DNA from: a virus
Strand: one strand, 5' to 3'
Length of the DNA stretch: 64,000 nucleotides
IMG/VR virus record: IMGVR_UViG_3300007177_000160
Location: 1-64,000 of that record
Positions within the stretch are counted from its first letter, which is position 1, and each line of letters begins with the position of its first letter. Shown here one piece after another: positions 1 to 64,000 of the stretch. A program made the translations under genes and the position numbers. Below the pieces are notes generated by a model. That model saw only the letters and a list, made by a program, of their open reading frames with translations, was not told the DNA's origin and did no database searches.

Positions 1-1359
1 TTGAGATTGTTTATATGGGTCAGTTCCTGCTGTGTATAGTCCATACGGAGCATCAGCAATTGGATATTCCCAAATAACTACACAACCTTCTAAGTCATCG
101 GCTGGTTTAACTGGAAAGTTCACAACAGGTTTTTTATCAGTAAACCTATGTTTAACCTTACCTTCTGTTGTGTAGTAAAGTTCTACGTTGTCGCCTTCAA
201 TATTATTATTGACTAGTTTTTGTAATTGGTCTTGAAGTAAGTCTACGGGGAAAATGTTCTGCGACATTTCCATAAAACACTCCTCGTGCGTGAGTGGGTA
301 GTACATTACTTCTTTTAGGTAGGCTTCTAAACCAGAGGCTTTTTTTACCTGCTCCCTGTTTTTAAGAATCATCTCCTTACCTTTATCTTGGTCTGATACC
401 CAAATAGTAATATGATCTAATTCTGAAGCCTCTTCTTTTCCTAAATAAAGACCTAATGGAGTAGGCTCTTTTGGAACTTTTAACGAACGTGTTCCAGGAA
501 CAAAGAGTCCGTAAGACTTACCAGTCTCATTTGTTTCTACAGAAAGAAAGTTATAAGCTTCTGGGTTATTAAAAAGTTCTTCTAAGTCCCCTGCTTTCGT
601 CATATCCCCCGACGTTCCAATTACAATAGGAGAACAACGCCAGCCATACGGTGAGTCAAAACAAGGAATGGTTGCAGCCAAGCAGTTTAGGATTCTGCCC
701 TTACCTGCCTCCTCGAGCATAAATGAAGATAAGGTAAGACCTGCCGCTGCTTCCGTGTTATTGCCTTCGTCAAAGTTTCTAACGTGTATCTTGGACCACT
801 CGTGTCTTGCGTTGGTTTTTTTGTCTTTGTAACCAAGAGTTACTTGACGCTTCCAGTCATCTTCAATACGAGGGAATCTAAAATAATCAGGGAGGTTTCT
901 TAATATCAAATCTACGGCTTGAGTAGTATTATTCAAGTCGGGTTGGTTTAGAGCTGATATCAGATTGTCTCCTCCCTGAAGTGTAACTGCCTTGTGGGCT
1001 ATATACGACGAAGTAATAATTGTTTTAGAAATCCGTCGACTTCCTACAATTACTAATCCTTTTCTGGTCTCTGGATGGTTTTCTGCACGATGGATTGCGT
1101 CGTCAATTTCTAAGTAAGTATCCCACAATTGGGGCTTTCCTAGTTTTCTAATATTTCGACTTCCTATTTTTTCGTCAATGTATAATGCGCCAAAATTCAA
1201 ATGCCAATAGATAAATGGCGAAAAATAAAATCCATTGATAGTAACTCCTTCAGTTATTTTTTTGTCCTCAGCCTCCCAAAAAGCCTGATACTCCACAGAC
1301 TCTGGATCTGGAAGTCTCTTGACATTAATCAAAAACTCTGGACTATCTGGATTGTACAT
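1..1359 (-). CDS. terL: Terminase large subunit (partial, 3' end runs off window)
   Basis: Not in the ORF track. Manual translation from ATG at 1359 is open to position 1 (MYNPDSPEFLINVKRLPD...). Walker A-like GSRRISKT, Walker B FMLEEAG, coupling motif VIGTSG and nuclease start AGTDPY. Confidence 0.9.
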   Translation of the reverse strand, partial: MYNPDSPEFLINVKRLPDPESVEYQAFWEAEDKKITEGVTINGFYFSPFIYWHLNFGALYIDEKIGSRNIRKLGKPQLWDTYLEIDDAIHRAENHPETRKGLVIVGSRRISKTIITSSYIAHKAVTLQGGDNLISALNQPDLNNTTQAVDLILRNLPDYFRFPRIEDDWKRQVTLGYKDKKTNARHEWSKIHVRNFDEGNNTEAAAGLTLSSFMLEEAGKGRILNCLAATIPCFDSPYGWRCSPIVIGTSGDMTKAGDLEELFNNPEAYNFLSVETNETGKSYGLFVPGTRSLKVPKEPTPLGLYLGKEEASELDHITIWVSDQDKGKEMILKNREQVKKASGLEAYLKEVMYYPLTHEECFMEMSQNIFPVDLLQDQLQKLVNNNIEGDNVELYYTTEGKVKHRFTDKKPVVNFPVKPADDLEGCVVIWEYPIADAPYGLYTAGTDPYKQSQ

Positions 1360-1361
1360 AC

Positions 1362-1676
1362 TTAGAATTTTTTCATTTTACCATTAATCTCCTGAGATCC
1401 TCTTGCCTCAAGTTTTGCTTCTTCTTTCTCTCTTAGTTTGTCTACAACTTCTAGTAAAGAAAGATACTCTTTCATAGTGTCTCTCAGAGATTTGATTTGG
1501 CTTTCTATAGATGCAATAACCATAGGTATGGCTCCGCCCTTAGAAGTAGGCTTCCACTCTATACGGTCCTTTAATTCCGCTATAGGATTCTTGTCTACGT
1601 AATCTCTCCACTCGGCTAATTTTGACTCAGCCCACTCAAGTTCCGCAGATACGTATGTCTGTCTTTTATTCGCCAT
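1362..1676 (-). CDS. Helical protein directly upstream of terL; possible terminase small subunit
   Basis: 104 aa, coiled-coil, adjacent to terL; function inferred from position only. Confidence 0.45.
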   Translation of the reverse strand: MANKRQTYVSAELEWAESKLAEWRDYVDKNPIAELKDRIEWKPTSKGGAIPMVIASIESQIKSLRDTMKEYLSLLEVVDKLREKEEAKLEARGSQEINGKMKKF

Positions 1677-1881
1677 ATTTTTTTAAAAATTCTTGATAGG
1701 ATAAATTCATAAAGTCTTCCAACAACGTAGAGTAAAAATCTTCGTTCTTGCCCCTCTGAGAATATTGATAGCCTGCTTTCCAAAAAACTTTTACTGTAGA
1801 AAGCAAAGCATCTTGAAAAGTCTTAGGCGACTCAATGATTTCCTTTTTATTGAAGGTTGACTTAGGTTGGTTGGTTTCCAT
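1666..1881 (-). CDS. Hypothetical protein
   Basis: 71-aa ORF tightly packed in the late operon. Confidence 0.7.
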   Translation of the reverse strand: METNQPKSTFNKKEIIESPKTFQDALLSTVKVFWKAGYQYSQRGKNEDFYSTLLEDFMNLSYQEFLKKYGE

Positions 1882-1888
1882 TGTCTAA

Positions 1889-2035
1889 TTACTTTTTAAT
1901 AGCTTTCGCTACGTTGATTTTACCATCGTGCGGCATGATGTAAAGTTCTACGCCACACTTGGTGCCTTGTTTGCCTCCACAGCCGTTAGTGATAGTAGGC
2001 TTTTGTTGTCCTTGGGTTTTGGTGTTGTTATTCAT
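1889..2035 (-). CDS. Small hypothetical protein (48 aa), not in ORF track
   Basis: MNNNTKTQGQQKPTITNGCGGKQGTKCGVELYIMPHDGKINVAKAIKK; fills the gap exactly and overlaps the stop of the upstream gene. Confidence 0.65.
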   Translation of the reverse strand: MNNNTKTQGQQKPTITNGCGGKQGTKCGVELYIMPHDGKINVAKAIKK

Positions 2036-2402
2036 ATTTAGTCCATTTAGGTTCTAGTTGTTTATCTGGATTATCTTCGTTCCAGTCTACGATACCACAA
2101 TCCGAAGAAAGGGACGAGGTTTTGATTTCGAGGATGCAGCCACAAAGCGAACAGTGTAACTCAGGTCGGGCTGTGTTGTAGTGCTTTCCTGTAAGTTCGA
2201 CATATTCCTGGGATAGTCTCGCATTTTGAGAATTGTAGGGACATCCAAGACAACGTTCCATTCGATCTGCAATGATTTCTTTCTTTTCATCACTCAATAG
2301 TCTAAAATGGTTCGCTACCTTGTTCGTCATCCCATGCAAAATCTTGTCCGCATTCTGGAACCCTTTTTTGCTCAAGTTCAGGTATTCTTTGAATAGATTC
2401 AT
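2028..2402 (-). CDS. Cys-rich, probably zinc-binding protein
   Basis: CxxCP...CxxCGC...C motifs with a C-terminal KW. Confidence 0.7.
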   Translation of the reverse strand: MNLFKEYLNLSKKGFQNADKILHGMTNKVANHFRLLSDEKKEIIADRMERCLGCPYNSQNARLSQEYVELTGKHYNTARPELHCSLCGCILEIKTSSLSSDCGIVDWNEDNPDKQLEPKWTKYE

Positions 2403-2859
2403 ATAATTCGGTTAGTTTCTTGTCTATGTGTTCTAGTCTAGCTAAACGATTTGCGTAGACGGCCTCATTAATATCTCCCTCAACTCGCATGCGTTCAATC
2501 CTTTCTTTAAAAGATTTCATTGCAGTCATTAGTTGATTACAACGATAAACTAAGTAAGCAGCAGTAGGTTTTTCAAATTTATTCTCAAGCTCATCAAAGT
2601 AGCGAGCCAAAGATTCTTCTAATCCAAAAACACATCTGCCTAAACCTTTTGTGCCTTCAGTTAAATTTATCTTAAGCATGCCGAGATTCTTAAAGAAAAC
2701 CTGAAGACTAGGTTCTTCTTCAATTTGCTGCAAACTCTTCCCAAGATACCAAGTGTATACCGCATCAACATTATTGACAGTAGTCTTTAATTCTTTGGCT
2801 ACGGAAGAATAAAAACCATATACTCTAAATTCTATTTCACTTGGAGCTGTTATTGCCAT
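2302..2859 (-). CDS. Hypothetical protein
   Basis: 185-aa ORF in the late operon. Confidence 0.7.
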   Translation of the reverse strand: MAITAPSEIEFRVYGFYSSVAKELKTTVNNVDAVYTWYLGKSLQQIEEEPSLQVFFKNLGMLKINLTEGTKGLGRCVFGLEESLARYFDELENKFEKPTAAYLVYRCNQLMTAMKSFKERIERMRVEGDINEAVYANRLARLEHIDKKLTELYESIQRIPELEQKRVPECGQDFAWDDEQGSEPF

Positions 2860-2860
2860 A

Positions 2861-3220
2861 TTATGCTGTTTGTTCGACTGGTACCTGAACTTCTGGTTTC
2901 TTTAAATCTTCGGTACTAAGAATTAAAGTTATAGTAGCTTGGTTCTTGCTTTGTAGACGAAGTTTTGGATTAATTACATTTTTCTCTAACAAACCAAGTT
3001 TCCTGAGTTTAGTGATAGCGTTAGAGATTACCTGCGTAGAAGTTTCATGCTTTGCAGCTAGTTCGTCCTTAATCTCTTTGTTGATAGTTCCATGATAAGA
3101 ACTAAAAGCCAAGATGCTGGTGTACAAATTAGATAATCTATAGCCAGCAACTCTGAGTAAAATGTCTATGTAGGACTGGTGCAGTTCCACGCCTTTGTCG
3201 TATTTTCTTGCTACTTTCAT
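2861..3220 (-). CDS. Putative HTH DNA-binding protein
   Basis: IKDELAAKHETSTQVISNAITKLRKLGLL resembles a winged HTH; has its own promoter at 3235-3266. Confidence 0.6.
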   Translation of the reverse strand: MKVARKYDKGVELHQSYIDILLRVAGYRLSNLYTSILAFSSYHGTINKEIKDELAAKHETSTQVISNAITKLRKLGLLEKNVINPKLRLQSKNQATITLILSTEDLKKPEVQVPVEQTA

Positions 3221-3234
3221 TGGTTGGTTTTAAA

Positions 3235-3266
3235 CAAAGATAATATAGTGATAAAAAAAGTCAAGT
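3235..3266 (-). promoter_or_regulatory. Bacteroidota-type promoter ACTTGA-N18-TAnnTTTG
   Basis: Plus strand reads CAAAGATA(3235)-N18-TCAAGT; same spacing at 6029, 11486 and 12541. Confidence 0.75.
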
Positions 3267-3344
3267 TAAAAGTTATAATATCCTAAGTTAATGTTTAATT
3301 ATAACATAAAATATTAATAGCAAAAAATAAAGATTAATTTATAT

Positions 3345-3614
3345 TTGTGTATGCTCAAAAGAAAACTCCCAACTAAGGACGAAGTATTTGCAGCCCTCAA
3401 AGAGGAACTAGACGAATACGGTGTAGTTATATCAGGCAATATTTCAGCATTTAAAGTTGAGCTTCATAAATCCTTTAAGAAATTTCTAGGCAAGCAGCCG
3501 TACAAAGACAAGCACCTGTACGAGTTTGTCTTTATGGCAGTAGATGACTTGCTAGAAGAAGAACTTCCCTCACAGGTTTCTGATTGTGCACCCGAAGCAC
3601 GCGCTACAAAATAA
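3345..3614 (+). CDS. Hypothetical protein (divergently transcribed)
   Basis: 89-aa ORF preceded by TATATTTG; real start probably the ATG at 3351. Confidence 0.6.
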   Translation: MCMLKRKLPTKDEVFAALKEELDEYGVVISGNISAFKVELHKSFKKFLGKQPYKDKHLYEFVFMAVDDLLEEELPSQVSDCAPEARATK

Positions 3615-3663
3615 TTGTGCAGCATCCTGTTGCACTTCTTGAATTTTCTTTCTAATATTGCAG

Positions 3664-3970
3664 TGACACCATCTTACCAGGTGATCGCCTGTGAGGGCAC
3701 GATTGTGAAGTAGCAGGCCAGAAGTCGGATAGTAGTTTGCAGGCATCGACCACATAGCAGACGAGGTTTCTCCGATAGTGTCAAAAAAGGTAGTTATTTG
3801 AAAGGTACAGTGCCATACCCTAGCACAGCTAGGCAACAGGGTGGACACAATATGGACTCATTGTCGACAGCTCTGCGTAGCTTCGACAGCGTTTGGTAAA
3901 CAAGCTGATTGGAATGTAGGATTCGCTCTCTTCCCTTCTTGTCGAGACTGCTGTACTATAAGATTGCTAT
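3664..3970 (+). ncRNA. Candidate ~300-nt structured non-coding RNA
   Basis: Upstream promoter GTTGCA-N18-TAATATTG (3629-3660), downstream terminator, higher GC than its surroundings, many nested stems, no credible ORF. Confidence 0.6.
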
Positions 3971-3980
3971 TAAATAAAAA

Positions 3981-4010
3981 TACCCTGGCAAAACTTGTTT
4001 GCCTAGGGTA
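3981..4010. terminator. Hairpin terminator between convergent units
   Basis: TACCCTGGCAAA...TTTGCCTAGGGTA flanked by an A-run. Confidence 0.7.
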
Positions 4011-4031
4011 CTTCTATATTTGGAAACTACC

Positions 4032-4397
4032 TTATTTTAAACGTTGAATTTCTGCACCAATTTGTTGAGCTGTAAATGATGCTTTCATTCCGATTCCAGC
4101 TTCCCAACGTTTTACTTCTACACCGTCTTTGAAAAAGACTACAGTGGGGAGGGTGACAATCTTATGCTTAGACTTTGCTAAGGGGTTCTTAGCTATGTCT
4201 ACTTCTTGATAAGCACACCACTTGATTGTTTCAAATCCAGTTACGTTAGGGGAACTGTGCCAACTAGCATTAAACTGTACTAACACATATTTAGATGCCG
4301 CTGGGTTAAACGGAGCAGGCTGTGCGGTTTCTGTTGTAAAGATTGCAGCTACAAAAGCTACAATGAATAAAGAAAAGATTCCTAGGATTGTTTTCAT
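4032..4397 (-). CDS. Exported thioredoxin-fold protein lacking CxxC
   Basis: Signal peptide; VLVQFNASW...VDI...IVTLPTVVFFKDG thioredoxin pattern; WHSSP in place of WCxxC. Confidence 0.75.
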   Translation of the reverse strand: MKTILGIFSLFIVAFVAAIFTTETAQPAPFNPAASKYVLVQFNASWHSSPNVTGFETIKWCAYQEVDIAKNPLAKSKHKIVTLPTVVFFKDGVEVKRWEAGIGMKASFTAQQIGAEIQRLK

Positions 4398-4399
4398 AA

Positions 4400-4705
4400 T
4401 TAAAGTTTGTCTTCAAGTCTTTTAATTCGTTGGTCGTGCTGTTCAATCATTTTACGAGCTATCTCGTCTTTCATGTTATACTCTTGTCTAGAAGGTGGCC
4501 ATGTTTCTTTTGCAGCAGGATCGGAAGGATCTACTTGGTAGAACCCTTTTCCTGGCTTCATAGCATTTACTTTCTCTTCTATACGTGCATCAATGCTTGC
4601 ATCAAAAGCATACCAAGCACCGATAAGCGTAGCAACACCTGCAACAATAGCTGCAAGTGTCTTAACGCTTATTTTGAATTTTAGATCTTCGTTTAATTCT
4701 TCCAT
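4400..4705 (-). CDS. Single-TM membrane protein (lysis region)
   Basis: N-terminal TM helix and C-terminal coiled coil. Confidence 0.6.
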   Translation of the reverse strand: MEELNEDLKFKISVKTLAAIVAGVATLIGAWYAFDASIDARIEEKVNAMKPGKGFYQVDPSDPAAKETWPPSRQEYNMKDEIARKMIEQHDQRIKRLEDKL

Positions 4706-4773
4706 TTTTATAAATGCGATTTCCTATGTAGGCTAATTGAAAATAAAAAGCAATGAAAAGTATTACGACCCCA

Positions 4774-5466
4774 TCACTTCTTTTTGGTTGAAGGTTTCTT
4801 AGCAGCCTTACGTGCTTCATCCTTCTTCTCTCCTATTGCTTTGTGCTCAGGAAAGATGTCAGATGATTCTAGCAAGGTATAAGAGAACAGGTTGCCGTGT
4901 ACTAGGCGGGCTTTTTTGATGATGTCCATAAACTGCAAGAAGTCTTTTTGACGCTTGAATACTTGACATCCCTCAGACCAGTTCTCAACAAAGGTAGAGT
5001 CTGCTCCTGCCATGTGAATGTTTACTCCACAGTTAGAACACTCGGTAATTTTGTCTTTGTCAAACTCAAGGTCTTTGTCCCCATCTCTGTATAGTTTAAG
5101 GTTTCCTACCTGACGTAAAGCCTCGTATTTGCCTTGGTGTAGTCCAATTGCGTGAGATTTGCGATACTGTCCAGGAACCAAGAAAGCAACTCCGCCTACA
5201 GCCTTGCCTTGAAGCATACCTTTTTTACCAGGTTCTGTAGTAGCTTGCCATTGATGAAATTTCCATACACCGTACTCTTTGTAAGCCAAAGTAAGGGTAT
5301 CATCGAATAAGTTGGTTACTTCGCTTCCTGGAGCCACGTTACGTACTCCGATGATATTTACATCGTAGCTTTTGTTTTCGTCGTCGTTAAACCAAGTGTA
5401 GCCCTTATCTAGGACAACTTGTTTTATTTGTTCTAAAGTGTAATTCATAATTGTAAAATTAATCAA
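4774..5466 (-). CDS. Putative endolysin, YkuD/L,D-transpeptidase-like cysteine peptidase
   Basis: GVNIH...NWSEGCQV matches the H...SxGC catalytic motif; basic C-terminal tail; lies among membrane/lysis genes. Confidence 0.65.
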   Translation of the reverse strand: MINFTIMNYTLEQIKQVVLDKGYTWFNDDENKSYDVNIIGVRNVAPGSEVTNLFDDTLTLAYKEYGVWKFHQWQATTEPGKKGMLQGKAVGGVAFLVPGQYRKSHAIGLHQGKYEALRQVGNLKLYRDGDKDLEFDKDKITECSNCGVNIHMAGADSTFVENWSEGCQVFKRQKDFLQFMDIIKKARLVHGNLFSYTLLESSDIFPEHKAIGEKKDEARKAAKKPSTKKK

Positions 5467-5698
5467 ACATAGGGTATTCTCCTGCGTAGCAGATAATATA
5501 ATGAATACCTTCTACTTGAGCGTCTTTTAAGTTAGGCAGTGCAAAGTTGTGTACTCCATCTCCTCCATACTTGGTACCAAGGATAGAAAAAAGTGCAGGG
5601 TAATCATGGATAGGCAATAAGCGACCATCACACAAGAACCAGTACATAGGTACTCTGTATCCTGCAAACAATAAGATTTGTCCAATAGTTCCTTCCAT
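5459..5698 (-). CDS. Stand-alone phage tail collar domain protein
   Basis: IGQILLFAG...WFLCDG...YPALFSILGTKYGGDG...FALPNL. Confidence 0.9.
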   Translation of the reverse strand: MEGTIGQILLFAGYRVPMYWFLCDGRLLPIHDYPALFSILGTKYGGDGVHNFALPNLKDAQVEGIHYIICYAGEYPMFD

Positions 5699-5700
5699 AA

Positions 5701-6006
5701 TTAAAGAGTTTCAGAAGTTGAAGATGAGTCGTTTTTCTTGGTTCCAAATGCTTTAATAGCACGGTCTACATTAGTAAAACCAGCCAAGAATAAAATAACC
5801 GTAACCACTGCATCAGTAAGATGCTCAGAGGGCTGTATGCTTTCGTGAGTAACAGCACTAGCCACAAAACCAAATCCAAGACAAGCAACCAGAAAGAGCA
5901 TGCTTAATCTTTTAGATGAAGCCTCCCCATCAGCATCTGCCAAGAAAGCTTTAATCCAACTAAATAACTTGGAAAATGCTTTTCCGATAGAATTTAATAA
6001 TTTCAT
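5701..6006 (-). CDS. Putative holin (2 TM)
   Basis: SSKR motif followed by two TM helices; upstream of the lysin. Confidence 0.55.
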   Translation of the reverse strand: MKLLNSIGKAFSKLFSWIKAFLADADGEASSKRLSMLFLVACLGFGFVASAVTHESIQPSEHLTDAVVTVILFLAGFTNVDRAIKAFGTKKNDSSSTSETL

Positions 6007-6028
6007 AAATGTTAACTTTGATTGTTAA

Positions 6029-6060
6029 CAAATATAAAGTTTTAAAAAAATAAGTCAAGT
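6029..6060 (-). promoter_or_regulatory. Promoter ACTTGA-N18-TATATTTG
   Basis: CAAATATA at 6029 and TCAAGT at 6055. Confidence 0.75.
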
Positions 6061-6070
6061 AAGATGCAAC

Positions 6071-7798
6071 TTACAGTAATGCAGCAAGTTGTGAACCAGT
6101 TGTTTGAGGTGTAGCTACGTTCTTTAATCGCATACCTATACTGTTCTCTACAGTAATGTTGGCTACCAGATAATCCCACACAGATGCAGCGGTAAGTACG
6201 GCTGTTCCAAAAGTATTATCTACTGCTACTCCATAGGTTACTTGGTTAGGATGAGGCATACGCAAAGTTCCTGTCAGACTTCCGTAACCGTAAGTTGTTC
6301 CAAAACGTACATTTGCAACTGCTGGTAAATCAGATCCTACTTCTGGTGAGTTTAGTCTGGTTGTAGGAGCAGCTGCTGCTGGCGGTAATGCACCATTGGT
6401 AGAGCTGTCTCTGAACTCATAGTACGAGCCAAGGGTTCGTTGATAGTGCATACGAGCTACATAAAATGGTTGGATACCATTTGCAGAAGAAATAAATGGT
6501 CCACTAAAAATATTAATTGCACTACCACTAGTGTTTTGAATTGCAGGCAGACCTGATCCACCGATAATTGATCCTATTACTTTTAAATACCAGGCAGGAT
6601 TACTTGTGCTGCCAATAGCTGCATTATTTCCTAAAGAAGTTCCTTGTGGACCCGTCACAGTACCAACAACATTAATAATATCATTAGCACTAGGAATAAA
6701 CGCAAAATCATAAACCTGATTTGTAGCAGCAGCTGTAACATTACCTGTAATATTAATAACATTACTTCCAAACGAAATAAATGTTTGCTTGGTAGATCCA
6801 CCTCCAGAGACATTTGCTTCAACATTTCCTGTAATGTTTATGGTATTTCCTGTACCTACGCCCAAAATACTTCTTGTTGTAATAGAACCACCAGTCTTTC
6901 GAACCGTACCTACAATATTTGTTGTACCACAGTTATTAGCTATATACAAAGCTCTTTCAGCATTTCCGTCAAGAATACCATTAAAGTTTAATGTACCATT
7001 ACCTGATTTAAACATGTACGCTTGTGAAGTCAAAGTGGAACCTGAGTAGATATTAGCATTAACAGTAGCTGTTCCTGTGCCGTTATATACCAAACAGTTA
7101 GTAGTACCTGCAGTATTTGCAACTAAACCTGATGAAGCATTTGTCAACGTTACTGTATAATCACCCGTAAGCACAAATCCACCGCCTGCTACTGATGCAA
7201 CTGTACTATCTACACCTTCGTAAAAACTTAAATCTCTAACACTAGTGTAAGCAGTCCCTCCATTATTTGCGGTAATGTTTAATCGATACTTTATATAAGT
7301 ATTAGGATTGACAAAACTTCTAGTGATAATACCTGCAGGACTATTTACAACAGTGTCTAAAATAATCCAGGAAGTACCATCCCAACCTTCAAATGTCCAG
7401 TTTTTAGCATTGTAGTTACTGCCATCTCCGTTTACCACGTATGCTGTTATATTTTTTAAGGATGTAAACTGGTACGCCACCCATCCAGTAATCGTACCTG
7501 GTCCAGTAAACCATGAAGTTCCAGTGTTTCTATCAAACACCTGGAATGCTCTATAACCTGAATTAAATTCCCCACTAAATGTTACTATTCCAGATGGAGT
7601 AATGTCGCCCGTCATTAACGGAACAGCACTCACAGGATTCGCAACAGTATTAGTTAACAAATCAACATCAATGTTTTGGTCTATCGTTACTGTAAATCCA
7701 TTAGAAGCAACGGTATCTCCAGGCGCAGGTAACGCACCTGCGTTCCAAGTCGATGGACTCGACCAGTTTCCATTTGCTACAGCGACTCTTAAACCCAT
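6071..7798 (-). CDS. Tail/virion protein with discoidin (F5/8 type C)-like domain, paralog 2
   Basis: AFQVFD...W...WVAYQF...KNWTFEGWDGTSW...YRLNITA; G/T/N-rich beta repeats. Confidence 0.75.
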   Translation of the reverse strand: MGLRVAVANGNWSSPSTWNAGALPAPGDTVASNGFTVTIDQNIDVDLLTNTVANPVSAVPLMTGDITPSGIVTFSGEFNSGYRAFQVFDRNTGTSWFTGPGTITGWVAYQFTSLKNITAYVVNGDGSNYNAKNWTFEGWDGTSWIILDTVVNSPAGIITRSFVNPNTYIKYRLNITANNGGTAYTSVRDLSFYEGVDSTVASVAGGGFVLTGDYTVTLTNASSGLVANTAGTTNCLVYNGTGTATVNANIYSGSTLTSQAYMFKSGNGTLNFNGILDGNAERALYIANNCGTTNIVGTVRKTGGSITTRSILGVGTGNTINITGNVEANVSGGGSTKQTFISFGSNVINITGNVTAAATNQVYDFAFIPSANDIINVVGTVTGPQGTSLGNNAAIGSTSNPAWYLKVIGSIIGGSGLPAIQNTSGSAINIFSGPFISSANGIQPFYVARMHYQRTLGSYYEFRDSSTNGALPPAAAAPTTRLNSPEVGSDLPAVANVRFGTTYGYGSLTGTLRMPHPNQVTYGVAVDNTFGTAVLTAASVWDYLVANITVENSIGMRLKNVATPQTTGSQLAALL

Positions 7799-7799
7799 A

Positions 7800-9494
7800 T
7801 TATAAACTATTTAATATACTTTCTATTTGTGCTCCAGTAGTTTCTACTGTAGCAGCGTTTTTAACTCTTCGACCTATACTGTTTAAAGTATTAATAGATG
7901 CCAAAGGAACAGACCAAATTGCATTAGGATCTAATACTGCGGTTCCTACTGTATTATCTACAGGCACATTGTTGGCTACGTTTGATGGAGAAGGTACTGC
8001 CATTGTTCCTAATAAAGTTCCAGAAGCATAACTAATTCCTGAACGAACATTTGCTGGAATTGGTGCGTCTACTGCTCCACCAGGAGAAACAAGTCGTGTA
8101 GCAGGAGCTACTGCTCCAGGAGATATAGCACCGTTAGTTGTCTCGTCTCTGAATTCAAAGTATGATGCAGCGTTGGGGATTAAGTGCATTCGAACACAAG
8201 CAATAGGCATTGTTCCGTATCTTGAACAAATAAAAGGCCCACTAAATAAATTAATCGCTGTTGCAGACGATCTAGCAACTGCAACACTTCCCTCTACTAT
8301 TGTTCCAATTACATTATCTTTACTTATCGGACCAACTATACTCAGTAAACTAGACTCACCCGAAGAAATTATAGGAGTCAGTCCCATTAAAAGACTTCCT
8401 GTTATATAAAGTCTTCCGTTTAATGTACCAAATACTGCGTAGCTATTTGCGGTAATATTAGTTACTGTGTTAATATTTCCTGTCACATAAGCAGTACTTA
8501 AAGTTCCTACTAAATTAAGAAACCTAGAACGTATTTCTGCTTGATTAAATGGAATTGTAATATTTCCTGTATAGTTTAAAGTTCCTGCTCCTGTAAGATT
8601 AAAATTAGTATAAAAATTTCTTCCATGTAAAATTAAATCTCCAACAAAATTTAAAGTTCCCGAACCAGTATGATTTACTAAGTAATATGTACTTGCCACA
8701 TAACCGAGATAAGTAGTAATAGTACCAGAAAGACTTGTACTAGTAGTTCCGTTATAAGTAAATAAAGTACTACCAGTGTTTTGTATAAAACCATCAACTG
8801 TATTTGTAGTCACCACAGATATTCCATCAGTTAAAACAAAACTGCCCCCTGCTACAGCATTTACGGCATATCCTACCTCATCAAATAATCTTAATTCACC
8901 TATTGATACCCAAGAACTTGGAGTTACTGCAGCTGTTATGAATAATCTATATCTCGAATAAGCTGTAGAATTTGCAAATGATCTTACATAAGCAGAGTTT
9001 AAACTGTTTGCAGTAATTCCAGACACGCTGTCTAAAACAACCCACGAGGTACCATCCCAAGCTTGGAACTCCCAAGCAGAGGGAATATTTGAGGACCAGT
9101 TAGAAGCTTTTATAGAGTAAGCTTTTACAAGTTGTGGCGAAACAAATTCATATTGTAACCACTGAGGAGACGCAAAAGCACCATTAGTAGTAAGCCAATA
9201 ATCACTGGCTGCTACATCTAGTCCATTAAATGCTTTCCATGCAAAATAAGGATTACCGTATTCTGAACTAGCTGAAGCAGTGCCAGAAGGTGTAGTATAG
9301 CCCGTCATTATAGGTATTAGACTGACAGCTCCTGTAGCAGCGTTGGTAATTACTCCTACATTTACATTCTGGTCTATTGTAACTGTAAAATTGTTTGATG
9401 CTACAATATCACCAGGTTGAGGTAGTGTACCTCCACTCCAAATTGCTGGGTTAGACCAGTTACCATTTGCTACTGCTACTTTTAACCCAGGCAT
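7800..9494 (-). CDS. Tail/virion protein with discoidin-like domain, paralog 1
   Basis: Same N-terminal, discoidin and C-terminal blocks as 6071-7798. Confidence 0.75.
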   Translation of the reverse strand: MPGLKVAVANGNWSNPAIWSGGTLPQPGDIVASNNFTVTIDQNVNVGVITNAATGAVSLIPIMTGYTTPSGTASASSEYGNPYFAWKAFNGLDVAASDYWLTTNGAFASPQWLQYEFVSPQLVKAYSIKASNWSSNIPSAWEFQAWDGTSWVVLDSVSGITANSLNSAYVRSFANSTAYSRYRLFITAAVTPSSWVSIGELRLFDEVGYAVNAVAGGSFVLTDGISVVTTNTVDGFIQNTGSTLFTYNGTTSTSLSGTITTYLGYVASTYYLVNHTGSGTLNFVGDLILHGRNFYTNFNLTGAGTLNYTGNITIPFNQAEIRSRFLNLVGTLSTAYVTGNINTVTNITANSYAVFGTLNGRLYITGSLLMGLTPIISSGESSLLSIVGPISKDNVIGTIVEGSVAVARSSATAINLFSGPFICSRYGTMPIACVRMHLIPNAASYFEFRDETTNGAISPGAVAPATRLVSPGGAVDAPIPANVRSGISYASGTLLGTMAVPSPSNVANNVPVDNTVGTAVLDPNAIWSVPLASINTLNSIGRRVKNAATVETTGAQIESILNSL

Positions 9495-9497
9495 AGA

Positions 9498-9794
9498 TTA
9501 TAATCCTTTATCTGTAATAAACTCTTGAAGACCAGTCATAATCTTCTCAATTGCAGAAGCAATTTCGGGATCAGTTTCAGCCTCTTTGAATACGTCAAAA
9601 TACGAAACCGCTTTTGCGTAATCAGGTAGTTGTTCTATTGCTCCTCCTACTTCTCTGTAAGGAGTCAAGCGCATAGCTACAGATGCCCCAATAATACCGC
9701 CTTCGTGTACTACAGGAGATATAGCTAAGTTAACAAGGAGAAGGGGATATTCTACTCCGTCTACAATGGTTGGTTGTGTGGATTGTATAGGCAT
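9498..9794 (-). CDS. Tail-associated hypothetical protein
   Basis: 98-aa ORF between tail genes. Confidence 0.65.
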   Translation of the reverse strand: MPIQSTQPTIVDGVEYPLLLVNLAISPVVHEGGIIGASVAMRLTPYREVGGAIEQLPDYAKAVSYFDVFKEAETDPEIASAIEKIMTGLQEFITDKGL

Positions 9795-9806
9795 AATTTT
9801 ATAATA

Positions 9807-11114
9807 TTATGAGTATGTATGTGTTAAACGACCTGTCCAGGTTACGTTATTGGCTTGGCTTATAAGCACGTTACCGTCTGCTAGGACTTGTATTCTTTTT
9901 ATTTTCCAAACAGCAGAACTCTCTGAACTAAGCTGAGGGGCTTTTCCGCAATACGAATATACACCTACGTAGTCGTGGCGTACATCCGCTGTGGTAATTT
10001 GGTTAGTCCACTTGGTTCCGTCGTAAACTAAGCTTTCTCCAGGAGCTAGTGAGGTAAGCTGAACATCAGATAAATTAGCTATCTGAGAAACTAATCCAGT
10101 AAGCAGAGATCCGTCTATTGCAGGAAGTCTACCTAAACTGTCCAACCTAACTAGTTTATTGGCTACGTTGAAAGTGTTTCCTTGTTGAGTTACGTTAGCA
10201 GAAAGACGCGCATCGTTTAGTGTCCCAGAAGTTATGTTATCTGCGTTAGTTGTATTAACGTTAGGTACGTTATCTAATCCTACTTGAGCTTTAGTAACTC
10301 CGTGAGGATTGTCTGTGCGGCTTATGTGGGTGTTTGCAGAGTTAACAAGAGTAGTATGCTGAGTTTGGAGTTTACCAAACGCAACTAAGATAGAGTCCGT
10401 TGCAGTAATCTGAACGTTTGATTGACTAGTTAAACCTGTTAAAAGAGAAGCAACTGCTCTAGCTTGTGTAAAATAAAGATTGTCACCTTCTGCTAAACTT
10501 GTAGTAGTTCGGCTTGTAAACCACTGGTTAGCTCGAGTTGTTGTAAAGTAAAGATTCGAGGTCCCCTCGTTTATATTATCTGAAGTTAAAACAACATTTC
10601 CTACGGCTCCATTAACGCTCTGCACGTTACCTACGCTACTAATTACAATTCTATTAAGGTTATCGTCGTAAACTATAGATACGTTAGATCCTGCCTGAAG
10701 TAAAGCAGCAACTCTGTCGTCTACTCTTTCATCTGAAAAATAACGATTAGTTCCTCCCTCACTTATGTCATCTGTGTTTAAACTAACGGCACCTGACTTA
10801 TTGTTTACGCTGATTACGTTTCCAGTAGAGTTAATTGTAATTTTGTTTGTGCCTAAATTATAATTAAAGGAAACATTTGTACCTGCTACTAAAGTGTTTA
10901 GAATTTCTTGAACAACTCTACCCGATGTAAAATAAAGATTGTTAGATCCTTCAGTTAGTTGGTCAGTTGTTTTTCCAGAAAAAGAAGCAGCAGTTACCTC
11001 GCTTACAGAGGCAAGACCTGTCACTCCCTGTTTAAGGATGACAATATAATCTACCGCACTAAGACTAGTTAGTATGGGTAGTTGCGAGGTTCTTTTTTCT
11101 AATACTGTTGCCAT
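9807..11114 (-). CDS. Tail fibre-like protein with internal repeats
   Basis: Repeated T.D.L.EG..NLYFT..R, V.SVN...G.V.L and NPHGVTKAQVGLDNV motifs typical of tail fibres. Confidence 0.8.
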   Translation of the reverse strand: MATVLEKRTSQLPILTSLSAVDYIVILKQGVTGLASVSEVTAASFSGKTTDQLTEGSNNLYFTSGRVVQEILNTLVAGTNVSFNYNLGTNKITINSTGNVISVNNKSGAVSLNTDDISEGGTNRYFSDERVDDRVAALLQAGSNVSIVYDDNLNRIVISSVGNVQSVNGAVGNVVLTSDNINEGTSNLYFTTTRANQWFTSRTTTSLAEGDNLYFTQARAVASLLTGLTSQSNVQITATDSILVAFGKLQTQHTTLVNSANTHISRTDNPHGVTKAQVGLDNVPNVNTTNADNITSGTLNDARLSANVTQQGNTFNVANKLVRLDSLGRLPAIDGSLLTGLVSQIANLSDVQLTSLAPGESLVYDGTKWTNQITTADVRHDYVGVYSYCGKAPQLSSESSAVWKIKRIQVLADGNVLISQANNVTWTGRLTHTYS

Positions 11115-11115
11115 C

Positions 11116-11463
11116 TTAAACGATAAGTCTTTCTCCTAATTCTGTTAGTAGATAACCAGGCTCTCCAAGGTCGTCATACAACAAGTAAGATACTGTAGAG
11201 TATTTGTCAAAGAACTTCAGGTCAAAACTAGCCAAACGCTGGTCAATCACTAAAGTGGTCTGAAACTCTCCAATAGCATCCTGTACTGTTGCAAGATTTC
11301 CGTCAATAGAAATACCCTCAATAGAACCCTGCATAAATTTTAACGCATTGTAATCTATTAAGTTTAAATAAGTAACTCTACTGCGTCCCTTAACAATGAG
11401 ATCTTTGACCTGGCCAGCGTGTCCGTTGCCCATGAACTCTGGTCTAAATCTCATATCTCTCAT
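11116..11463 (-). CDS. Hypothetical structural protein
   Basis: C-terminal YLLTELGERLIV, a common tail-associated motif; promoter at 11486-11517. Confidence 0.65.
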   Translation of the reverse strand: MRDMRFRPEFMGNGHAGQVKDLIVKGRSRVTYLNLIDYNALKFMQGSIEGISIDGNLATVQDAIGEFQTTLVIDQRLASFDLKFFDKYSTVSYLLYDDLGEPGYLLTELGERLIV

Positions 11464-11533
11464 GTAACAGAATATCGGTTGTTCACAAAAATAGTTAATT
11501 TATAAATAAAGTCAAGTAGACTCGTATACAAAC

Positions 11534-11565
11534 AAAAAAGCAGCACTAGGGGGTGCTGCCTTTTT
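11534..11565. terminator. Bidirectional intrinsic terminator
   Basis: AAAAAA-GCAGCAC-loop-GTGCTGC-CTTTTT. Confidence 0.8.
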
Positions 11566-11656
11566 GCGGTAATAAAGAACGAAAACAGAAGGTTGAATGG
11601 TGATACAAATATAATAGAATATCTGTAATCGCCAAAAACTTTTTTAAGTTTGCTTC

Positions 11657-11932
11657 TTAATTTGCTTCTAAATCTTCTCCAGAAACTACGTACTCGTAAG
11701 ATTGTGGATCTACTCCGCCTTTACCATACTTAGTTTCTAAGTCAGCAAAGTATTGATTCTGTTGAGTTACAACATCAGCCATTACTTTTTTAACTTGTTC
11801 CTTAACATTTAGTAAGTCACTAAGTTGTAATTCAATCTTACCCAAGTCAATAATAACTTGGTGTACTTTATTTTGAAAAGCTTCTAACTGTTGCTTTTCT
11901 TCTGGGGTCAAAGGTATTCTTGCTTCAGCCAT
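11657..11932 (-). CDS. Coiled-coil protein (possible tail chaperone)
   Basis: Coiled coil ending in LETKYGKGGVD. Confidence 0.65.
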   Translation of the reverse strand: MAEARIPLTPEEKQQLEAFQNKVHQVIIDLGKIELQLSDLLNVKEQVKKVMADVVTQQNQYFADLETKYGKGGVDPQSYEYVVSGEDLEAN

Positions 11933-11934
11933 AA

Positions 11935-12204
11935 TTAGAATGCACCTAATACCTGAGCTTTAGTTAAGATTGTTAATTGCTCGTGGTCCTTTACAAAATT
12001 CTTTAGGGTCTCTGCATCAGAAGGATCTAGCTCTAAGCTTTCTCCTGCATGCAATTTTAAAGCCCAAGACATGTACTTCAAAGCATCTCCTTTGTTAGAA
12101 GAAGCCAATACCTGTGCAACTAACTTACCTAAGTTAGAACCTTCAATTTCTTTGCCATCAAGATCTGTGATAGCTTTGTTTAAGTCAATTTTTTTAGTAG
12201 ACAT
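11935..12204 (-). CDS. Hypothetical protein
   Basis: 89-aa ORF downstream of the tail fibre. Confidence 0.7.
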   Translation of the reverse strand: MSTKKIDLNKAITDLDGKEIEGSNLGKLVAQVLASSNKGDALKYMSWALKLHAGESLELDPSDAETLKNFVKDHEQLTILTKAQVLGAF

Positions 12205-12236
12205 ATGGTTGGTTTAATTAAACGTGTTATTCAAAA

Positions 12237-12533
12237 TTACTCGGGAATCTCTACAAAACCAAGTTTAGCAAGAGCCCAGTCAATTACATAAGAGTCATCA
12301 GTACCCCACAAAGCATATTCTTCAGGAGTCATAGACAAGTTTCCGTCAAGGATAGTAACTCCAGGAACTACAGTTTCCACGTCAGATACTAACTGAGTAT
12401 CTTCTGTCTTTACGTGCCAGTAGAACGAGGGAGCTATCGCAGTGTTTTTAGCGATATCTATTTGCAAACATTTAATTCCAAAGTACTTACCAGTACCTCT
12501 GCTTGGAACTATTACGTCTTCTATTTTAGTCAT
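12237..12533 (-). CDS. Tail fibre-associated small protein
   Basis: GNLSMT.EEY..WG.DD.Y..DW...KLG motif; follows the fibre gene. Confidence 0.65.
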   Translation of the reverse strand: MTKIEDVIVPSRGTGKYFGIKCLQIDIAKNTAIAPSFYWHVKTEDTQLVSDVETVVPGVTILDGNLSMTPEEYALWGTDDSYVIDWALAKLGFVEIPE

Positions 12534-12571
12534 GATACTACAAATTTAATTATTTATGTTAAAAAATCAAG

Positions 12572-15500
12572 TTAAAAAACGTTAACAATGATACCATTTT
12601 GAACATCAATGTTAATCGGAGGTAAAGGAGCGGGTTGTTGGATTGTTACTGTTCCTGAGTATCCAGCCACGCTACTCAATAATCCACTTGTAGAAATTAC
12701 GGGACCGTCAGCTTCTGCATCTAGTTGGGCTAAGTAAAGATTACCTTGGGAGTTGATGTAGGCTTTCTGCGTGCCGTTCTCTTGCCACTCTTGGATAAAG
12801 TGTGCAGAGTTTCTTTGGTTAACAATAAGAGCCTTACCTCCACTTGCAGGACTAGTACGGATAATTAATCCGTGATAAGCATCCATCTGTGCTGCGCTGC
12901 CATGAGTTGTGCTTATACGGTGATTAGAATCTCCTCCGTATTGGAAGTGTAAAGTTTGACCTGCACTTAGGCCGTCAAAACCAAACACACGACCATTAGC
13001 GGAAGCCACATAACTATCTCCGTTAGACCTAAACGAACCGTTTACGTTAAGTTTGTATCCACTATCAGTAGTTGTTCCAATAAGTAAGTTCCCACCGCGC
13101 TTAAGAGTCATAAGTGTAGTACCAGCAGGATAGTCCCAAAGAAAATCTCCAACTGTTGGATGTCCTAGGAAAAACTGCATACTGGCATCAAATCCTCTGT
13201 AATACACGATACCATTAGTTCCTGCATACACACTGTTGTTACTACCGATGTCTAAACTTCCGTTCATAGTAAATGAACCCTGTGTAATCAAGTTACCTGT
13301 TACTCTAAGCCCACCGTAAATTTTGTTCTCTGCTGTTCCATTTAATCCGTAAATTTCTACGCCACCTGTTCCTCCGTTGTATAGGTTGATGTAGTTTCCG
13401 TTAATTCCGTAGATGTAGCGGTTACTTGCATCAGTCATAGACAAGTTGCCACGAATAATTGTATTACCGTTGACATCTAGTTTAAATCCTGAATCAGTTG
13501 ACGTTCCAATAGTGACGTTTCCGTTGGCTTTAATGTGCATTTTGCCATCAGTAACCCACGCGTTACTTCCATCAGCTACGTTATTAGTCGCAAAAATTAA
13601 CTCCCCACGTCCGTAGTTAGCTGTCCAGTTGTAGAAAATAGCAGTCTTACGCGCGTAACTACCCATGTAAATACCTGAAACACTTCCGCTCCCTTCTGAA
13701 CTATTTACTACAGATATTGCTCCCCCAAGCGTACCAAACTTGTCTGCTGATACGGTAAGTAGAGCATCAGGGTTGGTAGTACCAATACCTACATTCCCCC
13801 CTGGAGTAATAATCATTTTGACATCTGCAACACCTACACCTGGATTTCCTGAAGTAGCATTGTTTAAACAGAAATACAAAGCAGACCTTGACCAACTACC
13901 GACTGCTGCCGCTATAATTGCTGTTCTAGGTAAAGTAGAACTGTCGTAAGCAGTGTTAAAGAATAAACTTACGTTTTGATTTTCAGCTAAACTACTTAGA
14001 TGTACTTGTAAATTAGTTCTTCTTATATCAAAGTTATAAGCGGGACTAGCAGTGTTAATGCCTATGTTACCTGAGTTATCAATAACCATTCGGGTTTTGC
14101 TACCTGTAGTATAAAGATCAGTAGTAGCAAAGTACATCTTGGTTCCATAACTACCGTCACTTCTTACGTAAATACCTGCCTGTGCGTTATCTCCGTCCGA
14201 GTAATCACTTGCCCCAAAAGTGATAGCATTACCGAAGTTATCTGTACTTACTCCTGGATCTAGGTGTATGGTTCCAGGCGTTTGTCCTGGAGTAGTTTCA
14301 TTCCAGTTTGCTGACCCCCCAACGATGTTTAGCTTAGCTACAGCAGAGGTAGTGCCGATACCGACGCTTCCAGAAGTAGTAGCAAAGTATGCACTGTTTA
14401 CAGAACGAAGTGTGCCGTTAACATCAAACTTGTATCCATAATCTATGTTTAATCCTACTTGTACGTTTCCACCCAATAAAGAAAGCGCAGGTATGGTGTC
14501 AGAAAAAGTATTTACGTAAAAATATAAAGCTGTTCTAGATTGAATGACTAAGTTCCCAAAAGGATTTGTTCCGTAAGCTTGAACCGTAGTAATGGTGCCG
14601 TACGTCATGCTTCCATCGTCACTCTGAAAACTGATATTTGGATAAGCACCTCTTAAATTGACATAAGGGAAAGTTCCTGTAATCCGAGTACCTCCTACAA
14701 CATGTAAAGGTGTTTCAGGTGCACTGGTTCCAATACCAATGTTTCCATTGGACAACATTGTCATCACACGCGTAGAGTTCGGTAAAAAGAACCCGTCTGC
14801 CAACTTAATGTCCAGTCTTGTTCTGGAAGAAGTTCCAAAATTCTCAAATCGAGAAAGTTCAAATACTGCAGCGGCACCAAATGCCTGACCTGCGGTACCC
14901 TGACGAGCAAGAATCAGTACTTCTTGCGGATCGTTAAGGACAGAAGCCGAAGTTTGTGTTTGGTTAACAAACATCGCTGCACCCGACGTGTAGGCGTAGT
15001 TGTTATCGTCGATAACTTTTGCACCTGCTTGCAATAACACACTGGGAGATGTGGTTCCTATACCTACTCTGTTCGTTGTTGCGTTAACAAAGAAAGTATT
15101 CGTGTCTACGGTAAAGTTACTAGTTACTACTAAATTAGTAGCAACGTTTAATTGATTAGCAACATACGTGTTACTGCCGTCAAAAGAAAATACAGGGGTA
15201 CTACCAGAATAAGACTCAATTAAAAACAGCATTGCTGTCCTTGACGAAATAACCAAGTTACCCCAAGGATTTCCCGTTTTATCCTGTGTTGTATAAAGAC
15301 CACCAAAAGTTACAGCTCCGTCTTCAGACTGTAATACGAATCTAGGATATCCTCCACGAATCAACTGAGTTGGGAAAAACTGTCCAGCTGCTCCGTTTCC
15401 TTGTAGCAACAAAAGACCATCTGCTCCCTGTACGTGCAGTTTTGCAAATGCAGTAGTAACACCAATTCCTACTAACGTATTTGCATTAGTAGCTAAATAA

Positions 15501-18500
15501 CTATTACTGGTAGCTCGGAAGCTTCCGTTGACATCCAGTTTATACCCAGCGTCAACCGTCGTATTGATTAGTACATTTCCGTTACCATAAATTCTAAAGA
15601 GGTCATTATTTCCCCAATGACCCATCGTAATAAAGTTACTGTCAGATCCAGCACCTGCCCAATAGTAACCAAAGTATCCACTATTTTTTAAGCTGGGTGC
15701 TTGTCCTATGACTAAAATGTTACGCTGACCACTTGTCAGGTTAGCAGCAATGTTTTCCTGACTATGTACATAATCTCCAGAATTAGAAGAGTTAACTCTT
15801 AGTGTTGGGTTCCCTGCTGTTCCCGAAGTAGAAATAACTAACTGACCAGTCATTGTGTCCCCCGTAGTGTTTACCCAAACATCAGAAACTGAGGTTAAAT
15901 AACCTGCGGTTGCATGGTTGCCCCAAGAGTATGCAGTGTTCCAGTTAGAAATATTTGTAGTAGTAATAGCTTTTACATGGGACGGGACGGTAGGGTCAGT
16001 TTCTGTAAATGAAGTTAGGTAGCCAGCAGATGCGTGATTTCCCCAGCTAAATGCAGTATTCCAGTTTGTAGAAGTTCCACCAGTAGCGCTGATTGACCCA
16101 TTTACTTGAAGTTTGTTCGTACCGTTGTCAGTACTCGACCCAATAAGAACGTTACCTGTACTAAAGTTACCTTCAATTAATCCTGCGTTATTTCTGTTAC
16201 CTAAAATAAACCAGTTAGATTTAGTCGAGTTTAAACCTGCGTCATATCCTATAAATACGTTATCTCCTGCAGTAGAACTTCCGCCAGCACGAAAACCTAA
16301 ATAAACACTGTACCCTTGAGTTAATGTGGAAATTCCTGAGCCTCCGCCAGCAAATGCACCTACTGCTACAGTCTCTAAAACATCCATAGTTGAGCCAGCA
16401 GCATCGCCAAGAAACGTATTACTATATCCTAAATCTACCTTAGCTCCTGCATCTACGCCTACAAATACATTAGATCCTCCTACTGTAAGATTCCCTGCTG
16501 TTTTTTGTGTTTTTCTCCCTGCACCTGTACCAATAGCTATGTTACGATAAGAAAAAGCAGATTCATTTAAGGCACTATCACCTAGTGCAACAGTTTCACT
16601 TGTTGATGTAGCAACTGATAAGATATTTCTACCAAATCCAAAAGTATTAGCTGCAAGCGAAATATTATTAAAGTTATTATTTCCTACAGAATATACAGAG
16701 TCGCTATTTGCTTTTATAGTTATGTGCGTAGATACGGTTATATTAGCTGTGGTTGTATTTCCAGCTGCTGTAACCTGTGCTAGGGTAGGAATAGGCGCAC
16801 TAGTCAAATACCCCTGAGCAGTTACCCAGCTTTCTGTTGCAATATTCTGCCAGGCTGTACCATTGTATAGTAAGTTTTTGTTATTGGTTATGTCGTAGAC
16901 TTGTAAACCAGTTGCAGGAGTAGCGATAGCCACTGCCTGTGCATTAATCATGCGAGGTTGTAGAAAACCAAAAGAAGTACTTCTGATTTCAAACATAGCA
17001 GAAGCATCTGCTGTACCAAAGTTGGTATCAATCACCAAAACACCTGCACCACCCAATCTTCTAGAAATTATTCTAGACATCCTCTCAATTGCACTAGAAT
17101 AAATAGTCATACCGATTATATTAAAATCAGTCATAATTTGGATAGCACCGTCTGGTAATTCTCTAACCCCTAAAGTATAATTTCCCGCACTAGGACCTCT
17201 TAGTAATAATGAACCATTATCTCTTAGTTGCAGTATGTTCGTGTTTGTACTATCTTGAACCAAAAAAGAAGTAGTAGTTGAAGTCGTTCCTGTTCCTTTT
17301 ATGCGAGTACCTCCATTTACGTCTAATTTAAAACCAGCATCAGTGCCCTGATTTATTAATACGTTTCCTGTGTCTCCTAGAATTCTAATAGAAGTACCAT
17401 CTACACCTATTCCTAAGAATGAGGGAGTTTGGGCAATTCCTTGACTATAGGAGTGCATTATTTTAAATGTAACTCCTGGAGTATTTTGTCGAGTAAAATT
17501 AATAGATGTTGTTGCACCCCCATTAGCAAATAAGTTAATGTATGGACTTTTATCTAATCCTACGCCTCCTATTTGAACTCCAGAATAATAAGAAAATGCG
17601 CCAAATAATTCTAGTGCATTTCCTGTAGTATCTAACGTAGAGCGAATTGCTCCAGAACTTGTAATTGCACCGACACTAATACTGTTTGTAGTTGTGTTAC
17701 CTGCTGTAGTTACCTGAGCTAATGTTGGCGTAGCAGGAGTAGGTAATGCTCCATAAGTAAGTTCTCCTGTAGTTGTGTTGTAGTATACTTGGTTTGTTTG
17801 TGTTGCGTTGGTTAGTCCCTGGTGTATTACTTTACCTACTGTTGTTTCTATAGCCCTAAAATCAGCTGCAGCAGTAATAGTTGGATTTACGTACAAACCT
17901 CGACTTATTCCACTCGCACCTCCTGTTTGGTTAATAGTTTGGTTTAATGTTAAGGCATTGACTACAGCTGTCCCACTAGTAGGAGCAAAAGTATGAGTAA
18001 TACGTTGGGTATCATGGGTTCCTGATGTAAGTGTTAAAGTAGCGTTAGGTCTAACCACCAAGACCTGTGCTTTATTTGCAATGACTTCTATTGTTACGTT
18101 GGTAGAATCTGCCCAAGGTGCCGATATTGTTAGATTTTGGTTGACTCTAGCTTGTAGTCCCAGAGCCACTACAGTATTAGTTGTAAAATCACTCTGAGTA
18201 GCTGTAATTCCTCCAACATCACTTACTGTAAATAAAGAGTTGCCTAGAGAATTTAATACGGTAAAAGCATTAGTAGAACCTGTAAAACCTGATCCCCTAA
18301 CTGTCAATGAATTAGTAGCTGAACCAGTAACTGTCACGTTACCTGAGAATCTACCTGTACCATTAACGTCTAATTTAAAACCTGCGTCAGTCGTTGTACC
18401 AATTAAAACGTTTCCTGCACCATTGATTGTAAACAACCTGACAAAGTTTGCTGTGCCTGCAGTCGCTGCCGACCTATAAATAGCAAACATATCAGTATTT

Positions 18501-20968
18501 GCAGTCTCATAGTTGAGACCCATAATCCAACCAGGCTGTGTAGTATCTTGATGAACCCAGGACGATGAAATATCACGCACAATGTTTGCCATCATGCTAA
18601 TTCCTTTATATCCAGTACCAGTCTCTGGCATTATAGAAGAATTACTGTTACCTACAAATATTGCAGGATATGCAGCTGAATTGGTATGTCTAGAAGGAAG
18701 TGTTGTACCAAACAACATGTTCTTACCAGCAGATGTAGATAGATCTCCTTGAATTCTTGCAGTTCCATTTACGTCTAACTTAAAGCCAGCATCCGTAGTA
18801 GTTCCTATTAGAACGTTTCCAGAACTTGTCGCTAGTTGTACGCCAGTTGTATTAGAAAACGTTCCAGTCACAGCAACACCTGCAGTACCAACACTTAAGC
18901 GTTTTGTTCCGCCTGTACCTAATCCTACTTCATATAAACCCTGTATATAAGTTGATCCTTCAGTAGTTAATGCGCCCGTTCCGCCAACAAACTCAATGAA
19001 GTTTGATCCTCCATAACCAGAAGTATCAAATTGTCTAATACGTGTTCTACCGCCTGTTACCTGGGTGTTTAACATAGTGACAATTATACCCGCACCTCTG
19101 TTGACACTTGCACTTCCTCCTGGATTTATCACACGTAAAAGGTCCGTATCTGTTGTTGCTGTTTGAATGTCTAAATCAAATGTCGGAGCAGAAACACCAA
19201 TACCTAAACGCTTGTTTGTATTATCATAAAGTAATCCAGTACTTCCTCCAACTCGTAAACCATAATTGGTAACACCCGTAAATGCACCATTGGTAAACGT
19301 AGGATCTATATCCAAGCCTACTAATACATCATTGTTAGCAGCAGCAACTAAGGTATTGTTAAAATACACTCCTCTTGCAAGTGCTGAGGTTGCTGTAACA
19401 CTGCCTACAACACTCAAAAAAGAATTACTCCCTTTTGTTAAAGATGGTGAATTACTTATTAAAAGACCGTTTGTAGCAGCTAAATGATTGTATAACCAAC
19501 CATAAGTAACCCATCCGTAAGCAGTATTGTTGTAAATTCTGTTAGACGCATCGTAAAATACACCCGAGCTAGTACCTTGTCCTACTTGAATAGCACCCCC
19601 AGCTGTATTAATACCTGCAGGCGCAGTTATTAAACCTACACTGCGCATGGTTCCATTTACATCTAACTTGTAACCCGCGTCTGTGAAAGTACCTCCATTT
19701 TGAATTAATACATTCCCAGAACTAAATATTTTAAAATCTGGATTTCCGTCAGAAGTCCTATTATGTTGAAATGAACCATCGTTATTTAATTGTAATAAAA
19801 AATAATTAGGAGTTGCTCCTTGATGGAAGAAACCAAGATAATCTCCTGTCCTGTGATATCCTATGGTTGCTTTATTAACAGAATTTATTTGAAATCCAAA
19901 ATTAGCATTTCCAGTACCAGTATTATTTACCATAAAGGTAAAGTTGCCACTACTTGTATTAGTGACTGTTAGTATAGGAGATGTAGTAGAACTTGCACCA
20001 ACTATATTTGTAATACCGTTTACAGTCAACCCACCAACAGTAATACTATTCATAGTAGTGTTCCCAGCAGAAGTTACTTGGTCTAAAGTAGGAACAGAAG
20101 TTAAGAAGTTAGGAGTCCAGTTCTTCCAGAGACCGTCTGAGTCTCTACGAAGAAGTTGGCCTGTAGATGGAGCAGAGATAAGAACATCGTGGATTTCGTT
20201 TAACTCGAATCCGTTCTGTACTTTTACAAAAATCTCTCCGTTGTTATTGTTTACGCGAGTAACAACACCCAAAAACACCATATGGGCAGGTGCTACAGGC
20301 TTGTTTGCTAGACCATAAAGCAGGTTCCCGTTAGTGCCTAACCATACAAGGTCGCCTAACGTAGCCATTGAGGTATCTAACCCAGTTAGTAGGCCTTCTG
20401 TAATTACAAAACCTTTACCGTTAAGAGCAAGATCCTGAGCAATAAGACCCATAGTCTTACTGGAAGTCATCTCAGAAGCGTTAGAAGCCTTTGTAACAAT
20501 CATGTTTGTACCGTCCGATGACGAAACATACACAGCCTGTCCTCTCAAAAGCACCTCACCTGCTTTGACTTCGTGTTTAACAGTAGAAGTCCACTGTGCG
20601 TAGTTATCAATCCACTCTACATTATAATCAGTATTATTAATCTTTGCTAAGATTTGCCCTGTTGAACCACCTGGAGGTAGGTTTCCTCCTGCTGTAGCCA
20701 CTGATTTCCAGGTTCCGTCATCAGCCAAGTAAAGATTTCCTGTACCAATAGCTCCTGTACCCAACCTATTGGGGTCGATGATACCTGTAGAAATATAAGC
20801 TGCGTCAAATAATCGCCATCTTACAGGACCTGCCTGAGTAGCAGGAGGTACCAAAAAGTAAGCAGGCGGCATATATAACTCATTGGCACTGCCATCTCTA
20901 GGATGTAAGGGATTATATCTTGCTAAATCCTGTTGTTCTTGAGTAGTTATGGGATTGCTATAAGGCAT
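12572..20968 (-). CDS. Giant modular tail fibre (2798 aa)
   Basis: About nine GNVLIGTTTDAGFKLDVNG-type repeats, several GNVGIGTT.P...L.V repeats and three PTL.QVT.AGNTT repeats; G/T/N/S-rich. Confidence 0.9.
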   Translation of the reverse strand: MPYSNPITTQEQQDLARYNPLHPRDGSANELYMPPAYFLVPPATQAGPVRWRLFDAAYISTGIIDPNRLGTGAIGTGNLYLADDGTWKSVATAGGNLPPGGSTGQILAKINNTDYNVEWIDNYAQWTSTVKHEVKAGEVLLRGQAVYVSSSDGTNMIVTKASNASEMTSSKTMGLIAQDLALNGKGFVITEGLLTGLDTSMATLGDLVWLGTNGNLLYGLANKPVAPAHMVFLGVVTRVNNNNGEIFVKVQNGFELNEIHDVLISAPSTGQLLRRDSDGLWKNWTPNFLTSVPTLDQVTSAGNTTMNSITVGGLTVNGITNIVGASSTTSPILTVTNTSSGNFTFMVNNTGTGNANFGFQINSVNKATIGYHRTGDYLGFFHQGATPNYFLLQLNNDGSFQHNRTSDGNPDFKIFSSGNVLIQNGGTFTDAGYKLDVNGTMRSVGLITAPAGINTAGGAIQVGQGTSSGVFYDASNRIYNNTAYGWVTYGWLYNHLAATNGLLISNSPSLTKGSNSFLSVVGSVTATSALARGVYFNNTLVAAANNDVLVGLDIDPTFTNGAFTGVTNYGLRVGGSTGLLYDNTNKRLGIGVSAPTFDLDIQTATTDTDLLRVINPGGSASVNRGAGIIVTMLNTQVTGGRTRIRQFDTSGYGGSNFIEFVGGTGALTTEGSTYIQGLYEVGLGTGGTKRLSVGTAGVAVTGTFSNTTGVQLATSSGNVLIGTTTDAGFKLDVNGTARIQGDLSTSAGKNMLFGTTLPSRHTNSAAYPAIFVGNSNSSIMPETGTGYKGISMMANIVRDISSSWVHQDTTQPGWIMGLNYETANTDMFAIYRSAATAGTANFVRLFTINGAGNVLIGTTTDAGFKLDVNGTGRFSGNVTVTGSATNSLTVRGSGFTGSTNAFTVLNSLGNSLFTVSDVGGITATQSDFTTNTVVALGLQARVNQNLTISAPWADSTNVTIEVIANKAQVLVVRPNATLTLTSGTHDTQRITHTFAPTSGTAVVNALTLNQTINQTGGASGISRGLYVNPTITAAADFRAIETTVGKVIHQGLTNATQTNQVYYNTTTGELTYGALPTPATPTLAQVTTAGNTTTNSISVGAITSSGAIRSTLDTTGNALELFGAFSYYSGVQIGGVGLDKSPYINLFANGGATTSINFTRQNTPGVTFKIMHSYSQGIAQTPSFLGIGVDGTSIRILGDTGNVLINQGTDAGFKLDVNGGTRIKGTGTTSTTTSFLVQDSTNTNILQLRDNGSLLLRGPSAGNYTLGVRELPDGAIQIMTDFNIIGMTIYSSAIERMSRIISRRLGGAGVLVIDTNFGTADASAMFEIRSTSFGFLQPRMINAQAVAIATPATGLQVYDITNNKNLLYNGTAWQNIATESWVTAQGYLTSAPIPTLAQVTAAGNTTTANITVSTHITIKANSDSVYSVGNNNFNNISLAANTFGFGRNILSVATSTSETVALGDSALNESAFSYRNIAIGTGAGRKTQKTAGNLTVGGSNVFVGVDAGAKVDLGYSNTFLGDAAGSTMDVLETVAVGAFAGGGSGISTLTQGYSVYLGFRAGGSSTAGDNVFIGYDAGLNSTKSNWFILGNRNNAGLIEGNFSTGNVLIGSSTDNGTNKLQVNGSISATGGTSTNWNTAFSWGNHASAGYLTSFTETDPTVPSHVKAITTTNISNWNTAYSWGNHATAGYLTSVSDVWVNTTGDTMTGQLVISTSGTAGNPTLRVNSSNSGDYVHSQENIAANLTSGQRNILVIGQAPSLKNSGYFGYYWAGAGSDSNFITMGHWGNNDLFRIYGNGNVLINTTVDAGYKLDVNGSFRATSNSYLATNANTLVGIGVTTAFAKLHVQGADGLLLLQGNGAAGQFFPTQLIRGGYPRFVLQSEDGAVTFGGLYTTQDKTGNPWGNLVISSRTAMLFLIESYSGSTPVFSFDGSNTYVANQLNVATNLVVTSNFTVDTNTFFVNATTNRVGIGTTSPSVLLQAGAKVIDDNNYAYTSGAAMFVNQTQTSASVLNDPQEVLILARQGTAGQAFGAAAVFELSRFENFGTSSRTRLDIKLADGFFLPNSTRVMTMLSNGNIGIGTSAPETPLHVVGGTRITGTFPYVNLRGAYPNISFQSDDGSMTYGTITTVQAYGTNPFGNLVIQSRTALYFYVNTFSDTIPALSLLGGNVQVGLNIDYGYKFDVNGTLRSVNSAYFATTSGSVGIGTTSAVAKLNIVGGSANWNETTPGQTPGTIHLDPGVSTDNFGNAITFGASDYSDGDNAQAGIYVRSDGSYGTKMYFATTDLYTTGSKTRMVIDNSGNIGINTASPAYNFDIRRTNLQVHLSSLAENQNVSLFFNTAYDSSTLPRTAIIAAAVGSWSRSALYFCLNNATSGNPGVGVADVKMIITPGGNVGIGTTNPDALLTVSADKFGTLGGAISVVNSSEGSGSVSGIYMGSYARKTAIFYNWTANYGRGELIFATNNVADGSNAWVTDGKMHIKANGNVTIGTSTDSGFKLDVNGNTIIRGNLSMTDASNRYIYGINGNYINLYNGGTGGVEIYGLNGTAENKIYGGLRVTGNLITQGSFTMNGSLDIGSNNSVYAGTNGIVYYRGFDASMQFFLGHPTVGDFLWDYPAGTTLMTLKRGGNLLIGTTTDSGYKLNVNGSFRSNGDSYVASANGRVFGFDGLSAGQTLHFQYGGDSNHRISTTHGSAAQMDAYHGLIIRTSPASGGKALIVNQRNSAHFIQEWQENGTQKAYINSQGNLYLAQLDAEADGPVISTSGLLSSVAGYSGTVTIQQPAPLPPINIDVQNGIIVNVF

Positions 20969-21051
20969 AGGTATTGGAGTCGCATAAGGCGACTATACAA
21001 ATATAAGTGTTTAACGGAAAAAGTAAAGATTTAACCTTTTAAGTTAAAGGC

Positions 21052-21543
21052 TTAATCTGCTTGCCACCAAAACTTAACAGGCTTGTCGGATACTTCCCCA
21101 ACGATGCCTTCAGAGGAGGCAGAAACCAGCTTAACAACAGTCAAACTATCCTTAGTGTAGCCTCCTGTTACGAGTTCTCCTACAAGATCCCCTGCATAGT
21201 TAAAGTCTTTGGCGTAAACCAAGACAATACGAGCTACATTTTGTTTCCACATAGGCACCAAAGCAGTAAACATAGCTAGATATTTTTCTTTAATTTCTGC
21301 GAGATCTGATTCGTTTGGAATATCGATCGAAATAATGTTAGGGATAAGTTTCGGAATAAGTTTATCTGAAGCTACTAACGAGTGAGCAACCCGCATAGCC
21401 AAAGAACTAGAGTACTTAGGACCTACGCAAAAAATCGCACAGTCTTTAATAGACTCAAATTTCACCTTAGAAGAAACCTCTAAACAAACCTTCTGTATAA
21501 GAGACTCTTCTCTTTCTCTATCTAATAATAAAACATTCTCCAT
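21052..21543 (-). CDS. Hypothetical alpha/beta protein (possibly a degenerate PRTase-like fold)
   Basis: 163 aa with alternating beta/alpha pattern; fold call is weak. Confidence 0.5.
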   Translation of the reverse strand: MENVLLLDREREESLIQKVCLEVSSKVKFESIKDCAIFCVGPKYSSSLAMRVAHSLVASDKLIPKLIPNIISIDIPNESDLAEIKEKYLAMFTALVPMWKQNVARIVLVYAKDFNYAGDLVGELVTGGYTKDSLTVVKLVSASSEGIVGEVSDKPVKFWWQAD

Positions 21544-21550
21544 ATGCAGA

Positions 21551-21568
21551 CAAAGATAGTTAAATTTG
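21551..21568. promoter_or_regulatory. Back-to-back divergent TAnnTTTG promoters at the strand switch
   Basis: CAAAGATA (minus strand TATCTTTG) at 21551 and TAAATTTG (plus strand) at 21561. Confidence 0.65.
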
Positions 21569-21575
21569 AAGTAAG

Positions 21576-22274
21576 ATGATAAAGGTTATCTTTGACCATA
21601 TAGAAGGCTTTGGTAAAATCACCGAGCAAGACTTCATCTACTCAGATCCCAAAGGAATCGCTGTAGGCAAGGACTATGTTGACTATTTAGAGAGTGGATG
21701 GGTAGAGTGGGGAGTTTACTGGTACAATTTAAGATCTGTTCGACTAGATTTAAGAAAGTACGAAGCCAGCAAAACGACGCGAAAGCTAGCCAAAAACATT
21801 AAATGTAATACTCATCGGTTAACTTCGGAGATTATAGAGCAGTTAGAACCTGTTTACGCCCAGTACATAGAGAAGCATAAGTTCCAGCGAGAGATAAACC
21901 TAAAAGACTTTTTAGACACAGAGGACTTTTTTGTCCTTCTCTACTACAAAGAAGAAGAACTGATAGGCGCGTTGATTCACAAAGTGTACGAGCAAGGCGA
22001 AAAAACCGCATTTGTATCTTATCAGTTCCTATGGGACTACAAAGAACCCAAACTATCTTTAGGTAATATCTCTCAGATGTACGAATCCGAACTAGCAAAA
22101 CTAATGGACTGTGACTATCTTTACATTTTAGGAGGCTACGAAGAATCCTGCATATACAAATCCCAGTTCAGAGGATTTGAATGGTGGACAGGAAAAGAAT
22201 GGTCTACTGATATCTCACTTTATACTAAACTATGCCAAAGAGACTCGCATGCACATATACGAACCCCACAATAG
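21576..22274 (+). CDS. Aminoacyl-tRNA-protein transferase-like protein (ATE1/Bpt C-terminal GNAT family)
   Basis: SVRLDLRKY..SK..RK, Y..Y...H, WDY..PKLSLG......E..A......YLYILGGY...C.YKSQF.GFE match the ATE_C pattern. Confidence 0.75.
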   Translation: MIKVIFDHIEGFGKITEQDFIYSDPKGIAVGKDYVDYLESGWVEWGVYWYNLRSVRLDLRKYEASKTTRKLAKNIKCNTHRLTSEIIEQLEPVYAQYIEKHKFQREINLKDFLDTEDFFVLLYYKEEELIGALIHKVYEQGEKTAFVSYQFLWDYKEPKLSLGNISQMYESELAKLMDCDYLYILGGYEESCIYKSQFRGFEWWTGKEWSTDISLYTKLCQRDSHAHIRTPQ

Positions 22275-22455
22275 AATAGAAGTAAAAACCCCCAAAGGAA
22301 ACGGTATAATCTGGTTAGTCACAGACTACGGCCACGAAACCGACACAATCTATACCATAATACTAGATAACGGAGAACTATGGCAATTTACTCACAAAGA
22401 TATAAGAGTAAGAAACAACCTAACCTTTGGTAGAGTGGTCCCTCCCTCTTCTTAA
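22249..22455 (+). CDS. Small hypothetical protein
   Basis: Likely start MHIYEPH; TPKG.G..W...DYG.E...GELW pattern. Confidence 0.65.
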   Translation: MHIYEPHNRIEVKTPKGNGIIWLVTDYGHETDTIYTIILDNGELWQFTHKDIRVRNNLTFGRVVPPSS

Positions 22456-22625
22456 AATTTTTTCCTACCCCCCCCAATTTTTTTTCTAACCCCCTACCCA
22501 ATTATATCTATGGGAGCTTGGGGGCCAAAATTTTTCTACCCCTGGGACTGAATCAGATCTACGAGAGTTTGGGGGTGTCCAAATTCATCAGCCCCCTATG
22601 CCTTTGGCGGACACGGTGTCCCCCA
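22455..22625. repeat. Low-complexity repeats AAATTTTT(T)(C)CTACCCC x3 and GAG(C/T)TTGGGGG x2; candidate terminus/packaging region
   Basis: Seen at about 22455, 22476 and 22527, and at about 22514 and 22565. Confidence 0.6.
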
Positions 22626-22642
22626 CTTACATATATACAGAT

Positions 22643-23062
22643 ATGACAAAAACCACTACCAACGTTGGTGATGTTCAGGAGAATATCGACAATGCGTCCG
22701 CAGTAGACGAAACTACTACAAACTCTGTACTTGCTAACCTTGGTAACTCAAGAGACGAGAGCCGAAAGCAGGGAGAGTTGAAAACCGAATCAATCGTTAC
22801 TTGCGTTGAGGTTATACCTACCAAGGGGTCTAACGCAGGTAGGCAGATGTTTGTCATTAACGGCAAGCATTGGTCTCGTCACAAGCCTGCGGATACCGAC
22901 AATACCGTTGTGCTTGAGTTTGCGACTTGGGACGGTGGTTCGGGTTGGAACGTTATCGGTTTCAATCAGGACGCTCGTGTGATGAGTATTGACGCGAAGA
23001 TTGCCAAACTTACGGCTCACGATGCGGCTTACTCTCAAGCGATTGCTTTGTTGTTACGCTAA
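22643..23062 (+). CDS. Hypothetical protein, isolated, GC-richer codon usage
   Basis: Probable start ATG 22643 after CAGAT; followed by a strong UUCG terminator. Confidence 0.75.
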   Translation: MTKTTTNVGDVQENIDNASAVDETTTNSVLANLGNSRDESRKQGELKTESIVTCVEVIPTKGSNAGRQMFVINGKHWSRHKPADTDNTVVLEFATWDGGSGWNVIGFNQDARVMSIDAKIAKLTAHDAAYSQAIALLLR

Positions 23063-23068
23063 CCGATT

Positions 23069-23098
23069 GGGGCAGGGCTTCGGCTCTGTCCCTTTCTT
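23069..23098 (+). terminator. Intrinsic terminator
   Basis: GGGGCAGGGC-TTCG-GCTCTGTCCC-TTTCTT. Confidence 0.85.
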
Positions 23099-23185
23099 GG
23101 GTAATTGGTCTGCCTTCGGCAGTAGTTGTTGTTGAATCTCACTTCGTTCGATGCTTCGCTCTCGGTGCTGTACGCTGTGCTGTAA

Positions 23186-23213
23186 GCGGTGCGTGATACG
23201 CGGTGCGTGATAC
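23186..23213. repeat. 14-bp tandem repeat GCGGTGCGTGATAC x2 with degenerate copies upstream
   Basis: Direct observation. Confidence 0.85.
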
Positions 23214-24101
23214 GTCGTTTTCTTGGGTGTTACACTTCTCTAAAACCTGTGTAATAATCGTAGAAATTGTACTTCAGCTCCAGCTCTCGGCTAAAATCAG
23301 TGTATTTTGCAGTTTTGTTTAACTTTTTTGGTCTAACCCCCGTAAATTTGGAGACCTTTAAATTAAAAAGTTAAACAAAATGACAATTCAATGACACAAA
23401 TTGAGGTAAAAAAGGGTTAAAAAGTGGGGATTTTCCCCTCTCAGTCCTTTAATTCTTTCCTAAAAACAAGTCATTTGGTTGAGGCTTGACGTATAGAAAT
23501 AAAGAGGATTCGGTTAAAAGAGTCAGACAGATGGGCTTAACTGGGTTTATTATCGTCTCTATTGTTCTTATCTCTCCCTCTCCTTCTCTCTCTCTTTTCT
23601 CTTTCATTACCTCTTATTAAGGTAATGAACTAATCAGTGTTATGCGCGGGTTTCGGCTCCTGCTCTCTATTGATTCTTTATTAATTCTTTATTGATTCTT
23701 TAAGGTTGATAAACCTTGACATGCCTATGGGGCTACTATGTTGTTCTTCTATTAAGGGTAGAAGTATCAAGCTTAAGCGAATTTCCTTGCTTAAAGCAAT
23801 GACAAGTTAGTGCAGACTTAAAAATTAGGCAGTCTATTACATCTATTATCGTATGATGTAAAGACTTTAAAGACTGGTAACAGTTACGATACAGTATAGA
23901 GAAACCACACTATACTTTATGCCAGGTTTGTGGTGAACCTGAATTTAGAATGTTCTATACGTATTAGTATAGACTTCGGTTTAGTAGGGGGTGTGCATCA
24001 GCTCTGAAATGTTAGGCGACATTTCTGCTACTAGATTTATTTTAATTTAAAAACTAAAAAGGGATATCAGCCGTATCCCGAAGTCCTCAAATAAGCAGAT
24101 T

Positions 24102-24320
24102 ATGTTACAGACATACACAATAATTAGGAAAAACTTTGCTGTTGTTAACCACTTAGAGTATCAACAAGCAAAAGAACTTGCAGATGATGGTGACATGATC
24201 CTTACAATTAAGGATAATCATGTTTCTGCCATTAGAAATGTAACTGTCGTAGAATATCATGGTGAACCACATAAAGAGTGTGACCATATAGAAGGCGATA
24301 TTACACCTTTCTATCAGTAA
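24102..24320 (+). CDS. Hypothetical early protein
   Basis: 72 aa, followed by a hairpin. Confidence 0.65.
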   Translation: MLQTYTIIRKNFAVVNHLEYQQAKELADDGDMILTIKDNHVSAIRNVTVVEYHGEPHKECDHIEGDITPFYQ

Positions 24321-24381
24321 GATCCAACACCTAAGCAAGTGTTTAAACTGCTTTTACTTTTAAACTAAATAAAAAACAGAT

Positions 24382-24825
24382 ATGGCTACTCAAGATAACA
24401 AATTCTACTTAACTAATGTAAAGAATGTTGCCGCTACGCTCTCATCTATTCAGGCAGAATATCCTACTTTCTGTCAGTTATTAGATTTAGATGCTTTGCG
24501 TAGATTAGTTAAGGAAAAAGGCGACTTGCTTTTATTTCCTAAGAAAGATTGCTCTCATATAAATGTTTACGAACTAGCAGAACAAGGGATTATGTTTTTT
24601 CTTACACCTGGATTTACTTATGGTAGACACAGACATAGAACGCGACTTAATCACGCGTGCTGGTTTTCTAGAAAGCCAGAAATTATGTTTCTAACCGTAA
24701 GACAGGCTATGATTAAAGATCCTAAATATATGATTTGGGTGTACAAAAATCTTTCTATTAATTGGAGTCTGCACTGTATTGCAAACTTTGAATTTCTAAT
24801 TAAAAAATACAACGTAGGGGTGTAA
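24382..24825 (+). CDS. Hypothetical protein with ExoX-C/DUF3820-like motif
   Basis: FTYGRHR...TV......DPKYMIW resembles FGKYKG...DP.Y..W. Confidence 0.55.
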   Translation: MATQDNKFYLTNVKNVAATLSSIQAEYPTFCQLLDLDALRRLVKEKGDLLLFPKKDCSHINVYELAEQGIMFFLTPGFTYGRHRHRTRLNHACWFSRKPEIMFLTVRQAMIKDPKYMIWVYKNLSINWSLHCIANFEFLIKKYNVGV

Positions 24826-24864
24826 CAGCCCCTTTAAACTTAAACTAAATTAAATTATAACCTA

Positions 24865-25020
24865 ATGGATATGATAATTAGAATAACAGCACCTGATGGA
24901 TTTACAGTAGATAAATCTTGGAAAGGGAATTTCTCTAATGAACAAGAGTTATTAGAGGATTTTGTAAATAGTCATACTTTTCTAGTAGGCTATAAGTTTG
25001 AATTAATTAAGGGGGCTTAG
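24865..25020 (+). CDS. Small hypothetical protein (51 aa), not in ORF track
   Basis: MDMIIRITAPDGFTVDKSW...; A-rich leader. Confidence 0.6.
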   Translation: MDMIIRITAPDGFTVDKSWKGNFSNEQELLEDFVNSHTFLVGYKFELIKGA

Positions 25021-25029
25021 GCTCCCTTT

Positions 25030-25337
25030 TACTTTAACACACCATAACTCACGTGGATATAAAGACTTCTTAGAACCGTGTCACCTCTCAAACTCTGAGT
25101 GACTTAAAGCTGATAACAGTAAACGAGCTAAGATGTAAAACCACACTGATTAATAGTTCTCTATACCAGATAAAACCTTAAGCCAAACGTAATGGTGGGC
25201 TAGTGTATAGAATGAAAGTTAATCAGTTTCCCAAGAGTGAGCAGTTGTAATACACCATACAGGTCTAACAGTCAGAATTCATTCAAATGATATCTACTGT
25301 ATGTTCAAGGTATTACAACTGAGTGTGGAGGGGAGTA
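25030..25337 (+). ncRNA. Twister-like self-cleaving ribozyme core with a 175-nt insertion
   Basis: P1 TACTT/GAGTA, UAA, P2 CACAC/GTGTG, P4 CTCAC/GTGAG, L4 TTCCCAAGA, P5 CAGTTGTAATAC/GTATTACAACTG and GAGGG, all in twister order. Confidence 0.6.
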
Positions 25338-25370
25338 TCCATGTACAACAGGCTGGCATGGCAGCAAAAT

Positions 25371-25428
25371 AAACTACAAGGTATGGTAATCCTACTAACA
25401 CAGCTAGCGGACCTTGTAGTTTTTTTTT
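25371..25428 (+). terminator. Long-stem terminator after the ribozyme
   Basis: AAACTACAAGGT...ACCTTGTAGTTT followed by a T-run. Confidence 0.7.
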
Positions 25429-25452
25429 AATTTTAAATCAATCAACACTAAT

Positions 25453-25707
25453 ATGAGTAATCTTACTTGGACCACCAAAGACGGCACTGTTATGTATGTA
25501 GACAATATGTCTGATGAACATGTCCGCAATGCTTTTAAAATGCTTCTTAGAACTATCAATAAACTTAAAGCTGAAAAACAAAAAAGTGTACGCAAGTTTA
25601 CACTTAGTGGAGATATGGCTCAACAGTTTAATCAGACAAACTTTGAAGATGAAAATGACGAAAGATTAGATGAAGTTTGGGAAGACGTATCTTTTCTTAA
25701 TCACTAA
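25453..25707 (+). CDS. Hypothetical protein
   Basis: WTTKDG......MSDEHVRN motif common in small phage proteins. Confidence 0.75.
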   Translation: MSNLTWTTKDGTVMYVDNMSDEHVRNAFKMLLRTINKLKAEKQKSVRKFTLSGDMAQQFNQTNFEDENDERLDEVWEDVSFLNH

Positions 25708-25858
25708 ATAAACTAAATAAACTTAATCTGCAATCATTTACTCTTTTGTATTACATCCTGTTAGATTAGGATTCTTCATAAGGTAAGTACTTGATTGTAT
25801 AAGTTAAAACAATAAAAAAATTAAAACCAATTAAAACCAATTAAAACTATTTAAAATT

Positions 25859-26377
25859 ATGGAATTAACTAAAGTTAAAATCGCAAAAATGAACGATGGT
25901 TCAATCGTTAAACAGTCAGAAAACAGCCCTGAGTGGGGTTTTGTTCGTGTAGAACAAGAAAACATTTCTATCGTAAACAATTGGTTGCGTAGAAACAAGC
26001 GTTCTGCATTAATCAATGGTCTTTACAAAGATTTCTTAGCTCTTAACTTAATCGAAGGTACTACTTTTCCTGGTAAGTTAGTTGTTGACGAATCTCTTGA
26101 GCCATTTAATCCAGGCCCTTATCAAGATCGTGACATCAAGCACGCTTTTGAAGGCGGCCCTATTTGTGTATTTGAAGATATGCCGATTTATCGCAGAACT
26201 CGTCACACTTACAATATGGACGAGCAAGACACTTTAATTCCTCATACTAACGTAGAAGAGATTAAACAGGCTACTGCTAAACGTAGAGAAATGTTAGCTG
26301 GTATAAAAGAGAACGATGAAAACAGTTCTTTGGAGCCAACTACCAAGAAAGAGAAAGCATTAGAAGATGCTATTTAA
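25859..26377 (+). CDS. Hypothetical protein (crAss-like)
   Basis: 172 aa; strong A-rich leader and biased codon usage. Confidence 0.8.
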   Translation: MELTKVKIAKMNDGSIVKQSENSPEWGFVRVEQENISIVNNWLRRNKRSALINGLYKDFLALNLIEGTTFPGKLVVDESLEPFNPGPYQDRDIKHAFEGGPICVFEDMPIYRRTRHTYNMDEQDTLIPHTNVEEIKQATAKRREMLAGIKENDENSSLEPTTKKEKALEDAI

Positions 26378-26383
26378 TAACTA

Positions 26384-26590
26384 ATGCTTCAAGTATGTCC
26401 ATCTAATGTATACTTGATAGAAATTAATATTGTAATCGCTTACCTGCCTTTAGACCAGTACATTCAGTATGCGTCTAAAGGTCCAGGTGAGCGGTTCTTT
26501 ATTCGAAAAGGAAGCGCAGGAGTTAAGTCGATATCAAGTAAAAACGTAACAATCTTAGCACAAAACATATTCTATTTACTCGCAAAGTAA
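26384..26590 (+). CDS. Hypothetical protein
   Basis: 68-aa ORF. Confidence 0.5.
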   Translation: MLQVCPSNVYLIEINIVIAYLPLDQYIQYASKGPGERFFIRKGSAGVKSISSKNVTILAQNIFYLLAK

Positions 26591-26596
26591 ATATCT

Positions 26597-26671
26597 GGCG
26601 TATTCGTCTAACGGTCAGGACAATCACTTTTCGAGTGATAAATAGTAGTTCGATTCTGCTATACGCTACCA
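26597..26671 (+). tRNA. tRNA-Glu(UUC) with encoded CCA
   Basis: GGCGTAT/ATACGCT acceptor, ATCAC-TTTTCGA-GTGAT anticodon arm, AGTAG-TTCGATT-CTGCT T arm, ACCA end. Confidence 0.92.
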
Positions 26672-26785
26672 CGCTATCCAATAATAGCAGTCATATCTGT
26701 AAGCGCCATAAAGGGAAGGTATTGGACTTCCCTTTATATTTAAAACTAAACTAAATTAAACTAACACTAAACTAAATAAATCATT

Positions 26786-27241
26786 ATGAAAAACTCAAAC
26801 GTAAAAAAACTCAGAAAACGTATTCGCAGAACTGTAGATGCAACTAAAGTAACTATCGAGAAAGTAGATCTTTCTAGATTCTTTACTCCTAAAGTACCTA
26901 AGCGGTCTAAAATGGCTGCTATGACTAAGAAAGAAATTCTCTTAAGTTTTGAAGTTAGAGATATGTTCCGCAATTTGAGCGTATCTGCTATCCTTGATGA
27001 CAAAAGAGAAGCAAGTGTTATGCGTCACGAAACTTTTTCTTTAAATAAAGTAAAACTAGTTGACACCATTACTCCTGTAGAAAAGACTGTAGTAGTTCCT
27101 ACAGCCTATGACATCGTACACGATGCAGTACTTGGAACCTATCGTAAAGGTAAGAACTTCGTAAAGCACACTGTACAAACTGTTGACGTGATTCCTACGT
27201 TAGATTGGAATCATTTCTCTTTTCCTGCAATTCCTGATTAA
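26786..27241 (+). CDS. Basic hypothetical protein
   Basis: 151 aa; leader of repeated AAACT. Confidence 0.75.
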   Translation: MKNSNVKKLRKRIRRTVDATKVTIEKVDLSRFFTPKVPKRSKMAAMTKKEILLSFEVRDMFRNLSVSAILDDKREASVMRHETFSLNKVKLVDTITPVEKTVVVPTAYDIVHDAVLGTYRKGKNFVKHTVQTVDVIPTLDWNHFSFPAIPD

Positions 27242-27365
27242 TATAAAAAATTAATTAAAGTATTGTATTTTATAACTTTCTATGTTATTATTGTATTGGC
27301 ATAGTTTTGTTAGTGTGATAACTAACATAGAAAGTTATTTTTTATTAACCTAATTAAATTAAAAT

Positions 27366-27626
27366 ATGAACAACGTAAATGATTTGCCAATGATGGCAGA
27401 AGCACCAGAACCAGAAATGGAAAAAGTATCTGAGTACAGACCTTCAAACAATGAAGCTCTCCGTGAGTTTGAAATCAACATTAGATTTTTAAGCAGAGGA
27501 TGTGTTGTAAGAGTAGGATGTAAAGAAATTGCATTTGAAAATCACACTAATGCAATGGCAGCAATTAATGCTTATGTTGCTAATCCTTGGGAAGAACAAC
27601 AAAAATGGCGTAAAATTTTAAACTAA
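27366..27626 (+). CDS. Hypothetical protein
   Basis: 86 aa; GCVVRVGCK motif. Confidence 0.75.
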   Translation: MNNVNDLPMMAEAPEPEMEKVSEYRPSNNEALREFEINIRFLSRGCVVRVGCKEIAFENHTNAMAAINAYVANPWEEQQKWRKILN

Positions 27627-28024
27627 TGAATGAAACAGCAGAATTTAAGGGCACTCAAGAAGAATGGGAAGCCTTAGTAGAGAAAAACTATCTTATTGGT
27701 ATTGCAAAAGTGTGTCATCAAGCAAACAAAGCCTATTGTGAATCTCAAGGGGATTTATCACAACCTGATTGGGCAGATGCTCCTGATTGGCAAGTACAAT
27801 CAGCAATAGCAGGAGTTGTCTTTAGGCTAGGAAATCCTGATGCAGGACCAGATGCTATGCACAATAATTGGAGTGCAGACAAAATTGCTGATGGATGGGT
27901 CTACGGAGAAGTAAAGGATGTAGAGAAAAAGACTCACCCTTGCTTAGTTCCATTTGACCAATTACCTTTGTTTCAGCAAAAGAAAGACAAACTATTTAGT
28001 GCTATTGTAGATGCACTAAAGTAA
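27626..28024 (+). CDS. RyR domain-containing protein
   Basis: HNNW...K..DGWVYG..KD..KKTHPCLVPFDQLP..Q..KD. Confidence 0.9.
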   Translation: MNETAEFKGTQEEWEALVEKNYLIGIAKVCHQANKAYCESQGDLSQPDWADAPDWQVQSAIAGVVFRLGNPDAGPDAMHNNWSADKIADGWVYGEVKDVEKKTHPCLVPFDQLPLFQQKKDKLFSAIVDALK

Positions 28025-28180
28025 AGATCAACCCTGTAGGCTCAGTCCTATAGGTCATGTACCATCCAGCATCCCGTAAGAACTGCCCGATGGTCTTCGA
28101 GTTGCTAGGAAAGCCTTAGAGTATAACTAGTAACAATCCCCAGTAAGCCTGCTTGATCAACAGAAACTGCTGGGGTTTAT

Positions 28181-28255
28181 TGCGGAGAAGATGAGCTGGT
28201 GCACACCGATGTCTCATAAGCATCGACTAGGTTGGTTCGATTCCAACCTCCGCAA
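28181..28255 (+). tRNA. tRNA-Met(CAU), atypical D arm
   Basis: TGCGGAG/CTCCGCA acceptor, GATGT-CTCATAA-GCATC anticodon arm, GTTGG-TTCGATT-CCAAC T arm. Confidence 0.8.
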
Positions 28256-28328
28256 CACGCGCTGATTGGTCTCAGCAGGAGCCTCTACCCTAGGCGAAGA
28301 AGTGGATTAACCACCACAAGGGTAACAT

Positions 28329-28398
28329 AGTCAGGTGGCGTAATTGGTAACGCCTTGGTTTATTACAAGAGATACGAGTTCGAGTCTCGTCCTGGCTG
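28329..28398 (+). tRNA. tRNA-like RNA with aberrant anticodon arm (identity undetermined)
   Basis: AGTCAGG/CCTGGCT acceptor, GCGT/ACGC D stem and ACGAG-TTCGAGT-CTCGT T arm are intact; anticodon arm is CTTG-GTTTATTA-CAAG (4 bp, 8-nt loop). Confidence 0.7.
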
Positions 28399-28509
28399 CG
28401 AGAACTGCCTACACAGTTCGGGTTTTCATCATATTGATTTTTTTTTGATTAGTGAATTAAGGCCTTGTAGGGGGCCTTTTTTATTATCAGTACAATTAGT
28501 ATAATCGAT

Positions 28510-29343
28510 ATGATTAAAATTCAGAAAACTAAAACCTTACAAACAAAAGATAACGACAACAGTGCAAACTGTATTGCGCCTAATCTTATTTACGGATGCT
28601 TTGGTGGATGTGTATCGACATATTGCTATATGGCTCGCTACAACGAAACTCGAGTATTTGTAAACACTAACGTAGATGACATCTTTAACTCTGTTGTAGA
28701 ATGGGAAAAGAATTACGTCAAAGAACCTGACCAACAAGATCCCGTTTACACAATGGTAGATATCAGCTGTAATACAGACTTAGTTCTTATGCAGAAACAT
28801 CTACCTGAATCCTTACACGATTATCTTAAACGATATGATAATCATCCCAGGCTGAACTCTACGATGGCTACTAAGTATCCAAAATTATTAACCTTAGACG
28901 TTAATCATTTTAATAAAAAGCCAAGAGTTAGAGTTAGTGTTATGCCACAACCTTATGCGGATATCCTGGAACCTAAAATGCAGCCTATTTCAGAACGAAT
29001 CAAAGATATTAACAGGCTCAAAGATTTAGGTTGGGAAGTCCACATCAACTACAGTCCGCTTATATTCTATCCTAAATGGAGAGAATACTATGATTTTTTA
29101 TTTAAAGAAATCAAAGAAACAGCGGGCGAGAACAAGTGCGAAGTAATAGCTTTAACTAATCACGAAAGACAAATGGCTAAAGCATCACCTCAAGCACAAG
29201 AACTAATGAAATATAGTTGTGAAGTCAAGAACTCTTCTGGAGTAATGAGATATCCTATTCAACACAAAGGAGAAGCTCTGGAAGAATTTAAGCGGATTTA
29301 CAGCCAGTATTTCGACTTAGACACCATTAGATACATTTTTTAA
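28510..29343 (+). CDS. Spore photoproduct lyase-like radical SAM protein
   Basis: IAPN..YGC.GGC..TYCYM.R, DISCNTD, ATKY, RVRVSVMPQ...LEP.....ERI, VHINYSP. Confidence 0.85.
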   Translation: MIKIQKTKTLQTKDNDNSANCIAPNLIYGCFGGCVSTYCYMARYNETRVFVNTNVDDIFNSVVEWEKNYVKEPDQQDPVYTMVDISCNTDLVLMQKHLPESLHDYLKRYDNHPRLNSTMATKYPKLLTLDVNHFNKKPRVRVSVMPQPYADILEPKMQPISERIKDINRLKDLGWEVHINYSPLIFYPKWREYYDFLFKEIKETAGENKCEVIALTNHERQMAKASPQAQELMKYSCEVKNSSGVMRYPIQHKGEALEEFKRIYSQYFDLDTIRYIF

Positions 29344-29349
29344 TCAGAT

Positions 29350-29853
29350 ATGAACTACCAAATTACTAAAAACCTTGAACTGGTTAAAACCAGAAACTAC
29401 AAGCCTTTATTTAAAGTTGCTGTAGTTCTTAACGTATTTCTACTTGGGTACATTATCTATTTGACTAATATAGACCCAGTAGTAAAAATCGTACAAACAC
29501 TTGTTCCTTACAACTTAGCCGAAAAAGCTGACGTAGAGTTAACAGACTCAGCTTTAACCCAAGAGTTAATTAAGGAAGGCAGTGTTCTACCAAGTGTGGC
29601 TTTAGCTCAAGCTAAAATTGAGTCAGGCCATTACACCTCTAAAGTCTGCAAAGAAAACAAAAACTTATTTGGCATTAAGTATCATAAGTGTCCATTTGTA
29701 GTCGGACAGAATCTTAATCACGCAGTCTATAAGACTTACCGAGACAACATAAAGTGTTATACACATATTCAAAATCATTATCTCGGAAAGATTGACGGAC
29801 ACTATGCTGAATCTAAGACCTATGTAGAAAAAATCAAAACCTTTAAAAACTAA
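29350..29853 (+). CDS. Membrane-anchored glucosaminidase (GH73-like) domain protein
   Basis: N-terminal TM; LAQAKIESG...NLFGIK...YAE..TY. Confidence 0.8.
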   Translation: MNYQITKNLELVKTRNYKPLFKVAVVLNVFLLGYIIYLTNIDPVVKIVQTLVPYNLAEKADVELTDSALTQELIKEGSVLPSVALAQAKIESGHYTSKVCKENKNLFGIKYHKCPFVVGQNLNHAVYKTYRDNIKCYTHIQNHYLGKIDGHYAESKTYVEKIKTFKN

Positions 29854-29886
29854 ATTAAACCCAAACCAACTAATCGTAAAATCATT

Positions 29887-30774
29887 ATGGCAAACTCAAA
29901 AATCGCAAGCACAAAAAAATTAATTAAAGACATCGTAGTAGACAAAGAAACTAGTCGTAAAGAAAAAATTACTGACGTAGAAAAAGCCTACATCACCTAC
30001 CAAACAGCTATTAGCATTGATATAAACTATCCATTAAAGAACTTACAGTTTATACCAAGTTCTATTCCATTGGGTAGCTTAGATGGCTTACAGCGTCCTG
30101 TAATTACTGCACACGGTAACACTTTAGCTAAGTCTATGAAAATGATGGGCAACATTCGTCCTATCATTGTGACTAAACTAAAAGAAAAGAACGGAAAGTA
30201 TAAGTTCTATGTGTTAGACGGTCAGCACAACTATAATGCATTGCTTAGTTTAAAAGCAGAAGAAATTCCCATTGTAGAGATAAGCACAAAAAGCACAGCA
30301 AACCTGGTAGAAACTATTGCATTGCTTAACTCTTCGTCTAAGTCTTGGAGTTTAAAAGATTATGTAACTGCTTGGTCTAATATCCATTCAGACTACGGTC
30401 TGTTAAAAAGATTGTACGACAAGTATGACATCGAGTTAAGTATTGTAGCTGCTGTGTGTACAGGTGCTAACTTAGGTAGTGCTACACCTGCTACTAAACT
30501 AATTAAGTCAGGTGAGTTCCGTATTTTTAACTTATCAGAGTCTGAACAGAAACTATCAGATATTAATGAAATTTTGAACGAATTACCTCGTATGGATAGA
30601 GCAGCTAATCGTTATTTTATTTTATCTTTGATAAGCGTATTTAACGAGATTAAGTACGGAAGAAAAGAACACAACAAACTATTAGACTACGTAAAAAATA
30701 ATCGTGAGATATTAAAGTTTGCGTTAAACAACGTAAACGAGCTCAAAGAATATCTTTTACAAGCATTTAACTAA
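29887..30774 (+). CDS. ParB/Srx-like N-terminal domain protein
   Basis: RPIIV...VLDGQH..NAL...LNSSSKSWSLKDY. Confidence 0.7.
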   Translation: MANSKIASTKKLIKDIVVDKETSRKEKITDVEKAYITYQTAISIDINYPLKNLQFIPSSIPLGSLDGLQRPVITAHGNTLAKSMKMMGNIRPIIVTKLKEKNGKYKFYVLDGQHNYNALLSLKAEEIPIVEISTKSTANLVETIALLNSSSKSWSLKDYVTAWSNIHSDYGLLKRLYDKYDIELSIVAAVCTGANLGSATPATKLIKSGEFRIFNLSESEQKLSDINEILNELPRMDRAANRYFILSLISVFNEIKYGRKEHNKLLDYVKNNREILKFALNNVNELKEYLLQAFN

Positions 30775-31850
30775 TGACACGCGAAGAGATTCAACAACAA
30801 GCACTCAAGGAAATCTCTAAACATCATAGATGCGGCATAGCGGTATCCATGGGGGTCGGTAAAACTTATATCGGCCTCCAGTATATCGCTGAGCATCTTA
30901 TTAACGGAGAAGTTCTTGTAGTAGCTCCTAAACGAGATATTTTTCAGTCCTGGATAGACGATGCAGGTAAGTTTGGATTATCAGACTTACTAAAGCATAT
31001 TACATTCACGACATATATCTCATTAACTAAACATAATCCAGAAGATTACTCTATTGTAATTCTGGATGAAGCTCACACCACTAAAGGTTCTCATACAGAG
31101 TTTTTAGATCACTATAAAGGCAGGATTCTCGGTCTTACTGGTACTCCTCCTAAATGGTTACAGTCTGAGAAAGGCATAATGATGCAGCGTTTTTATCCTA
31201 TCGTTTATTCTTACAGAGTAGAACAAGCTGTCGGTCACAACATCTTAAATGATTACCGCATATTTGTACACAAAGTACAGTTAAACGAAGCCAACACTTT
31301 AGAAACTAAACAAGGTTGGAAAACCAGCGAAAGAAAAAACTATGAGTGGTTGCGCAGACAGATAGAAGACGCTCCTAACGATAAGCAAGCTTTCTTTAAA
31401 CAGATTATGTGTATCAATGCTATCAAACAGTACCAAAGCAAAGAACAATATGTAAAGAAATGCTTATCGCTTATTCCTGAAAGTGAGAAATGCTTGATTT
31501 TTGCCAATACAATTGAACAGGCAGAACGTCTATGCGAAAACTCTCACCACTCAAAGAAAAAGAACTCCGACGACTTAGATGATTTCAAAAAAGGCAATAT
31601 AACAAGATTATCTGCTGTGGAACAATTAAGTGAGGGTGTGACTATTCCTAATCTTAGGCACATTATTATTATGCATTCTTACGGTAACGAGAAAAAAGCA
31701 TCACAAAAAATAGGCCGAGCATTGCGCCTAAACCCTGAAGAAGTATCAAAAATTCACGTACTAATGTATGAGAACACCATTGATGAAAAATGGGTAAAGC
31801 GTGCTCTTGAAGAATTTAATCCTGAAAAAATCAAATACACAACTATTTAA
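30774..31850 (+). CDS. SF2 (DEAH) helicase
   Basis: MGVGKT, DEAH, GLTGT, LSEGV, QKIGRALR. Confidence 0.92.
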   Translation: MTREEIQQQALKEISKHHRCGIAVSMGVGKTYIGLQYIAEHLINGEVLVVAPKRDIFQSWIDDAGKFGLSDLLKHITFTTYISLTKHNPEDYSIVILDEAHTTKGSHTEFLDHYKGRILGLTGTPPKWLQSEKGIMMQRFYPIVYSYRVEQAVGHNILNDYRIFVHKVQLNEANTLETKQGWKTSERKNYEWLRRQIEDAPNDKQAFFKQIMCINAIKQYQSKEQYVKKCLSLIPESEKCLIFANTIEQAERLCENSHHSKKKNSDDLDDFKKGNITRLSAVEQLSEGVTIPNLRHIIIMHSYGNEKKASQKIGRALRLNPEEVSKIHVLMYENTIDEKWVKRALEEFNPEKIKYTTI

Positions 31851-31851
31851 A

Positions 31852-32157
31852 ATGGAACTAACAAGATTAACACCCGAAATGCTTCCCGAAATGGGATTCA
31901 GAAAAATAAGTTACATAGACGAAGACACCAATAAAGAAGTCTTCCATTACGAACTTCCGCTTAGTAAGACTACTTACCAAGATTTTATACTAATCTCTAA
32001 TCCCAATGACGAAGAAAATTTTCCAGTTATTCAGTTTTGTGGAGTAGACGAGTACGAAATCAAGCACGTAGAGCCCTTGGTTCTTTTAATTAATCTCTTG
32101 CAGAGTTGCTGCGTAGTAGATGAGTTTGTTATAGATAAACAATTTTCTGATGAGTAA
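31852..32157 (+). CDS. Hypothetical protein
   Basis: Probable start MELTRL. Confidence 0.7.
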   Translation: MELTRLTPEMLPEMGFRKISYIDEDTNKEVFHYELPLSKTTYQDFILISNPNDEENFPVIQFCGVDEYEIKHVEPLVLLINLLQSCCVVDEFVIDKQFSDE

Positions 32158-33694
32158 TAAACACATAAAACTATACACAGAAGAACAAATGAGACAAGCA
32201 TTCAATTGCGGTAGTTTATATTTAAGCAGGGAAGGCGATACAAATTTTCATCAGTTGATAGACAAACTAACACCCATTGAACTACCAAGTGATGAGGAGA
32301 TACGAGAAGAGAGATTGTTACAATTTCCCGATTCTGAATATGCTAACAGGGCAAACGATAGACTTGCCTTTTTATGTGGAGCAAAATTCGTAATAAACAA
32401 AATACAAGGAGGTAACAAATGAGCAACAATAAACAAAGTATGACAAATAATAAACCACACGGATTCTGTGAAACTCCAGAAGAAAAATGCACAATGAATT
32501 ATTGTGATGAAAATGGATGTGTCAACAGAAAGAGAAATCTTGTAGGAGACGGAGACCCAATTGATACGAGCAACTATAAACTAAGTAGCGTATATGCAGT
32601 AACGGGAGTAGATCACGGGTCAATAGTTACCGCAATGAATGAACAACAAGCCATTGAAATTTTTCAAAAAGTTTATAATGGTGAAGAGATTATTTGCGTT
32701 AAGGATATTTCAAATTATAATTTAGAAAACTTATGAGCAACAATAAGCAAAGTATAAAACTATATACAGAAGAACAGGTAATAAGAATTGCAAAATTATA
32801 TAGACATGAATTATATGTATTATATGCAGCAATGAAAACTGAAACCCCCATCGAACTACCGAGTGATGAGGAGATAGAGGAATATGCAGATAGTGTAATG
32901 CCTTATGCAGAAAAAATAGGGGGAGAAACATATACTGCGTATAGAGCAATTAAACTAGGCGCAAAATGGGTGTGTAAAATAATACAAGGAGGTAACAAAT
33001 GATTTGGTTACTTGGTATTGTATGCATAATTGTCCTAGTTGGAGTACTTTCTGTTGACAATAAAAAACAAAAAGACTTGTTCAGCTTTCTAGTGTCTTTG
33101 CTTATGACTTTATGTTTTTTACTTGGTGTTTTAATGGTAGACGAAGTGGGTATAAAATCAGATAAACCACTTACTCCTTCCGTTAGAATTGAGTGTAAAG
33201 ACGGTAAGTGTGATACTACCTACATTTACATAGGAGATAACAAATGAGCAACAAAAAAAGTAGCATAGAGTACTACATCGTAAACTTGATTAATATACTT
33301 GGAGATGAAATTTGCAACAAAATTACTATTGAACAAAATAATAAGATTGTAATTTTAGAAAAACAAGCCAAAGCAATGCACAAGGAGGAGAAAAAACAAG
33401 TACTCAAAGATTATTTTGCTTGGCATAAGTCAAAAGGATTTGTAAGTCATAAAAAAGAAGATATTGAAGAGTTTATTAACGAAACATTTGAAGGTAACAA
33501 TGAAGATTAATCCAATAATTGCAGCACTTTTAACAATGGTAGGGATATACCTATTGATATCATTTGCCATATGGGAACTAAATGCTAAATACTGGAAGAC
33601 AGAAGCAAGGGTAATGTATGCTTTGTTTGCTCCAATATTTGCAGCATTGATGTATTCATCAGTTAAAGTTTGCAACAATCAAAATTACAAATGA
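32150..33694 (+). repeat. Array of six small overlapping genes joined by shared junction repeats (AATACAAGGAGGTAACAAATGA / ATGAGCAACAATAA)
   Basis: ORFs 32150-32422, 32419-32736, 32733-33002, 32999-33247, 33244-33510, 33500-33694; starts MSNNKQS/MSNK, ends IQGGNK/IGDNK/EGNN; PIELPSDEEI occurs twice. Confidence 0.8.
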
Positions 33695-33780
33695 GCGGAG
33701 GAAGATTTGAGTAAACTAGATTTTGCTCAATAAAGCATATCACTTTATTATTTGCCACTAATTGATTGTTAGTGGCTTTT

Positions 33781-33816
33781 TTGAGGGTGCTTTTGAGGGA
33801 GCTCTTGAGGGTGCTA
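33781..33816. repeat. 12-bp tandem repeat TTGAGGGWGCTN x3
   Basis: Direct observation; intergenic. Confidence 0.8.
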
Positions 33817-33927
33817 TTTGTGAAAAAATCACAATAAGTTGTCATTAAAGTACCAAAATGATGGATTTATGCGTCATTAATGACCATTTATCACATTAAA
33901 GTAGGATTTATCATACATTTTAAAACT

Positions 33928-34233
33928 ATGGAAAACACTAAAAGCATTAAAAGCATTAAAAGTACTAAAAGCATTAAAGAAAAATCGTTTGAAGAAGTAC
34001 TCGCAGAATTAGATCAAATGATTGAAGCAGACATGCTTAAGTTTAAAGAAGCACTAGATAATCTTTCTCTAAGGGAGAATACTAATGCTTATTTTGAACA
34101 GGAAGAAACGTTAATAGAAGAGTTTGAAACTCCGCAAATTTTTAGTAATTTAGCGGAAAATCAAACCAACTTTATTAACAGTGACGAAGATTCAAGACTC
34201 TCTAACTATGTCCAGGATAGCATCTCTGACTAA
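33928..34233 (+). CDS. Acidic hypothetical protein
   Basis: Probable start MENTKSIKSIKSTKSIK. Confidence 0.6.
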   Translation: MENTKSIKSIKSTKSIKEKSFEEVLAELDQMIEADMLKFKEALDNLSLRENTNAYFEQEETLIEEFETPQIFSNLAENQTNFINSDEDSRLSNYVQDSISD

Positions 34234-34382
34234 TAAGATGAGTCCTCAGTTTATTGACCACTGTAACACGAATGGAATTGACTTAATTAAGTGGTACAGA
34301 TGGCAATTACATCTTATTTGGGAACAAAGAAATATTTCCCGCATACACTCAGGTTACTTTAAGAAATCAAAAAAGAAATAAA

Positions 34383-34610
34383 ATGTACAAGGTAGTATTT
34401 GAATTTAATCACGATGAAGTAGAAATCGTGCAAGTTTTAGAGAAAAGCGGTGAAGACTGGGTTTTAGTAAAAGATAAAGAATTACTGGATAGAATCGAAA
34501 GAAAGTTCTTATCTACTAAAAGCAAAAATCCTTCATCAAAAGGTTACGGTCAAGTAGTCTACACAGAAAACTTGACATACGTAACAGGAAGTTTTGAGAG
34601 TATTAAATAA
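34383..34610 (+). CDS. Hypothetical protein
   Basis: 75-aa ORF. Confidence 0.7.
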   Translation: MYKVVFEFNHDEVEIVQVLEKSGEDWVLVKDKELLDRIERKFLSTKSKNPSSKGYGQVVYTENLTYVTGSFESIK

Positions 34611-34615
34611 GAACT

Positions 34616-34858
34616 ATGGGCTACGATGAATATTTATTTAGCTGTCTTCTCAAAGAATATGATGAAGATTTTGCTAGCTTACCTTATGATGAGCAATTCG
34701 ACAATCTACCTAGACTCTATAAAGAGTTTGAAAAATCCCCTTTCAACGAAAAAGAAGAGCCACTTTATGCTTGTATTGAAAGATACCTACTAGATAAAGA
34801 GGCTAATCAAAACGATGAAATGGACCTTGATGACGATGAACTAGACTACATCATTTAA
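34616..34858 (+). CDS. Acidic hypothetical protein
   Basis: 80 aa, followed by terminator AGGCCAG...CTGGCCTTTTTT. Confidence 0.7.
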   Translation: MGYDEYLFSCLLKEYDEDFASLPYDEQFDNLPRLYKEFEKSPFNEKEEPLYACIERYLLDKEANQNDEMDLDDDELDYII

Positions 34859-35061
34859 CGATAAGGCCAGTTAGTAGCTGGCCTTTTTTATTATGCAACA
34901 GATTTACGTTCAACTACAAATTAACACCGATCCTTCTATAGATTCGCAGCTTGTTTGGGTAGTGTATAATCTAGCAAACACCATTTACAAAGTATTCCCA
35001 GAAAATCAAGAACAACAAGCTTATAACTATAAATCGGAGCAAGAAAAACAATTTAAAACCA

Positions 35062-35460
35062 ATGGATTTATTAGTAACACATCCCGTAAAGAAATCTGAC
35101 CTTGGATTTCATGGTAATCTCTTTGGGGGTCAACTCCTTAGTTGGACTGATGCAGCTCTTGCCGCCTATGCAATGGAGAAATGCCACACACAAAATATGA
35201 TTACCATATCTATCGACCAGTGCGTATTTAAAAAACCAGCTAAAGAAAAGCATTTGGTTAAGATCTACGCTGAAATGATTCGTATAGGTAACACCTCAGC
35301 TACCTTCAGAGTAGAAGCTCGAGCATATAATGTATTTAGAGAAGATGAAGTTATTCTCTTACAAACCTGTATGACTTTTGTTCGAGTAGACGAAGAAGGA
35401 GAACCCATTCCTATTTCTAAACAAGTAAAAGAAACCTTTCAATCTAAAAACCAACTTTAA
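35062..35460 (+). CDS. Acyl-CoA thioesterase (hotdog fold, YciA-like)
   Basis: DLGFHGNLFGGQLLSWTD, T.SID...FKKP, GNTS, FVRVDEEGEP.PI. Confidence 0.9.
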   Translation: MDLLVTHPVKKSDLGFHGNLFGGQLLSWTDAALAAYAMEKCHTQNMITISIDQCVFKKPAKEKHLVKIYAEMIRIGNTSATFRVEARAYNVFREDEVILLQTCMTFVRVDEEGEPIPISKQVKETFQSKNQL

Positions 35461-35463
35461 TTA

Positions 35464-36033
35464 ATGAAAAGATTATTTATTGTAGCGTTACTGGCGCTAT
35501 GCTCTGCTATTGCAGTAGGTCAAACATTCTCAGGTATTCCGTTAAGCGGAAACGTAGATGTATTCAGACAAAAACTAGCCACTAAAGGCTTTGTTTATCA
35601 AAAAACCATTGCCAGTGGTTATCTCTACACAGGTAAAATTGCGAATGAAAAAGTAGATGTATATGTAATGCACACTCGTAAGAACCGCTACGTTTATAAG
35701 GTTGTAGTGTATTTTCCAGAGAACTTTACTTTTGAGCGTTTAATTTCAAATTATGAAGAGAAAGTAGCAGTTTTAATTTCTAAATACGGAGAGCCATCTG
35801 ATTCCTTTGATTATTTTACGAGTCCTTATTTTTATGGCGACGGCTATGAGTTACAAGCAGTAAGTTCAGGAAACTATACAAAATTTTGTGTTTGGACAGA
35901 AGGAGTACATAGTGACTTTCCTAAACTTGTACAGGTTAGCCGTACAAACTGTGTTATGATTATGTACGAAAACACAGAGAACGTAGAAATCAAAAAACAA
36001 GAAGATCTCCAACAAATGCAGAACGGTCTGTAG
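35464..36033 (+). CDS. Secreted/periplasmic protein
   Basis: Sec signal peptide; F.GIPL.G....F..KL..KGF and L..KYG.P motifs as in Bacteroidota proteins. Confidence 0.75.
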   Translation: MKRLFIVALLALCSAIAVGQTFSGIPLSGNVDVFRQKLATKGFVYQKTIASGYLYTGKIANEKVDVYVMHTRKNRYVYKVVVYFPENFTFERLISNYEEKVAVLISKYGEPSDSFDYFTSPYFYGDGYELQAVSSGNYTKFCVWTEGVHSDFPKLVQVSRTNCVMIMYENTENVEIKKQEDLQQMQNGL

Positions 36034-36036
36034 GTT

Positions 36037-36255
36037 ATGAGACGGCTTAAAGAATTTGCACCAGGGGATAAGGTTTGTTATCAACCCGATCACTGGAAAG
36101 AGCAAGGAAGATTTGAAAACGGTATAGTAAAAGAATTTATTGGCGAGCACAACGAAATCAGAGTTGTGTATCACTGTGGAGGTGACTGGGATAATTACAA
36201 AAACTATACTGGTGCTCTTACTCCTGTAAAACATTTAAAACTAGGATGGAAATAA
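36037..36255 (+). CDS. Small SH3-like hypothetical protein
   Basis: GDKVCY.P...ENGIVK...VVY...L.LGW. Confidence 0.7.
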   Translation: MRRLKEFAPGDKVCYQPDHWKEQGRFENGIVKEFIGEHNEIRVVYHCGGDWDNYKNYTGALTPVKHLKLGWK

Positions 36256-36512
36256 TGACAAAAGAACTAAAAATACCAACAGCAGAAGAATTTTTAAAAC
36301 AAAGAGATTGCATTAATAGTACAGAAGATTTTTTTAATGATGTACAACCGATTGACTTAATTGAATTTGCTAAACTACACACTCAAGCAGCATTGAAAGC
36401 AGCAGCAGAAAGTGCTAAAATTATTAACAAACCTAGATTCCCAGGTGATTACAATCCTGTAGTTGATGAAGATTCAATTCTAGACGCTTATCCTTTAAAT
36501 AATGTCAAATGA
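36246..36512 (+). CDS. Hypothetical protein
   Basis: IEFAKLH..AALKAA...SILDAYPL.N.K small phage protein motif. Confidence 0.75.
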   Translation: MEIMTKELKIPTAEEFLKQRDCINSTEDFFNDVQPIDLIEFAKLHTQAALKAAAESAKIINKPRFPGDYNPVVDEDSILDAYPLNNVK

Positions 36513-36796
36513 CAAAACAAGAATTAGAGACACTGAACGGGTTGTTTAATAAAAAATCTACTCTTGAATCAAGACTCAATGAAGTTACTTTTCCTGTTGA
36601 TGCTAACTATAGAATTAAAAATGTAGAAGTTGAGGTGGAGTATTATACCAGAAACGGAGCTGTTCGACCTATTTTAAAAAAATTACCAATGACAAACCAA
36701 GAAGTCAGGCATTACTTAAATAGAGAAAGAAATAAAATAATGCTAGAACTCCTTGACATCAATCATCAAATCGATAAAGTAAAAATAACAAAATGA
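36509..36796 (+). CDS. Hypothetical protein
   Basis: 95 aa; ATGA overlaps at both ends. Confidence 0.7.
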   Translation: MTKQELETLNGLFNKKSTLESRLNEVTFPVDANYRIKNVEVEVEYYTRNGAVRPILKKLPMTNQEVRHYLNRERNKIMLELLDINHQIDKVKITK

Positions 36797-36825
36797 AAAA
36801 TACCGTTGAACTGTTAGGATATTAG
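36793..36825 (+). pseudogene. Orphaned 5' remnant of thyX (MKNTVELLGY*)
   Basis: Translationally coupled to the upstream gene by ATGA; resembles the thyX N-terminus MKVQLLSHWG; cut off by the GIY-YIG gene. Confidence 0.6.
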
Positions 36826-36862
36826 ATTTGAATTTGAGTAGAAATATCACTATATTTGTTTT

Positions 36863-37657
36863 ATGAATTCAGGAGTATACGCTATTGTATGTAGAGCCAA
36901 TAATAAATTTTATATTGGCTCTTCTGTTAATCTATCAAAACGAATAAATCAGCATAAAAAAGCACTTGAAAATAAAAGGCATAAAAATCCACATTTACAA
37001 AATGCTTATAATTTATTTGGAAAAAATGAATTTTACTATCTTATAATAGATTATTGTCTAGATACTCTTGAGAAAGAACAATATTGGATTACTTCAACTT
37101 TTTGTTATGATAGAAAAATAGGTTTTAATAACACTAAAAAAGCAAACGCTCCTTTAGGTTATAAACATACTTCCGAGTCTAGAAAAATTATGTCTGATAT
37201 TAAAAAACAACAATACAAAGAAGGAAAAATTGCTTCTAATTTTAAATTTAGAACTGTTACAAAACATTCAGAAGAAACTAAAGAAAAAATAAGACAAACA
37301 AAGTTAGGTGAAAAAAATCCTATGTATGGTAAAAAACTCTCTCAAAAAGAAAAAGAAGACAAGAGCAGAGCTATGAATTCTGTACCAAGATGGAATGCAG
37401 GAAAAACCTCAAAAGACGATCCTAGGTTGTTAAAATTAGCAACATGGAAAGGAAAATTGCCCCCTAATGCTAAAAAATGTAGACTTATTAATGAGTTAGA
37501 AAATGTAGACATTCAAGCAAATTCTTTAAAAGAGTTATCAGAAAAATCTAAAATTCCTCAAATAGCAATAAGCAGAATTTTAAAAAACAAGAGTAAAAAA
37601 TATAAAAATTATAAAATTATTTATGAAAGTACAACTTTTATCCCATTGGGGAAATGA
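36863..37657 (+). mobile_element. Free-standing GIY-YIG homing endonuclease with NUMOD3 repeats
   Basis: SGVYAI...FYIGSS.N...R...H, EQYWI, KHTSESRKIMS / KHSEETKEKIR...GEKNPMYGKK; AT-rich; own TTTG-N20-TATATTTG promoter. Confidence 0.92.
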
Positions 37658-38270
37658 TATGACTATTTGTGACGTAGCTCGTGTAAGTTACGGTAAAGAA
37701 GCAAGTAATTATACAGAAGAACAAAATGCTAAACTTCTTAAGTATTTGTGGGAACACGGACACACATCTCCATTTAGACATCCTCATTTACAGTTTAGAA
37801 TTAAGTGTCCCATCTTTGTAGAAAGGCAACTTTTTAAACATGTTGTGGGAGTAAGTGTAAACTCTATTAGTGGACGTTATGTAGACTTCAGTGATGAATA
37901 TTATAAGGTTCCTGAAGGAGAATGGCGTAAACAATCTAAAAGTAGTAAGCAAGGCAGTGATGGACTATGTGATGCTCAAAAAATTCCAGATGAAGTACAA
38001 AGAGAAGTTATTAGAACTTGTAAAAATGCTTATGCATATTTAGTAGGACTTGGTGTAAGTAAAGAACAAGCTAGATTAGTTCTTCCTTTATCTCTTATGA
38101 CTGAATTTATTTGGACTGGTAGTTTACAAGCATTTTTGCACATGTATGCTCTTAGAAGTAAACCAGATACTCAAAAAGAAACTAGAGACGTAGTTCTTGA
38201 AATGATGAGTCAATTAGAAAACATAGAAGGCAATCCGTTTGAGCATACTCTGAAAATGATTAAACCTTAA
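37623..38270 (+). CDS. thyX: Flavin-dependent thymidylate synthase
   Basis: ARVSY, HGHTSPFRH, PIFVERQLFKH, NSISGRY, EQARLVLP, LR....TQKE. Confidence 0.92.
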   Translation: MKVQLLSHWGNDMTICDVARVSYGKEASNYTEEQNAKLLKYLWEHGHTSPFRHPHLQFRIKCPIFVERQLFKHVVGVSVNSISGRYVDFSDEYYKVPEGEWRKQSKSSKQGSDGLCDAQKIPDEVQREVIRTCKNAYAYLVGLGVSKEQARLVLPLSLMTEFIWTGSLQAFLHMYALRSKPDTQKETRDVVLEMMSQLENIEGNPFEHTLKMIKP

Positions 38271-38274
38271 AAGT

Positions 38275-38556
38275 ATGAAAAAGGCTAACAAAGAACAGAA
38301 ACAAATCTCAATCCAAGTTAATGGTCCTATGTTAGAAGTCTTAGTGCATTGTACAACAGAGGCACAGACTATTAAAAAACTGAAAGAACTAAAAAACTTA
38401 ATCAATCCGCCTAGAGAGAAAGTAGTTAGCCGTGTACGGGTTAGATGGCAAGTAAAATCTCGCGTAGACTACATTGAACCTCGAGGCAAAATTCTTGGAA
38501 AACATCATTTCCAAATTATTCACAATCACCCCAACCACCCTTTAAATTTTAAATAA
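38275..38556 (+). CDS. Hypothetical protein
   Basis: 93-aa ORF. Confidence 0.65.
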   Translation: MKKANKEQKQISIQVNGPMLEVLVHCTTEAQTIKKLKELKNLINPPREKVVSRVRVRWQVKSRVDYIEPRGKILGKHHFQIIHNHPNHPLNFK

Positions 38557-38831
38557 TGACAAAATCAACCAATCCGTCTGCTTTAGAAGATGTGTACAAA
38601 ACGCTAAAATCTCTTGACTTATCCTCAGGAGAAGGATTAATTTTTCTTGGTGTAGAGCCCTCAGAAACCGAAGGAGAATCTCGCCTTATTGCTACACTGC
38701 AAGGTAATCCTGCTAGAGTAACTGAAGCAGTCTACCAAGCAATGATTGCCGATGATGATTTAGCTAATATTATTCAGGCGGCTGCTTTCAAATTTTTTAT
38801 GGACTCCCAAGAAACTACAAGTAAAAACTAA
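38556..38831 (+). CDS. Hypothetical protein
   Basis: 91-aa ORF. Confidence 0.7.
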   Translation: MTKSTNPSALEDVYKTLKSLDLSSGEGLIFLGVEPSETEGESRLIATLQGNPARVTEAVYQAMIADDDLANIIQAAAFKFFMDSQETTSKN

Positions 38832-38834
38832 ACT

Positions 38835-39548
38835 ATGACAATTCAATCATTTCGTAACGCAGAATTAGACAATGTAATCCTAGAAATAGGAGACCAAGAC
38901 GAGTGGAAGCAACTAGCCGCAGAAATGGGCTTAGAAAAACAAATGGAGTTTGTTCAGGCTGCTAAATCTCCACTTCCCTACCCTTACATGAACCAAAGTA
39001 TGCAGAATATCTTTGGTACACTTTGTTCTACTAAAATTGATTTTAAAGAATATTCCAAGACTCCTATACCATTAGAAGTTATGCGAGAGCTTGCTTTCTG
39101 TAAATCAGAAAAGTATTTCAGTGACATCAAAATCTGGTATGATGATAAAACACCAGATCCAATTGCTGTAGGAAGAACTACTAGGTACTCTGCTAGCTAT
39201 TACAAAACTCAAGAAGAAAAAGAAAAAGGTAGTTATTACAACAGATTAAGTACACCTTATGACTTTACTTCCAAAGAACAAGCAAAAGATTATGTTGAAA
39301 CTATGGGTTATGTTTATAATGACTATAACTCACAAACTAATGACTATTTAATTGCTAGATGGGCTGATGAGTTAAGACCTATGGAAGAATTAAAGAAGTT
39401 AGCTTTAGATAGACTTAAAGACAAGTACATGAGCGAATGGAACAAAGCTATTAAAGAACTTCAATCTAAAGTAAATACAGCCTCAGAGACATTAAACCTA
39501 TATCTAATGGGTGAAATCTCTGAATGGGATTTAAGAAGGAACCTCTAA
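38835..39548 (+). CDS. Hypothetical protein
   Basis: 237 aa; PIPLEV, PDPIAVG, YLIARW motifs. Confidence 0.8.
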   Translation: MTIQSFRNAELDNVILEIGDQDEWKQLAAEMGLEKQMEFVQAAKSPLPYPYMNQSMQNIFGTLCSTKIDFKEYSKTPIPLEVMRELAFCKSEKYFSDIKIWYDDKTPDPIAVGRTTRYSASYYKTQEEKEKGSYYNRLSTPYDFTSKEQAKDYVETMGYVYNDYNSQTNDYLIARWADELRPMEELKKLALDRLKDKYMSEWNKAIKELQSKVNTASETLNLYLMGEISEWDLRRNL

Positions 39549-39619
39549 GTAAATTAACCTTAATTAAAGCCTCGAGAAATCGGGGCTTTTTTGTTTAACC
39601 ATTATCGTAAAACTAAATT

Positions 39620-41401
39620 ATGTCGTTTGATCCACTAGACCCTGATTACCTTCTATCAGTAGACAAAACAGAAGAAAACTTATCTTTAATTATTAAGACT
39701 AAGCCAGAAAAAGCTAAGTCTAAAAAAGAACCTACGGTTAAGTTTCACATGTCCAAAGAGTTGAGAGAAAGACTCATCACTCTAAAAAACAGACAGCCAG
39801 AAGAAAATTTAATTACAACAATATGCGACCGCATGCTCAAATTGACGCGAGTTCCTCAAAGTTGTATTAATTATCTAGGCTTATCTAATGATGACTTTTC
39901 TAAAATTTCTTACTTAAACCCTGAACGCATTGAAAGACTAAGAGGTCAGAAATTTACAGAAAAGTACATTGTTCCTGGAACCCAAGTTATTGTTCACGAA
40001 AAACGAGAACATGAGTTAGTTCATGAAGACGGTACAAAAGAAGTTATAGAAAACAGATTTCACACAATAATTCCTTTTAGTAGAGATTTTTTCACTGAAA
40101 GAAAGGAAATTAAATTAGTTAGAAGCAAAGTATTTGATGCAGAAACTAACACCCAGCAAGTTGTTTATTCTGTTCCTTCTTCTGTGGAGACTATAAACCG
40201 TCGACACTATGGCTTTAAATTTCAGAATAAAGTACTAGTAAATGCATGGGGGCTTTCAACTATTGATAAATGGTATTTTAGACGGCTCAGAGAAGTAACT
40301 AGAGACTCTTACTGGGATTACAATTTGCGGTATCACCAAAGTATCCATAAGATTCTTACTAACTTATTCAAGGACGAATATAGCGAAAGAGACAAAAACA
40401 TTTTTGCTGAGCAGTACTTTAAGTTAGTAGTAGCTAATAACAAAAATGTACAGTTCCTAATTGGAGACGGAGATTTGTTTAGAGAAGCATATTACGAAGC
40501 TAACTACAAAAAACCTAGCAACAATGCAACTCTGTGGCAATCTTGTATGCGGTACTCTTACTGTCAAGACTATTTTGAGTTATATGAGGAACTTCCAGAA
40601 GTTAAGATAGCTGTATTGTATGAGTACAACAAAGTAGTCGCACGTTGTTTACTGTGGGAAATTGATGGAGTAAAGTACTACGATCGTATTTATTATTATA
40701 ACGATGAGTTCTTTGCTCTTATGGAAAACTACTTAGAAAATTACGGCTATAAGTTTATGAGAACTTCTCATTCTGCAGGTGTAAACAACAAGTATAACCT
40801 AAGAGTAAAATTAACTTATAGTGAGTTTCTTGATTTTGGTGCTTTTCCTTATGTAGACACCATGCGTTATTACTACCCAGATTTAGGTATTTTGACTTGT
40901 GAAGAACGAGAGTATACACCTGGCTATGAGCTTAGTGACACTTCAGGCAGCTACGAAAACAATTATGACAGAGACCCAGAATATACTTGTCCTCATTGTG
41001 ATCGCGAGGCAGATCCAGATGATGCTGTATTGATTGACAGAGGTCCAGGTAGAGGAACAGATTCATGTCCTAGTTGTGTAGAATATTCTGAAGAGTATCA
41101 AGAGTATATATTGAGTAGCGCAGCCACTTTTTGTGAGTTTAGTAATAGCTATGTTTTAGAAGAGGAAGTTGTAGAACTAGTAGACGGAGAAACCTGCTAT
41201 CAAGAGCATTTAGACTTGCGTCAATATGAGAACGACTACGGCTATTTTGTTCTTGGGGACTATGAATACGAAGAAGCTGATGGAAAGTATTACCATCCAA
41301 GTGACCCAATGGCTGCTAGTAACCTTGTAGATGCAATTGAAGAAGCTGAAGAAGCTGAAGATACTGAAGAAGTACCTAATTTGAGTCCACCATTATTGTA
41401 A
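39620..41401 (+). CDS. Large hypothetical protein (SCMR...ARCLLW...DRIY...FPYVDT; Cys-rich C-terminus)
   Basis: Motifs of a phage family usually found next to M28 peptidase/amidoligase genes. Confidence 0.7.
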   Translation: MSFDPLDPDYLLSVDKTEENLSLIIKTKPEKAKSKKEPTVKFHMSKELRERLITLKNRQPEENLITTICDRMLKLTRVPQSCINYLGLSNDDFSKISYLNPERIERLRGQKFTEKYIVPGTQVIVHEKREHELVHEDGTKEVIENRFHTIIPFSRDFFTERKEIKLVRSKVFDAETNTQQVVYSVPSSVETINRRHYGFKFQNKVLVNAWGLSTIDKWYFRRLREVTRDSYWDYNLRYHQSIHKILTNLFKDEYSERDKNIFAEQYFKLVVANNKNVQFLIGDGDLFREAYYEANYKKPSNNATLWQSCMRYSYCQDYFELYEELPEVKIAVLYEYNKVVARCLLWEIDGVKYYDRIYYYNDEFFALMENYLENYGYKFMRTSHSAGVNNKYNLRVKLTYSEFLDFGAFPYVDTMRYYYPDLGILTCEEREYTPGYELSDTSGSYENNYDRDPEYTCPHCDREADPDDAVLIDRGPGRGTDSCPSCVEYSEEYQEYILSSAATFCEFSNSYVLEEEVVELVDGETCYQEHLDLRQYENDYGYFVLGDYEYEEADGKYYHPSDPMAASNLVDAIEEAEEAEDTEEVPNLSPPLL

Positions 41402-41441
41402 TCGTAAAACGAAAAAATTAAAAAAATCAAAAATTAAAAAC

Positions 41442-42818
41442 ATGTATTCATTAAATCAATCTTATGATAAAGTTCTAGGTAGAACTGTCATCGAAGACTT
41501 TCACGTTGACTTTGCTACGCTAAACTCTATCATGTATAAACAATCCCCTACTTATAACGAAGTTCTAAATAGAGAGAAAGCACACTTTTTGACTGAGCTT
41601 ATCTTTAATCTAACAGGGGTAAAAGCTACTACAGATGCAAGAGGAAATCTTTATTTTGTTAAAGGCACTTCAGACTTGTATCCCACTATTGTAGCTCACT
41701 ATGACACTGCTCAAGAGTATCATCCAGGACTTACTATTCAAAAAGCAGGAGATTGGTTGTATGGTTTTGACATTACTACAGGTACTCAGTGTGGTATAGG
41801 TGCAGATGATTCTGTCGGTATCTATTTTGCTATTGAGATGTTGAAACGTCTTCCTGTATGTAAAGTAGCGTTATTTTATGGTGAGGAAAGAGGTTGTATC
41901 GGCTCTAGTAGTTGCGATATGACTTTCTTTAAAGACTCTCTGCTAGTAAGCCAGCTTGACAGACGCTCTTTCCAAAATGACTTTATTGTCCACACTAATG
42001 GAGTTGAAGTATTTCCAACCCATTATGTAGACGTAATTCAAACATTCTTGGATAAGTATGACTATACCCCAGCTAATGGTAGTTGTACTGACGTAGGTGC
42101 GTTACGTAGGGCTGGATTACAAGTTGCTTCTCATAACACAGCATGCGGTTATTTCAACGAACACACAGACGAGGAAGTTATTCACATCCCTTCTATGATT
42201 AATGCAATGTCTATGGTTTATGAGATTCAATCTTATTTACTCGAGAACAAACTTCAATTAGAGTTTCCTTATGTTCGGTTTGTTGAGCAGAAATCAATTT
42301 ATGCACAGCCGTGGGTTTCTGCTTTTGAAGATAGACTTGACCAGACTAGATTCAGCGATTCTTTTTATGACATAGATGAAGTAGGGACTGGAATTAGTAA
42401 AACAGCAAAACAGTACGCTGACATAAACCATGTTCTTACTGACTTTCCTAGTATAGAAGAGATAGAGTGGCAATTTGACGTAGTAGAAAAAGACCTTACT
42501 TTAGCTAAAGTTAAATCAGGTCAAACTCCTGTATCTGCTTACGTAGCTTATACTAGTATAAGTTATAACGCCAGAACTAAAGAAGAACTTTATTTAGAAG
42601 ACTACGAAATTAGAGACGCACTACTCAACGAAAAACCCCACAAAGGAATGAATGCTTGCTGTGTAAAAGATTACCTGTATAACATTCCTTTTAACCTAGT
42701 AGAGTGTCAAACTTGTGGAAGTGGTTATCATCTAGAATTTACCGCAGAAGATGTCTATACTTTACCTGACGACAGTTTTCAAACACTGGACGAGTGGGCT
42801 GAGATGTACGGCTACTAA
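41442..42818 (+). CDS. M20/M28-family zinc peptidase-like protein
   Basis: VAHYDT, GIGADD, GEERGCIGS, LDRR, GSCTDV, GYFNEHTDEE. Confidence 0.85.
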   Translation: MYSLNQSYDKVLGRTVIEDFHVDFATLNSIMYKQSPTYNEVLNREKAHFLTELIFNLTGVKATTDARGNLYFVKGTSDLYPTIVAHYDTAQEYHPGLTIQKAGDWLYGFDITTGTQCGIGADDSVGIYFAIEMLKRLPVCKVALFYGEERGCIGSSSCDMTFFKDSLLVSQLDRRSFQNDFIVHTNGVEVFPTHYVDVIQTFLDKYDYTPANGSCTDVGALRRAGLQVASHNTACGYFNEHTDEEVIHIPSMINAMSMVYEIQSYLLENKLQLEFPYVRFVEQKSIYAQPWVSAFEDRLDQTRFSDSFYDIDEVGTGISKTAKQYADINHVLTDFPSIEEIEWQFDVVEKDLTLAKVKSGQTPVSAYVAYTSISYNARTKEELYLEDYEIRDALLNEKPHKGMNACCVKDYLYNIPFNLVECQTCGSGYHLEFTAEDVYTLPDDSFQTLDEWAEMYGY

Positions 42819-42863
42819 ACTAATAGGGAGCAGCAATGCTCCCTTTCTATTAAACTTATTATT

Positions 42864-43172
42864 ATGACGGAATATGAACACTATGGCGAGTCACTTAACA
42901 CACACCCTGATTACTTTTTAATGAAGAGAGCCTATGAAGAAAAATTGTTAATTGAAGAGTTGGAAACAACAGAACATTTTGCTAAATTCGTAACCCCTGT
43001 AGCAGAAAATACCCAAAACATTACAGTGGAACAACAAGGTAAACAAGAACTTAACGAAGAAATTAATGAAAACGAAACGAACGTTTTACGATGTGCTATG
43101 GGCCCTGTGCGAGAAGGAGGGATTGATAGCAAAATGGAAAGAGATTGGACTGTTGATAGAGTCCAATTCTAA
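42864..43172 (+). CDS. Hypothetical protein
   Basis: 102 aa, overlaps the next gene. Confidence 0.55.
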   Translation: MTEYEHYGESLNTHPDYFLMKRAYEEKLLIEELETTEHFAKFVTPVAENTQNITVEQQGKQELNEEINENETNVLRCAMGPVREGGIDSKMERDWTVDRVQF

Positions 43173-43632
43173 ATTCTCTTGGCATCCTAATGCAGGTAGT
43201 TATTTAGGAGAAGAAGAAGCTCAGATTGTAGGTGCGCTTACAGTCAACGAAGACAAACAAACTAGTGTAACACTTCCCAAAACTAAAGCCCCTAAAGTAC
43301 TAGAGGATATTCCTTGGTTGGAAGAGTTTGCACAAAAGTTTAACAGACAAAACTTAGGTTTCTCTGGTAAAGTTACTGATAAGAAAACTACACTAGAGAA
43401 GATGCACAAGTTTCTTCAAACTTATGACTACACTAAAGATGAGATTTTAGCCGCAACTGATATGTACATTGATAGTCTGAAACGCTCAGGATCTATCAAG
43501 TTTATTAGAAACAGTGGTTACTTTATTTCTAAAGTAATTGACGGAGTACAACAAAGCGATTTGGCTAGCTGGTGTGAAGAGTATAGAAACACTGGCAGTA
43601 AAGGTAATTATAACTCAAGAAGTATTATCTAA
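43066..43632 (+). CDS. Replication-module hypothetical protein
   Basis: Y...EIL.AT..Y...YFISK...S.L..WCEE; coupled to the helicase gene. Confidence 0.7.
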   Translation: MKTKRTFYDVLWALCEKEGLIAKWKEIGLLIESNSKFSWHPNAGSYLGEEEAQIVGALTVNEDKQTSVTLPKTKAPKVLEDIPWLEEFAQKFNRQNLGFSGKVTDKKTTLEKMHKFLQTYDYTKDEILAATDMYIDSLKRSGSIKFIRNSGYFISKVIDGVQQSDLASWCEEYRNTGSKGNYNSRSII

Positions 43633-44738
43633 TGTTAGGCTTTAACGATGTACTTAGTCAAATTGAGCGTAACAAGTCTATCAAGGAACTTGGCGGAATT
43701 ACCTCCATATTGCCTCCTTTTGATAGATTAGGGCAAAACTACGGTGGTTTTACTCGTGGTTCTATAACAGCTATTACAGCAGGTTCAGGTGTAGGTAAGA
43801 CCAAGTTTGTAAAATACTTTACAATCTTAAATATTTTCAAAAGAACCTTTGGCACTAACATTAAACCTAAAGTATTCTATTTTGCACTAGAAGAAAGCGA
43901 AACAGATTTTTGGATGTCGTTTATCTCTATGTATCTCTATGAGAAATATAAGATAACAATCAGTGTATCTCAACTTAAATCAATCGGTAATTTTACAGTA
44001 AACGATGATTTAATGGAGAAGATACGAAATGCAGAAAAGTTTATTCGTCAGCTTCAAGACTTTGTAGAAGTTATCGACTACATCAGAAACCCCACAGGTA
44101 TCCAAAAACACGTAAGAGCATACTTCGATAACCCAGAGATAGGCACTTACGAGTACAAAGATGTAAATGGAAGACAAGTTCCAGTAGCTTATCACTATAA
44201 ATCAGATGACACTTGGGTCTTTTATATTTTAGATCACATCAGTCTATTATCAAGTGAGACAGCAGCAGATACAAAGATGCGCCTTACTCCGTATCAGACT
44301 ATTGACTATATGGTAAAAGATATTGTCTTAGATTTATTTTCAAAAAGATTTAAAATGGCGAACATCATTGTTCACCAACAAACGCCTTCTTCAGAAAGAG
44401 CACAGTACACTAACAGAGGTGCGTTGATAGAAGAAATGCTAGAACCTTCTCTGGAAGAACTGCATTTAAACAAAGGTGTACAGCAAGATTACGAGGTAGT
44501 ATTAGGCTTGTTTAATCCCTCTCGATATAACATACCAGCACACAATGGATATGATATATCTATTCTTGGACAGAAGTATCGTTCCTTAATGTTTTTAAAG
44601 GACCGACACTTTGGCTTAGAGAACTCTTGTGTAGGATTATATTTTAATGGTGCAAACGGAGAGTATTTAGAATTGCCCAGACCCGAAGAAATGAACAATC
44701 CTACAAAAGGATATTACGAGCATTATTCAAAATTATGA
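43632..44738 (+). CDS. DnaB-like SF4 replicative helicase
   Basis: AGSGVGKT, FALEES, ILDHISLL, HQQ, KDRH.G. Confidence 0.88.
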   Translation: MLGFNDVLSQIERNKSIKELGGITSILPPFDRLGQNYGGFTRGSITAITAGSGVGKTKFVKYFTILNIFKRTFGTNIKPKVFYFALEESETDFWMSFISMYLYEKYKITISVSQLKSIGNFTVNDDLMEKIRNAEKFIRQLQDFVEVIDYIRNPTGIQKHVRAYFDNPEIGTYEYKDVNGRQVPVAYHYKSDDTWVFYILDHISLLSSETAADTKMRLTPYQTIDYMVKDIVLDLFSKRFKMANIIVHQQTPSSERAQYTNRGALIEEMLEPSLEELHLNKGVQQDYEVVLGLFNPSRYNIPAHNGYDISILGQKYRSLMFLKDRHFGLENSCVGLYFNGANGEYLELPRPEEMNNPTKGYYEHYSKL

Positions 44739-45013
44739 CAGACAACTTAAAGAAAATATTTGAAGAATTGGCAAAAAGAGTCGGCTCAAGTTTAGAAGAA
44801 ATAAACTTTGACGACAAAAATTGGTTTGAGAAACATACTTGGACCGTAGAAGAAGAATTAAACTATAAGAATTGGCTTATAGAATTTATGGAAAATAATC
44901 CAGATGTAATTGAAGATTTAGTAAAGGAAGGGCTACTCCGTAGGGATATCAATAATATGGCCACAGACTTCGTAATCTTTTACGGATGGAATTACAAAAA
45001 AAATAATCAATAA
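44735..45013 (+). CDS. Hypothetical protein
   Basis: 92 aa; WF..HTWT.EEE..YK.WL...YGW. Confidence 0.7.
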   Translation: MTDNLKKIFEELAKRVGSSLEEINFDDKNWFEKHTWTVEEELNYKNWLIEFMENNPDVIEDLVKEGLLRRDINNMATDFVIFYGWNYKKNNQ

Positions 45014-45015
45014 TC

Positions 45016-45768
45016 ATGTCAAGCAAATTAATCGCAATCGTCGGCCCAAGTGGTACAGGGAAATCAACCTCCATCAAATCATTGAATCCGAAAGAGACGT
45101 TTATTATTAACGTCGCACGCAAAGAACTCCCATTCAGGGGAGCAGAGAAACTCTACAATCTAGAGTCTAAAAACTACATGGAAGTAGATGACATCGCACA
45201 AATTACAGGACTCTTAAACACTATCAGTGAAAAGGCTCCACACATCAAGAACGTAATTATGGATGATGCTATCTATTCTATGTCATTCTTAATGATGCGT
45301 AAAGCTAACGAGGTTGGCTTTGCAAAATTTACAAACCTCGCACAGCAAGTAACCAACATGCTTACTACTGCGCGTAGACTTCGTAACGACCTTAAAGTAT
45401 TTTACATTACTCACTCTGAGAACATAGAAGACGAAGGTAAAATCGTAGGCCAGAAAATTAAAACTATCGGTAAAGCATTGGACAACCAAATTGTATTGGA
45501 AGGTTTATTTACTATTGCTTTGTACACTCACATTGACGAGGACAAGAATGGTATGCCGACTTATCACTTTGTAACCAATCGTTTCCGCAACTATCCAGCG
45601 AAGAGCCCTATGGACATGTTTCCAGAGGTTCTTATTCCTAATGACCTACAATTAGTTTGTAATATGGTAGATGAATATTACAATGACGAAACCGCAACTC
45701 CTGCTCCTGTAGCAAGTATCCCAACTAAAAAAGTAAAAGAAACATTAACTCAACCCGAAACAAATTAA
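45016..45768 (+). CDS. AAA ATPase (Sak4/AAA_24-like)
   Basis: GPSGTGKSTS, IMDD, THSE, KIKTIGK, EGLFT, AKSP. Confidence 0.88.
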   Translation: MSSKLIAIVGPSGTGKSTSIKSLNPKETFIINVARKELPFRGAEKLYNLESKNYMEVDDIAQITGLLNTISEKAPHIKNVIMDDAIYSMSFLMMRKANEVGFAKFTNLAQQVTNMLTTARRLRNDLKVFYITHSENIEDEGKIVGQKIKTIGKALDNQIVLEGLFTIALYTHIDEDKNGMPTYHFVTNRFRNYPAKSPMDMFPEVLIPNDLQLVCNMVDEYYNDETATPAPVASIPTKKVKETLTQPETN

Positions 45769-45772
45769 AATT

Positions 45773-46597
45773 ATGAATTTAAACGAATTAGAAACCAGAG
45801 AACCTTCCAGTCGTAAACTTGTAACTGGATTTGCACCAATTCAAATTATCGCTGTTAACCCAGACGTTAAAAAATTACGTGAAATTTTAAACACAGAGGA
45901 TGTTAAAGAACCAAACTATGAAGCAGAGAAAGGATCTCGTTTAGATTTTTGGTTTGTTAGTCATCCTATGTCTAAGATAGAGTTTCGTGGTAAGTTTGCT
46001 ATGTGGGCATCTAACGATGTTCGCGTATCTAAAACCGATAAAAAACAATACATAGATAACTTTACCAAGACTATGTGGGCTTCTAACCTAGCTAACGCCA
46101 GTGAATTAATGGGCACTTGGGATGAATCTCGTAAACTTGATATGAAGAGTATCCGTGAAGCAAAAGAAGGCGAAGAGAACATCTATAACTTGATGAAAGC
46201 TTACGCCAACGCAAGTCCTAAAACTAAACCATTCGTACTTGATAACTGGAATGCTATTGCTCAAGGTAATGGTTCTGAATTACAAGCGTTCTTTGATCAT
46301 TTCAACAAACTTGACCAAGGTGTTAAGGTGTTGTTGGGTATTAAAGAAGGTAAGTATCAGGACGTATTTACAGGCATCTTCTTGAATGTAAACGGCAGAA
46401 TTACCGACTATGTAACTTCTCGTGTAACTGGCGAGTATGGTTACAAAGGCGACTATCAAGGTAACTTTGACCTAAAAGAATATAACATGGAGTCTGCTCC
46501 TAGCTCTAACGAAGTAGAGAGTGGAGTATCAAACATGTTTGGAGATAGTCCTGTGACTGCACAAACTGAAACCCCTAATCCATTCTTGGATTTCTAG
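45773..46597 (+). CDS. Putative single-stranded DNA-binding protein
   Basis: IIAVNP, RLDFW, acidic/aromatic C-terminus (NPFLDF); lies between the AAA ATPase and primase. Confidence 0.6.
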   Translation: MNLNELETREPSSRKLVTGFAPIQIIAVNPDVKKLREILNTEDVKEPNYEAEKGSRLDFWFVSHPMSKIEFRGKFAMWASNDVRVSKTDKKQYIDNFTKTMWASNLANASELMGTWDESRKLDMKSIREAKEGEENIYNLMKAYANASPKTKPFVLDNWNAIAQGNGSELQAFFDHFNKLDQGVKVLLGIKEGKYQDVFTGIFLNVNGRITDYVTSRVTGEYGYKGDYQGNFDLKEYNMESAPSSNEVESGVSNMFGDSPVTAQTETPNPFLDF

Positions 46598-46655
46598 TTT
46601 ATTGTTGTTGATAAGGGGGATTGTTATGCAGTCCCCCTTTTTTATTTTATAAGAA

Positions 46656-47639
46656 ATGGATTTAAATCAAATAGAAACGAGGCCCACTGTCCAGGACATC
46701 TATAAGATTATTGGACAAGAAAGGATAATGGAATATTATCTAAACGTTCCCATAGTTATGGGTAGACGCTATGTTAATCCATTGCGAGCCGATTCAAATC
46801 CTGGTTGTTTCTTTAAATGGCTTCCTTCGGGTAATCTATATTTTGTAGATTATGCAACCGAACAAGTGTATTATACCTGTATAGATGTAGCTATGTTGGT
46901 TACGGGCTATAAGTATCCAGACGTTTTATATAAAATAGAGTCAGACTTTCAGCTTACCAACTTAAATCTGTCAGACAAAGCACGCCTCAAAGCCGAAACC
47001 AAAGAGACTGTTATTCCAGAAATGATTCCTGCTACAATCAAAGTTAAGTTAACTAGATTTACAGCAGAAGATTTAGCTTACTGGAAACAGTTTGGAGTTA
47101 GTCCAAGCATCCTTAGATTCTATGACGTAAGACGTGTAGATAAAGCTTGGATTAATGACGATTTATGGTACGTCAACAACAACGACGATCCCTGTTACAG
47201 ATATAAGGAGAAAGATAAATTCAAATTATATCGTCCCTTAGTTCGTAAAAAACAATTAAAGTTTAGAACTAACTTCTTCGGAGGTATTTTGGAAGGCTAC
47301 ACACAACTTCCGCATAGAGGACAGTTACTTATTATTACCAAAGGCTTGAAAGACGTAATGACTTTACACGGCTTAGGTTATAATGCAGTAGCGGTTAGGG
47401 GTGAGACTACTCCTATTTCCGAAAATGCCTACGAATTACTTAAAAACAGGTTCGATCAATTAGTGCTATGGTTTGACCCTGACCAGGCGGGCATCACGGG
47501 TGCAAGAAAAATGAGCGAGAAATATAACATCCCATTTTTCCAGTATGACGGTGCCTATGGTAAAGACCCTAGCGACATTTACAGAGATCATGGTCCAGAA
47601 AAAGTATTAGAACTATGCAAACAATTAAAGAATTTGTGA
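46656..47639 (+). CDS. DNA primase (TOPRIM)
   Basis: NPLRADSNP, YWKQFG, LIITKGLKDVM, FDPDQAG, KDPSD. Confidence 0.9.
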   Translation: MDLNQIETRPTVQDIYKIIGQERIMEYYLNVPIVMGRRYVNPLRADSNPGCFFKWLPSGNLYFVDYATEQVYYTCIDVAMLVTGYKYPDVLYKIESDFQLTNLNLSDKARLKAETKETVIPEMIPATIKVKLTRFTAEDLAYWKQFGVSPSILRFYDVRRVDKAWINDDLWYVNNNDDPCYRYKEKDKFKLYRPLVRKKQLKFRTNFFGGILEGYTQLPHRGQLLIITKGLKDVMTLHGLGYNAVAVRGETTPISENAYELLKNRFDQLVLWFDPDQAGITGARKMSEKYNIPFFQYDGAYGKDPSDIYRDHGPEKVLELCKQLKNL

Positions 47640-48199
47640 TTAAAGCATTTTTGTTAGTAAATCCTAACTTAAAGAAAGAACCTTTAGTTATAGAAAAGAT
47701 GTACAAAAAATACATCAAAGAAAATAAACTAGAGCCGAGATCTCTAACAAGAACTTTACCTACAGGAAAATCAATTAAAGTTATAAAACCAAAACAACCA
47801 TTAATCCTACATAGTTGGTCTCCAGAAGAATTACTTATTATGAGTGTATTAGTTAGAGTACACAAAGTAGAATTAAATGATGTGTTGAGTATATCTAGAA
47901 AACGGGAGGTAGCAGATTGTAGAAAACAAGCTATGGCTTTATTTTATGTTTGCTTTGACTACTCGACTGTTCAGGTAGGAAGAATGTTTATGCGGGACCA
48001 CTCAACAGTAATTCATGCAGCAGAATCTCATATACACTTATTAGGTGTCCCTGGTAGGTATAAGAGATTATTTGAAGAAAGCATAGAAGAACTACAAAAA
48101 AGAGTACCTGAAGCATTTGTACGCACACACAAGCGGAGTACAATAGGTAGGAACACTAGATTTATTCAACTAATTAAATGGGAAGAACAACTTAGATAA
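47615..48199 (+). CDS. Protein with DnaA domain IV-like HTH
   Basis: SRKREVADCRKQAM...STVQVGRMFMRDHSTVIHA. Confidence 0.8.
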   Translation: MQTIKEFVIKAFLLVNPNLKKEPLVIEKMYKKYIKENKLEPRSLTRTLPTGKSIKVIKPKQPLILHSWSPEELLIMSVLVRVHKVELNDVLSISRKREVADCRKQAMALFYVCFDYSTVQVGRMFMRDHSTVIHAAESHIHLLGVPGRYKRLFEESIEELQKRVPEAFVRTHKRSTIGRNTRFIQLIKWEEQLR

Positions 48200-49171
48200 T
48201 GGAAAAACTATTAAACATACCAGATGATTGGTATAGTAAACTCAAGCACATCGTAGAGTCAGATTATTTCAAACAACTCTCTGCTTTTATTAAACAGAGA
48301 AGATCCGTTACTGCTGTATTTCCACACAGCAACGAAGTATTTAGAGCATTTAATGAAACTCCATTTGGGAAGATACGCTGCGTCATTATTGGTATGGATT
48401 AAAGAAATTTGCGTATAAATTAATACCTTACGCAAATAGGGTCCATGTAAAACGGGGAGAATTGCTGGAACATCCTAACAAGGACAATCAGCAGCCGAGC
48501 TTAGACAGTAATGTCTTTGAAGGTTCAACGACTAACAACCGAGTCCTACCAGATAATACTGAGGACAGTAATGTTGACACGAGCACCCTGCACTAATTTA
48601 ATTAGTGATGATATAGTCTGAACTATATAGTAATATATAGAAGTGTATGATAAAGAACTTACACGATAACACAATGCCATACCCAACCCTTTACAATGGA
48701 CAACCAGTAGCTTGTGGGCTAGCATTTGCACCTAGATACAAAGAATTTGTACCTCCGTCTCTTAGAATGATTTATAAAAACCTCAAGGACGGTTTATACA
48801 AAAACGATTTAGATTGCCCAGAAACTCTAGATTTTACTAGTTGGGCACAACAAGGTGTATTCTTACTTAATGCAGCTCTTACAGTAGAGCATACTAGAGC
48901 AGGTTCACACCTAAAACAATGGGCTCCATTTACAGAAGCAGTAATTAAAGCTATCTCAGATAATTCATCTGGAGTTATCTTTTGTTTCTGGGGTAAAGAT
49001 GCTCAACAATACAGACAATTTGTAAACCATAGTGCACATTACGTTCTACTGGCACCGCATCCTGTATCAGCTGTATACAAAGGTGGTACGTGGGACTGTC
49101 ACCACTTTGAAGAAGTCAACGAGATATTAAAAAGAAATAATGGAGAAACAATCCAATGGCTGAGTTCCTAG
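48199..49171 (+). CDS. ung: Uracil-DNA glycosylase, split: exon 1 48199-48399, exon 2 48677-49171 (231 aa spliced)
   Basis: Splicing restores VIIGMD|PYP; also GLAF, PPSLR, WAQQGVFLLN.ALTV, SH...W, FWG..A, HP.S. Confidence 0.92.
48400..48676 (+). mobile_element. Group I intron (277 nt, no ORF) in ung
   Basis: 5' exon ends in U and pairs with the IGS (ATGGAT/GTCCAT, U-G pair); P AATTGCTGGAA, Q AATCAGCAG, R TTCAACGACTAA, S GATATAGTCT; terminal omega-G at 48676. Confidence 0.93.
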
Positions 49172-49410
49172 ATAACAACGACAACATCATCAAAGAAGAA
49201 TTGATGACCTACTATCATTTCAGAGCTAACTTACTAAAGCACATCAACGATAGAATAGATGAGCTAAATCCTTCTAACGGCACTGAATATGACTACTGCA
49301 CTACACAAGGGCAGTTAAAAGAATTAAATTCCTTATTAGACTTTGTAAAGTCACAAGGTAGAAATACCGTAATCAGTAAAATCACAGAATCAACAAATAA
49401 AACCAACTAA
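49156..49410 (+). CDS. Hypothetical protein
   Basis: 84-aa ORF. Confidence 0.7.
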   Translation: MAEFLDNNDNIIKEELMTYYHFRANLLKHINDRIDELNPSNGTEYDYCTTQGQLKELNSLLDFVKSQGRNTVISKITESTNKTN

Positions 49411-49412
49411 TT

Positions 49413-50285
49413 ATGTCAGTACAACAAATTTTAACCCAAGCAAAAGCAGATTGGACAGTAACTAAACATCCTTTATTAGGTCCAGAAGGACAAATCACTC
49501 CAGGTTATGGTATCTTTAGAGACGATACCAAAGAGTGTCTAGGTGTAGTAGGTAGTAAGTATACTCCTACACAGAACTCTCACATGGCAGAAATCCTTAT
49601 GGAAGCAGCTGGACGTAACAACGTAAAGATTGAGCGTGCAGGTATGCTAGGTCATGGCCACAAAGTATATTTCCAGATTAGTCTACCCGATGTAAGAATT
49701 GGTGGCTCAGACTCTAAACGTTTCCTCACGGCTTTAAACAGCCACGATGGTAGTGCGCCTATCGGTTTTGGTGCAACTAACGTAGTAGTAGTTTGCGCTA
49801 ATACTTATTTTGCAGCAATGCGTGACATGACTAGAATTAAGCACACCGCTAACTCTAACATTCGTTTGCAAGAGATTATGCAAAAGATGAAGAGTTCTCT
49901 AGACCAAGAGGAGCGTATGATTGAGCGTATGATTGAGATGAGTAATACTACTATCTCTAAAGATGCTATCACAGACGACTTCTTGATTTCTATCATAGGT
50001 GGAGATGATGAGACTTCTCGCACAAAGAATCGCTTGGCTATGGTTAGATCAGCTTTAGTACCTGAGTTTACTAACCACGGAGAAACAGCGTATGCTATGT
50101 TTAACGCCATCACTCGCTATACTAACCACATGATTTCTTACAAAGATGTTGAAGCTAAGAGAAACGCTTTGATGAGTGGTGTAGGCTTTAGAACAAACCA
50201 GAAAGCATTTGATATTATCGAAGAGACTTTCTTGGCTCCTCCTAAGACCTACCATCTTGTAGGTGTAGAAGAGGTTAACATTTAA
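49413..50285 (+). CDS. DUF932 family protein
   Basis: DWTV, RDDT...LGVVG..Y...QN, NSHDGS, VVCANT, IKHT, NAITRY..H. Confidence 0.88.
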   Translation: MSVQQILTQAKADWTVTKHPLLGPEGQITPGYGIFRDDTKECLGVVGSKYTPTQNSHMAEILMEAAGRNNVKIERAGMLGHGHKVYFQISLPDVRIGGSDSKRFLTALNSHDGSAPIGFGATNVVVVCANTYFAAMRDMTRIKHTANSNIRLQEIMQKMKSSLDQEERMIERMIEMSNTTISKDAITDDFLISIIGGDDETSRTKNRLAMVRSALVPEFTNHGETAYAMFNAITRYTNHMISYKDVEAKRNALMSGVGFRTNQKAFDIIEETFLAPPKTYHLVGVEEVNI

Positions 50286-50353
50286 AGTTAATTTATAAAA
50301 TGTGGAAGCTCAGTTAATTCTGGGCTTTCACTTTTTAAGTTAATTATTTATAT

Positions 50354-51004
50354 TTGCTTATGTTCAAACGCAACCCCAAAAAGGTTCCTGTAAAAGGAGA
50401 GCCTGAAAAGAAAGTCATTGAAACAATCTGTAATGACTGTGGTCGGAAACGGCCATACGCAAACAAGACTAAGAAATTATGTAGTGTGTGCGTTCAGAAA
50501 CAAGCAAAAGAGAAAGCCAAACTCAAAAGAGAAGCAGTCCGTAAAAAGAAAGCAGACACTATTACACAAGCTAAGTTAGACCAAATGACTTCTTGGTTAA
50601 TCAGAGCTGCCTTTGAAGAAAAATGCCATGCATGTGGGGTTCAGATGCCTAGAAAGCAATTACAATGCTGTCACTTCGTTAGTCGCACAAAGTCAATGAC
50701 ACGATATGATTTACGCAATATGCTTCCTGGTTGTCCTACCTGCAACATGTACACTCCTCACCACGTATGGAACTTAGGTAAGTCCATCAACAAGATATGG
50801 GGTAACGACATGACTGAAACTCTTTTGGACATTTCTACTACTAGCCTTAAACTAAACAACAACGATCGTAGGCAAATCTATGATATCTTTAAGGATGCTT
50901 TGGAAAGAATCGAATCAGGCAATTATAATTTAAGTGAGAAGCAGGTAATACTAACCATCTGCTACAATGAATATTCTGTGATAGTAGATAAAATTATAAA
51001 GTAA
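50354..51004 (+). CDS. NinG/Rap-like endonuclease
   Basis: C.ACG...QCCHFVSR....RYDLRN...C..CN. Confidence 0.8.
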   Translation: MLMFKRNPKKVPVKGEPEKKVIETICNDCGRKRPYANKTKKLCSVCVQKQAKEKAKLKREAVRKKKADTITQAKLDQMTSWLIRAAFEEKCHACGVQMPRKQLQCCHFVSRTKSMTRYDLRNMLPGCPTCNMYTPHHVWNLGKSINKIWGNDMTETLLDISTTSLKLNNNDRRQIYDIFKDALERIESGNYNLSEKQVILTICYNEYSVIVDKIIK

Positions 51005-51008
51005 CAAG

Positions 51009-53009
51009 ATGATAGGATTTGTTTCAACAAGTAAAGAAAACATAGCTGCCATTCAAGGTAAGCACCCTGAGATTATCTGTTGTGGAGTTAATCACGCACT
51101 TGAATATCTGGATAAACTAGATTGGATAGGTTATGACTCCGAGACTTTGGGATTAGATCCTTATACTTCGGACATAATTACTATTCAGTTAGGCGACGCT
51201 AAACATCAATTTGTAATTGACGTTACCAGCGTAGATATCCAGTACTTTAAAGAGCTACTAGAGACCAAGCCTATTATTGGTCATAACTTGAAGTTCGACT
51301 TACGTTTCTTATACCACGAAAGAATCATACCCTCTAAAGTATACGATACGTTCTTAGCCGAGAAAACAACCCGCTTAGGTATAAACTCGCATCGTTCTAG
51401 TTTAGCAGATACCGTGTATAGACACTTAGGAGTTATCTTAGATAAGTCTGAGCGAGCAAATATCAACGGCAGGTTCACGGTTCCTTTCGTACTCTATTCT
51501 GCGCTGGATGTAGCTTACTTACATCAAATTAAAGACATTCAGCTTGGTATACTAGAGAAACAAGGATCACTAAACTCTATTGAATTAGATAACAGATTCG
51601 TAAAAGCACTTGCTTACATCGAGTACTGCGGTATTAAACTAGATGAAGGTAAGTGGCGTAGTAAGATGGCTCGAGTTAGACAAGAGCTAGAAGAAACAGA
51701 AACTGCACTAAACCAGTTTGTAATAGATAATAAAATGAGTAAGTTCATTAATTATCAGACAGACTTGTTTTCTTCCAGTTTAAAAACCACAATTAATTGG
51801 AACTCTTCAACGCAAGTAGTCCAGTTCTATAAAGCTTTAGGTGTAGATACCTCCGTAACAGAAAAGGGAGAAACTAAAGACACAATAGAAGCAGGGCACT
51901 TATCCAAATTCGTTAAGAAGTTTCCAATTATAGAAACTTATCTACGCTATAAGCAAGCACAAAAAGACTTGGGTACTTATGGCGAGAACTTTATTAAACT
52001 AATCAACCCTGTAAGCGGTAGAATTCACACTCAATACAAACAGTTAATGAACACTGGTAGGTTGTCTAGCGGAGGAAAAGATAAAGCCACAGGAACGGCT
52101 TATCCTAATCTCCAGAACATTCCTAGCGATGAAGAAACAAGAAGTTGCTTCGTAGCCGAAGAAGGTAATGTCATTATCGGGTGTGACTATTCAGGTCAGG
52201 AACAGATTGTTCTAGTAAACAAATGTCTTGATCCTAACTTACTACAGTTTTACGACCAAGGATTAGGTGACATGCACAGCTTCGTGGCCAGCAAGATGTA
52301 TCCTGAATTAGAAGGTTTAACATTAGATGAAATTAAATCTAAGCACAAGGACAAACGTCAAGCTGCAAAGTCTGCGGGTTTTGCTATTAACTACGGTGGT
52401 CAAGGTATTACCATCGCAGAAAACTTAGGTATCAGTTTAGAAGAGGGTAACAAAATTTATGAAGCTTACTTTCAGGCTTTTCCTGGACTTAAAACATATT
52501 TCGAGGAAGTCAAAAAGTTTGGTGTACAGAATGGATTTGTACTTATCTCTAAGGTAACAGGAAAGAAATCTTATGTAGATTATTACGAAGACTTCCTAGA
52601 AGCCAAGAAAGCAATTGAAACTCCAGGATTCTGGGATGACTACAAGAAACATAAAGCTCAACGCACCGTGACGTACTCGAAGATGAAAGATCAAATCTCT
52701 CGATATTACACAAAGAAAGGCGAGATTGAGCGTATGTCCCTTAACTACCCGATACAAGGCGAAAGCGCAGAGATAACCAAGTTATCCTGTGTTTATTTCT
52801 GGGAAGAGTATCTAGTACCTAATCAACTTTTATTTACAGTTAAAATTATTAATACAGTCCACGACGAGAACTTAGTGGAATGTCCAGAGTCTATCTCTGA
52901 AGAGGTAGCAAATGCACTTGAATCTGCGATGGTAAAAGCAGGTAAAGTATTTTGTAAACGGGTTCCGCTTAAAGCAGACCCCAGTATTTCTAAATATTGG
53001 AAAAAATAG
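51009..53009 (+). CDS. polA: Family A DNA polymerase with 3'-5' exonuclease
   Basis: DSETLG, GHNLKFD, YSALDV; TGRLSS, NLQNIP, DYSGQE, RQAAKSAGFAINYG, NYPIQG, VHDE. Confidence 0.95.
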   Translation: MIGFVSTSKENIAAIQGKHPEIICCGVNHALEYLDKLDWIGYDSETLGLDPYTSDIITIQLGDAKHQFVIDVTSVDIQYFKELLETKPIIGHNLKFDLRFLYHERIIPSKVYDTFLAEKTTRLGINSHRSSLADTVYRHLGVILDKSERANINGRFTVPFVLYSALDVAYLHQIKDIQLGILEKQGSLNSIELDNRFVKALAYIEYCGIKLDEGKWRSKMARVRQELEETETALNQFVIDNKMSKFINYQTDLFSSSLKTTINWNSSTQVVQFYKALGVDTSVTEKGETKDTIEAGHLSKFVKKFPIIETYLRYKQAQKDLGTYGENFIKLINPVSGRIHTQYKQLMNTGRLSSGGKDKATGTAYPNLQNIPSDEETRSCFVAEEGNVIIGCDYSGQEQIVLVNKCLDPNLLQFYDQGLGDMHSFVASKMYPELEGLTLDEIKSKHKDKRQAAKSAGFAINYGGQGITIAENLGISLEEGNKIYEAYFQAFPGLKTYFEEVKKFGVQNGFVLISKVTGKKSYVDYYEDFLEAKKAIETPGFWDDYKKHKAQRTVTYSKMKDQISRYYTKKGEIERMSLNYPIQGESAEITKLSCVYFWEEYLVPNQLLFTVKIINTVHDENLVECPESISEEVANALESAMVKAGKVFCKRVPLKADPSISKYWKK

Positions 53010-53011
53010 TT

Positions 53012-53155
53012 ATGAAAGCAGAAGAAATTGCACAATTAAAGGAACTAACTCCTGAATACTTACATGCTAGGTTAACAACACTTAATCATAAAATTCACGA
53101 ACTTAGAATGGAAGCACAACAAATTAGACTAATAATCAAAGCACTTAAAAAATAA
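53012..53155 (+). CDS. Small coiled-coil protein (47 aa), not in ORF track
   Basis: MKAEEIAQLKELTPEYLHARL...; fills the gap exactly. Confidence 0.6.
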   Translation: MKAEEIAQLKELTPEYLHARLTTLNHKIHELRMEAQQIRLIIKALKK

Positions 53156-53159
53156 AATT

Positions 53160-53711
53160 ATGGGAGCAACACAATTTATCAATAAGACAAGAGCCTACTC
53201 TATGAGAGAGGCTTACGACCAACTTGTAGAAGATGCAACTTTTGAGCACGGAAACGACAGCTACAATGGTACTATCAGTACTACTCAAGGATTTAGAGAT
53301 ATAACTTCTGAGTTCCGTAAAAGCGGATTAACTATTGACGAGTTTATTGACAAGAAAATAGAAGACGCGAGTAAATGGGGTCCTGCATTTGGCGTTTGCA
53401 TTGTAGATCCTATCCAAAACAAACTAAAAGTAAAATCTCAAGTAGAACAGGTTGTAGTTCCTGGAACTAAGAAGTGGGAACTTATGTACTTTGTTTTAGA
53501 TCCTAGAGGAAAGAAAATCGCTAGCAGTGACAACAAAACAGAAGCTGTTAAGTTGGCTCGTGCCTACACGGAAAAAACCCAAGAGAACACAACTGTTATT
53601 ATGGAGCGTGTATTGGTGTCTTGTAGTCCTGTTGTAGCAAGAATTAAATTTAAACATGATAAGAACCAAAAACCAGGTGCTTATTATTTCTTCGGTTGGG
53701 CAGCAGAATAG
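53160..53711 (+). CDS. Hypothetical protein
   Basis: MGATQF...A..E.G.D.YNGTIST...KWG...FFGWAAE phage family pattern. Confidence 0.8.
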   Translation: MGATQFINKTRAYSMREAYDQLVEDATFEHGNDSYNGTISTTQGFRDITSEFRKSGLTIDEFIDKKIEDASKWGPAFGVCIVDPIQNKLKVKSQVEQVVVPGTKKWELMYFVLDPRGKKIASSDNKTEAVKLARAYTEKTQENTTVIMERVLVSCSPVVARIKFKHDKNQKPGAYYFFGWAAE

Positions 53712-53714
53712 TTT

Positions 53715-54107
53715 GTGAGTAACAGTTCTGATTATTTTAACGGAAGTGTAACTGACAACGTAGAAAAACTATTAAGGGAAAGACCAGAAACCAGGGATGA
53801 AGACAGCAAACTAGTCGCTAATTATTATTATTACTTTCAAGCAGACCTTGTAAAGGGTAGAACTGCTGAAGAATTTTTAAAAGCACTAGGTCGAAATGAA
53901 CTGGTTTCTTCTGACCTTATTACTAGAACTCGTAGAAAGTTACAGGAACACAATCCCGACTTACGAGGTAAGGTATGGGAAGAAAGACAAGAACGGAGAG
54001 AAGCAGTTAGGCAGGAAACCAGGAACGCAGAAGAATTTAAGCGACCTAAACCTCCTAAACCTCCTAAGCCTCCACAAATTAAACCAACTAACAAAAGAAT
54101 TATTTAA
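53715..54107 (+). CDS. Hypothetical protein
   Basis: PETRDEDSKL...ITRTRRKLQE..PDLRG. Confidence 0.75.
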   Translation: MSNSSDYFNGSVTDNVEKLLRERPETRDEDSKLVANYYYYFQADLVKGRTAEEFLKALGRNELVSSDLITRTRRKLQEHNPDLRGKVWEERQERREAVRQETRNAEEFKRPKPPKPPKPPQIKPTNKRII

Positions 54108-54763
54108 TGGCAAATTATTGTTACAACTCCATCACTTTTACAGGTGACATGGAACAACTAAAAAAACTCGAAAAACGTTTACAAAAAGCCCAAGAAAATC
54201 GCCTTAAAGAAGCATACACGGACCAAGGACTTCCAATACCAACCACAGTTCCAGACGAAAATTCTCTATGGTTAAATGGTGCAAATTACCACTTTATCCT
54301 ATTTAAAAAAGCAGATAATTGGTCGGACTCTAGTGAAGATGTGTATCAGAAGTACGGAAGTAAGTGGTTTGAACCTTATTGGAGTTTTGACGAAGACACT
54401 TTACAGATGTGGGGAGACAGTGCTTGGAGCCCTATGCTGCCTTTCTTTGTAAAAATCTGTAAGTTTTATAAACTTCAAGCTTCGGGTTTTTACTCAGAGC
54501 CAGGGATGAACTTTGCAGGAGACTTTGAGATGAACGAAGCTGGAATGATGCAACACATACCCGCAACTTATAGAGCACACTTAGCAAAAAATAATCCTGA
54601 AGTTTTTTGGGAGGATATTATAGTGTGGATAAGTGACGGAGTTTATAATAGTTTAGATGCTATATTTGCTGACTTCAAGGAAGTAGATTGGGAACTAACA
54701 CCTAGTGAGATACAAACACTTGAAGAAGCATTTAAGGAGTTTAAAAACCTTCCAATTCCGTAA
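54107..54763 (+). CDS. DUF1281/Api92-like ferredoxin-fold protein
   Basis: MANYCYN, YGSKW, SAWSP, YSEPGMNFAG. Confidence 0.8.
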   Translation: MANYCYNSITFTGDMEQLKKLEKRLQKAQENRLKEAYTDQGLPIPTTVPDENSLWLNGANYHFILFKKADNWSDSSEDVYQKYGSKWFEPYWSFDEDTLQMWGDSAWSPMLPFFVKICKFYKLQASGFYSEPGMNFAGDFEMNEAGMMQHIPATYRAHLAKNNPEVFWEDIIVWISDGVYNSLDAIFADFKEVDWELTPSEIQTLEEAFKEFKNLPIP

Positions 54764-55047
54764 TGAGTTTAAGTGAAGAACAGAAATTAAAGGATATAAG
54801 AAGGGCCTATGTATTAGCACGGGCCCTTAATATCCAGTACCAGTGGATTAGAGAATTTCTTAATCCAGAACTTAAAAAGGCAGCCAATGATGCTAAGGCA
54901 GCTAACTCTTACTTTATTAAAAAGATTGACGATGCTTTTAAACGCAGATTGCGTGAAGACAAACTTATCAACGAAGAAGAAGAGTTAGCGTTTAAGCTGC
55001 TAGAAGAATTAGAAAAATTAAATACGGATAAAGATGTCAATAAATAG
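54763..55047 (+). CDS. Hypothetical protein
   Basis: 94-aa helical ORF. Confidence 0.7.
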   Translation: MSLSEEQKLKDIRRAYVLARALNIQYQWIREFLNPELKKAANDAKAANSYFIKKIDDAFKRRLREDKLINEEEELAFKLLEELEKLNTDKDVNK

Positions 55048-55504
55048 AATTTATTTGCCAGCAAAACTCAGCAAAAATATTGACGGCACTATTCATCTCA
55101 AGGTAGACAGGGAATTATTACAAGCCTACTACCTAGAGTTAATGATGGGTGATCCTGAAATTGATGTTGAGATTTGTCTAACGAGGATTGACGCAAAGAA
55201 AACTATTCCTCAGTTAGCTTATTTCTTTGGCGTAGTGCTTCCTATTATAAAAGAACAACTAGAAGAACTCGAAGGAACTACTATGACTAAAGATGATGTA
55301 ATGACTATTCTCAAAAGTCTTTTCTTGTACGAGGAGATTTTATTTGAAGGAGAGTTTAAAAAAGTACCTATGTCTTTATCTAAAGCCAAGAAGTCCGAAG
55401 TCAATAAATTTATACAAGACGTTATGGACTTTGCTAGAGATATGCTAGGAGTAGAAATACCAGAACCAACTAAAGAAATAGAATATGGAAGACAACCAAA
55501 CTAA
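55034..55504 (+). CDS. NinB-like protein
   Basis: KT..Q.AYFFGVV...LK..F...S.S.....E...FI........LG..IPEP. Confidence 0.75.
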   Translation: MSINRIYLPAKLSKNIDGTIHLKVDRELLQAYYLELMMGDPEIDVEICLTRIDAKKTIPQLAYFFGVVLPIIKEQLEELEGTTMTKDDVMTILKSLFLYEEILFEGEFKKVPMSLSKAKKSEVNKFIQDVMDFARDMLGVEIPEPTKEIEYGRQPN

Positions 55505-55949
55505 CCCACACATTGATCCAGTAGTAGACAGCTTCATGCAAGCTCTTAAACAACAAAAAGAGATGCTAGAGCACGTCGAATCTTCAAAGATTGATGCAAT
55601 CAGAGAGTCAATGAAGATTAACCAAACCGCAGAACAAGCCTTGAGATACAATCAAGGTAAACCTCAATGGTCTTTAGTAGACTTTGATTCTCTTGAAGGA
55701 CTTGTACACGTATTAGAATACGGAGCCAGAAAGTACAGTAAAGACAACTGGAAGAAAGGTATGCCTGTAACTCAAGTAAGTGAGTCTTTAATGCGTCACT
55801 TGTTTGCGTTCTTACGTGGAGACGATATAGATCCTGAGTCAGGCTGTCGTCACATCAGCCACGTTATGTGTAATGCTATGTTCCTTGAATACATTCTAAG
55901 AGATAAGCCGCACTTCGATGACAGGAAAAATAGCAATAACATTCCATAA
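55485..55949 (+). CDS. dATP/dGTP diphosphohydrolase-like (DUF5664)
   Basis: RYNQGKP.W.L......VLEYGA.KY..DNWKKG.......SLMRH......D.DPESG..H..H..CN.MFL. Confidence 0.88.
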   Translation: MEDNQTNPHIDPVVDSFMQALKQQKEMLEHVESSKIDAIRESMKINQTAEQALRYNQGKPQWSLVDFDSLEGLVHVLEYGARKYSKDNWKKGMPVTQVSESLMRHLFAFLRGDDIDPESGCRHISHVMCNAMFLEYILRDKPHFDDRKNSNNIP

Positions 55950-56095
55950 CTATTTTAGAAATAAAATAGGCCAAAGAGATACGCCCTACGTGTATTTCTA
56001 TTTTGTACCACTAGTAGCGTGGTCTAGAACAGCTAATCAATCCATCAGCTTACATATAGGATGGTTATATTTCACAATTTTAATTAGAATTAAAA

Positions 56096-57076
56096 ATGAT
56101 TACAGACGAAGAATATTTAGCAAGTAATGCTATCAGCCAAAGTAAGCTGAAGAAAATTTTGACTCACCCATCTAACTATCTAGAAGATAGTTCTGATAGT
56201 GAGTTTGACGAACCAAAAGCAAATATTATTATAGGAGATGGTGTAGATATTCTCCTAACACAGAATGAAGATGTTTTCTTTGAGCAGTTCCACATTAGTA
56301 CAGTAGAAAGACCTACAGGACAGATGGGAGACTATGTGTGGAGTTTATTTATAAACAGAAGCAATCCAGATGCAGAAGAGATTGCTTATCACGAAGCAGG
56401 ATTTAAGCGTGATACCTTTGACAAAGTAAAAGAAAGATTTAAAACTGAAGGTGCTGCGTACTTTTATGACTTACTTAACGGAGAAGACAAAACTGTAATT
56501 AGTCCACAGCAGTTTACGCAGATTCAAGTAGCTAAGGAAACTTTACTTACTCATCGATTTACTGCTAAGTATTTCCGCAATAACGAAAGATACGAGGTTA
56601 AGTATCAGGTACCAATTTATTTTAATTACGAAGGCACAGACTGTAAAGGTCTTATTGACTTAGTTATTATAGATAAAGACACAAGAACTTTGTATCCAGT
56701 AGATATTAAGACAACGGGTTACAGATTGGATTCTTGGATTGGTAATTTCTGGTCTTTGCGTTACGATATTCAAGCGGCTTTTTACAGTTATGGTTTAAAT
56801 ACTATGTTAGAAAAGTTTGGCTGCGAAAAACTAGGCAACTTCAAATTCATAGTGGTAAACCAAACCAAGCCAGAAAACCCATTAATCTTTCAGGTAAGCG
56901 ATGAAATATTAAAGTTTGGGGAAGTAGGTGGTAAAAAGATTTCAGTTGAATACGAAGGCTTTAAACAAGCAATTGCTAGAGTTAAGTGGCATACGGAAAA
57001 TGATCTTTGGGATTATCGTATGGAAGACTATTTGAATAATGGAGTTAGAACTATAAATTTGCCTACGTTAAACTAA
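56096..57076 (+). CDS. PD-(D/E)XK exonuclease (RecE/Exo VIII-like)
   Basis: ISQSKLK, KGLID, DIKTT, YDIQAAFY. Confidence 0.88.
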   Translation: MITDEEYLASNAISQSKLKKILTHPSNYLEDSSDSEFDEPKANIIIGDGVDILLTQNEDVFFEQFHISTVERPTGQMGDYVWSLFINRSNPDAEEIAYHEAGFKRDTFDKVKERFKTEGAAYFYDLLNGEDKTVISPQQFTQIQVAKETLLTHRFTAKYFRNNERYEVKYQVPIYFNYEGTDCKGLIDLVIIDKDTRTLYPVDIKTTGYRLDSWIGNFWSLRYDIQAAFYSYGLNTMLEKFGCEKLGNFKFIVVNQTKPENPLIFQVSDEILKFGEVGGKKISVEYEGFKQAIARVKWHTENDLWDYRMEDYLNNGVRTINLPTLN

Positions 57077-57510
57077 TGGGTACTAATACAGAAGTGAAGG
57101 AATTAAATCTCACAGGTAAGCTTTTATGTGGATTTGTATTTTCTAAAGACAGTTTGGGTGCGTTGATGAGTGCAGGGTTAATCAATATTTATCTTGATGA
57201 TTATGGCTACACATCTCGACACACAGATTGTATGTTCTTTTTATTTAATTCTAACAACAAGTATTACGACTCATTAGAAAAAAAGATTACCAGCTTTGTA
57301 AGCTTCCACGATTGGTATGAAGTGGGAGAAGGTAGACGTATGTTAGTGTTTAAGATAGGTGATGCTTACAAGAAAGACTTCAAAAACTTTAAACAGAATA
57401 ATTTTAAAGATTTTTCTGTAAGTGCTTTGAAGGTTTTACCAATTGTAAACTTTAATTTTGAACTAGATTATTCAAAAGAAATTTATCGATATCACTTATG
57501 TCCAAACTAA
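57076..57510 (+). CDS. Hypothetical protein
   Basis: 144-aa ORF. Confidence 0.7.
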   Translation: MGTNTEVKELNLTGKLLCGFVFSKDSLGALMSAGLINIYLDDYGYTSRHTDCMFFLFNSNNKYYDSLEKKITSFVSFHDWYEVGEGRRMLVFKIGDAYKKDFKNFKQNNFKDFSVSALKVLPIVNFNFELDYSKEIYRYHLCPN

Positions 57511-58502
57511 CACACGCTGAAAAGAAACTAAACCTATACCTAGACATAGCAGAAAGAGTCGCTCAAGAGTCTTACTGTAAGCGTTTACAAGTGGGCGCTA
57601 TCATTGTAAAAGATGGAAATATTATTTCCTTTGGATACAATGGAGCTATAGCAGGCACTGTAAACAAATGTGAAGAATGTCCTGCCGAAGAAATTTGGCA
57701 GGATACTTCATATTTAAACTATCAAGTTAGTTCTTTAGGAAAAGTCAAACGATTAGGTACTACATTAACAAAAGAGATTAAAAAAGCAAATGGAACTGTT
57801 TATATACAGAATGTTTCTTTAGAAGAAAGAGAGTTAGGAATTTCTTGTAATAAAAAGGGTTATCCTGTTGTAAAAATTAACTCTAAAAGTGTTCTAGTAC
57901 ATCAATTAGTAGCAAAGGCATTTATTAAAAACCCAGACTATAGTTATTACAATCAAATAAACCACATAGATGGAGACAAAAATAATAACAACGTAACTAA
58001 CTTAGAATGGTGTACTAATCGCTATAATTGTGAAGAGCGTAGTAAAAAAACACATGCAAATAGAGAACTTCCTTTAGGAGTCTATTTAGATAAGACTAGA
58101 CCAAATACTCCATATATAGGAAGAATTTATGCAAATAATAAAATTCAAATATGTAGATTTGCTACTATAGAAGAGGCTGAAAAATTTGTGAATTATTTTA
58201 AAAATAGTAAAGATTATAAAACTTTTCGGTACGATACTACTAACTTTAGTACGACTTTACCTAGCGTACTTCACGCAGAATCTAATGCTATAACTAAGGC
58301 TTGTAAGTCACCTATATCAACAGAAGGGGCTACAATGTACTTAACGCATTCGTGCTGCTTAGAGTGCGCCAAGTTGATTATTCAAAGTGGCATCAAAAAA
58401 GTCTACTATCTACAGGACTATAGGGATAAATCAGGGATCAATCTTTTAAAGAATTGTGACATTGATGTAGTAAGAATTAACAGAAAACCAACCAACATAT
58501 AA
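57498..58502 (+). CDS. dCMP deaminase with in-frame NUMOD4-HNH insertion
   Basis: SYC.R.QVGA, GYNG, HAESNAI, CCLECAKLI.QSGI flank YQVSSLGKVK...VHQLVA..F...INHIDGDKNNN.VTNLEWCT...N. Confidence 0.9.
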   Translation: MSKLTHAEKKLNLYLDIAERVAQESYCKRLQVGAIIVKDGNIISFGYNGAIAGTVNKCEECPAEEIWQDTSYLNYQVSSLGKVKRLGTTLTKEIKKANGTVYIQNVSLEERELGISCNKKGYPVVKINSKSVLVHQLVAKAFIKNPDYSYYNQINHIDGDKNNNNVTNLEWCTNRYNCEERSKKTHANRELPLGVYLDKTRPNTPYIGRIYANNKIQICRFATIEEAEKFVNYFKNSKDYKTFRYDTTNFSTTLPSVLHAESNAITKACKSPISTEGATMYLTHSCCLECAKLIIQSGIKKVYYLQDYRDKSGINLLKNCDIDVVRINRKPTNI

Positions 58503-58504
58503 CT

Positions 58505-58780
58505 ATGAAACTAAGAGGAACAAGAGTCTTATTAGACCAACCTAAGATTAATGACTTAGGTTTAGAATTATCTCCCGAAATTGAGAAGGAGTTAATGGCT
58601 GACGAATTAAAAAAGTACAATGCTCTTACTGTATTTGCTGTAGGAGATGAAGTATCAGATGTAAACGTAGGCGATAAAGTCTATGTAGCACCTACTACTT
58701 TAGCAATGTGCGAACTTGTAGAAGTTGATGAGGAAACAAAAATCCTTGTTAGAGCTATGGACATTTCAATTATCTGGTAA
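58505..58780 (+). CDS. GroES-like co-chaperonin
   Basis: LRGTRVLL...VFAVG.EV..V.VGDKV......DI. Confidence 0.75.
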   Translation: MKLRGTRVLLDQPKINDLGLELSPEIEKELMADELKKYNALTVFAVGDEVSDVNVGDKVYVAPTTLAMCELVEVDEETKILVRAMDISIIW

Positions 58781-58781
58781 T

Positions 58782-59096
58782 ATGGTAGCGATTTTATTAA
58801 GCATAATTGCAGGTATTTTAATTATAGTAAGTGTAGCTTTAATCAACGAGTTAAGAGCTATGAACTATAATTTGAATAGACACTGTGCTCAAAACGAGCT
58901 TCAGGTAAACCATACTAGAATGAGTTTAGATATTCTACGCAGTAACTATAACTTAAACAAAGAGGTATCTGAATTACAAAGAAGCAAAGTTATGGAAGAA
59001 CTTACTAACTTAGCTAAAGCTAATCCTGCTGCTGTGAATGACCAGATTACAGATGCTGTAACCCAAAAGCCCATTAGAAAAAAATCTACAAAATAA
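58782..59096 (+). CDS. Membrane-anchored hypothetical protein
   Basis: Probable start MVAILL; N-terminal TM. Confidence 0.65.
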   Translation: MVAILLSIIAGILIIVSVALINELRAMNYNLNRHCAQNELQVNHTRMSLDILRSNYNLNKEVSELQRSKVMEELTNLAKANPAAVNDQITDAVTQKPIRKKSTK

Positions 59097-59097
59097 T

Positions 59098-59421
59098 ATG
59101 AGACTATTTTATTACACCGAAAAACAAAAAATCGAAGACGGTGAAGAAATGGAACTAGTTACCAAGACTGGTTTTTCTTTTGATTTAGATAAGGTTGTTA
59201 TGACCTACCCTGAAGAAAAAGGACTAGCCGTTGTTTTGGCACACAATGCCGACAAAATCAATCCTGTAGAGTATGAATACAAGATTGACCCTGTAAGCAA
59301 GAAGAAAGTTCCAGTAAGAGTTAAGAAGTTTGAAATTACTTCCGAGCCTATTGTTATTTCTTTAACTAACATCGAAGAGATTAACAGATTCTTTGCAGAA
59401 ACAGGCGGACCCAAGTACTAA
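59098..59421 (+). CDS. Hypothetical protein
   Basis: 107 aa; last plus-strand gene. Confidence 0.75.
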   Translation: MRLFYYTEKQKIEDGEEMELVTKTGFSFDLDKVVMTYPEEKGLAVVLAHNADKINPVEYEYKIDPVSKKKVPVRVKKFEITSEPIVISLTNIEEINRFFAETGGPKY

Positions 59422-59440
59422 ACTCTAAACACTCTCTATA

Positions 59441-59478
59441 AAAGAAAACCCAGTCTTAATAGGCTGGGTTTCTTTTTT
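59441..59478. terminator. Bidirectional terminator at the convergence point
   Basis: AAAGAAAACCCAG...CTGGGTTTCTTTTTT. Confidence 0.85.
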
Positions 59479-59480
59479 CG

Positions 59481-59848
59481 AGGAGATAGAGGGAATTGAA
59501 CCCTCGTCCAGAGAAAGCTGCAATTTAATGCTGTTTACACGCTTAGTACTGAGCAAGCTCTGCACCGTAAGGGTTGACCGAAGTCAGATTCCACCACCTA
59601 GTTGAGTTGTCGGTAAACTAGGAAACCTAGAAGCAAGCTTCATGTGCCATTTTCTGTTCCAGGGGATGACTCCCCGTGACTTAGGCTGCCATTTGATATT
59701 CGTTCACGAACTCAACTGCATCTTCAAAAGTCATGTCAGATAATTCTACGTTGCCGTTTAATTAGTTTGATACGTGATTATAGAGAACAGTACCATCTCT
59801 CTGCGTGAGCACTAAACCCAATCAATCCTGTCGATTCCTGTTATCCCC
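59481..59848 (-). ncRNA. ssrA: tmRNA; tag (A)GNVELSDMTFEDAVEFVNEYQMAA
   Basis: 5' GGGGATA...GGAATCGAC; 3' GAC-GAGGG-TTCAATT-CCCTC-TATCTCC with G3-U70; tag ORF 59755-59681 ends AA*; promoter TAACTTTG just upstream. Confidence 0.93.
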
Positions 59849-59861
59849 AATTACTACAAAG

Positions 59862-60125
59862 TTATATTCTAATTACTCTTGGTTGATCGATTTCGTCAGA
59901 AAAAATTACTTTTAATCCACAAATAGAACTTATAAAGACTCCTTCTGGAATCTCTGCATCTTCCTCAGTGTGAAATAACTCTCGTAAAAATTCTTTGTAA
60001 TGAGCATCAGTCATCATAACAGCATTAGGGTAAACTCCCAAATGGCGAGTTCCTTTATCGTCTGTTTCTTTTTCCGAATCAAGAAAAAACTGGTTAATTT
60101 GGGATTCAAGTTCCTGAATTGTCAT
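59862..60125 (-). CDS. Hypothetical protein
   Basis: 87-aa ORF. Confidence 0.7.
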   Translation of the reverse strand: MTIQELESQINQFFLDSEKETDDKGTRHLGVYPNAVMMTDAHYKEFLRELFHTEEDAEIPEGVFISSICGLKVIFSDEIDQPRVIRI

Positions 60126-60134
60126 AGCGGTAGA

Positions 60135-61121
60135 CTAAATAATTTTGCCGTCAATAATCTTCATATTATTAACATGGAAGGAAAGATCGGAATTAACTTC
60201 CACAAAAGCAAATCCATGTGACCATTTTGTGTAAGCAAAAGGTCTATAATCAGGTGATAAAGTACAAAGACAACCCATTGACCAAACGCCAGTAGATTCT
60301 CCGTTGATGTTGTTTTCGGAGTGGTGAGATACTTGATGGTTGTGTCCAAACAAAGTAGAAGACTTAGCCTTTAAAAACATTCCTCTTGCAGGGTTAACAG
60401 GTGAGAATACACTTTCTCCCATTTCGTGTCCGTGCAATACGTTCAATTTACCTAATTTAATAATCTCCCTATTAACCAAGTTGATTTTAAACTCACTCAA
60501 TGCTAACAGGTTTTCAAACTTCAAATTGTCAACGTCGCTAAACTCTTTGGCGTTACGTAATAGGTAATTACGAACACGCTCCTCGTGGTTACCTAACTTG
60601 TAATATATAGGTATAATTGGAAATAGTTCACGCAAGTAAGAGAAAAACGCTTTAGTCATCTCGATTTCCTCACGTAACGATGGCATACCTACCTCCTTAA
60701 TAAACGAACTTACTGGATGGCAGTCCATTATATCTCCATTTAGAATGATACAATCTATGTCATTGTTTAATCCCCACTCTAAGGCCGTAGACACAGCATC
60801 CATATCGTGATAAGGTATGTGTATGTCAGATAAAACTAAATAACGTCCTTCCTTTAGGTGAACGTTAGCCATTTCTTTGTTGTGGGAGAATACTTTTAGT
60901 TTTTCTAATCCCTCTTGAATTGTAGATTTATTAGTCACAAATGATTTGTCTTTTAAAGCCTTAAAATGATAGTTCCCTTTTACTCCCCTAAAATATCTAA
61001 TCGTATCTCTTACTCTCTCAATAGATGTAAGTTGTGGGTTTTCTTCTAAGATTAGTTTAGCAAGAGTGCGGTTCGGAACGTCAGGATACTTTTCTAAGTA
61101 AGCCTTAACGATTTCTCTCAT
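60135..61121 (-). CDS. Calcineurin-like metallophosphoesterase
   Basis: SDIH, GDIMD, GNHE, HGHE, GHNH, GCLC, W.HGF. Confidence 0.9.
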   Translation of the reverse strand: MREIVKAYLEKYPDVPNRTLAKLILEENPQLTSIERVRDTIRYFRGVKGNYHFKALKDKSFVTNKSTIQEGLEKLKVFSHNKEMANVHLKEGRYLVLSDIHIPYHDMDAVSTALEWGLNNDIDCIILNGDIMDCHPVSSFIKEVGMPSLREEIEMTKAFFSYLRELFPIIPIYYKLGNHEERVRNYLLRNAKEFSDVDNLKFENLLALSEFKINLVNREIIKLGKLNVLHGHEMGESVFSPVNPARGMFLKAKSSTLFGHNHQVSHHSENNINGESTGVWSMGCLCTLSPDYRPFAYTKWSHGFAFVEVNSDLSFHVNNMKIIDGKII

Positions 61122-61131
61122 AGTAATAATA

Positions 61132-61485
61132 TTAATTAAAAATAATTAACAGAAACGAAAGCACCACTGCACCCCAAAAGCCCTTCTTGTAGAATTTTAA
61201 TTCTGATTGGCTATCGTCGTATAGTTTATAATACTTTCGTAACTCTACTCCTGTAGTGTCAATAACATGCTGCATGCTAGGGACTACAGAATCCTTGTAG
61301 TTGTGTATGATAACGCTATCTGCTTTTCTGATGCGTTGTAATGCTACTACCCTCTCTCTGGCTTGAATACCTTTGAGAAACTCTTTATTCAACTCCTTTA
61401 GCGGTAAGCTGTCTAGAGATTGAGAATAAGAGTTTTGTACCCTCAAGATCAGGCATAGTATCAATAGCAATTTGAATCGTGTCAT
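61132..61485 (-). CDS. Putative spanin-like protein
   Basis: Signal peptide, coiled coil and C-terminal TM; overlaps 61385-61717. Confidence 0.5.
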   Translation of the reverse strand: MTRFKLLLILCLILRVQNSYSQSLDSLPLKELNKEFLKGIQARERVVALQRIRKADSVIIHNYKDSVVPSMQHVIDTTGVELRKYYKLYDDSQSELKFYKKGFWGAVVLSFLLIIFN

Positions 61486-61717
61486 ATTTTAACTTTACTT
61501 TTGTGTACTCTTTGTAAAGCTGCACCTTTACCTTCTGTAAAGAATCAACCTTAGCAAATAAAAGCTCGTTCTTTTTATTAACTGAATCTAAGTACAAAAG
61601 CAAACGAGTGTCGTCTTGTTGTACAGGAGCAAACAATCTATAAGAAAGTACGAGGGCTATAATAAACAAAAGGACTACTATAAGAGTCCCTTGTGCGTTA
61701 TTTTCTTTGTTTTTCAT
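61385..61717 (-). CDS. Putative inner spanin-like protein
   Basis: N-terminal TM and coiled coil; follows the holin. Confidence 0.5.
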   Translation of the reverse strand: MKNKENNAQGTLIVVLLFIIALVLSYRLFAPVQQDDTRLLLYLDSVNKKNELLFAKVDSLQKVKVQLYKEYTKVKLKYDTIQIAIDTMPDLEGTKLLFSISRQLTAKGVE

Positions 61718-62120
61718 TTACCTTATGGGTATCTATTTTTTCCAGAATGATAGTAAGTAATTCATTCTTAATTAAACCTGCTCGTGCCGCGTTCTTTAGA
61801 GCCGAGATTAATTGAAATAAAATAAATGGAGCCACTACAGTTTCGCTCAACCAGAAAGTTCCATCAAATCCTTTTTCTATAACAAGTACCCCTGTCAATA
61901 AAAAAATCCAAACTACTAATGTTTGTAGTACTTTAATTGCTTTGTTTGTACGAAAACCTTCCATTTTAGTTCCCGCAATAACTCCAAAGAATCCATCTAT
62001 GAAGATTACGCAAACTACAGCTAAGTACTGGTCAATGTTTTCTGCACCTAGATTAAAGAAATAAGTACCTAAAAAGGCAAAGACGGTGGTAGAGAGATAT
62101 AACAACGTAGTAGTTTTCAT
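61698..62120 (-). CDS. Holin (3-4 TM)
   Basis: IDGFFGVIAG...F.T.K...Q.IS.LKN...G pattern of the phage holin 4 family. Confidence 0.75.
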   Translation of the reverse strand: MKTTTLLYLSTTVFAFLGTYFFNLGAENIDQYLAVVCVIFIDGFFGVIAGTKMEGFRTNKAIKVLQTLVVWIFLLTGVLVIEKGFDGTFWLSETVVAPFILFQLISALKNAARAGLIKNELLTIILEKIDTHKVNEKQRK

Positions 62121-62335
62121 TATGGGTAGTCAATAACTATTGGTGGGAAATCATCATCAGTTAAAGTTATAATAGGAGCGCCTTGTGGTAAAATATCTCC
62201 AAAGTCTCCTAATGAGTTAGCGTTACACACATAACGACCATCTAAAGTAACAGCATAGTTAAAAGTATCTACACCTCTGCGTAGACCTACGTTAGTTTCA
62301 GCTACTTCCTGAGATATAACAATGTATTGTGCCAT
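62120..62335 (-). CDS. Hypothetical protein
   Basis: 71-aa ORF. Confidence 0.65.
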   Translation of the reverse strand: MAQYIVISQEVAETNVGLRRGVDTFNYAVTLDGRYVCNANSLGDFGDILPQGAPIITLTDDDFPPIVIDYP

Positions 62336-63231
62336 TATTTTCCAACTGCTGTTTGAAAGTTATACAAAGCCAATCTAAACTGTAAGAATTGAGCATCGTC
62401 AATCGCAGCTTTTGACATATAAAAATACTTATACAATTTATTAGAGCGTAAGGATGGAGTATTAGCTCCTCCGACACCATCAGACGTTGCAGCTAAGAAC
62501 ATTTTATTAGTGAAAGAAGCACTTGGATTTATAGTAACAAAGTTTTGTCCTCTCATGTAGTTACTTCCTGAACCTGTGTTAAAATAAAATACCTTTGCTT
62601 CACTAGCAGATCTTCTTACAAATGCCCAGTGACCTACAGCTTGGCCATTTCCGTCTACACTATTAAAAGTAACACGTGCAGCTTGTTCATTAAAAGACCA
62701 AATATCTAGTAAGTTTGCATTATTAGAAAACCATACGGCTCTAGCACGGCTATAACCCCCTGTACCATCAACAGTTTCTGTAATGCCCATAGGAATTTCT
62801 GTTCTAGAATTAAATCCTGTAGCATCGTAACATCCAAACATAAAATCAGCTATAGAAAATCCAGGAACAGAAATAGGAGAAAAATTAGTATCTCCGTGTT
62901 GAGTAGTTCCATCAAACTGAAGTCCTTTTGCTACTAACGTAGGACTGCCTGTCCAAATAATCTGATAAGTAGCAGGATCTTTTAGGTTATAAGTTGTTTG
63001 TGATAAACTATTTCCAAGTAAAGGATAAAAAGCATACATTCTATCCCACATATTACAAGCCTTTAAAGCAATAACAAAGTTATCTACAGCGGTTCTTTCA
63101 GTAGAATCAGTAATATTAGCTGCAGTAACATAAGCTAATGCATCTAAATCATTTACAGGAGAGAGTGCTCCTCCCCCTCCTCCGCCTATGATTTTAATAG
63201 GATTACGTATGCCAAAACTTAACCCAATCAT
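62335..63231 (-). CDS. Virion/tail protein (lectin-like)
   Basis: D.DA.AY..AA.IT...E..AV..FV..LK....W..M.A.YP..G...NLK.P...FQTAVG. Confidence 0.7.
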   Translation of the reverse strand: MIGLSFGIRNPIKIIGGGGGGALSPVNDLDALAYVTAANITDSTERTAVDNFVIALKACNMWDRMYAFYPLLGNSLSQTTYNLKDPATYQIIWTGSPTLVAKGLQFDGTTQHGDTNFSPISVPGFSIADFMFGCYDATGFNSRTEIPMGITETVDGTGGYSRARAVWFSNNANLLDIWSFNEQAARVTFNSVDGNGQAVGHWAFVRRSASEAKVFYFNTGSGSNYMRGQNFVTINPSASFTNKMFLAATSDGVGGANTPSLRSNKLYKYFYMSKAAIDDAQFLQFRLALYNFQTAVGK

Positions 63232-63236
63232 GAGTC

Positions 63237-63548
63237 TTATTTATAAGCTATGATACTTCCAGAAGAAATAGCAAATCCTGTAATGTTACCTCCGCCAGGT
63301 AAGTAAGCGCCTTGTTTAAAAGTTACGCCTGACATACCGCGAAGAGTAAGTTGTTCTACTCCATTAACTTTAAATGAAGTAAACACAGTGTCTTCTTGTG
63401 GAACAACTGCCACAAAGTTTACATCGTTTACAGTACCTGTTGCGTAACGAACAAAACCACCTGCACCAGCTAATGTTCCAGTGCTTGCAGCAATCTGTCT
63501 TAATTTCTTAGAATGTTCGTCTAATTTTTGAGAAATGTCCCATGCCAT
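63237..63548 (-). CDS. Small structural protein
   Basis: C-terminal ITGFAISSGSIIAY; promoter CAAATATA at about 63596. Confidence 0.65.
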   Translation of the reverse strand: MAWDISQKLDEHSKKLRQIAASTGTLAGAGGFVRYATGTVNDVNFVAVVPQEDTVFTSFKVNGVEQLTLRGMSGVTFKQGAYLPGGGNITGFAISSGSIIAYK

Positions 63549-63634
63549 AATTGTATACGTTTAAATTAATAAACCAGTCTTTCGACTCGCTTATACAAAT
63601 ATAACTTTAAATAAAATAAATGCAAGAGACTGAT

Positions 63635-64000
63635 TTAAAACTCTTCTGTAATATCTAAGCCTTCTCTAGTTAAGAAATAAGGTCTAAATAAAGCAGGAGT
63701 ATATGTTCTATCAGTATCTTTTCTTGCGTCCATTTCTGATACAGCTTTAGCAAATCTAGTTTGTAAGTCTGTCATTTCTTCATAGATTGAAGCAGGAACC
63801 TCACGACCACTTGAAGTATAAGCTTGCATCTTCTTTTGAATTTCTTTCAATTGTTTTTTATACTGGAGTTTAAGCTGGCCGCCTATAGTACGAGTTTTCA
63901 TTGTTTCTACTCCACCATAGTTTTCTTTGTAACGTGTTCTTAAATCTCTAGTATAGGTCTTTGGCATATAAGAGTTAAATGCACGGTTTTGGTAATCCAT
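63635..64000 (-). CDS. C-terminal part of a larger protein (5' end outside window)
   Basis: Open to the window edge. Confidence 0.6.
   Translation of the reverse strand: MDYQNRAFNSYMPKTYTRDLRTRYKENYGGVETMKTRTIGGQLKLQYKKQLKEIQKKMQAYTSSGREVPASIYEEMTDLQTRFAKAVSEMDARKDTDRTYTPALFRPYFLTREGLDITEEF

Follow-up and report, generated by a model that had tools for sequence, protein, structure and literature searches.

What does a short, GC-rich interval without a credible open reading frame encode when it lies between two phage operons and is transcribed against them? The window analysed here, 64,000 nucleotides long, opens a virus record of 114,265 bp that carries terminal repeats. A terminase search with the TerL of this phage finds crAss-like, Flavobacterium and Cellulophaga phages, which agrees with the putative assignment of the record to a freshwater crAss-like phage. 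An earlier note, made from the sequence alone, had read the interval as encoding a highly structured RNA, about 300 nt long, that has a promoter and a terminator to itself. The strings and coordinates behind that reading were all confirmed in the sequence:

3629-3634, plus strand: GTTGCA, followed after an 18-nt spacer by TAATATTG at 3653-3660
3664-3673, plus strand: TGACACCATC
3774-3783, plus strand: GATAGTGTCA
3805-3810 and 3952-3957, plus strand: GTACAG and CTGTAC
3724-3729 and 3771-3776, plus strand: GTCGGA and TCCGAT

The GC content is 45-48% across 3550-3850 and 24-38% in the flanks, and the claim of a GC-richer stretch holds.

Folded on its own, the sequence is no stabler than its shuffles (z = -0.34 on the plus strand and -0.65 on the minus strand). 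The case for an RNA therefore rests on homologues. The first three related loci were obtained through the proteins flanking the RNA site, and a 20-nt block, unvarying among the three, was used as a search pattern that returned 23 viral and 45 metagenome contigs. Loci L030-L101 were left out as mostly chance pattern matches. Matches to an 18-mer in a genome collection (L103-L108) fail the covariance model and were rejected as chance. We built two covariance models, R1 for the whole core and R2 for its first domain only. R1 has 234 positions and 48 pairs and was made from 17 short members, with the window's own copy left out. It finds that copy at full length (model positions 1-234), which defines the core of the RNA:

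3661-3966, plus strand: conserved RNA core with both domains (R1, 117.6 bits, E 1.6e-27)

By the same search the core is single-copy in the 114-kb genome, and other genomes also carry one copy each. Pair statistics were taken from 78 R1 matches, 53 of them distinct. Among the distinct homologues, standard pairs fill 96.3% of pair cells, compared with 80.8% when columns are shuffled and 29-48% when partners are slid by 1-3 columns. Compensatory change is found in 31 of the 48 pairs, and both sides of a pair have changed in 399 cells. The homologues fall in few clades, and the compensatory cells are not independent events. A mutual-information search for tertiary pairs gave no trustworthy extra pair, its signal being dominated by clade structure. 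Helices P2, P3, P5, P6, P7 and P8 covary freely. P1 and P4 are nearly invariant in sequence, and their exceptions are C/U changes that give G-U wobbles. Such wobbles form on the plus strand only, which identifies plus as the RNA strand.

A protein-coding explanation is excluded by the same homologues. The longest stop-free plus-strand frame has a median of 31 aa, so that no conserved ORF was found, and the core lengths (209-310 nt) show no triplet pattern. The structured, ORF-free RNA first inferred from one sequence is thus well supported across its relatives. Positions 3661 to about 4010 of the plus strand are a stand-alone gene, of roughly 300-350 bases, for a stable, highly structured non-coding RNA.

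To which family does the RNA belong? Rfam 15 was searched at gathering thresholds over the whole 64 kb, and at E <= 10 over positions 3300-4300 and 13 homologue loci. No family matched at the RNA, even at E <= 10, in the stretch or in those loci. The models without a match included the RNase P RNAs (RF00010, RF00011, RF00373 and RF02357), phi29-type pRNA (RF00044), GOLLD (RF01998), ROOL (RF03087) and, at the RNA site, the ribozymes and introns Hairpin, Hatchet, twister, HDV-like and Intron_gpI. RNase P, GOLLD and ROOL, among the families once listed for checking at this locus, are therefore not found here. A blastn search of the region against GenBank phages gave no match. Run on crAss001, Cellulophaga phage phi14:2 and Leptolyngbya phage Lbo-JY46, R1 and R2 found nothing significant, the best being a 43-nt partial match in crAss001 (E 0.27). 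The RNA belongs to an uncatalogued family, absent from Rfam 15. Nothing relevant was found in the literature on crAss non-coding RNAs; PMC10690425 has unnamed candidates, left unchecked, and the family could be one of these.

GOLLD and ROOL are comparable in kind. They too are stand-alone, heavily structured RNA genes on phages, prophages and mobile elements, occur in lake and rumen samples, have no nearby protein partner and are of unknown function. They differ in size (roughly 500-800 nt, against a core of 209-310 nt here) and in architecture, which here is a four-way junction plus a second domain, and neither matches in sequence or structure.

Elsewhere in the 64 kb, Rfam gives gathering-level matches to a Hatchet ribozyme, a group I intron, a tmRNA and two tRNAs (in that order, 23696-23830, 48386-48640, 59478-59848, 26597-26668 and 28329-28398).

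The first of the two domains is organized around the junction.

3665-3782, plus strand: domain 1, a four-way junction of P1, P2, P3 and P4, supported by covariation and invariance
3665-3669 with 3778-3782, plus strand: P1 (GACAC/GUGUC), invariant except for C/U changes giving G-U wobbles
3670-3673 with 3680-3683, plus strand: P2, three of four pairs compensatory
3687-3691 with 3714-3718, plus strand: P3, all five pairs compensatory
3719-3723, plus strand: J3/4, the sequence-invariant joiner CAGAA
3724-3729 with 3771-3776, plus strand: P4, invariant except for C/U changes giving G-U wobbles
3735-3740 with 3757-3762, plus strand: P4b, a variable hairpin, from the fold model
3763-3782, plus strand: near-invariant 20-mer GAGGUUUCUCCGAUAGUGUC, from the homologue alignment

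P4 is the pairing of GTCGGA with TCCGAT proposed earlier. Homologues support it, with 99.4% of its cells paired, and its internal loop, likewise invariant in sequence, sets UAGUA opposite GAGGUUUC. A 10-bp helix had been thought to close the domain; its outer 5-6 bp stand as P1 (GACAC/GUGUC), but its inner bases belong to P2 and P4. The 20-mer spans the 3' side of the P4 internal loop, the 3' strand of P4, J4/1 and the 3' strand of P1. All 52 distinct sequences scored agree in its 14-base core, UCUCCGAUAGUGUC, which recurs in rumen variants. The GAGG of the 20-mer reads UUGG in 7 of the 52. A copy on a bacterial chromosome (G141) keeps the block only to ...CCGAUAG and ends in GGUA rather than UGUC. 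A four-way junction with two invariant blocks was taken as a criterion for membership in this family, and the window satisfies it, with AGAAGUYGGAU.GUA at 3720-3734 and GGUUUCUCCGAUAGUGUC at 3765-3782.

Two likenesses were seen by eye. CAGAAGU and CCGAUAGUGU (3719-3734 and 3770-3782), together with CCGAU.GUAGUGU, resemble bacterial 5S rRNA, the first two being like two of its most conserved stretches. The Rfam 5S model does not match, and the likeness was set aside as coincidence or, at most, motif mimicry. Loop-E-type internal loops (AGUA/GAGG) are present in P3 as well as in P4.

The P4b hairpin is the changeable part of the domain. Two phages that are 94% identical over the RNA have wholly different versions of it (3730-3762 in the window, 3388-3414 in locus L002). 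One is a long form with a 6-bp stem, the other the short form seen in other lineages. Judged from these sequences, P4b seems to be a hot spot for recombination or insertion. In a lake phage, L121, the loop of this hairpin is replaced by a 126-aa ORF (L121:1588-1968, minus strand) that lies inside the RNA (L121:1420-2047), with the GGGA/UCCC closing stem kept. The ORF carries a CxxC...HVDHCH...CNxCN motif of the endonuclease VII/HNH type, identified by eye; here a homing-endonuclease gene is contained within the gene for a non-coding RNA.

Could the invariant junction be a catalytic or small-molecule-binding core, making the RNA a ribozyme or a ligand sensor? Invariant helices and joiners surrounded by freely covarying peripheral stems are the usual signature of such a core. 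The genome is rich in ribozymes (the Hatchet and the group I intron), an ORF occupies a peripheral loop as in introns, and the string AGAAGUC is reminiscent of loop A of the hairpin ribozyme. Against this, neither the stretch nor the 13 homologue loci match any ribozyme or riboswitch model at E <= 10, contigs from RNA libraries run unbroken through domain 1, and in the aquatic phages there is no downstream gene on the same strand for a riboswitch to regulate. We consider this explanation unlikely, although sequence alone cannot rule out a ribozyme or aptamer core.

The second domain follows a short linker.

3783-3804, plus strand: A-rich linker with a small hairpin (helix 6), weakly supported
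3805-3957, plus strand: domain 2, closed by P5 and holding P6, P7, a joiner and P8
3805-3811 with 3951-3957, plus strand: P5, six of seven pairs compensatory
3813-3817 with 3851-3855, plus strand: P6, all five pairs compensatory
3819-3823 with 3829-3833, plus strand: P7, all five pairs compensatory
3834-3850, plus strand: conserved joiner CAA..GUGGACA.AA, from the homologue alignment
3860-3945, plus strand: P8 and two lineage-specific expansion hairpins, the latter missing from most homologues

In helix 6, 81-84% of cells are paired and two of three pairs are compensatory. GTACAG/CTGTAC, proposed to close the domain, is P5, and the hairpin CCTAG..CTAGG is P7; homologues support both. Other hairpins drawn from the single sequence fare less well. 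Those formed by GTCGA..TCGAC and GGAA..TTCC exist, but lie in the two expansions, which only the window's copy and its 94%-identical relatives possess. The hairpin CAGC..GCTG is not conserved, and its loop, UUUGGUAAA, is instead a conserved single-stranded block.

These helices bear on the speculation that the molecule is a divergent or permuted RNase P RNA. It had arisen from strings resembling the conserved regions CR-I and CR-V (AGAAGUCGGA, and GACAGAAC..GACUUA in relatives), and the phage does encode tRNAs and a tmRNA that require 5' processing. The likeness to bacterial RNase P RNA (RF00010, RF00011) goes no further than such short motif echoes. AGAAGUCGGA pairs locally with UCCGAU, and CAGAG pairs with CUCUG in helix 8, where all five pairs are compensatory. 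With the CR-like strands taken up by local helices that are conserved or covary, there is no long-range P4 helix of the RNase P kind. The putative AAGUC/GACUU pairing is broken in two homologues, L013 and L021, there is no specificity domain, and none of the RNase P models matches at E <= 10. The reading is close to refuted, and we regard it as extremely improbable.

How is the RNA made? Its gene is bounded by signals on both sides.

3629-3660, plus strand: promoter, with a -33-type TTG (3630-3632) and the Bacteroidota-type -7 box TAATATTG (3653-3660)
3958-4010, plus strand: 3' tail with a conserved UAUAAG, and a terminator-like hairpin at 3981-4010, supported by the fold, by homologues and by the ends of RNA contigs

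In 50 of the 53 distinct homologues a TAnnTT[TC]G box lies just ahead of model position 1, its end 0-3 nt away, and it is kept also at loci that lack the ORF c2 upstream. A scan for the sigma-70 consensus found nothing in the promoter region, as expected for a promoter of the Bacteroidota type. At the other end, every lineage has a hairpin, of differing sequence, 15-30 nt beyond the core; the window's is shared with a convergent thioredoxin-like gene (4032-4397, minus strand). The gene's own promoter and its own terminator, both part of the original claim, are thus borne out.

Expression was looked for in metatranscriptomes. Contigs from three studies cover 3678-3989 (as 3678-3844 and 3836-3989), 3681-3980 and 3763-4054, and the flanking genes are uncovered in these runs. 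RNA contigs end at 3980 and 3989. Contigs from RNA libraries attest presence only, without strand or true 5' and 3' ends, and palindromic hairpins break RNA-seq assemblies. One run, X18, covers the flanks too, perhaps from DNA or read-through, and was not counted as evidence of a discrete transcript. Within these limits, the RNA is expressed in nature.

Together with the small ORF ahead of it, the RNA forms an antisense island between the tail-side module and the packaging operon. The earlier description of it as transcribed against the late genes, behind an 89-aa ORF, is borne out.

3351-3614, plus strand: c2, a small ORF (87-89 aa, or 87-90 aa across the loci) in which no domain is recognized; it opens the island and is optional
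2861-3220, minus strand: c0, 119 aa, winged-helix-like, the first gene of the divergent packaging operon
2302-2859, minus strand: c1, about 183 aa, HU/IHF-like at its N-terminus by eye, in the packaging operon ahead of TerL
1-1359, minus strand: TerL (phrog_6681, E 5e-85)

In about 38 loci one side of the RNA is fixed, consisting of c0 as the immediate neighbour, c1, three small proteins and TerL, all divergent from the RNA. The other side is variable and always converges on it. The AlphaFold model of c0 (pLDDT 83.7) resembles MarR-type wHTH proteins only weakly and without significance (E 0.3). c2, usually placed between c0 and the RNA, has no match in Pfam, PHROG, PADLOC or NCBIfam, and only four clusters of homologues were found. 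It is present at 29 RNA loci, missing from about 9, and missing also from the integrating elements described below, which argues against the 89-aa protein as the partner of the RNA.

Some features of the neighbourhood are recorded as observations. A packaging-operon start with c0 and c1 ahead of TerL recalls lambda Nu1 and IHF at cos, and the AT-rich gap at 3221-3344 (24-26% GC) could hold divergent promoters as well as the packaging site. Among cultured phages, Leptolyngbya phage Lbo-JY46 (L157, PP438436.1:109126-122847), isolated on a cyanobacterium, has the closest terminase (39% identity). In this phage the place upstream of the packaging operon is taken by a long tRNA array.

The placement of the island raises the possibility that the element acts in cis. 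Its transcript, or its transcription, would then insulate or tune the late operons that converge on it and diverge from it, whether by termination, by transcriptional interference or by competing with the c0 promoter. The island is indeed antisense between two same-direction operons, has a two-way terminator in common with the upstream module and lies 150-440 bp from the c0 promoter region. Interference, however, needs no elaborate fold conserved from lakes to rumen. Domain 1 also occurs in unrelated contexts, after int-xis genes or ahead of same-strand genes (L136), and in RNA libraries the RNA is more abundant than its neighbours. A purely cis-acting role is decidedly improbable in our view.

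Is the RNA required by the phages that carry it? We surveyed 51 loci found with c0 as the query. The RNA is in place at 37 of them and missing from 13 with adequate flanking sequence, where the tail-side gene c7 abuts c0. No copy was found anywhere in the whole records of five RNA-less phages (100%, 92%, 86%, 81% and 66% complete). One RNA-less phage has a c0 nearer to that of the window's phage (71%) than many RNA-bearing phages have, and the presence of the RNA is therefore patchy. Weak, non-significant R2 matches in RNA-less sisters (E 0.24-3; L208:1440-1544, L206:1027-1138 and L209:1476-1580) lie inside coding sequence upstream of c0 and were treated as chance.

This distribution weighs heavily on the idea of an essential RNA of the packaging motor in the manner of phi29 pRNA. 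The island adjoins the TerL operon, and the RNA resembles phi29 pRNA (RF00044) as a phage-encoded, two-domain molecule beside packaging functions, with loop-E-like internal loops that, by eye, could bind protein. Yet it is missing from complete or near-complete sister genomes, from the 13 c0 loci and from the five whole records, two of them at least 92% complete. It differs from pRNA also in that the TerL here is canonical, the Rfam pRNA model does not match, and copies occur in integrating elements without packaging genes. A motor RNA of this kind is very improbable. The broader suggestion of an essential packaging or scaffold RNA is likewise unlikely, since sister phages with the same packaging operon do without it.

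A better comparison is with phage morons, which are independent promoter-gene-terminator units inserted between phage genes, a concept from the lambdoid phages. Like them, the island has a host-type promoter and a terminator, runs against the flanking operons and is found in some related phages only; it differs in that its cargo is a structured RNA and not a protein, save for the optional 87-aa ORF. With its own promoter and terminator, and a presence/absence polymorphism at one site, it meets the criteria of a moron. c2 and the RNA are an optional, horizontally mobile, moron-like transcription unit and not a core phage function.

How far does the RNA extend beyond the aquatic phages? Domain 1 alone has a wider range, which takes in rumen elements and an element of about 5 kb at a tRNA-Ser gene. 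Three rumen-type contigs (L136:1767-2001, L139:1104-1342 and L141:15-233) retain domain 1, in which P3 covaries, P2 is longer and P4b is simple, and have an unrelated domain 2. In L136 the RNA lies 3.7 kb from a tyrosine integrase with an HNH endonuclease nearby, and its own U-rich terminator is followed by same-strand genes. The rumen locus and the phage have no common protein except an HNH endonuclease, and c0 shows no similarity to a 159-aa protein of L136. On bacterial chromosomes, R2 found one copy (47.6 bits) when 151 sampled Bacteroidota genomes were searched, and the same copy was the only one in a pattern scan of 401 Bacteroidota genomes. This copy (G141) directly follows an integrase gene and an HTH_17 excisionase-like gene, within a small element:

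L159:6811-11788 (= G141:C9, about 20810-25787): integrative element of about 4.95 kb at tRNA-Ser(gga) in a Bacteroidota genome

Its att repeats are 13-nt copies of GCGGAGACCGAGG, 4,952 bp apart, and its cargo comprises the integrase, the HTH_17 protein, domain 1 and ORFs of 318, 101 and 213 aa. In the rumen and chromosomal elements, Pfam, PHROGs, PADLOC and NCBIfam recognized no proteins other than integrase, HTH_17 and HNH. The element meets the criteria for a satellite in being small and having an integrase and att repeats at a tRNA gene. It is possibly a phage satellite; packaging by a helper has not been demonstrated. Domain 1 is thus the conserved, portable core of the RNA.

These copies allow a further explanation, in which the tRNA elements of about 5 kb are satellites of crAss-like phages and share domain 1 with their helpers. 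The RNA could then mark DNA, recruit c0, c1 or TerL, or serve in sensing of or interference with the helper. The invariant core does occur in the 4.95-kb tRNA-Ser element, and the rumen copy of L136 lies near an integrase. In the phages, the RNA is always beside the start of the packaging operon, which is where cos and pac sites usually lie. There is also precedent for small packaged elements, as elements of 5-6 kb are packaged in marine phage particles, including in Flavobacteria (PMC9618062). Several observations stand in the way. Sister phages with the same operon package their DNA without the RNA, the 20-mer pattern found no small element among viral contigs, a copy exists in only 1 of the 401 sampled Bacteroidota genomes, and no helper-satellite pair has been shown. 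We find such a satellite-helper link rather unlikely. Its fuller form is somewhat more doubtful still, namely that domain 1 is exchanged between crAss-like phages and satellites of about 5 kb as a handle of parasitism, recruiting packaging proteins or a host factor to the DNA that encodes it. If true, it would be the first RNA-based link between helper and satellite, and these would be the first satellites described for crAss-like phages.

What, then, does the RNA do? A role as an antisense regulator of its own genome was rejected, the longest complement elsewhere in that genome being 11 nt. Only domain 1, with its invariant junction, is constant across phages, rumen elements and a chromosomal element, and no encoded protein travels with it, so the partner of the RNA is probably supplied by the host. 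The best explanation at present is that the RNA works in trans by binding a conserved host factor, as yet unidentified, a proposal to which we give even credence. Under this proposal, host RNA polymerase would read the RNA from its Bacteroidota-type promoter and the transcript would end at the hairpin. The invariant junction would be a docking platform for a host protein or RNA conserved across Bacteroidota, which might be captured, decoyed or re-directed, and no phage-encoded partner would be implied. Domain 1 is inferred to be the working part, and domain 2 and the P4b hairpin would be exchangeable accessories. We hold this explanation as a whole no more firmly than its opposite. The step to a host factor is itself inferred, by exclusion and from the pattern of invariance, and the invariant helices could equally mark a catalytic core or ligand pocket. 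The constant adjacency of the RNA to the packaging operon also remains unexplained by it.

Few viruses of Bacteroidota are as abundant in guts and waters as the crAss-like phages, yet next to nothing is known of their non-coding RNAs. For one such RNA this work provides a covariance model, a fold with good support, signs that it is expressed in nature and, as its defined functional core, domain 1, whose function is inferred. The RNA is an optional, mobile unit that tiny integrating elements share and that a homing endonuclease targets. It joins GOLLD and ROOL in kind as an orphan structured RNA, and is a candidate for new RNA biochemistry. Natural pairs of phages with and without the RNA are now at hand for testing, and the search for its role is narrowed to host interaction or to interplay between elements, not core virion biology.

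Follow-up and report, generated by a model that had tools for sequence, protein, structure and literature searches.

We found that an uncultured freshwater phage encodes a predicted aminoacyl-tRNA-protein transferase homologue which, judged by profile and fold comparisons, is a virus-specific, minimal and non-canonical member of the ATE1/Bpt superfamily, and that a small beta-barrel protein accompanies it in nearly all related loci. In the explanation that we favour as a whole, at a probability of about 0.55, the protein, which retains a GNAT-type catalytic core with a Tyr-Lys dyad, would be a putative tRNA-dependent transferase of the ATE1/Bpt type. Its donor would be a basic aminoacyl-tRNA, most likely Arg-tRNA, selected by a pocket containing Glu170; the barrel would serve as its substrate or targeting subunit; and its acceptor would be other than the classical Asp/Glu N-terminus. 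Features of the locus and of the rest of the window, by which we mean the whole 64,000-nucleotide stretch analysed, are collected in Table 1.

Table 1. Features of the window, with positions counted from its first nucleotide.
Feature	Position	Strand	Description
2,798-aa ORF	12572-20968	-	Repetitive, Gly/Thr/Asn-rich, tail-fibre-like
163-aa gene	21052-21543		phrog_29004; between the 2,798-aa ORF and the transferase
Divergent intergenic gap	21544..21575	.	32 nt; TAnnTTTG at 21561-21568 (+) and 21551-21558 (-), each 7 nt from its ATG
Transferase ORF	21576..22274	+	Compact Cys-less homologue of ATE/Bpt-superfamily aminoacyl-tRNA transferases; ATG start, open, 232 aa
Barrel protein	22249..22455	+	68-aa SH3/Tudor/KOW-like beta-barrel; start overlaps transferase stop by 26 nt
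154-aa ORF	22598..23062	+	Possibly the third gene of the transferase transcription unit
Terminator-like hairpin	23069..23092	+	GC-rich, 10-bp stem with 7 GC pairs, then a T run; pattern scan
Hatchet ribozyme match	23696-23830	+	73.1 bits against a gathering threshold of 51; full model 1-133
RyR-domain protein	27626-28024	+	Pfam 47.9 bits; flanks the tRNA cluster
tRNA-like gene	28329-28399	+	Rfam 45.7 bits; abnormal anticodon arm
Spore-photoproduct-lyase-like radical-SAM protein	28510-29343	+	66.9 bits; flanks the tRNA cluster
Peptidase	41442-42818		PHROG 'peptidase'; weak M28 hint
Group I intron match	48386-48640	+	70.3 bits against 50; full model
tmRNA	59478-59848	-	Rfam 73.9 bits; ARAGORN

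The window covers the opening 64 kb of a viral record that is 114,265 bp long and has direct terminal repeats. It comes from a phage whose major head protein and portal are of the crAss type and which also encodes a 4,714-aa ORF. The top annotated relative of the portal is that of Leptolyngbya phage Lbo-JY46, and those of crAss-like phages infecting Bacteroides, Cellulophaga and Flavobacterium come next, with identities of 25-30% throughout. The head protein, the relatives of the portal and the 4,714-aa ORF thus identify the phage as a distant crAss-like one, and our best guess for its host is a member of the Bacteroidota.

A previous sequence-only reading of this DNA had described an ATE1/Bpt-like phage protein that carries the ATE_C pattern and is missing the N-terminal Cys motif of the cellular enzymes, and all three statements were borne out. 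The quoted motif is found in the transferase at SLG 161-163, YLY 181-183, LG 185-186, C192, Y194-K195, F198 and E202. Searched against Pfam ATE_C, the protein scored 27.1 bits (E 7e-6) and, in a second run, 27.9 bits, only about 2 bits higher than the Pfam cut-off of 25 bits; the match spans residues 96-202, or profile positions 8-119 of 122. The HMM comparison that had been suggested therefore gave a positive result for ATE_C and a negative one for the N-terminal model, as the protein had no match to ATE_N (PF04376) in Pfam, and there is no Cys within its first 75 residues, that is, before residue 76. Five NCBIfam Bpt models named 'arginyltransferase' also matched, over residues 53-212, with E values between 6e-6 and 2e-3 and scores that fell well short of the equivalog cut-offs.

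The relationship to ATE1 was also examined at the level of the family and the fold. When a profile of the transferase family was compared with all PDB sequences, ATE1 was the sole match (E 5e-7), and an hhalign comparison of the family with six canonical proteobacterial Bpt proteins gave 96% probability (E 3e-9) over 183 columns. A confident AlphaFold model of the transferase (pLDDT 87, pTM 0.83) was used in the structural search that had likewise been suggested, and all ten top Foldseek matches were ATE1, not FemAB or acyl-CoA GNATs. Structure comparison showed that the ATE1-like fold extends over the entire chain, including the N-terminal domain, at 13-19% sequence identity to ATE1/Bpt. Neither the transferase nor the barrel protein belongs to a PHROG family, and no relative of the transferase was found among 50,697 records of annotated phages, by protein or by DNA.

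Mutagenesis of Kluyveromyces lactis Ate1 (klAte1) has tested Tyr303/Lys304, Trp260, Ser273 and Glu277 (arginine-binding) as well as Arg80, which is essential for acidic N-termini (PMC9351520). These positions were placed on the viral protein through HMMER and hhalign alignments, and residues were counted in 87 close and 94 distant homologues. The catalytic Tyr303/Lys304 correspond to Y194/K195, a dyad kept in 87/87 close homologues; in the wider radiation, the Lys195 position is K in 93/94 and the Tyr194 position is Y in 78/94. The Trp260 equivalent is W153 (kept in 83/87), and that of Ser273 is S/A166 in the transferase family. The arginine-pocket Glu277 is matched by E170, which is present in all 87 close homologues and in 76 of the 94 distant ones; this position holds Asp or Glu277 in ATE1 and Gln (Gln189) in the Leu-transferring Bpt. 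Because the invariant E170 occupies the place of ATE1 Glu277, the donor is probably a basic aminoacyl-tRNA and probably Arg-tRNA, a reading that hangs on a single aligned Glu. The remaining three donor-pocket positions (148, 166 and 182) are small or hydrophobic and more Bpt-like. In addition, a helix at residues 66-72, which forms part of the basic stretch SKTTRKLAK, can be aligned with SRSQRRNWQ of Bpt and has variable single basic positions, and by its position it should match the tRNA-binding helix of ATE1 (klAte1 K112-K123).

The residues of the metal site and the acceptor pocket fared differently. The four Cys of the metal site are gone, two of them with an 8-residue deletion and a third by alignment to Leu52, and the transferase family has no invariant Cys. 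The Arg pair of GFRRSG, which includes the Arg80 equivalent, aligns to positions 43/44, where I/V/L and P/E are found, with one Arg in total across the 87 close homologues. An invariant Arg53 could stand in for the lost acceptor-pocket arginine. Together, the alignments describe a homologue in which the catalytic centre is intact, the donor pocket has an ATE1-like Glu and the acceptor side has been rebuilt, and its target is probably something other than an acidic N-terminus.

A conserved partner of the transferase, which the sequence-only reading did not include, is encoded by the gene that follows it. Among 76 related loci, 74 have a same-strand barrel ORF of 63-76 aa after the transferase, overlapping its stop by 4-38 nt. 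The barrel is better conserved than the enzyme, with 67-82% identity where the transferase has 43-86%. Its predicted fold is a five-strand, SH3/Tudor/KOW-like one (pLDDT 78.7), for which the structural matches were merely generic. The N-terminal residues E5-P6-x-N8-R9 are invariant. The length of the N-terminus varies (MIYEP, MHIYEP, MTIFEP and MKTVIFEP), which argues against its alpha-amino group as a fixed acceptor. Longer forms of the barrel gain merely a short tail containing Cys and His; in rare forms of 128-156 aa, this C-terminal tail reads C...CxNCG...H, a possible small metal-binding knuckle.

The barrel was found to be encoded on 275 viral contigs. Among the best 80 of these, the transferase lies immediately upstream in 62 and not in the other 18, and in four complete genomes (113,975, 124,635, 128,711 and 61,434 bp), searched with a positive control, the barrel is present with no transferase anywhere. 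Since the barrel occurs without the enzyme and the enzyme occurs nearly always with the barrel, the dependence is one-sided, which is expected if the barrel is the substrate or the targeting subunit of the enzyme. This is probably what it is, with gene overlap and co-occurrence as the evidence, neither of which proves binding. At the barrel-only loci, the barrel gene is surrounded by genes for numerous very small proteins that are rich in Lys and contain the motif x-x-G-G repeatedly. The next gene there encodes a conserved protein of ~80-90 aa that starts with MAK..AWQRKEGK and ends with KKWKC, and one neighbour is homologous to the product of 90434-90616(-) of the present phage record.

The transferase family is large. 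A word-indexed search returned 87 clusters of relatives (221-246 aa, 30-100% identity), several of which JGI had automatically named 'arginyl-tRNA--protein-N-Asp/Glu arginylyltransferase'. Searching 1.84 billion representatives with a profile yielded 617 matches at E <= 1e-3, of which 205 reached E <= 1e-10, and a relative is encoded on at least 515 contigs of IMG/VR, some of them genomes of 100-130 kb. In prokaryotes, represented by one genome for each of 185,579 species, seven loci matched, every one on a MAG contig, and one of the seven was a phage-sized contig of 117,852 bp binned with a Chitinophagaceae MAG. With just these seven MAG-contig loci among so many species, the family is effectively virus-only, and it is common in freshwater crAss-like phages. 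Five MAGs containing members of the family yielded no canonical ATE_N. No longer (fused) form of the transferase was found, which is weak evidence.

In a FastTree phylogeny rooted on Bpt, the clade of the window's transferase (99% local support) falls inside a deep viral radiation. This radiation lies apart from both proteobacterial Bpt and Cys-less ATE_C proteins of Chitinophagaceae, with long branches that leave the deep order uncertain. The latter proteins are cellular, 224-253 aa long and present in 5 of 41 Chitinophagaceae genomes. They too are missing the Cys cluster of Bpt, have GWYRM... where Bpt has GFRRSG, and form a clade of their own between Bpt and the viral radiation.

At the strand switch upstream of the transferase, where the gene had been credited with its own promoter, one TAnnTTTG motif is present on each strand. 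These motifs are possible Bacteroidota-type -7 elements, by consensus match only. The window contains TAnnTTTG 87 times where 82 are expected, which is no enrichment, and a sigma-70 scan detected no promoter upstream of the transferase ORF, so that the promoter is unproven. Downstream of the barrel, the 154-aa ORF had no Pfam or PHROG match; it forms its own cluster among the neighbours and is not conserved in relatives. The hairpin that follows it is a possible end of the transferase transcription unit, again as a consensus match only. Three RNA libraries, from two studies, contain contigs that cover the transferase and continue across its junction with the barrel, which indicates presence in the library and not transcription, its starts or its levels. 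The Hatchet match lies ~1.2 kb beyond the barrel gene on its downstream side, where the sequence appears to be non-coding.

We also examined the other genes that the sequence-only reading had combined with the transferase into a system tagging both ends of proteins. The tmRNA is real, as both Rfam and ARAGORN report it, and it encodes a 24-residue acidic tag ending in MAA. The co-occurrence of tmRNA and transferase that had been anticipated was not seen across phages: RF00023 was found in 2 of 19 related transferase-carrying records and in 0 of the 5 with a completeness of 90% or more. The peptidase is likewise present, by its PHROG assignment. It occurs in 3/11 transferase-carrying records, confined to the nearest clade, and we rejected it as the cutter of such a system on this count. 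GroES could not be confirmed, as Cpn10 had no match in this phage genome and positions 58505-58780 gave a sub-threshold hint of a GroES-like fold.

Of the atypical tRNAs that had been listed, one proved real. This phage genome has a tRNA-Glu, a tRNA-Met and one odd tRNA, and no tRNA-Arg. A tRNA lies within 10 kb of the transferase in 34/80 loci (Arg-tct in 9, Leu in 14, Met in 7 and Glu in 6), and with this frequency and these varying identities a dedicated donor tRNA was rejected. The anticodon arm of the window's tRNA-like gene consists of a CUUG/CAAG stem of 4 bp and a loop of 8 nt, GUUUAUUA, which ARAGORN reads as 6 nt; the product might be suppressor-like or take no part in decoding. In relatives, a tRNA-Leu(taa) is located at a similar offset from the transferase. 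Collectively, these data indicate that the tmRNA, tRNAs and peptidase of the window are separate accessory genes, not one system. We regard the viral transferase as an ATE/Bpt variant peculiar to viruses that is not coupled to tmRNA.

These results bear on whether the protein is a classical N-degron writer, which would transfer Leu or Arg onto N-terminal Asp/Glu for degradation by ClpS/ClpAP while the tmRNA tags the other end. Such a role would agree with the homology to Bpt/ATE1 and with the tmRNA in the window. It would also fit the candidate host family, Chitinophagaceae, in which ClpS was found in 37/41 genomes and the L/F-transferase Aat in 30/41, often adjacent, with cellular ATE_C being rare (5/41). 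Furthermore, ClpS exceeds the Pfam cut-off in 4/19 related transferase-carrying records and on the phage contig binned with the Chitinophagaceae MAG, so a link to degradation may exist. However, the relatives' ClpS (84-86 aa) is encoded ~10-13 kb from the transferase, directly after a homologue of the helicase at 30774-31850 and before a conserved ~90-aa ORF, and looks like a separate accessory module. In this phage genome ClpS (PF02617) had no match at E <= 0.1, ClpP was not found either, and unrelated small genes occupy the corresponding position (31801-32736 of the window). Because the arginines that bind an acidic N-terminus are also not conserved, and the tmRNA and the peptidase are as infrequent in transferase-carrying records as described above, the pairing of an N-degron writer with a tmRNA is unsupported, and we consider this role quite unlikely.

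Transfer from tRNA to an acceptor that is not a protein, be it a cell-wall precursor as for FemX, a lipid as for MprF/aaPGS or a small molecule as for Sbb17, appears unlikely. The profiles match ATE1/Bpt alone and never Fem or DUF2156, and only ATE1 aligns over the full chain with the N-terminal domain. The transferase has no membrane domain, and its constant neighbour encodes a small soluble protein and is not a cell-wall or lipid gene. The loss of the metal site and the acceptor pocket might instead suggest a pseudoenzyme, a non-catalytic module binding tRNA or protein that sequesters charged tRNA or a host factor together with the barrel. This is very improbable in our view, since across the 87 close and 94 distant homologues the Lys, the Tyr and the donor-pocket Glu show little or no variation, as does the basic helix taken as a segment, although its single basic positions vary; such a pattern is typical of an active enzyme.

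Within the favoured explanation of a tRNA-dependent transferase with a barrel partner, a further step may tentatively be proposed, although we regard it as doubtful. The two proteins might form a virus-only protein-modification system that takes Arg from a host tRNA charged with it and adds it to the barrel or to a host protein bound by the barrel, the phage thereby steering chosen proteins to host ClpAP. N-terminal Arg would act as a secondary destabilising residue in hosts with Aat and ClpS. As most Chitinophagaceae searched have both, an added N-terminal Arg could feed the host pathway, and on this reading proteins would be sent to ClpAP with no need for an acidic N-terminus. If the transferase is active, it would represent a novel viral use of host charged tRNAs for protein modification, and its compact, metal-free scaffold of 232 aa could be used for the study and engineering of tRNA-dependent protein tagging. 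Public pipelines automatically label the viral family 'arginyltransferase'; it has a rebuilt acceptor site and a dedicated small partner.

Full-text searches of the literature on these enzymes, on ClpS and on N-degrons in phages yielded no viral aminoacyl-tRNA-protein transferase and no phage ATE/Bpt or ClpS pathway. The acceptors of FemX/FemABX and MprF/aaPGS are peptidoglycan precursors or lipids. No profile similarity of these enzymes to the viral transferase was detected, and its N-terminal domain did not align with theirs. Bpt is an Asp/Glu leucyl-tRNA-protein transferase. Bacterial Bpt (ATE_N + ATE_C; PRK01305) resembles the viral protein in its length of ~240 aa, its domain order and the shared residues G41, R56, Y183, Y194, K195 and W209 (viral numbering). 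In contrast, HECSYLP, GFRRSG and CxxCxxC of Bpt are not conserved in the viral transferase, the ATE_N model has no match to it, and the donor pocket has Glu in place of Bpt Gln189. Eukaryotic ATE1 (structures 8TZV, 7WFX/7WG1, 7TIF and 8E3S) is the best match of the viral protein in both profile and fold across the full chain, and the two have in common the Tyr-Lys dyad and the equivalents of Trp260, Ser273 and Glu277 (PMC9351520). They differ in that ATE1 has ~500 aa, a C-terminal region that the viral enzyme lacks, and a Cys4 zinc/Fe-S site and Arg80 with no viral equivalents, whereas the viral family has its own C-terminal segment (GFEWWTG...W...LC.RD), is effectively confined to viruses and is accompanied by a barrel-protein partner.

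Follow-up and report, generated by a model that had tools for sequence, protein, structure and literature searches.

Does the stretch at positions 25030-25337 of this viral DNA encode a working twister-type ribozyme, and if so, what does the long block that splits its core contribute? The window analysed here is a stretch of 64,000 nucleotides covering positions 1 to 64,000 of a virus record that is 114,265 bp long and has terminal repeats (IMGVR_UViG_3300007177_000160). Within it, a sequence-only reading had pointed to a type-P1 twister core interrupted by a 175-nt insert of two domains, and had proposed that the result is either a switchable or allosteric ribozyme or a cargo RNA embedded in a ribozyme. 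The segments quoted in that reading, including TTCCCAAGA at 25228-25236, GTGAG at 25237-25241 and A25322, were all recovered where it had placed them. The site lies in a 430-nt intergenic gap flanked by small ORFs on the same strand (24865-25020 and 25453-25707), and almost all DNA runs that contain the ribozyme stretch are from freshwater or other aquatic metagenomes.

The core elements all lie on the plus strand. Both the sequence and the MFE fold support P1, in which the 5' strand TACTT (25030-25034) pairs with the 3' strand GAGTA (25333-25337). The L1 5' strand UAA (25035-25037) follows and holds the predicted scissile bond, U25035/A25036. Next are the P2 5' strand CACAC (25038-25042), paired with 25323-25327; the L2 5' strand CATAA (25043-25047), in which C25043 is the candidate partner of G25235 in pseudoknot T2 (one pair); and the P4 5' strand CTCAC (25048-25052), which pairs with 25237-25241 across the 175-nt block. 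This block (25053-25227) separates the P4 5' strand from loop L4 (UUCCCAAGA, 25228-25236), where U25228 and A25236 form a closing pair, CCC (25230-25232) is one strand of pseudoknot T1, and G25235 is the T2 base. The P4 3' strand GTGAG (25237-25241), supported by shift-tested pairing and by RNAalifold, leads into the P5 arm (25242-25321), which has a 12-bp base, CAGUUGUAAUAC/GUAUUACAACUG (25242-25253 with 25310-25321), and a variable interior. The linker A25322 and the P2 3' strand GTGTG (together 25322-25327) were assigned from the sequence and the alignment, while the L1 3' strand GAGGG (25328-25332) places G25328 at the conserved catalytic guanine position and supplies GGG (25330-25332) as the other T1 strand. 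An unconstrained MFE fold of 25003-25340 contained an upstream hairpin, P1, P2, P4, both insert domains and P5, with a z-score of -3.24; no fold as good was obtained from 100 shuffles.

Relatives of this element are numerous. The first homologues, loci L001 and L006, came from matching the L4/P4' word exactly against IMG/VR; in each locus an insert-free and an interrupted copy stand side by side. The copies in L001 are ~500 nt apart; the uninterrupted one reads TAA-TGCAC-CATAA-CTCAC-TT-CCCAAGG-GTGAG-P5-A-GTGCA-GAGGG, and the second carries a block of roughly 200 nt at exactly the insertion site seen in the window. Since L001 holds an uninterrupted copy, the insert-deleted form exists in nature, and the homologues with and without the insert that the earlier reading had called for are both found. 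Searching IMG/VR with wider words uncovered a large family that is phage-only among the matches listed. A strict descriptor (YAA, P2, L2, P4, optional block, CCNAAAG, P4', six P5 pairs, P2', RANGG and the third T1 pair) gave 132 matches in 3.2 Mb of loci, against 1 in reversed-sequence controls, and its only match in the 114-kb genome is the ribozyme site. By this descriptor the family comprises at least 125 unique sequences in the 3.2 Mb of loci, 71 of them uninterrupted and 54 with the block. An insert-internal word followed by L4, P4' and the base of P5 was also found in about 60 further loci among those listed, with the same two-hairpin block at the same site. The family is type-P1 twister-type, with a P5 arm and usually no P3, and belongs to a clade of uncultured freshwater phages.

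Family twisters also occur in tandem. Locus L315 has four copies (one uninterrupted and three interrupted) spaced ~150-650 nt apart, and L276 has three; short spacers or small ORFs separate the copies in such arrays. On the minus strand of L074, ~280 nt upstream of an interrupted copy, lies the sequence CAA-TGCAC-TAA-CCCGTAAAGG-TGAA-CAGTTATAG...ACAACTG-A-GTGCA-GAGAG, which has no clear P4 or L4. This twister-like extra copy may be a degenerate or minimal relative.

A blastn comparison with deposited phage genomes gave no match to the ribozyme region, a protein-based locus search with the upstream ORF returned no related locus, and a scan of genome contigs yielded only six MAG contigs with inconsistent labels, from which no host was called. 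Conserved parts of relatives are present in two metatranscriptomes, as contigs only that carry no information on ends, strand or level and so speak neither for nor against cleavage.

Evidence that the interrupted core is maintained comes from pairing across the family. P4 was assessed in 59 unique interrupted members that were picked by two insert motifs and an L4-like word only, which avoids circularity. Across the block, 94% of cells were paired, compared with 27-52% when the partner strand was slid by 1-2 bases, and compensating changes were seen at all five pairs. For P2, T1 and P1, 41 members located without using pairing were examined. P2 was paired in 204 of 205 cells at the true register (2-78% in shifted registers), with compensating changes that include UGCAC/GUGCA to CACAC/GUGUG and C-G to U-A at pair 5. 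T1 was paired in all 123 cells and covaries as CCC:GAGGG, CCU:GAAGG and CCA:GAUGG, which has happened several times and also within interrupted members; one T1 mismatch was seen, in L299. P1 is weak across the family, with 58% of cells paired against 40-54% when shifted, which fits the reported dispensability of P1 in twisters (PMC6154101). The first nine pairs of P5 are paired in at least 94% of the 125 members listed, with 3-6 pair types each. RNAalifold, applied to a MAFFT alignment of 32 members, recovered P2, P4 across the block, P5 and the closing stem of the first insert arm (Pa), with compensating changes at 18 of 27 pairs, although this test is less independent because its 32 members came from the pairing descriptor.

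Taken with the presence of every core element, the compensating changes in P2, P4, P5 and T1 uphold the proposed type-P1 core, and the covariation of P4 across the block places the insert exactly between the P4 5' strand and L4, as had been claimed. The proteins that flank the family loci share only 30-50% identity with those of the window, yet the ribozyme core hardly varies, a pattern which suggests that the RNA is strongly constrained within one phage clade.

Assignment to the twister class rests on several shared features. An N-A scissile step followed by A, as in the twister cleavage-site rule (PMC11662667, PMC5408937), is present as U25035-A25036-A25037, and UAA occupies this place in all 41 relatives located without pairing. 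The L4 word UCCCAAG at 25229-25235 is that of the rice twister (PMC11662667), T1 (PK2) joins CCC at 25230-25232 to GGG at 25330-25332, and both bases at the catalytic positions, A25036 and G25328, are in place and conserved throughout the alignment. T2 (PK1) is reduced. Only C25043:G25235 fits, being C:G in 114 of the 125 members listed and U:G in 4, whereas T2 of known twisters consists of two pairs, GC:GC; the base that follows AAG changes in step with the first base of L4 and not with its T2 partner. As read from the letters, then, the features by which twisters have been manually recognised in published work (the rice L4 word, the NA site, the catalytic A and G, and a complementary T1 strand) are all found here.

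The Rfam twister model RF03160 (68 positions, cut-off 67.2 bits) gave no match in the native region, at the gathering cut-off or at E<=10, or in the whole genome, and the expectation that covariance searches would miss the window copy was thus correct. The same reading had looked to the insert-free form for an Rfam score. With natural insert-free copies standing in for the insert-deleted sequence, none was obtained: at E<=10, RF03160 matched nothing in insert-free relatives, in L001 and L006, in ten family loci, in L100 or in L101, a compact copy with a short P5. P3 is found in 78% of known twisters and P5 in 1% (PMC6154101). Because the insert-free copies carry the published twister features, and the family is without P3 and has a long P5, the Rfam miss appears to reflect the narrowness of the model.

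Two other ribozyme classes were considered and rejected. Twister-sister (RF02681) had no match at E<=10, and T1 is present and covarying. The words UGAAGA ... GAAA in Pa recall a hammerhead, but helix I is missing, Rfam gave no hammerhead match at E<=10, and the essential G has been lost, since most members read UAAAGA where the hammerhead core has CUGANGA.

The 175-nt block consists of two arms. Pa (25053-25144, 92 nt, plus strand) has a GUGG/CCAC closing stem, an internal loop (AUAUAAAG / AAAA), an inner stem with an invariant U.U pair and a variable tip. Pb (25145-25227, 83 nt, plus strand) is closed by ACUGAUUAA/UUAAUCAGU and likewise ends in a variable tip. In the family, the Pa closing stem follows the pattern GURG/CYAC, with its third pair G-C in 37 members and A-U in 21, so that it is paired in 58 of 59; stem positions of Pb show 3-6 pair types, for example AAUAACUAG/CUAGUUAUU in L218. 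The division of the insert into two domains, GTGG/CCAC and then ACTGATTAA/TTAATCAGT, had been read correctly, as both stems covary and both are present in the MFE fold. Four pairs in from the junction, the Pa internal loop reads AUAU(A/G)AAG / (G/A)AAA in nearly all of the 59 members. Two members, L060 and L113, have Pa replaced by a bare hairpin and keep the rest, which indicates that the Pa loop is not required by the fold.

The arms are joined to the core without spacing. There are no linker bases at the P4/Pa or Pb/L4 borders, and no bases between Pa and Pb in 55 of 59 members. The first and last bases of L4 covary (C..G in about 42, U..A in 6), so the UU...AAGA of the window is a compensated form and not a defect. 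As the block interrupts an extended P4 helix without linkers, four helices meet in a perfect four-way junction: P4, Pa, Pb and the short stem of L4 (U25228-A25236). This agrees with crystal structures, where P4 is continued by a Watson-Crick pair and a U.A pair made of bases formerly counted as L4 (PMC5408937), so that the block interrupts one strand of the extended helix. An arrangement with the arms beside a stacked P4/L4 stem also agrees with high-throughput tests, in which position 1 of L4 tolerated imperfections in the twisters tested (PMC11662667). Apart from this first and last L4 pair, no coupling of Pa-loop variants to other positions was seen.

The interiors of the arms have a different history from the core. 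The Pa arms of the window and of L128 (L128:4139-4230, minus strand) are 98% identical; their 5' cores differ, and the remaining modules are unrelated (Pb 48% and P5 52% identity). The Pb of L128, in turn, is 96% identical to that of L172. In eight of nine pairs of members that share a module, another module is unrelated. Judged by these comparisons, hairpin interiors are swapped between phages by recombination, and recombination at conserved stems would explain the mosaic tips. L128 also has a P3-like hairpin in L2, and P3 and the Pa/Pb arms can therefore coexist.

Several explanations of the interrupted copy compete with that of a functional ribozyme with peripheral arms. It is highly improbable that the element is an inactive relic, that is, a twister-like fold that no longer cleaves or that was disabled by the insertion. 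A relic would account for the missing Rfam score and the reduced T2, but it is hard to reconcile with the retention of all catalytic-site bases in the window, with compensating changes in T1 and P4 specifically within interrupted members, and with some 60 independent interrupted copies that keep the core. Since P2, P4, P5, Pa, Pb and T1 show compensating changes, the interrupted form is under selection. The idea that a twister core processes or presents variable Pa, Pb and P5 tips (small RNAs or decoys, for example), exchanged between phages as cargo, draws on interiors that are highly variable in length and sequence and on their mosaic nature, as in the shared Pa of the window and L128 and in the eight of nine module-sharing pairs. 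Simple recombination at conserved stems, however, predicts mosaicism equally well. Every one of the 60 unique Pa/Pb modules listed, found by an insert-only motif, sits inside a twister, and the tips have no conserved sequence, Rfam match or recurrent neighbour gene, which makes the earlier suggestion of an embedded cargo RNA a weak one and leaves this explanation improbable.

A switchable ribozyme, in which the Pa loop senses a ligand or protein, or CCACACT (25141-25147) pairs with AGUGUGG (25321-25327) and blocks P2, also seems unlikely. The complementarity of CCACACT and AGTGTGG noted from the sequence is real, with seven of seven pairs in the window and, by eye, also in L001 and L006, which share the CACAC P2; the switching role attached to it is not supported, as the competing helix has only 3-5 of 7 pairs in 35 other relatives tested, and a switch of this kind would at most concern the small sub-lineage of the window, L001 and L006. 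Because CCAC and AC are constant in the arms, this helix arises automatically whenever P2 is CACAC, and the MFE fold prefers the active secondary structure. The near invariance of the Pa internal loop and of the U.U pair does point to a specific contact, but no Rfam aptamer matched the region at E<=10, and L060 and L113 keep everything else with a bare-hairpin Pa. A more specific version, in which the Pa loop senses a protein of phage or host, a small molecule or some tRNA-like partner, and expanded phage twisters are natural allosteric ribozymes, is very unlikely; were it true, the expanded twisters would time the separation of transcripts during infection.

We consider it quite likely that 25030-25337 is a functional-looking type-P1 twister of a two-arm subfamily, built around a perfect four-way junction with the arms as peripheral elements. 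Self-cleavage of such a ribozyme would fall at the U25035/A25036 bond. P4 and the L4 stem would keep stacking on each other as in an ordinary twister, Pa and Pb would stack on one another beside the core, and this geometry would leave CCC at 25230-25232 free to form T1 with GGG at 25330-25332. The arms would act as peripheral elements and not as a switch, and the Pa internal loop, 4 bp from the junction, would most likely be a site of tertiary or protein contact that helps or tunes folding. After cleavage, the upstream message would end in the hairpin at 25009-25028 and bear a terminal cyclic phosphate. A 5'-OH would begin the 3' product, a structured RNA that would contain the whole folded ribozyme and probably end at a terminator-like hairpin at 25374-25428. 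This product may be a discrete non-coding RNA of about 390 nt and not an mRNA leader. The predicted outcome is in line with a role proposed for bacterial and phage twisters, the processing of polycistronic transcripts (PMC6765202).

The hairpins on either side of the ribozyme differ in how far they recur. The upstream one, AAGGGGGC-TTAG-GCTCCCTT (25009-25028, plus strand), is directly upstream of P1, was called as a terminator-like site and is present in the MFE fold. It matches P0, an optional twister stem (PMC6154101, PMC5408937), and 31% of family members have a stable hairpin at -45..-3, compared with 9-10% of control windows. The downstream hairpin, read from the sequence as CTACAAGG...CCTTGTAG followed by T9 (25374-25428, plus strand), lies ~40 nt 3' of the ribozyme. 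Terminator-like sites downstream were not enriched in the family, being present in 13 of 46 members and in 8-10 of 46 controls.

Further RNA elements lie nearby. A Hatchet ribozyme (Rfam RF02678, 73.1 bits) maps to 23696-23830 on the plus strand, 1.2 kb upstream of the twister, and the order of Hatchet followed by twister copies is common to L001 and L006. Three tRNA genes on the same strand are found downstream of the ribozyme in the window (26597-26671, 28181-28256 and 28329-28399, plus strand). In 30 of 32 cases among family loci, the closest tRNA on the ribozyme strand lies on the downstream side, usually 0.4-9 kb away. A role in tRNA processing was rejected, as a same-strand tRNA lies within 300 nt in only 2 of the 125 members listed. 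Near family twisters there are also Rfam tRNA matches with long insertions, in L105 (3697-3805, with a 36-nt block) and L055 (481-597, a 117-nt match); these may be intron-bearing or otherwise expanded phage tRNAs. Recurrent neighbouring ORFs in family loci are all on the ribozyme strand, and none is informative: the largest cluster covers 19 of the 125 members listed, and Pfam and PHROGs names gave no useful indication of function.

How does this element compare with known ribozymes? Type-P1 twisters with optional P0 and P5 (Roth et al. 2014, reviewed in PMC5408937 and PMC6154101), exemplified by rice Osa-1-4 and RF03160, have the same order of P1, U|AA, P2, L2, P4, L4, P4', P5, P2', GAGGG and P1'. 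Shared with them are the covarying T1 of CCC:GGG, the L4 closing pair plus U..A, a P0-like hairpin, and an intergenic position in a phage, close to a ribozyme of another class. Unlike the known twister, the window copy has two arms branching from the P4 5' strand below L4 to form a four-way junction, a T2 of one pair that is not GC:GC, no P3, a long P5 and no Rfam score. The auxiliary stems described in PMC5408937, PMC6154101, PMC11662667 and PMC10085705 are P0, P3 and P5 only, with no arm at the P4/L4 site, and the dedicated search for novel twister arrangements within this literature did not report any.

The four-way-junction form of twister-sister (PMC5660989; RF02681) is likewise a small nucleolytic ribozyme with a twister-like P4-type loop. 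However, its junction lies above P2 at the level of L2, it is without the twister pseudoknots, and it cleaves elsewhere, at C-A; the window copy has a T1 that is present and covarying and a UAA strand that is that of the twister. The discontinuous hammerhead of mammalian Clec2 genes, in the account cited in PMC6765202, is similar in that a small core is split by a long insertion and the halves rejoin to form the active site. It belongs to another ribozyme class, and as described there its insertion is several hundred nucleotides of unstructured mRNA rather than a folded junction module.

The natural hairpin ribozyme offers a parallel of another kind. In its four-way-junction form, a perfect junction flanks the catalytic loops, and the extra arms speed folding and are not needed for the chemistry. 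Its core is unrelated to that of the window copy, and the analogy concerns only how the arms might act.

In summary, the sequence and its relatives indicate that the window copy is a real, conserved and expanded twister-type ribozyme, with cleavage predicted. Twister is among the best-studied small ribozymes, and a covarying two-arm junction under its catalytic loop would widen the accepted plan of the class; the core would tolerate a large branch at position 1 of L4. As a large twister family confined to phages escapes Rfam-based annotation, the number of ribozymes counted in phage genomes is too low. The mosaic pattern of the arms further suggests that conserved ribozyme stems serve as joints at which phages recombine, and the family would provide a natural model of how peripheral arms act on a twister.

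Follow-up and report, generated by a model that had tools for sequence, protein, structure and literature searches.

Small accessory genes are the usual source pool of anti-defence and host-takeover genes. In T4-type phages, the hyperplastic regions contain promoter-early stem-loop (PeSL) cassettes (Arbiol et al. 2010, PMC2839356; Comeau et al. 2014, PMC4122927). At the level of translation, neighbouring genes can be coupled by termination-reinitiation at ATGA overlaps, with a Shine-Dalgarno sequence (SD) that lies within the first gene (Huber et al. 2019, PMC6728339). According to the same study, Bacteroidetes alone make no use of SDs, not even where genes overlap, an SD being present at <10% of the overlapping gene pairs in their genomes, and the ribosomes of Bacteroidia are known to sequester the anti-SD (PMC7797042, PMC9976891, PMC13000453). 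The closest published analogue of the array described here is the T4-type PeSL cassette.

The window, i.e. the whole stretch of DNA that was analyzed, comprises 64,000 nucleotides (positions 1 to 64,000 of IMG/VR record IMGVR_UViG_3300007177_000160). Positions 32150-33694 contain six small genes, A to F, which form a single terminator-bounded chain with stop/start overlaps of 4-11 nt (Table 1). The best explanation for this stretch is that it is a hyperplastic operon of accessory genes, belonging to a crAss-like phage from freshwater. ATGA overlaps are present at five borders (A/B, B/C, C/D, D/E and F/stub), two of which (B/C and F/stub) lack an SD, while the TAA of the upstream gene (32155-32157) sits within the leader of gene A, resulting in an 8-nt overlap. 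From 32085 to the end of the array, no match to a simple terminator pattern was found before the hairpin at 33754, which is the sole one, and genes A-F may be carried on one transcript that stops there. At J5 the tail has lost one A, so that gene E ends in another frame (..GNNED-stop) and overlaps gene F by 11 nt; in the close relative from run X1, an additional A after 33498 restores the canonical form of this joint. J6 and the stub are probably the scar of a lost cassette. A different short stub occupies this position in relative L304, and stubs reading MSNNKQSMK-stop, similar to that of the array, were found in other loci.

Table 1. Features of the array and other genes in the window.
Feature	Position	Strand	Remarks
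Upstream gene, 101 aa	31852-32157	+	conserved left flank; protein 99-100% identical in L302, L303 and L304
Gene A, 90 aa, fam1 (KLYTEEQ..PIELPSDEEI..KIQGGNK)	32150-32422	+	degenerate leader MSNKH, type-1 tail
N-terminal DNA island, gene A	32165-32190	+	KLYTEEQ codons; left anchor of sub-genic swap
Middle DNA island, gene A	32262-32302	+	TP-IELPSDEEI codons; right anchor of sub-genic swap; gene halves reassort there
Joint J1	32401-32440	+	type-1 tail (GGAGGT, 6-nt spacer, ATGA), then canonical leader ATGAGCAACAATAAACAA
Gene B, 105 aa	32419-32736	+	leader MSNNKQS ahead of the cargo's own Met8; Cys-rich domain at residues 8-52
Gene C, 89 aa, fam1	32733-33002	+	paralogue of A; canonical leader without SD, type-1 tail
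Joint J3	32981-33002	+	type-1 tail identical to J1; next gene without leader
Gene D, 82 aa	32999-33247	+	predicted membrane protein; type-1 variant tail, IGDNK-stop
Joint J4	33232-33262	+	variant AGGAGATAACAAATGA at 33232 and leader variant ATGAGCAACAAAAAA (MSNKK)
Gene E, 88 aa, fam0 (SSVEWL..QAKAMHKEE..YYNETYGG)	33244-33510	+	
Joint J5	33487-33510	+	type-1 tail minus one A (GAAGGTAACAATGA at 33490); right breakpoint common to relatives
Gene F, 64 aa	33500-33694	+	predicted membrane protein; conserved right side, nucleotide identity 91% in L239 and 85% in L304
Joint J6 and stub	33680-33714	+	degenerate tail TTACAAATGA, leader codons 1-2 (ATGAGC), then GGAGG, stop after 7 codons
Stub	33691-33714	+	reading frame at end of array
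Intrinsic-terminator-like hairpin and T-run	33754-33784	+	closes array
Sak4-like single-strand-annealing protein	45016-45768	+	PHROG 2872, E 7e-56
NinG/Rap-like junction endonuclease	50354-51004		

An earlier note on this DNA had described a repeat-delimited array of mini-genes, and all sequence features that it named were present at the positions it gave. The 22-mer AATACAAGGAGGTAACAAATGA is indeed identical at 32401 and 32981, and there are two copies of the block encoding PIELPSDEEI, at 32269-32302 and 32843-32876, which agree in 31 of 34 nt. The sequence between these blocks was thought to be unrelated, which has to be corrected: genes A and C are paralogous (39% amino acid identity, E 3e-14), so that the stretch flanked by the common blocks represents the variable part of a single family. 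The 12-nt tandem repeat with which the array was said to end does exist, in three units (33781-33818), but it is unique in the genome and lies outside the joints. Among the products of genes A-F are helical proteins, a Cys-rich domain and two proteins predicted to reside in the membrane. Searches of Pfam and PHROGs with all six proteins and their neighbours returned no family for A-F. The AF2 models of gene C (fam1, pLDDT 83.5) and gene E (fam0, pLDDT 83.8) were helical, and comparison of these fam1 and fam0 models with the PDB using Foldseek gave no match below E 1.

The repeats of the array are copies of one portable joint of ~35-40 nt that consists of two parts, a tail and a leader. The tail, GGAGGTAACAAATGA, combines GGNK-stop with a ribosome-binding site (SD) and the next ATG. 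The left part of the joint, GGAGGTAACAA, lies within the last codons of the upstream gene and represents a perfect Shine-Dalgarno sequence 5-6 nt ahead of the next ATG. The motif reads GGAGGT at J1 and J3, 6 nt ahead of the ATG, GGAGAT at J4 and GAAGGT at J5, and the spacing between GGAGG and ATG in related loci is 5-7 nt. The leader, ATGAGCAACAATAAACAA (MSNNKQ), is A-rich and unstructured, is often placed in frame ahead of the cargo's own Met, and contains stops in both other frames (TGA in frame +1 and TAA in frame +2). An upstream gene in either non-matching frame is consequently stopped no more than 14 nt from the next start, and the chain is not broken by indels of one base in the A-run. 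One-base indels were observed in Logan contigs at 32417 and 33498, and the upstream gene was found to read GGAG in each of the three frames (151, 38 and 9 cases). Allowing up to two mismatches, the 16-mer joint is present three times in the window compared to 0.10 expected from shuffles, and the start ATGAGCAACAANAA occurs three times where 0.23 are expected.

Comparison with close relatives shows, at the level of assembled sequences, that whole cassettes and sub-genic pieces have been swapped at the leader, the joints and two intragenic islands. In close relatives the flanks are 94-97% identical while the cargo is different, and L302, L303, L304 and L239 differ from this phage at joints and islands. 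L304 contains one gene in place of A-E, with breakpoints at 32163 (inside the leader) and 33481 (the E/F joint), and in L303 a different cargo follows directly after the A/B leader, with divergence at 32436. In gene A of L302 and L303 only the ~80 nt between the two conserved islands are replaced, and the islands bordering this swap are 95-100% identical on both sides. L239 diverges at 33483 and shows the right breakpoint only, because its contig ends inside the array. The position of gene E is occupied by a different gene or allele in L304, L239 and X3, and the right breakpoints of X1, X3, L239 and L304 all fall at 33477-33483.

Logan contigs from four runs in four studies broke at 32182-32188 and 33477-33481. 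Since de Bruijn contigs break at any repeat, contig ends alone are weak evidence; of the Logan data, which like the relatives are assembled contigs and not reads, we therefore counted only bridging contigs, one of which connected 32188 to 32843 and another 32188 to 32974. Short joints such as 32440 to 33362 were rejected as deletions, since they represent leader-bearing fam0 genes of other organisms. In fam1 genes, the parts on either side of the middle island reassort; a four-gamete test on these halves gave no strict violation in 26 genes, and several half-types were found with two to four partners. The proposal of the earlier note that genes and gene halves are shuffled at the repeats would have been refuted by relatives with identical gene content and order and breakpoints away from the repeats. 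Instead, the cargo of the relatives differs and their breakpoints are at joints and islands, which supports the proposal.

We consider it likely that the array is a portable-joint operon that is shuffled by crossovers on the joints and islands, with the joint also coupling translation. The exchanges would then be homologous crossovers on 15-40-nt identities at these elements, possibly catalyzed in trans by the Sak4-like annealing protein of the phage, which is a candidate enzyme, or by equivalents. The array had been called integrase-free, and this was borne out: a search for integrases and resolvases in the genome, which is 100% complete, found none, and the tyrosine and serine recombinase families (PF00589 and PF00239) are absent. 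The further idea of a homology-driven system is supported, with reservations. The positions of the breakpoints fit it, but homologous recombination was not observed directly and a dedicated function has not been demonstrated. The mechanism thus remains an inference from breakpoint positions in contigs, for which no read-level data on crossovers, circles or deletions are available.

Such mosaicism might also result from illegitimate recombination that is rare and after which intact genes are selected (Hendrix-type), with joints and islands being kept only by selection on expression and protein function. Across all loci, 148 of 956 homology breakpoints were located at joint elements, while random gene starts gave 117 ± 10 and random positions 22. 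This enrichment is only ~1.3-fold over other gene starts, so that some of what is seen is accounted for by ordinary mosaicism at gene boundaries. About ten SD-bearing joints are mutually non-homologous, and the existence of such overlaps also fits selection on expression. Nevertheless, we regard this explanation as unlikely, because the sub-genic swaps are bordered on both sides by the nearly identical islands, because the same few breakpoint positions recur in independent relatives and runs, and because synonymous sites are frozen in the array families only, as described below, which protein-level selection cannot yield.

The joint is conserved at the DNA level rather than at the peptide level. 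In loci seeded on the SD, 20 of the 23 MSNNKQ starts had the identical 18-mer, while ~1% is expected from codon usage, and in leader-seeded loci an identical 15-mer was present in 50 of 53 GGNK tails (3.7% expected). Codon identity was measured in pairs with <55% amino acid identity, considering identical residues only. The same codon was used in fractions of 0.79 for fam1, 0.71 for fam0 and 0.72 for both fam37 and fam51, whereas most other tested families were near the expectation from codon usage of ~0.40 (fam2 0.40), with a few reaching ~0.55-0.62. Synonymous sites are frozen in the N-terminal island, where Leu is encoded by CTA in 98% of the members compared to 14% expected, and in the middle island as well. 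The N-terminal island and positions 32754-32776 are identical in 22 of 23 nt.

The joint or leader could instead be mainly an operator for a trans-acting factor, such as a T4 RegA-like translational repressor of the phage or a nuclease of the homing or site-specific type, and this role would then account for its conservation and for any recombination at the site. The joint with its leader was not predicted to fold (MFE 0 kcal/mol; 200 of 200 shuffles fold at least as well), no inverted repeats were found when looked for at the joints, and a scan of the + strand for sigma-70-type promoters gave no match at any joint (11 promoter-like matches in the whole region in this sigma-70-type scan, compared to 21 ± 4 in shuffles). 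An unstructured, A-rich initiation region that is conserved at the DNA/RNA level and common to many co-located small genes would suit an operator, and the phage does have homing endonucleases, including a GIY-YIG enzyme at 36863-37657. However, the tabulation contained no candidate binding protein co-occurring with the arrays, and the intragenic islands, which are far from any start, show the same frozen synonymous sites. An operator as the main role of the joint therefore seems quite improbable to us, although it is not exclusive of shuffling by crossovers on the joints and islands.

As many proteins have the MSNNKQ and GGNK termini in common, these could also act as peptides, namely as targeting, processing or stability tags. 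One and the same DNA, however, yields GGNK-stop, GGNNEQQ-stop or MSNNKQ depending on the frame, so that the resulting peptides (GGNK, GGNNEQQ or NNEQQ versus MSNNKQ) differ, and the choice of codons is fixed far beyond what the peptide needs. A link to the Gly-Gly seams of the virion cargo proteins was rejected, since the codons of these seams vary and none of them is similar to the joint. A peptide tag is highly unlikely.

Outside the close relatives, the joint is widely distributed. The leader 18-mer is present in >119 stretches of uncultured phages in IMG/VR, with up to 8 copies per locus. A search for the junction across phage genomes with tabulation of the cargo, as the earlier note had suggested, revealed the same joint beside about 60 unrelated small-gene families, which carry the leader or the tail on >100 phage contigs. 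Members with a leader were found in 63 families, 21 of which mix members with and without it, and joint tails in 65 families, of which 32 are mixed. For fam1, 31 different families were counted as downstream neighbours and 33 as upstream neighbours, and arrays elsewhere are shuffled orders of one family pool. Ordinary local tandem duplication and divergence, with the repeats as leftovers of paralogy and no ongoing exchange, would account for the paralogy of A and C but can hardly be maintained, given that the same joint is shared by B, D, E and F, which are members of other families, that this joint accompanies so many families and contigs, and that close relatives differ in content.

The 3' half of gene A (32254-32422) is 93.5% identical at the nucleotide level to fam1 genes of the unrelated contigs L144 and L215, while its 5' half has no DNA similarity to them. 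A homologue of gene D in L051 (41% identity) has other neighbours, and residues 8-52 of gene B match gp075 of Cellulophaga phage phi19:3 with an identity of 64% (84% nucleotide identity over 74 nt). Neither fam1 nor the joint was found in the cultured phages that were searched. In 30 crAss-like loci, collected as helicase-based relatives of ~50% identity, there was no mini-gene homologue and no such joint, but these loci are too distant to be of use as a synteny test. The upstream 101-aa gene gave no match as a viral_contigs query. Of 37 leader matches in bacterial genomes, ~31 were chance single matches, and a scan with the 16-mer joint alone returned mostly generic SD sites of unrelated phages, with ~14 of 117 stretches being relevant.

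The GGAGG of the array had been pointed out as unusual in an otherwise SD-poor genome, and this genome is indeed poor in SDs: strong ones were found for 4 of 126 crude ORFs, three of which are in the array. Overlapping starts outside the array have an SD in 0 of 24 cases in this phage, 5 of 191 in crAss-like kin and 0 of 12 in phi19:3, so that the SD may simply travel with the joint as a passenger. Among loci with arrays, also those that were not seeded on the SD, an SD was present at 21-30% of overlapping starts versus ~3% of non-overlapping ones. The host probably belongs to the Bacteroidota, an assignment that rests on crAss-like gene content, Cellulophaga-phage matches and four small Bacteroidota MAG contigs. 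Since these probable hosts ignore SDs, the SD of the array is odd, and its function in them is doubtful. A phage-encoded bS21 as explanation of SD use was rejected, the gene being absent.

The joint may also mediate termination-reinitiation, in which case any cassette between two joints would be expressed. Both translational coupling and the role of the SD in it are inferred from anatomy, in the absence of expression data. As a tentative extension, which we regard as possible but doubtful, the joint could be a selected, frame-independent 'universal adapter' that recruits short-homology recombination and at the same time guarantees expression of the insert. If so, terminating or bS21-less Bacteroidota ribosomes can use SD/anti-SD pairing for reinitiation, and phages would be taking advantage of a state of the ribosome that in the host serves rpsU alone. 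With a strong SD at coupled starts in phages of probable Bacteroidota hosts, it becomes testable whether the SD-blind ribosomes of Bacteroidia can use their anti-SD in reinitiation. The joint could also be a compact part for polycistronic constructs.

Among known systems, integron arrays share with this array the promoterless small cassettes that are read from one side and the variable content between conserved ends. However, no IntI tyrosine recombinase adjoins the array, and the cassettes are not divided by attC imperfect inverted repeats: as the joints are not predicted to fold, there are no attC-like imperfect palindromes. Moreover, the cassettes overlap here, while those of integrons are separated by recombination sites. 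In the modular theory of lambdoid phage evolution, boundary or linker sequences were reportedly put forward by Susskind and Botstein in 1978 and by Clark et al. in 2001. Like the joint, these linkers are short homologies at module borders that were proposed as crossover points between phages. They are few and weakly supported, whereas the joint is one defined sequence with hundreds of recurrences and, unlike the linkers, contains expression signals and frame-independent stops. With the coupling described by Huber and co-workers the array has its anatomy in common, namely 4-nt ATGA overlaps and a strong SD close to where the upstream gene ends. What differs is that SDs are found here at 21-30% of overlaps in phages whose hosts are probably Bacteroidota, and that they are mostly copies of one portable sequence and not independent sites.

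The likeness to PeSL cassettes extends to the short conserved regulatory repeats that flank, in a hyperplastic region, small accessory ORFs whose function is unknown, to close relatives that differ by repeat-bounded insertion, deletion or replacement, a criterion that is met here, and to the absence of a site-specific recombinase from both. Two PeSL criteria, a strong sigma-70-like early promoter and a terminating stem-loop, are not met at the joints. The PeSL repeat is intergenic and transcriptional, consisting of a sigma-70-type promoter and a terminator hairpin, whereas the joint is coding and translational, comprising the last codons of one gene, an SD, the overlapping stop and start, and the first codons of the next gene. 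Also unlike PeSLs, exchange in this array takes place inside genes as well, at conserved islands, for which frozen synonymous sites provide a simple signature to locate such exchange anchors elsewhere. The array offers a sequence-defined mechanism for the phage trade in small accessory genes, and extends repeat-mediated modular shuffling from the transcriptional cassettes of PeSLs to a coding, translational joint, including the exchange of parts of genes.

The source record is a complete 114,265-bp IMG/VR phage genome with a GC content of 0.37 and a terminal repeat, of which the window represents the first 64 kb. The database matches agree on a freshwater crAss-like phage, its PolA being ∼40% identical to those of crAss-like phages, and Bacteroidota are the probable host, although the evidence for this is indirect. 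The array lies directly downstream of the helicase gene and one gene for a 101-aa protein. That it is a genuine repeat-bounded array is well supported by the comparisons presented here, which rest on sequence data; the mechanism of exchange and the role of the Shine-Dalgarno (SD) motif lack experimental proof.

Positions and composition of the features discussed (window coordinates)
Feature	Position	Strand	Remark
Tail and giant proteins	1-21 kb	minus	
Replication genes	24-59 kb	plus	include primase, DnaB-like protein and PolA
tRNA-like gene	28329-28399		ARAGORN call; undetermined two-base anticodon
ParB-like protein	29887-30774	plus	
SF2 helicase	30774-31850	plus	
Upstream|A junction			early TAA within degenerate leader
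A|B junction (J1)			tail and leader both present
B|C junction			leader only
C|D junction (J3)			tail only
D|E junction (J4)			variants of tail and of leader
E|F junction (J5)			tail minus one A
F|stub junction			decayed joint, then two leader codons
Terminator-like hairpin (intrinsic type)	33754-33776		closes the array
Sak4-like single-strand-annealing protein	45016-45768		PHROG 2872, E 7e-56
NinG/Rap-like junction endonuclease	50354-51004		
tmRNA, with tRNA-Glu and tRNA-Met alongside	59480-59848	minus (tmRNA)	ARAGORN calls; 24-residue tag

Every feature that the earlier note had described was found in the window. Six small genes (A-F) are followed by a 7-codon stub, with five ATGA overlaps plus one further overlap of 8 nt and one of 11 nt. 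The 22-mers at 32401 and 32981 are identical, the joint variants are in place (33232 and 33490), there are two copies of the PIELPSDEEI block, and the threefold 12-nt repeat is located past the terminator. The genome was rightly called SD-poor, as three of its four strong SDs lie within the array and none of the 24 overlapping starts elsewhere has one. Compared with shuffled sequences, joint and shared start are both enriched ∼13-30-fold, and A and C are paralogues with 39% identity. The three tandem 12-nt units (TTTTGAGGGTGC-like; 33781-33818) stand immediately 3' of the terminator, do not recur in the 114-kb genome and are not part of the joints. At this site the close relative L304 has another terminator and no repeat, which means that the spacer after the array is variable.

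Lining up the seven junctions revealed one composite joint. Its left part, the tail GGAGGTAACAA, supplies the Gly-Gly-Asn-Lys codons that close the upstream gene and has ATGA at its end; its right part, the leader ATGAGCAACAATAAACAA, codes for MSNNKQ. Stops in both other frames of the leader (TGA in +1, TAA in +2) mean that an upstream gene ends either as ..GGNK-stop with a 4-nt overlap or, when one base shorter, as ..GGNNEQQ-stop with a 14-nt overlap. A third variant, GGAGGAGGTGAGCAATGA, is read as ..GGGEQ-stop. The leader precedes the Met with which the cargo itself would begin: in gene B, residues 8-52 line up with gp075 of Cellulophaga phage phi19:3 starting at the latter's Met1 (64% aa identity), and half of the genes in fam1, the family of A and C, begin directly at MKLYTEEQ. 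No structure was found in the joint RNA.

The N-terminal Cys-rich domain of gene B (CETPEEKCTMNYCDENGC; window 32440-32576, L298:3977-4123) matches the 48-aa gp075 of the cultured phage phi19:3, and the 84% nt identity over 74 nt is unusually high given that one phage is crAss-like and from freshwater and the other a marine siphovirus. In several other loci (leader sites of L106, L168 and L252) the leader, in frame with the upstream gene, is directly followed by a stop (MSNNKQSMK-stop); these sites appear to be remnants left where fam1 cassettes were deleted and are comparable to the MSGGRFE stub. CrAss-like relatives found through the helicase (L004, L010, L011, L013, L014, L022, L028 and L029; ∼7910-7965) have a conserved 14-nt overlap downstream of that gene, in which ..HGED-stop overlaps the next start ATGGGGAAGATTAAA (MGKIK). 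The E|F overlap of the window is similar (..NNED-stop over ATGAAGATTAA).

Close relatives, retrieved with the upstream gene as query, differ from the window at the joints. In L304 both flanks are 94-97% identical and window 32164-33480 (A to E) is replaced by a single gene of fam0, the family of E; the left breakpoint falls within the leader, after ATGAG[CT]AATAAACA, and the right one, at 33481, is the E|F joint. In L303 the match runs through the helicase, upstream gene, gene A and leader to 32436, beyond which three other cassettes follow. Gene A of L302 and L303 is identical to the window in the leader and KLYTEEQ island and again from the middle island (PIELPSDEEI) to the joint, with ∼80 nt between the two islands that cannot be aligned. 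In the IMG/VR stretch L239 the similarity starts at 33483, with 94% identity, and a different leader-bearing gene stands ahead of F.

The same phage was represented among the Logan contigs of four runs of freshwater or aquatic origin, from four studies. Their flanks are ∼98-99% identical and of even depth, with breaks at 32182-32188 and 33477-33481; one bridging contig joins 32188 to 32843 and another 32188 to 32974, and one-base indels at 32417 and 33498 convert the joints from one frame form to the other. In four metagenomes the depth of island contigs (32197-32450 and 33340-33466) exceeded that of the phage flanks 10- to 40-fold, showing that the short islands are common to many further genomes present in those samples. 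In different phage lineages, the halves of fam1 genes are found in new combinations on either side of the middle island. In gene A, the 3' half shares 93.5% nt identity with genes of unrelated contigs, to which the 5' half has no DNA similarity. Over all loci, 148 of 956 homology breakpoints lay near joint elements; random gene starts gave 117 ± 10 and random positions 22. Ordinary gene-boundary exchange therefore accounts for part of the mosaicism.

Joints and islands are conserved as DNA. Starts coding for MSNNKQ in SD-seeded loci had the identical 18-mer in 20 of 23 cases (codon usage predicts ∼1%), and GGNK tails in leader-seeded loci the identical 15-mer in 50 of 53 (expected 3.7%). The codons of conserved fam1 residues are nearly invariant, with Leu as CTA in 98% (14% expected), Ser as AGT in 98% (20%) and Ile as ATA in 95% (23%). 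In a controlled test, in which codon identity was scored at identical residues of pairs with <55% aa identity, the same-codon fraction was 0.79 for fam1, 0.71 for fam0 and 0.72 for both fam37 and fam51, two further array families, versus ∼0.40, as codon usage predicts, for most of the remaining tested families of these loci (DnaB-like 0.40) and ∼0.55-0.62 for a few. Protein-level selection cannot produce such codon freezing; the islands are either frequently exchanged or read as nucleic acid.

Searched alone, the 16-mer tail gave mostly generic SD matches, and ∼14 of the returned stretches had A/C homologues and an extended joint. The leader 18-mer matched >119 stretches, single loci carrying as many as 8 copies, while 596 Gb of bacterial genomes gave 37 matches, ∼31 of them isolated chance ones. 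Among 2,191 ORFs of 120 loci, leader-bearing members occurred in 63 families and joint tails in 65, of which 21 and 32, respectively, mix members with and without the element. Members of fam1 had 31 different families downstream and 33 upstream, and the gene orders are shuffles of a single family pool. Neither the joint nor fam1 was found in any cultured phage, and MSNNKQ was not mentioned in the literature searched. The leader also occurs twice, along with two gene families of array loci, in a 45-kb contig deposited as part of a Gammaproteobacteria strain assembly (CAUYTX010000333.1; L270 and L291); the contig either belongs to a phage and was misbinned or points to a wider host range.

Among array-bearing loci, 21-30% of overlapping starts have an SD motif in front of them, versus ∼3% of non-overlapping ones, and the excess persists both in loci chosen without an SD seed and in leaderless genes. 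This bias, together with a spacing of 5-7 nt to the start and the occurrence of the motif in all three frames and in ∼ten mutually non-homologous joints, suggests selection for a role of the SD in reinitiation, although SD function has not been shown. This reading is weakened by the absence of the pattern from the rest of the phage, its crAss-like kin and one cultured Cellulophaga phage. It is also weakened by the sequestration of the anti-SD by Bacteroidia ribosomes (PMC7797042, PMC9976891, PMC13000453), by Bacteroidetes genomes leaving SDs unused even at overlapping gene pairs (PMC6728339), and by the lack of a phage-encoded bS21.

The array had been proposed to be integrase-free, and indeed no tyrosine or serine recombinase was found in the genome. 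The Sak4-like and NinG/Rap-like proteins are a recombination toolkit in this integrase-less phage, and several array-bearing contigs code for proteins with putatively Erf-like and YqaJ-like N-terminal motifs. Crossovers would take place on identities of 15-40 nt, which is inferred and has not been observed directly.

Given the lack of such a recombinase and the unstructured joint RNA, the array is not an integron. The closest published system is the promoter-early stem-loop (PeSL) cassette of T4-type phages (PMC2839356, PMC4122927), which is alike in logic but different in signal. In contrast to PeSL, the repeat described here is a coding, translational element that has neither structure nor promoter and whose stops are frame-independent, and the array also exchanges sequence within genes.
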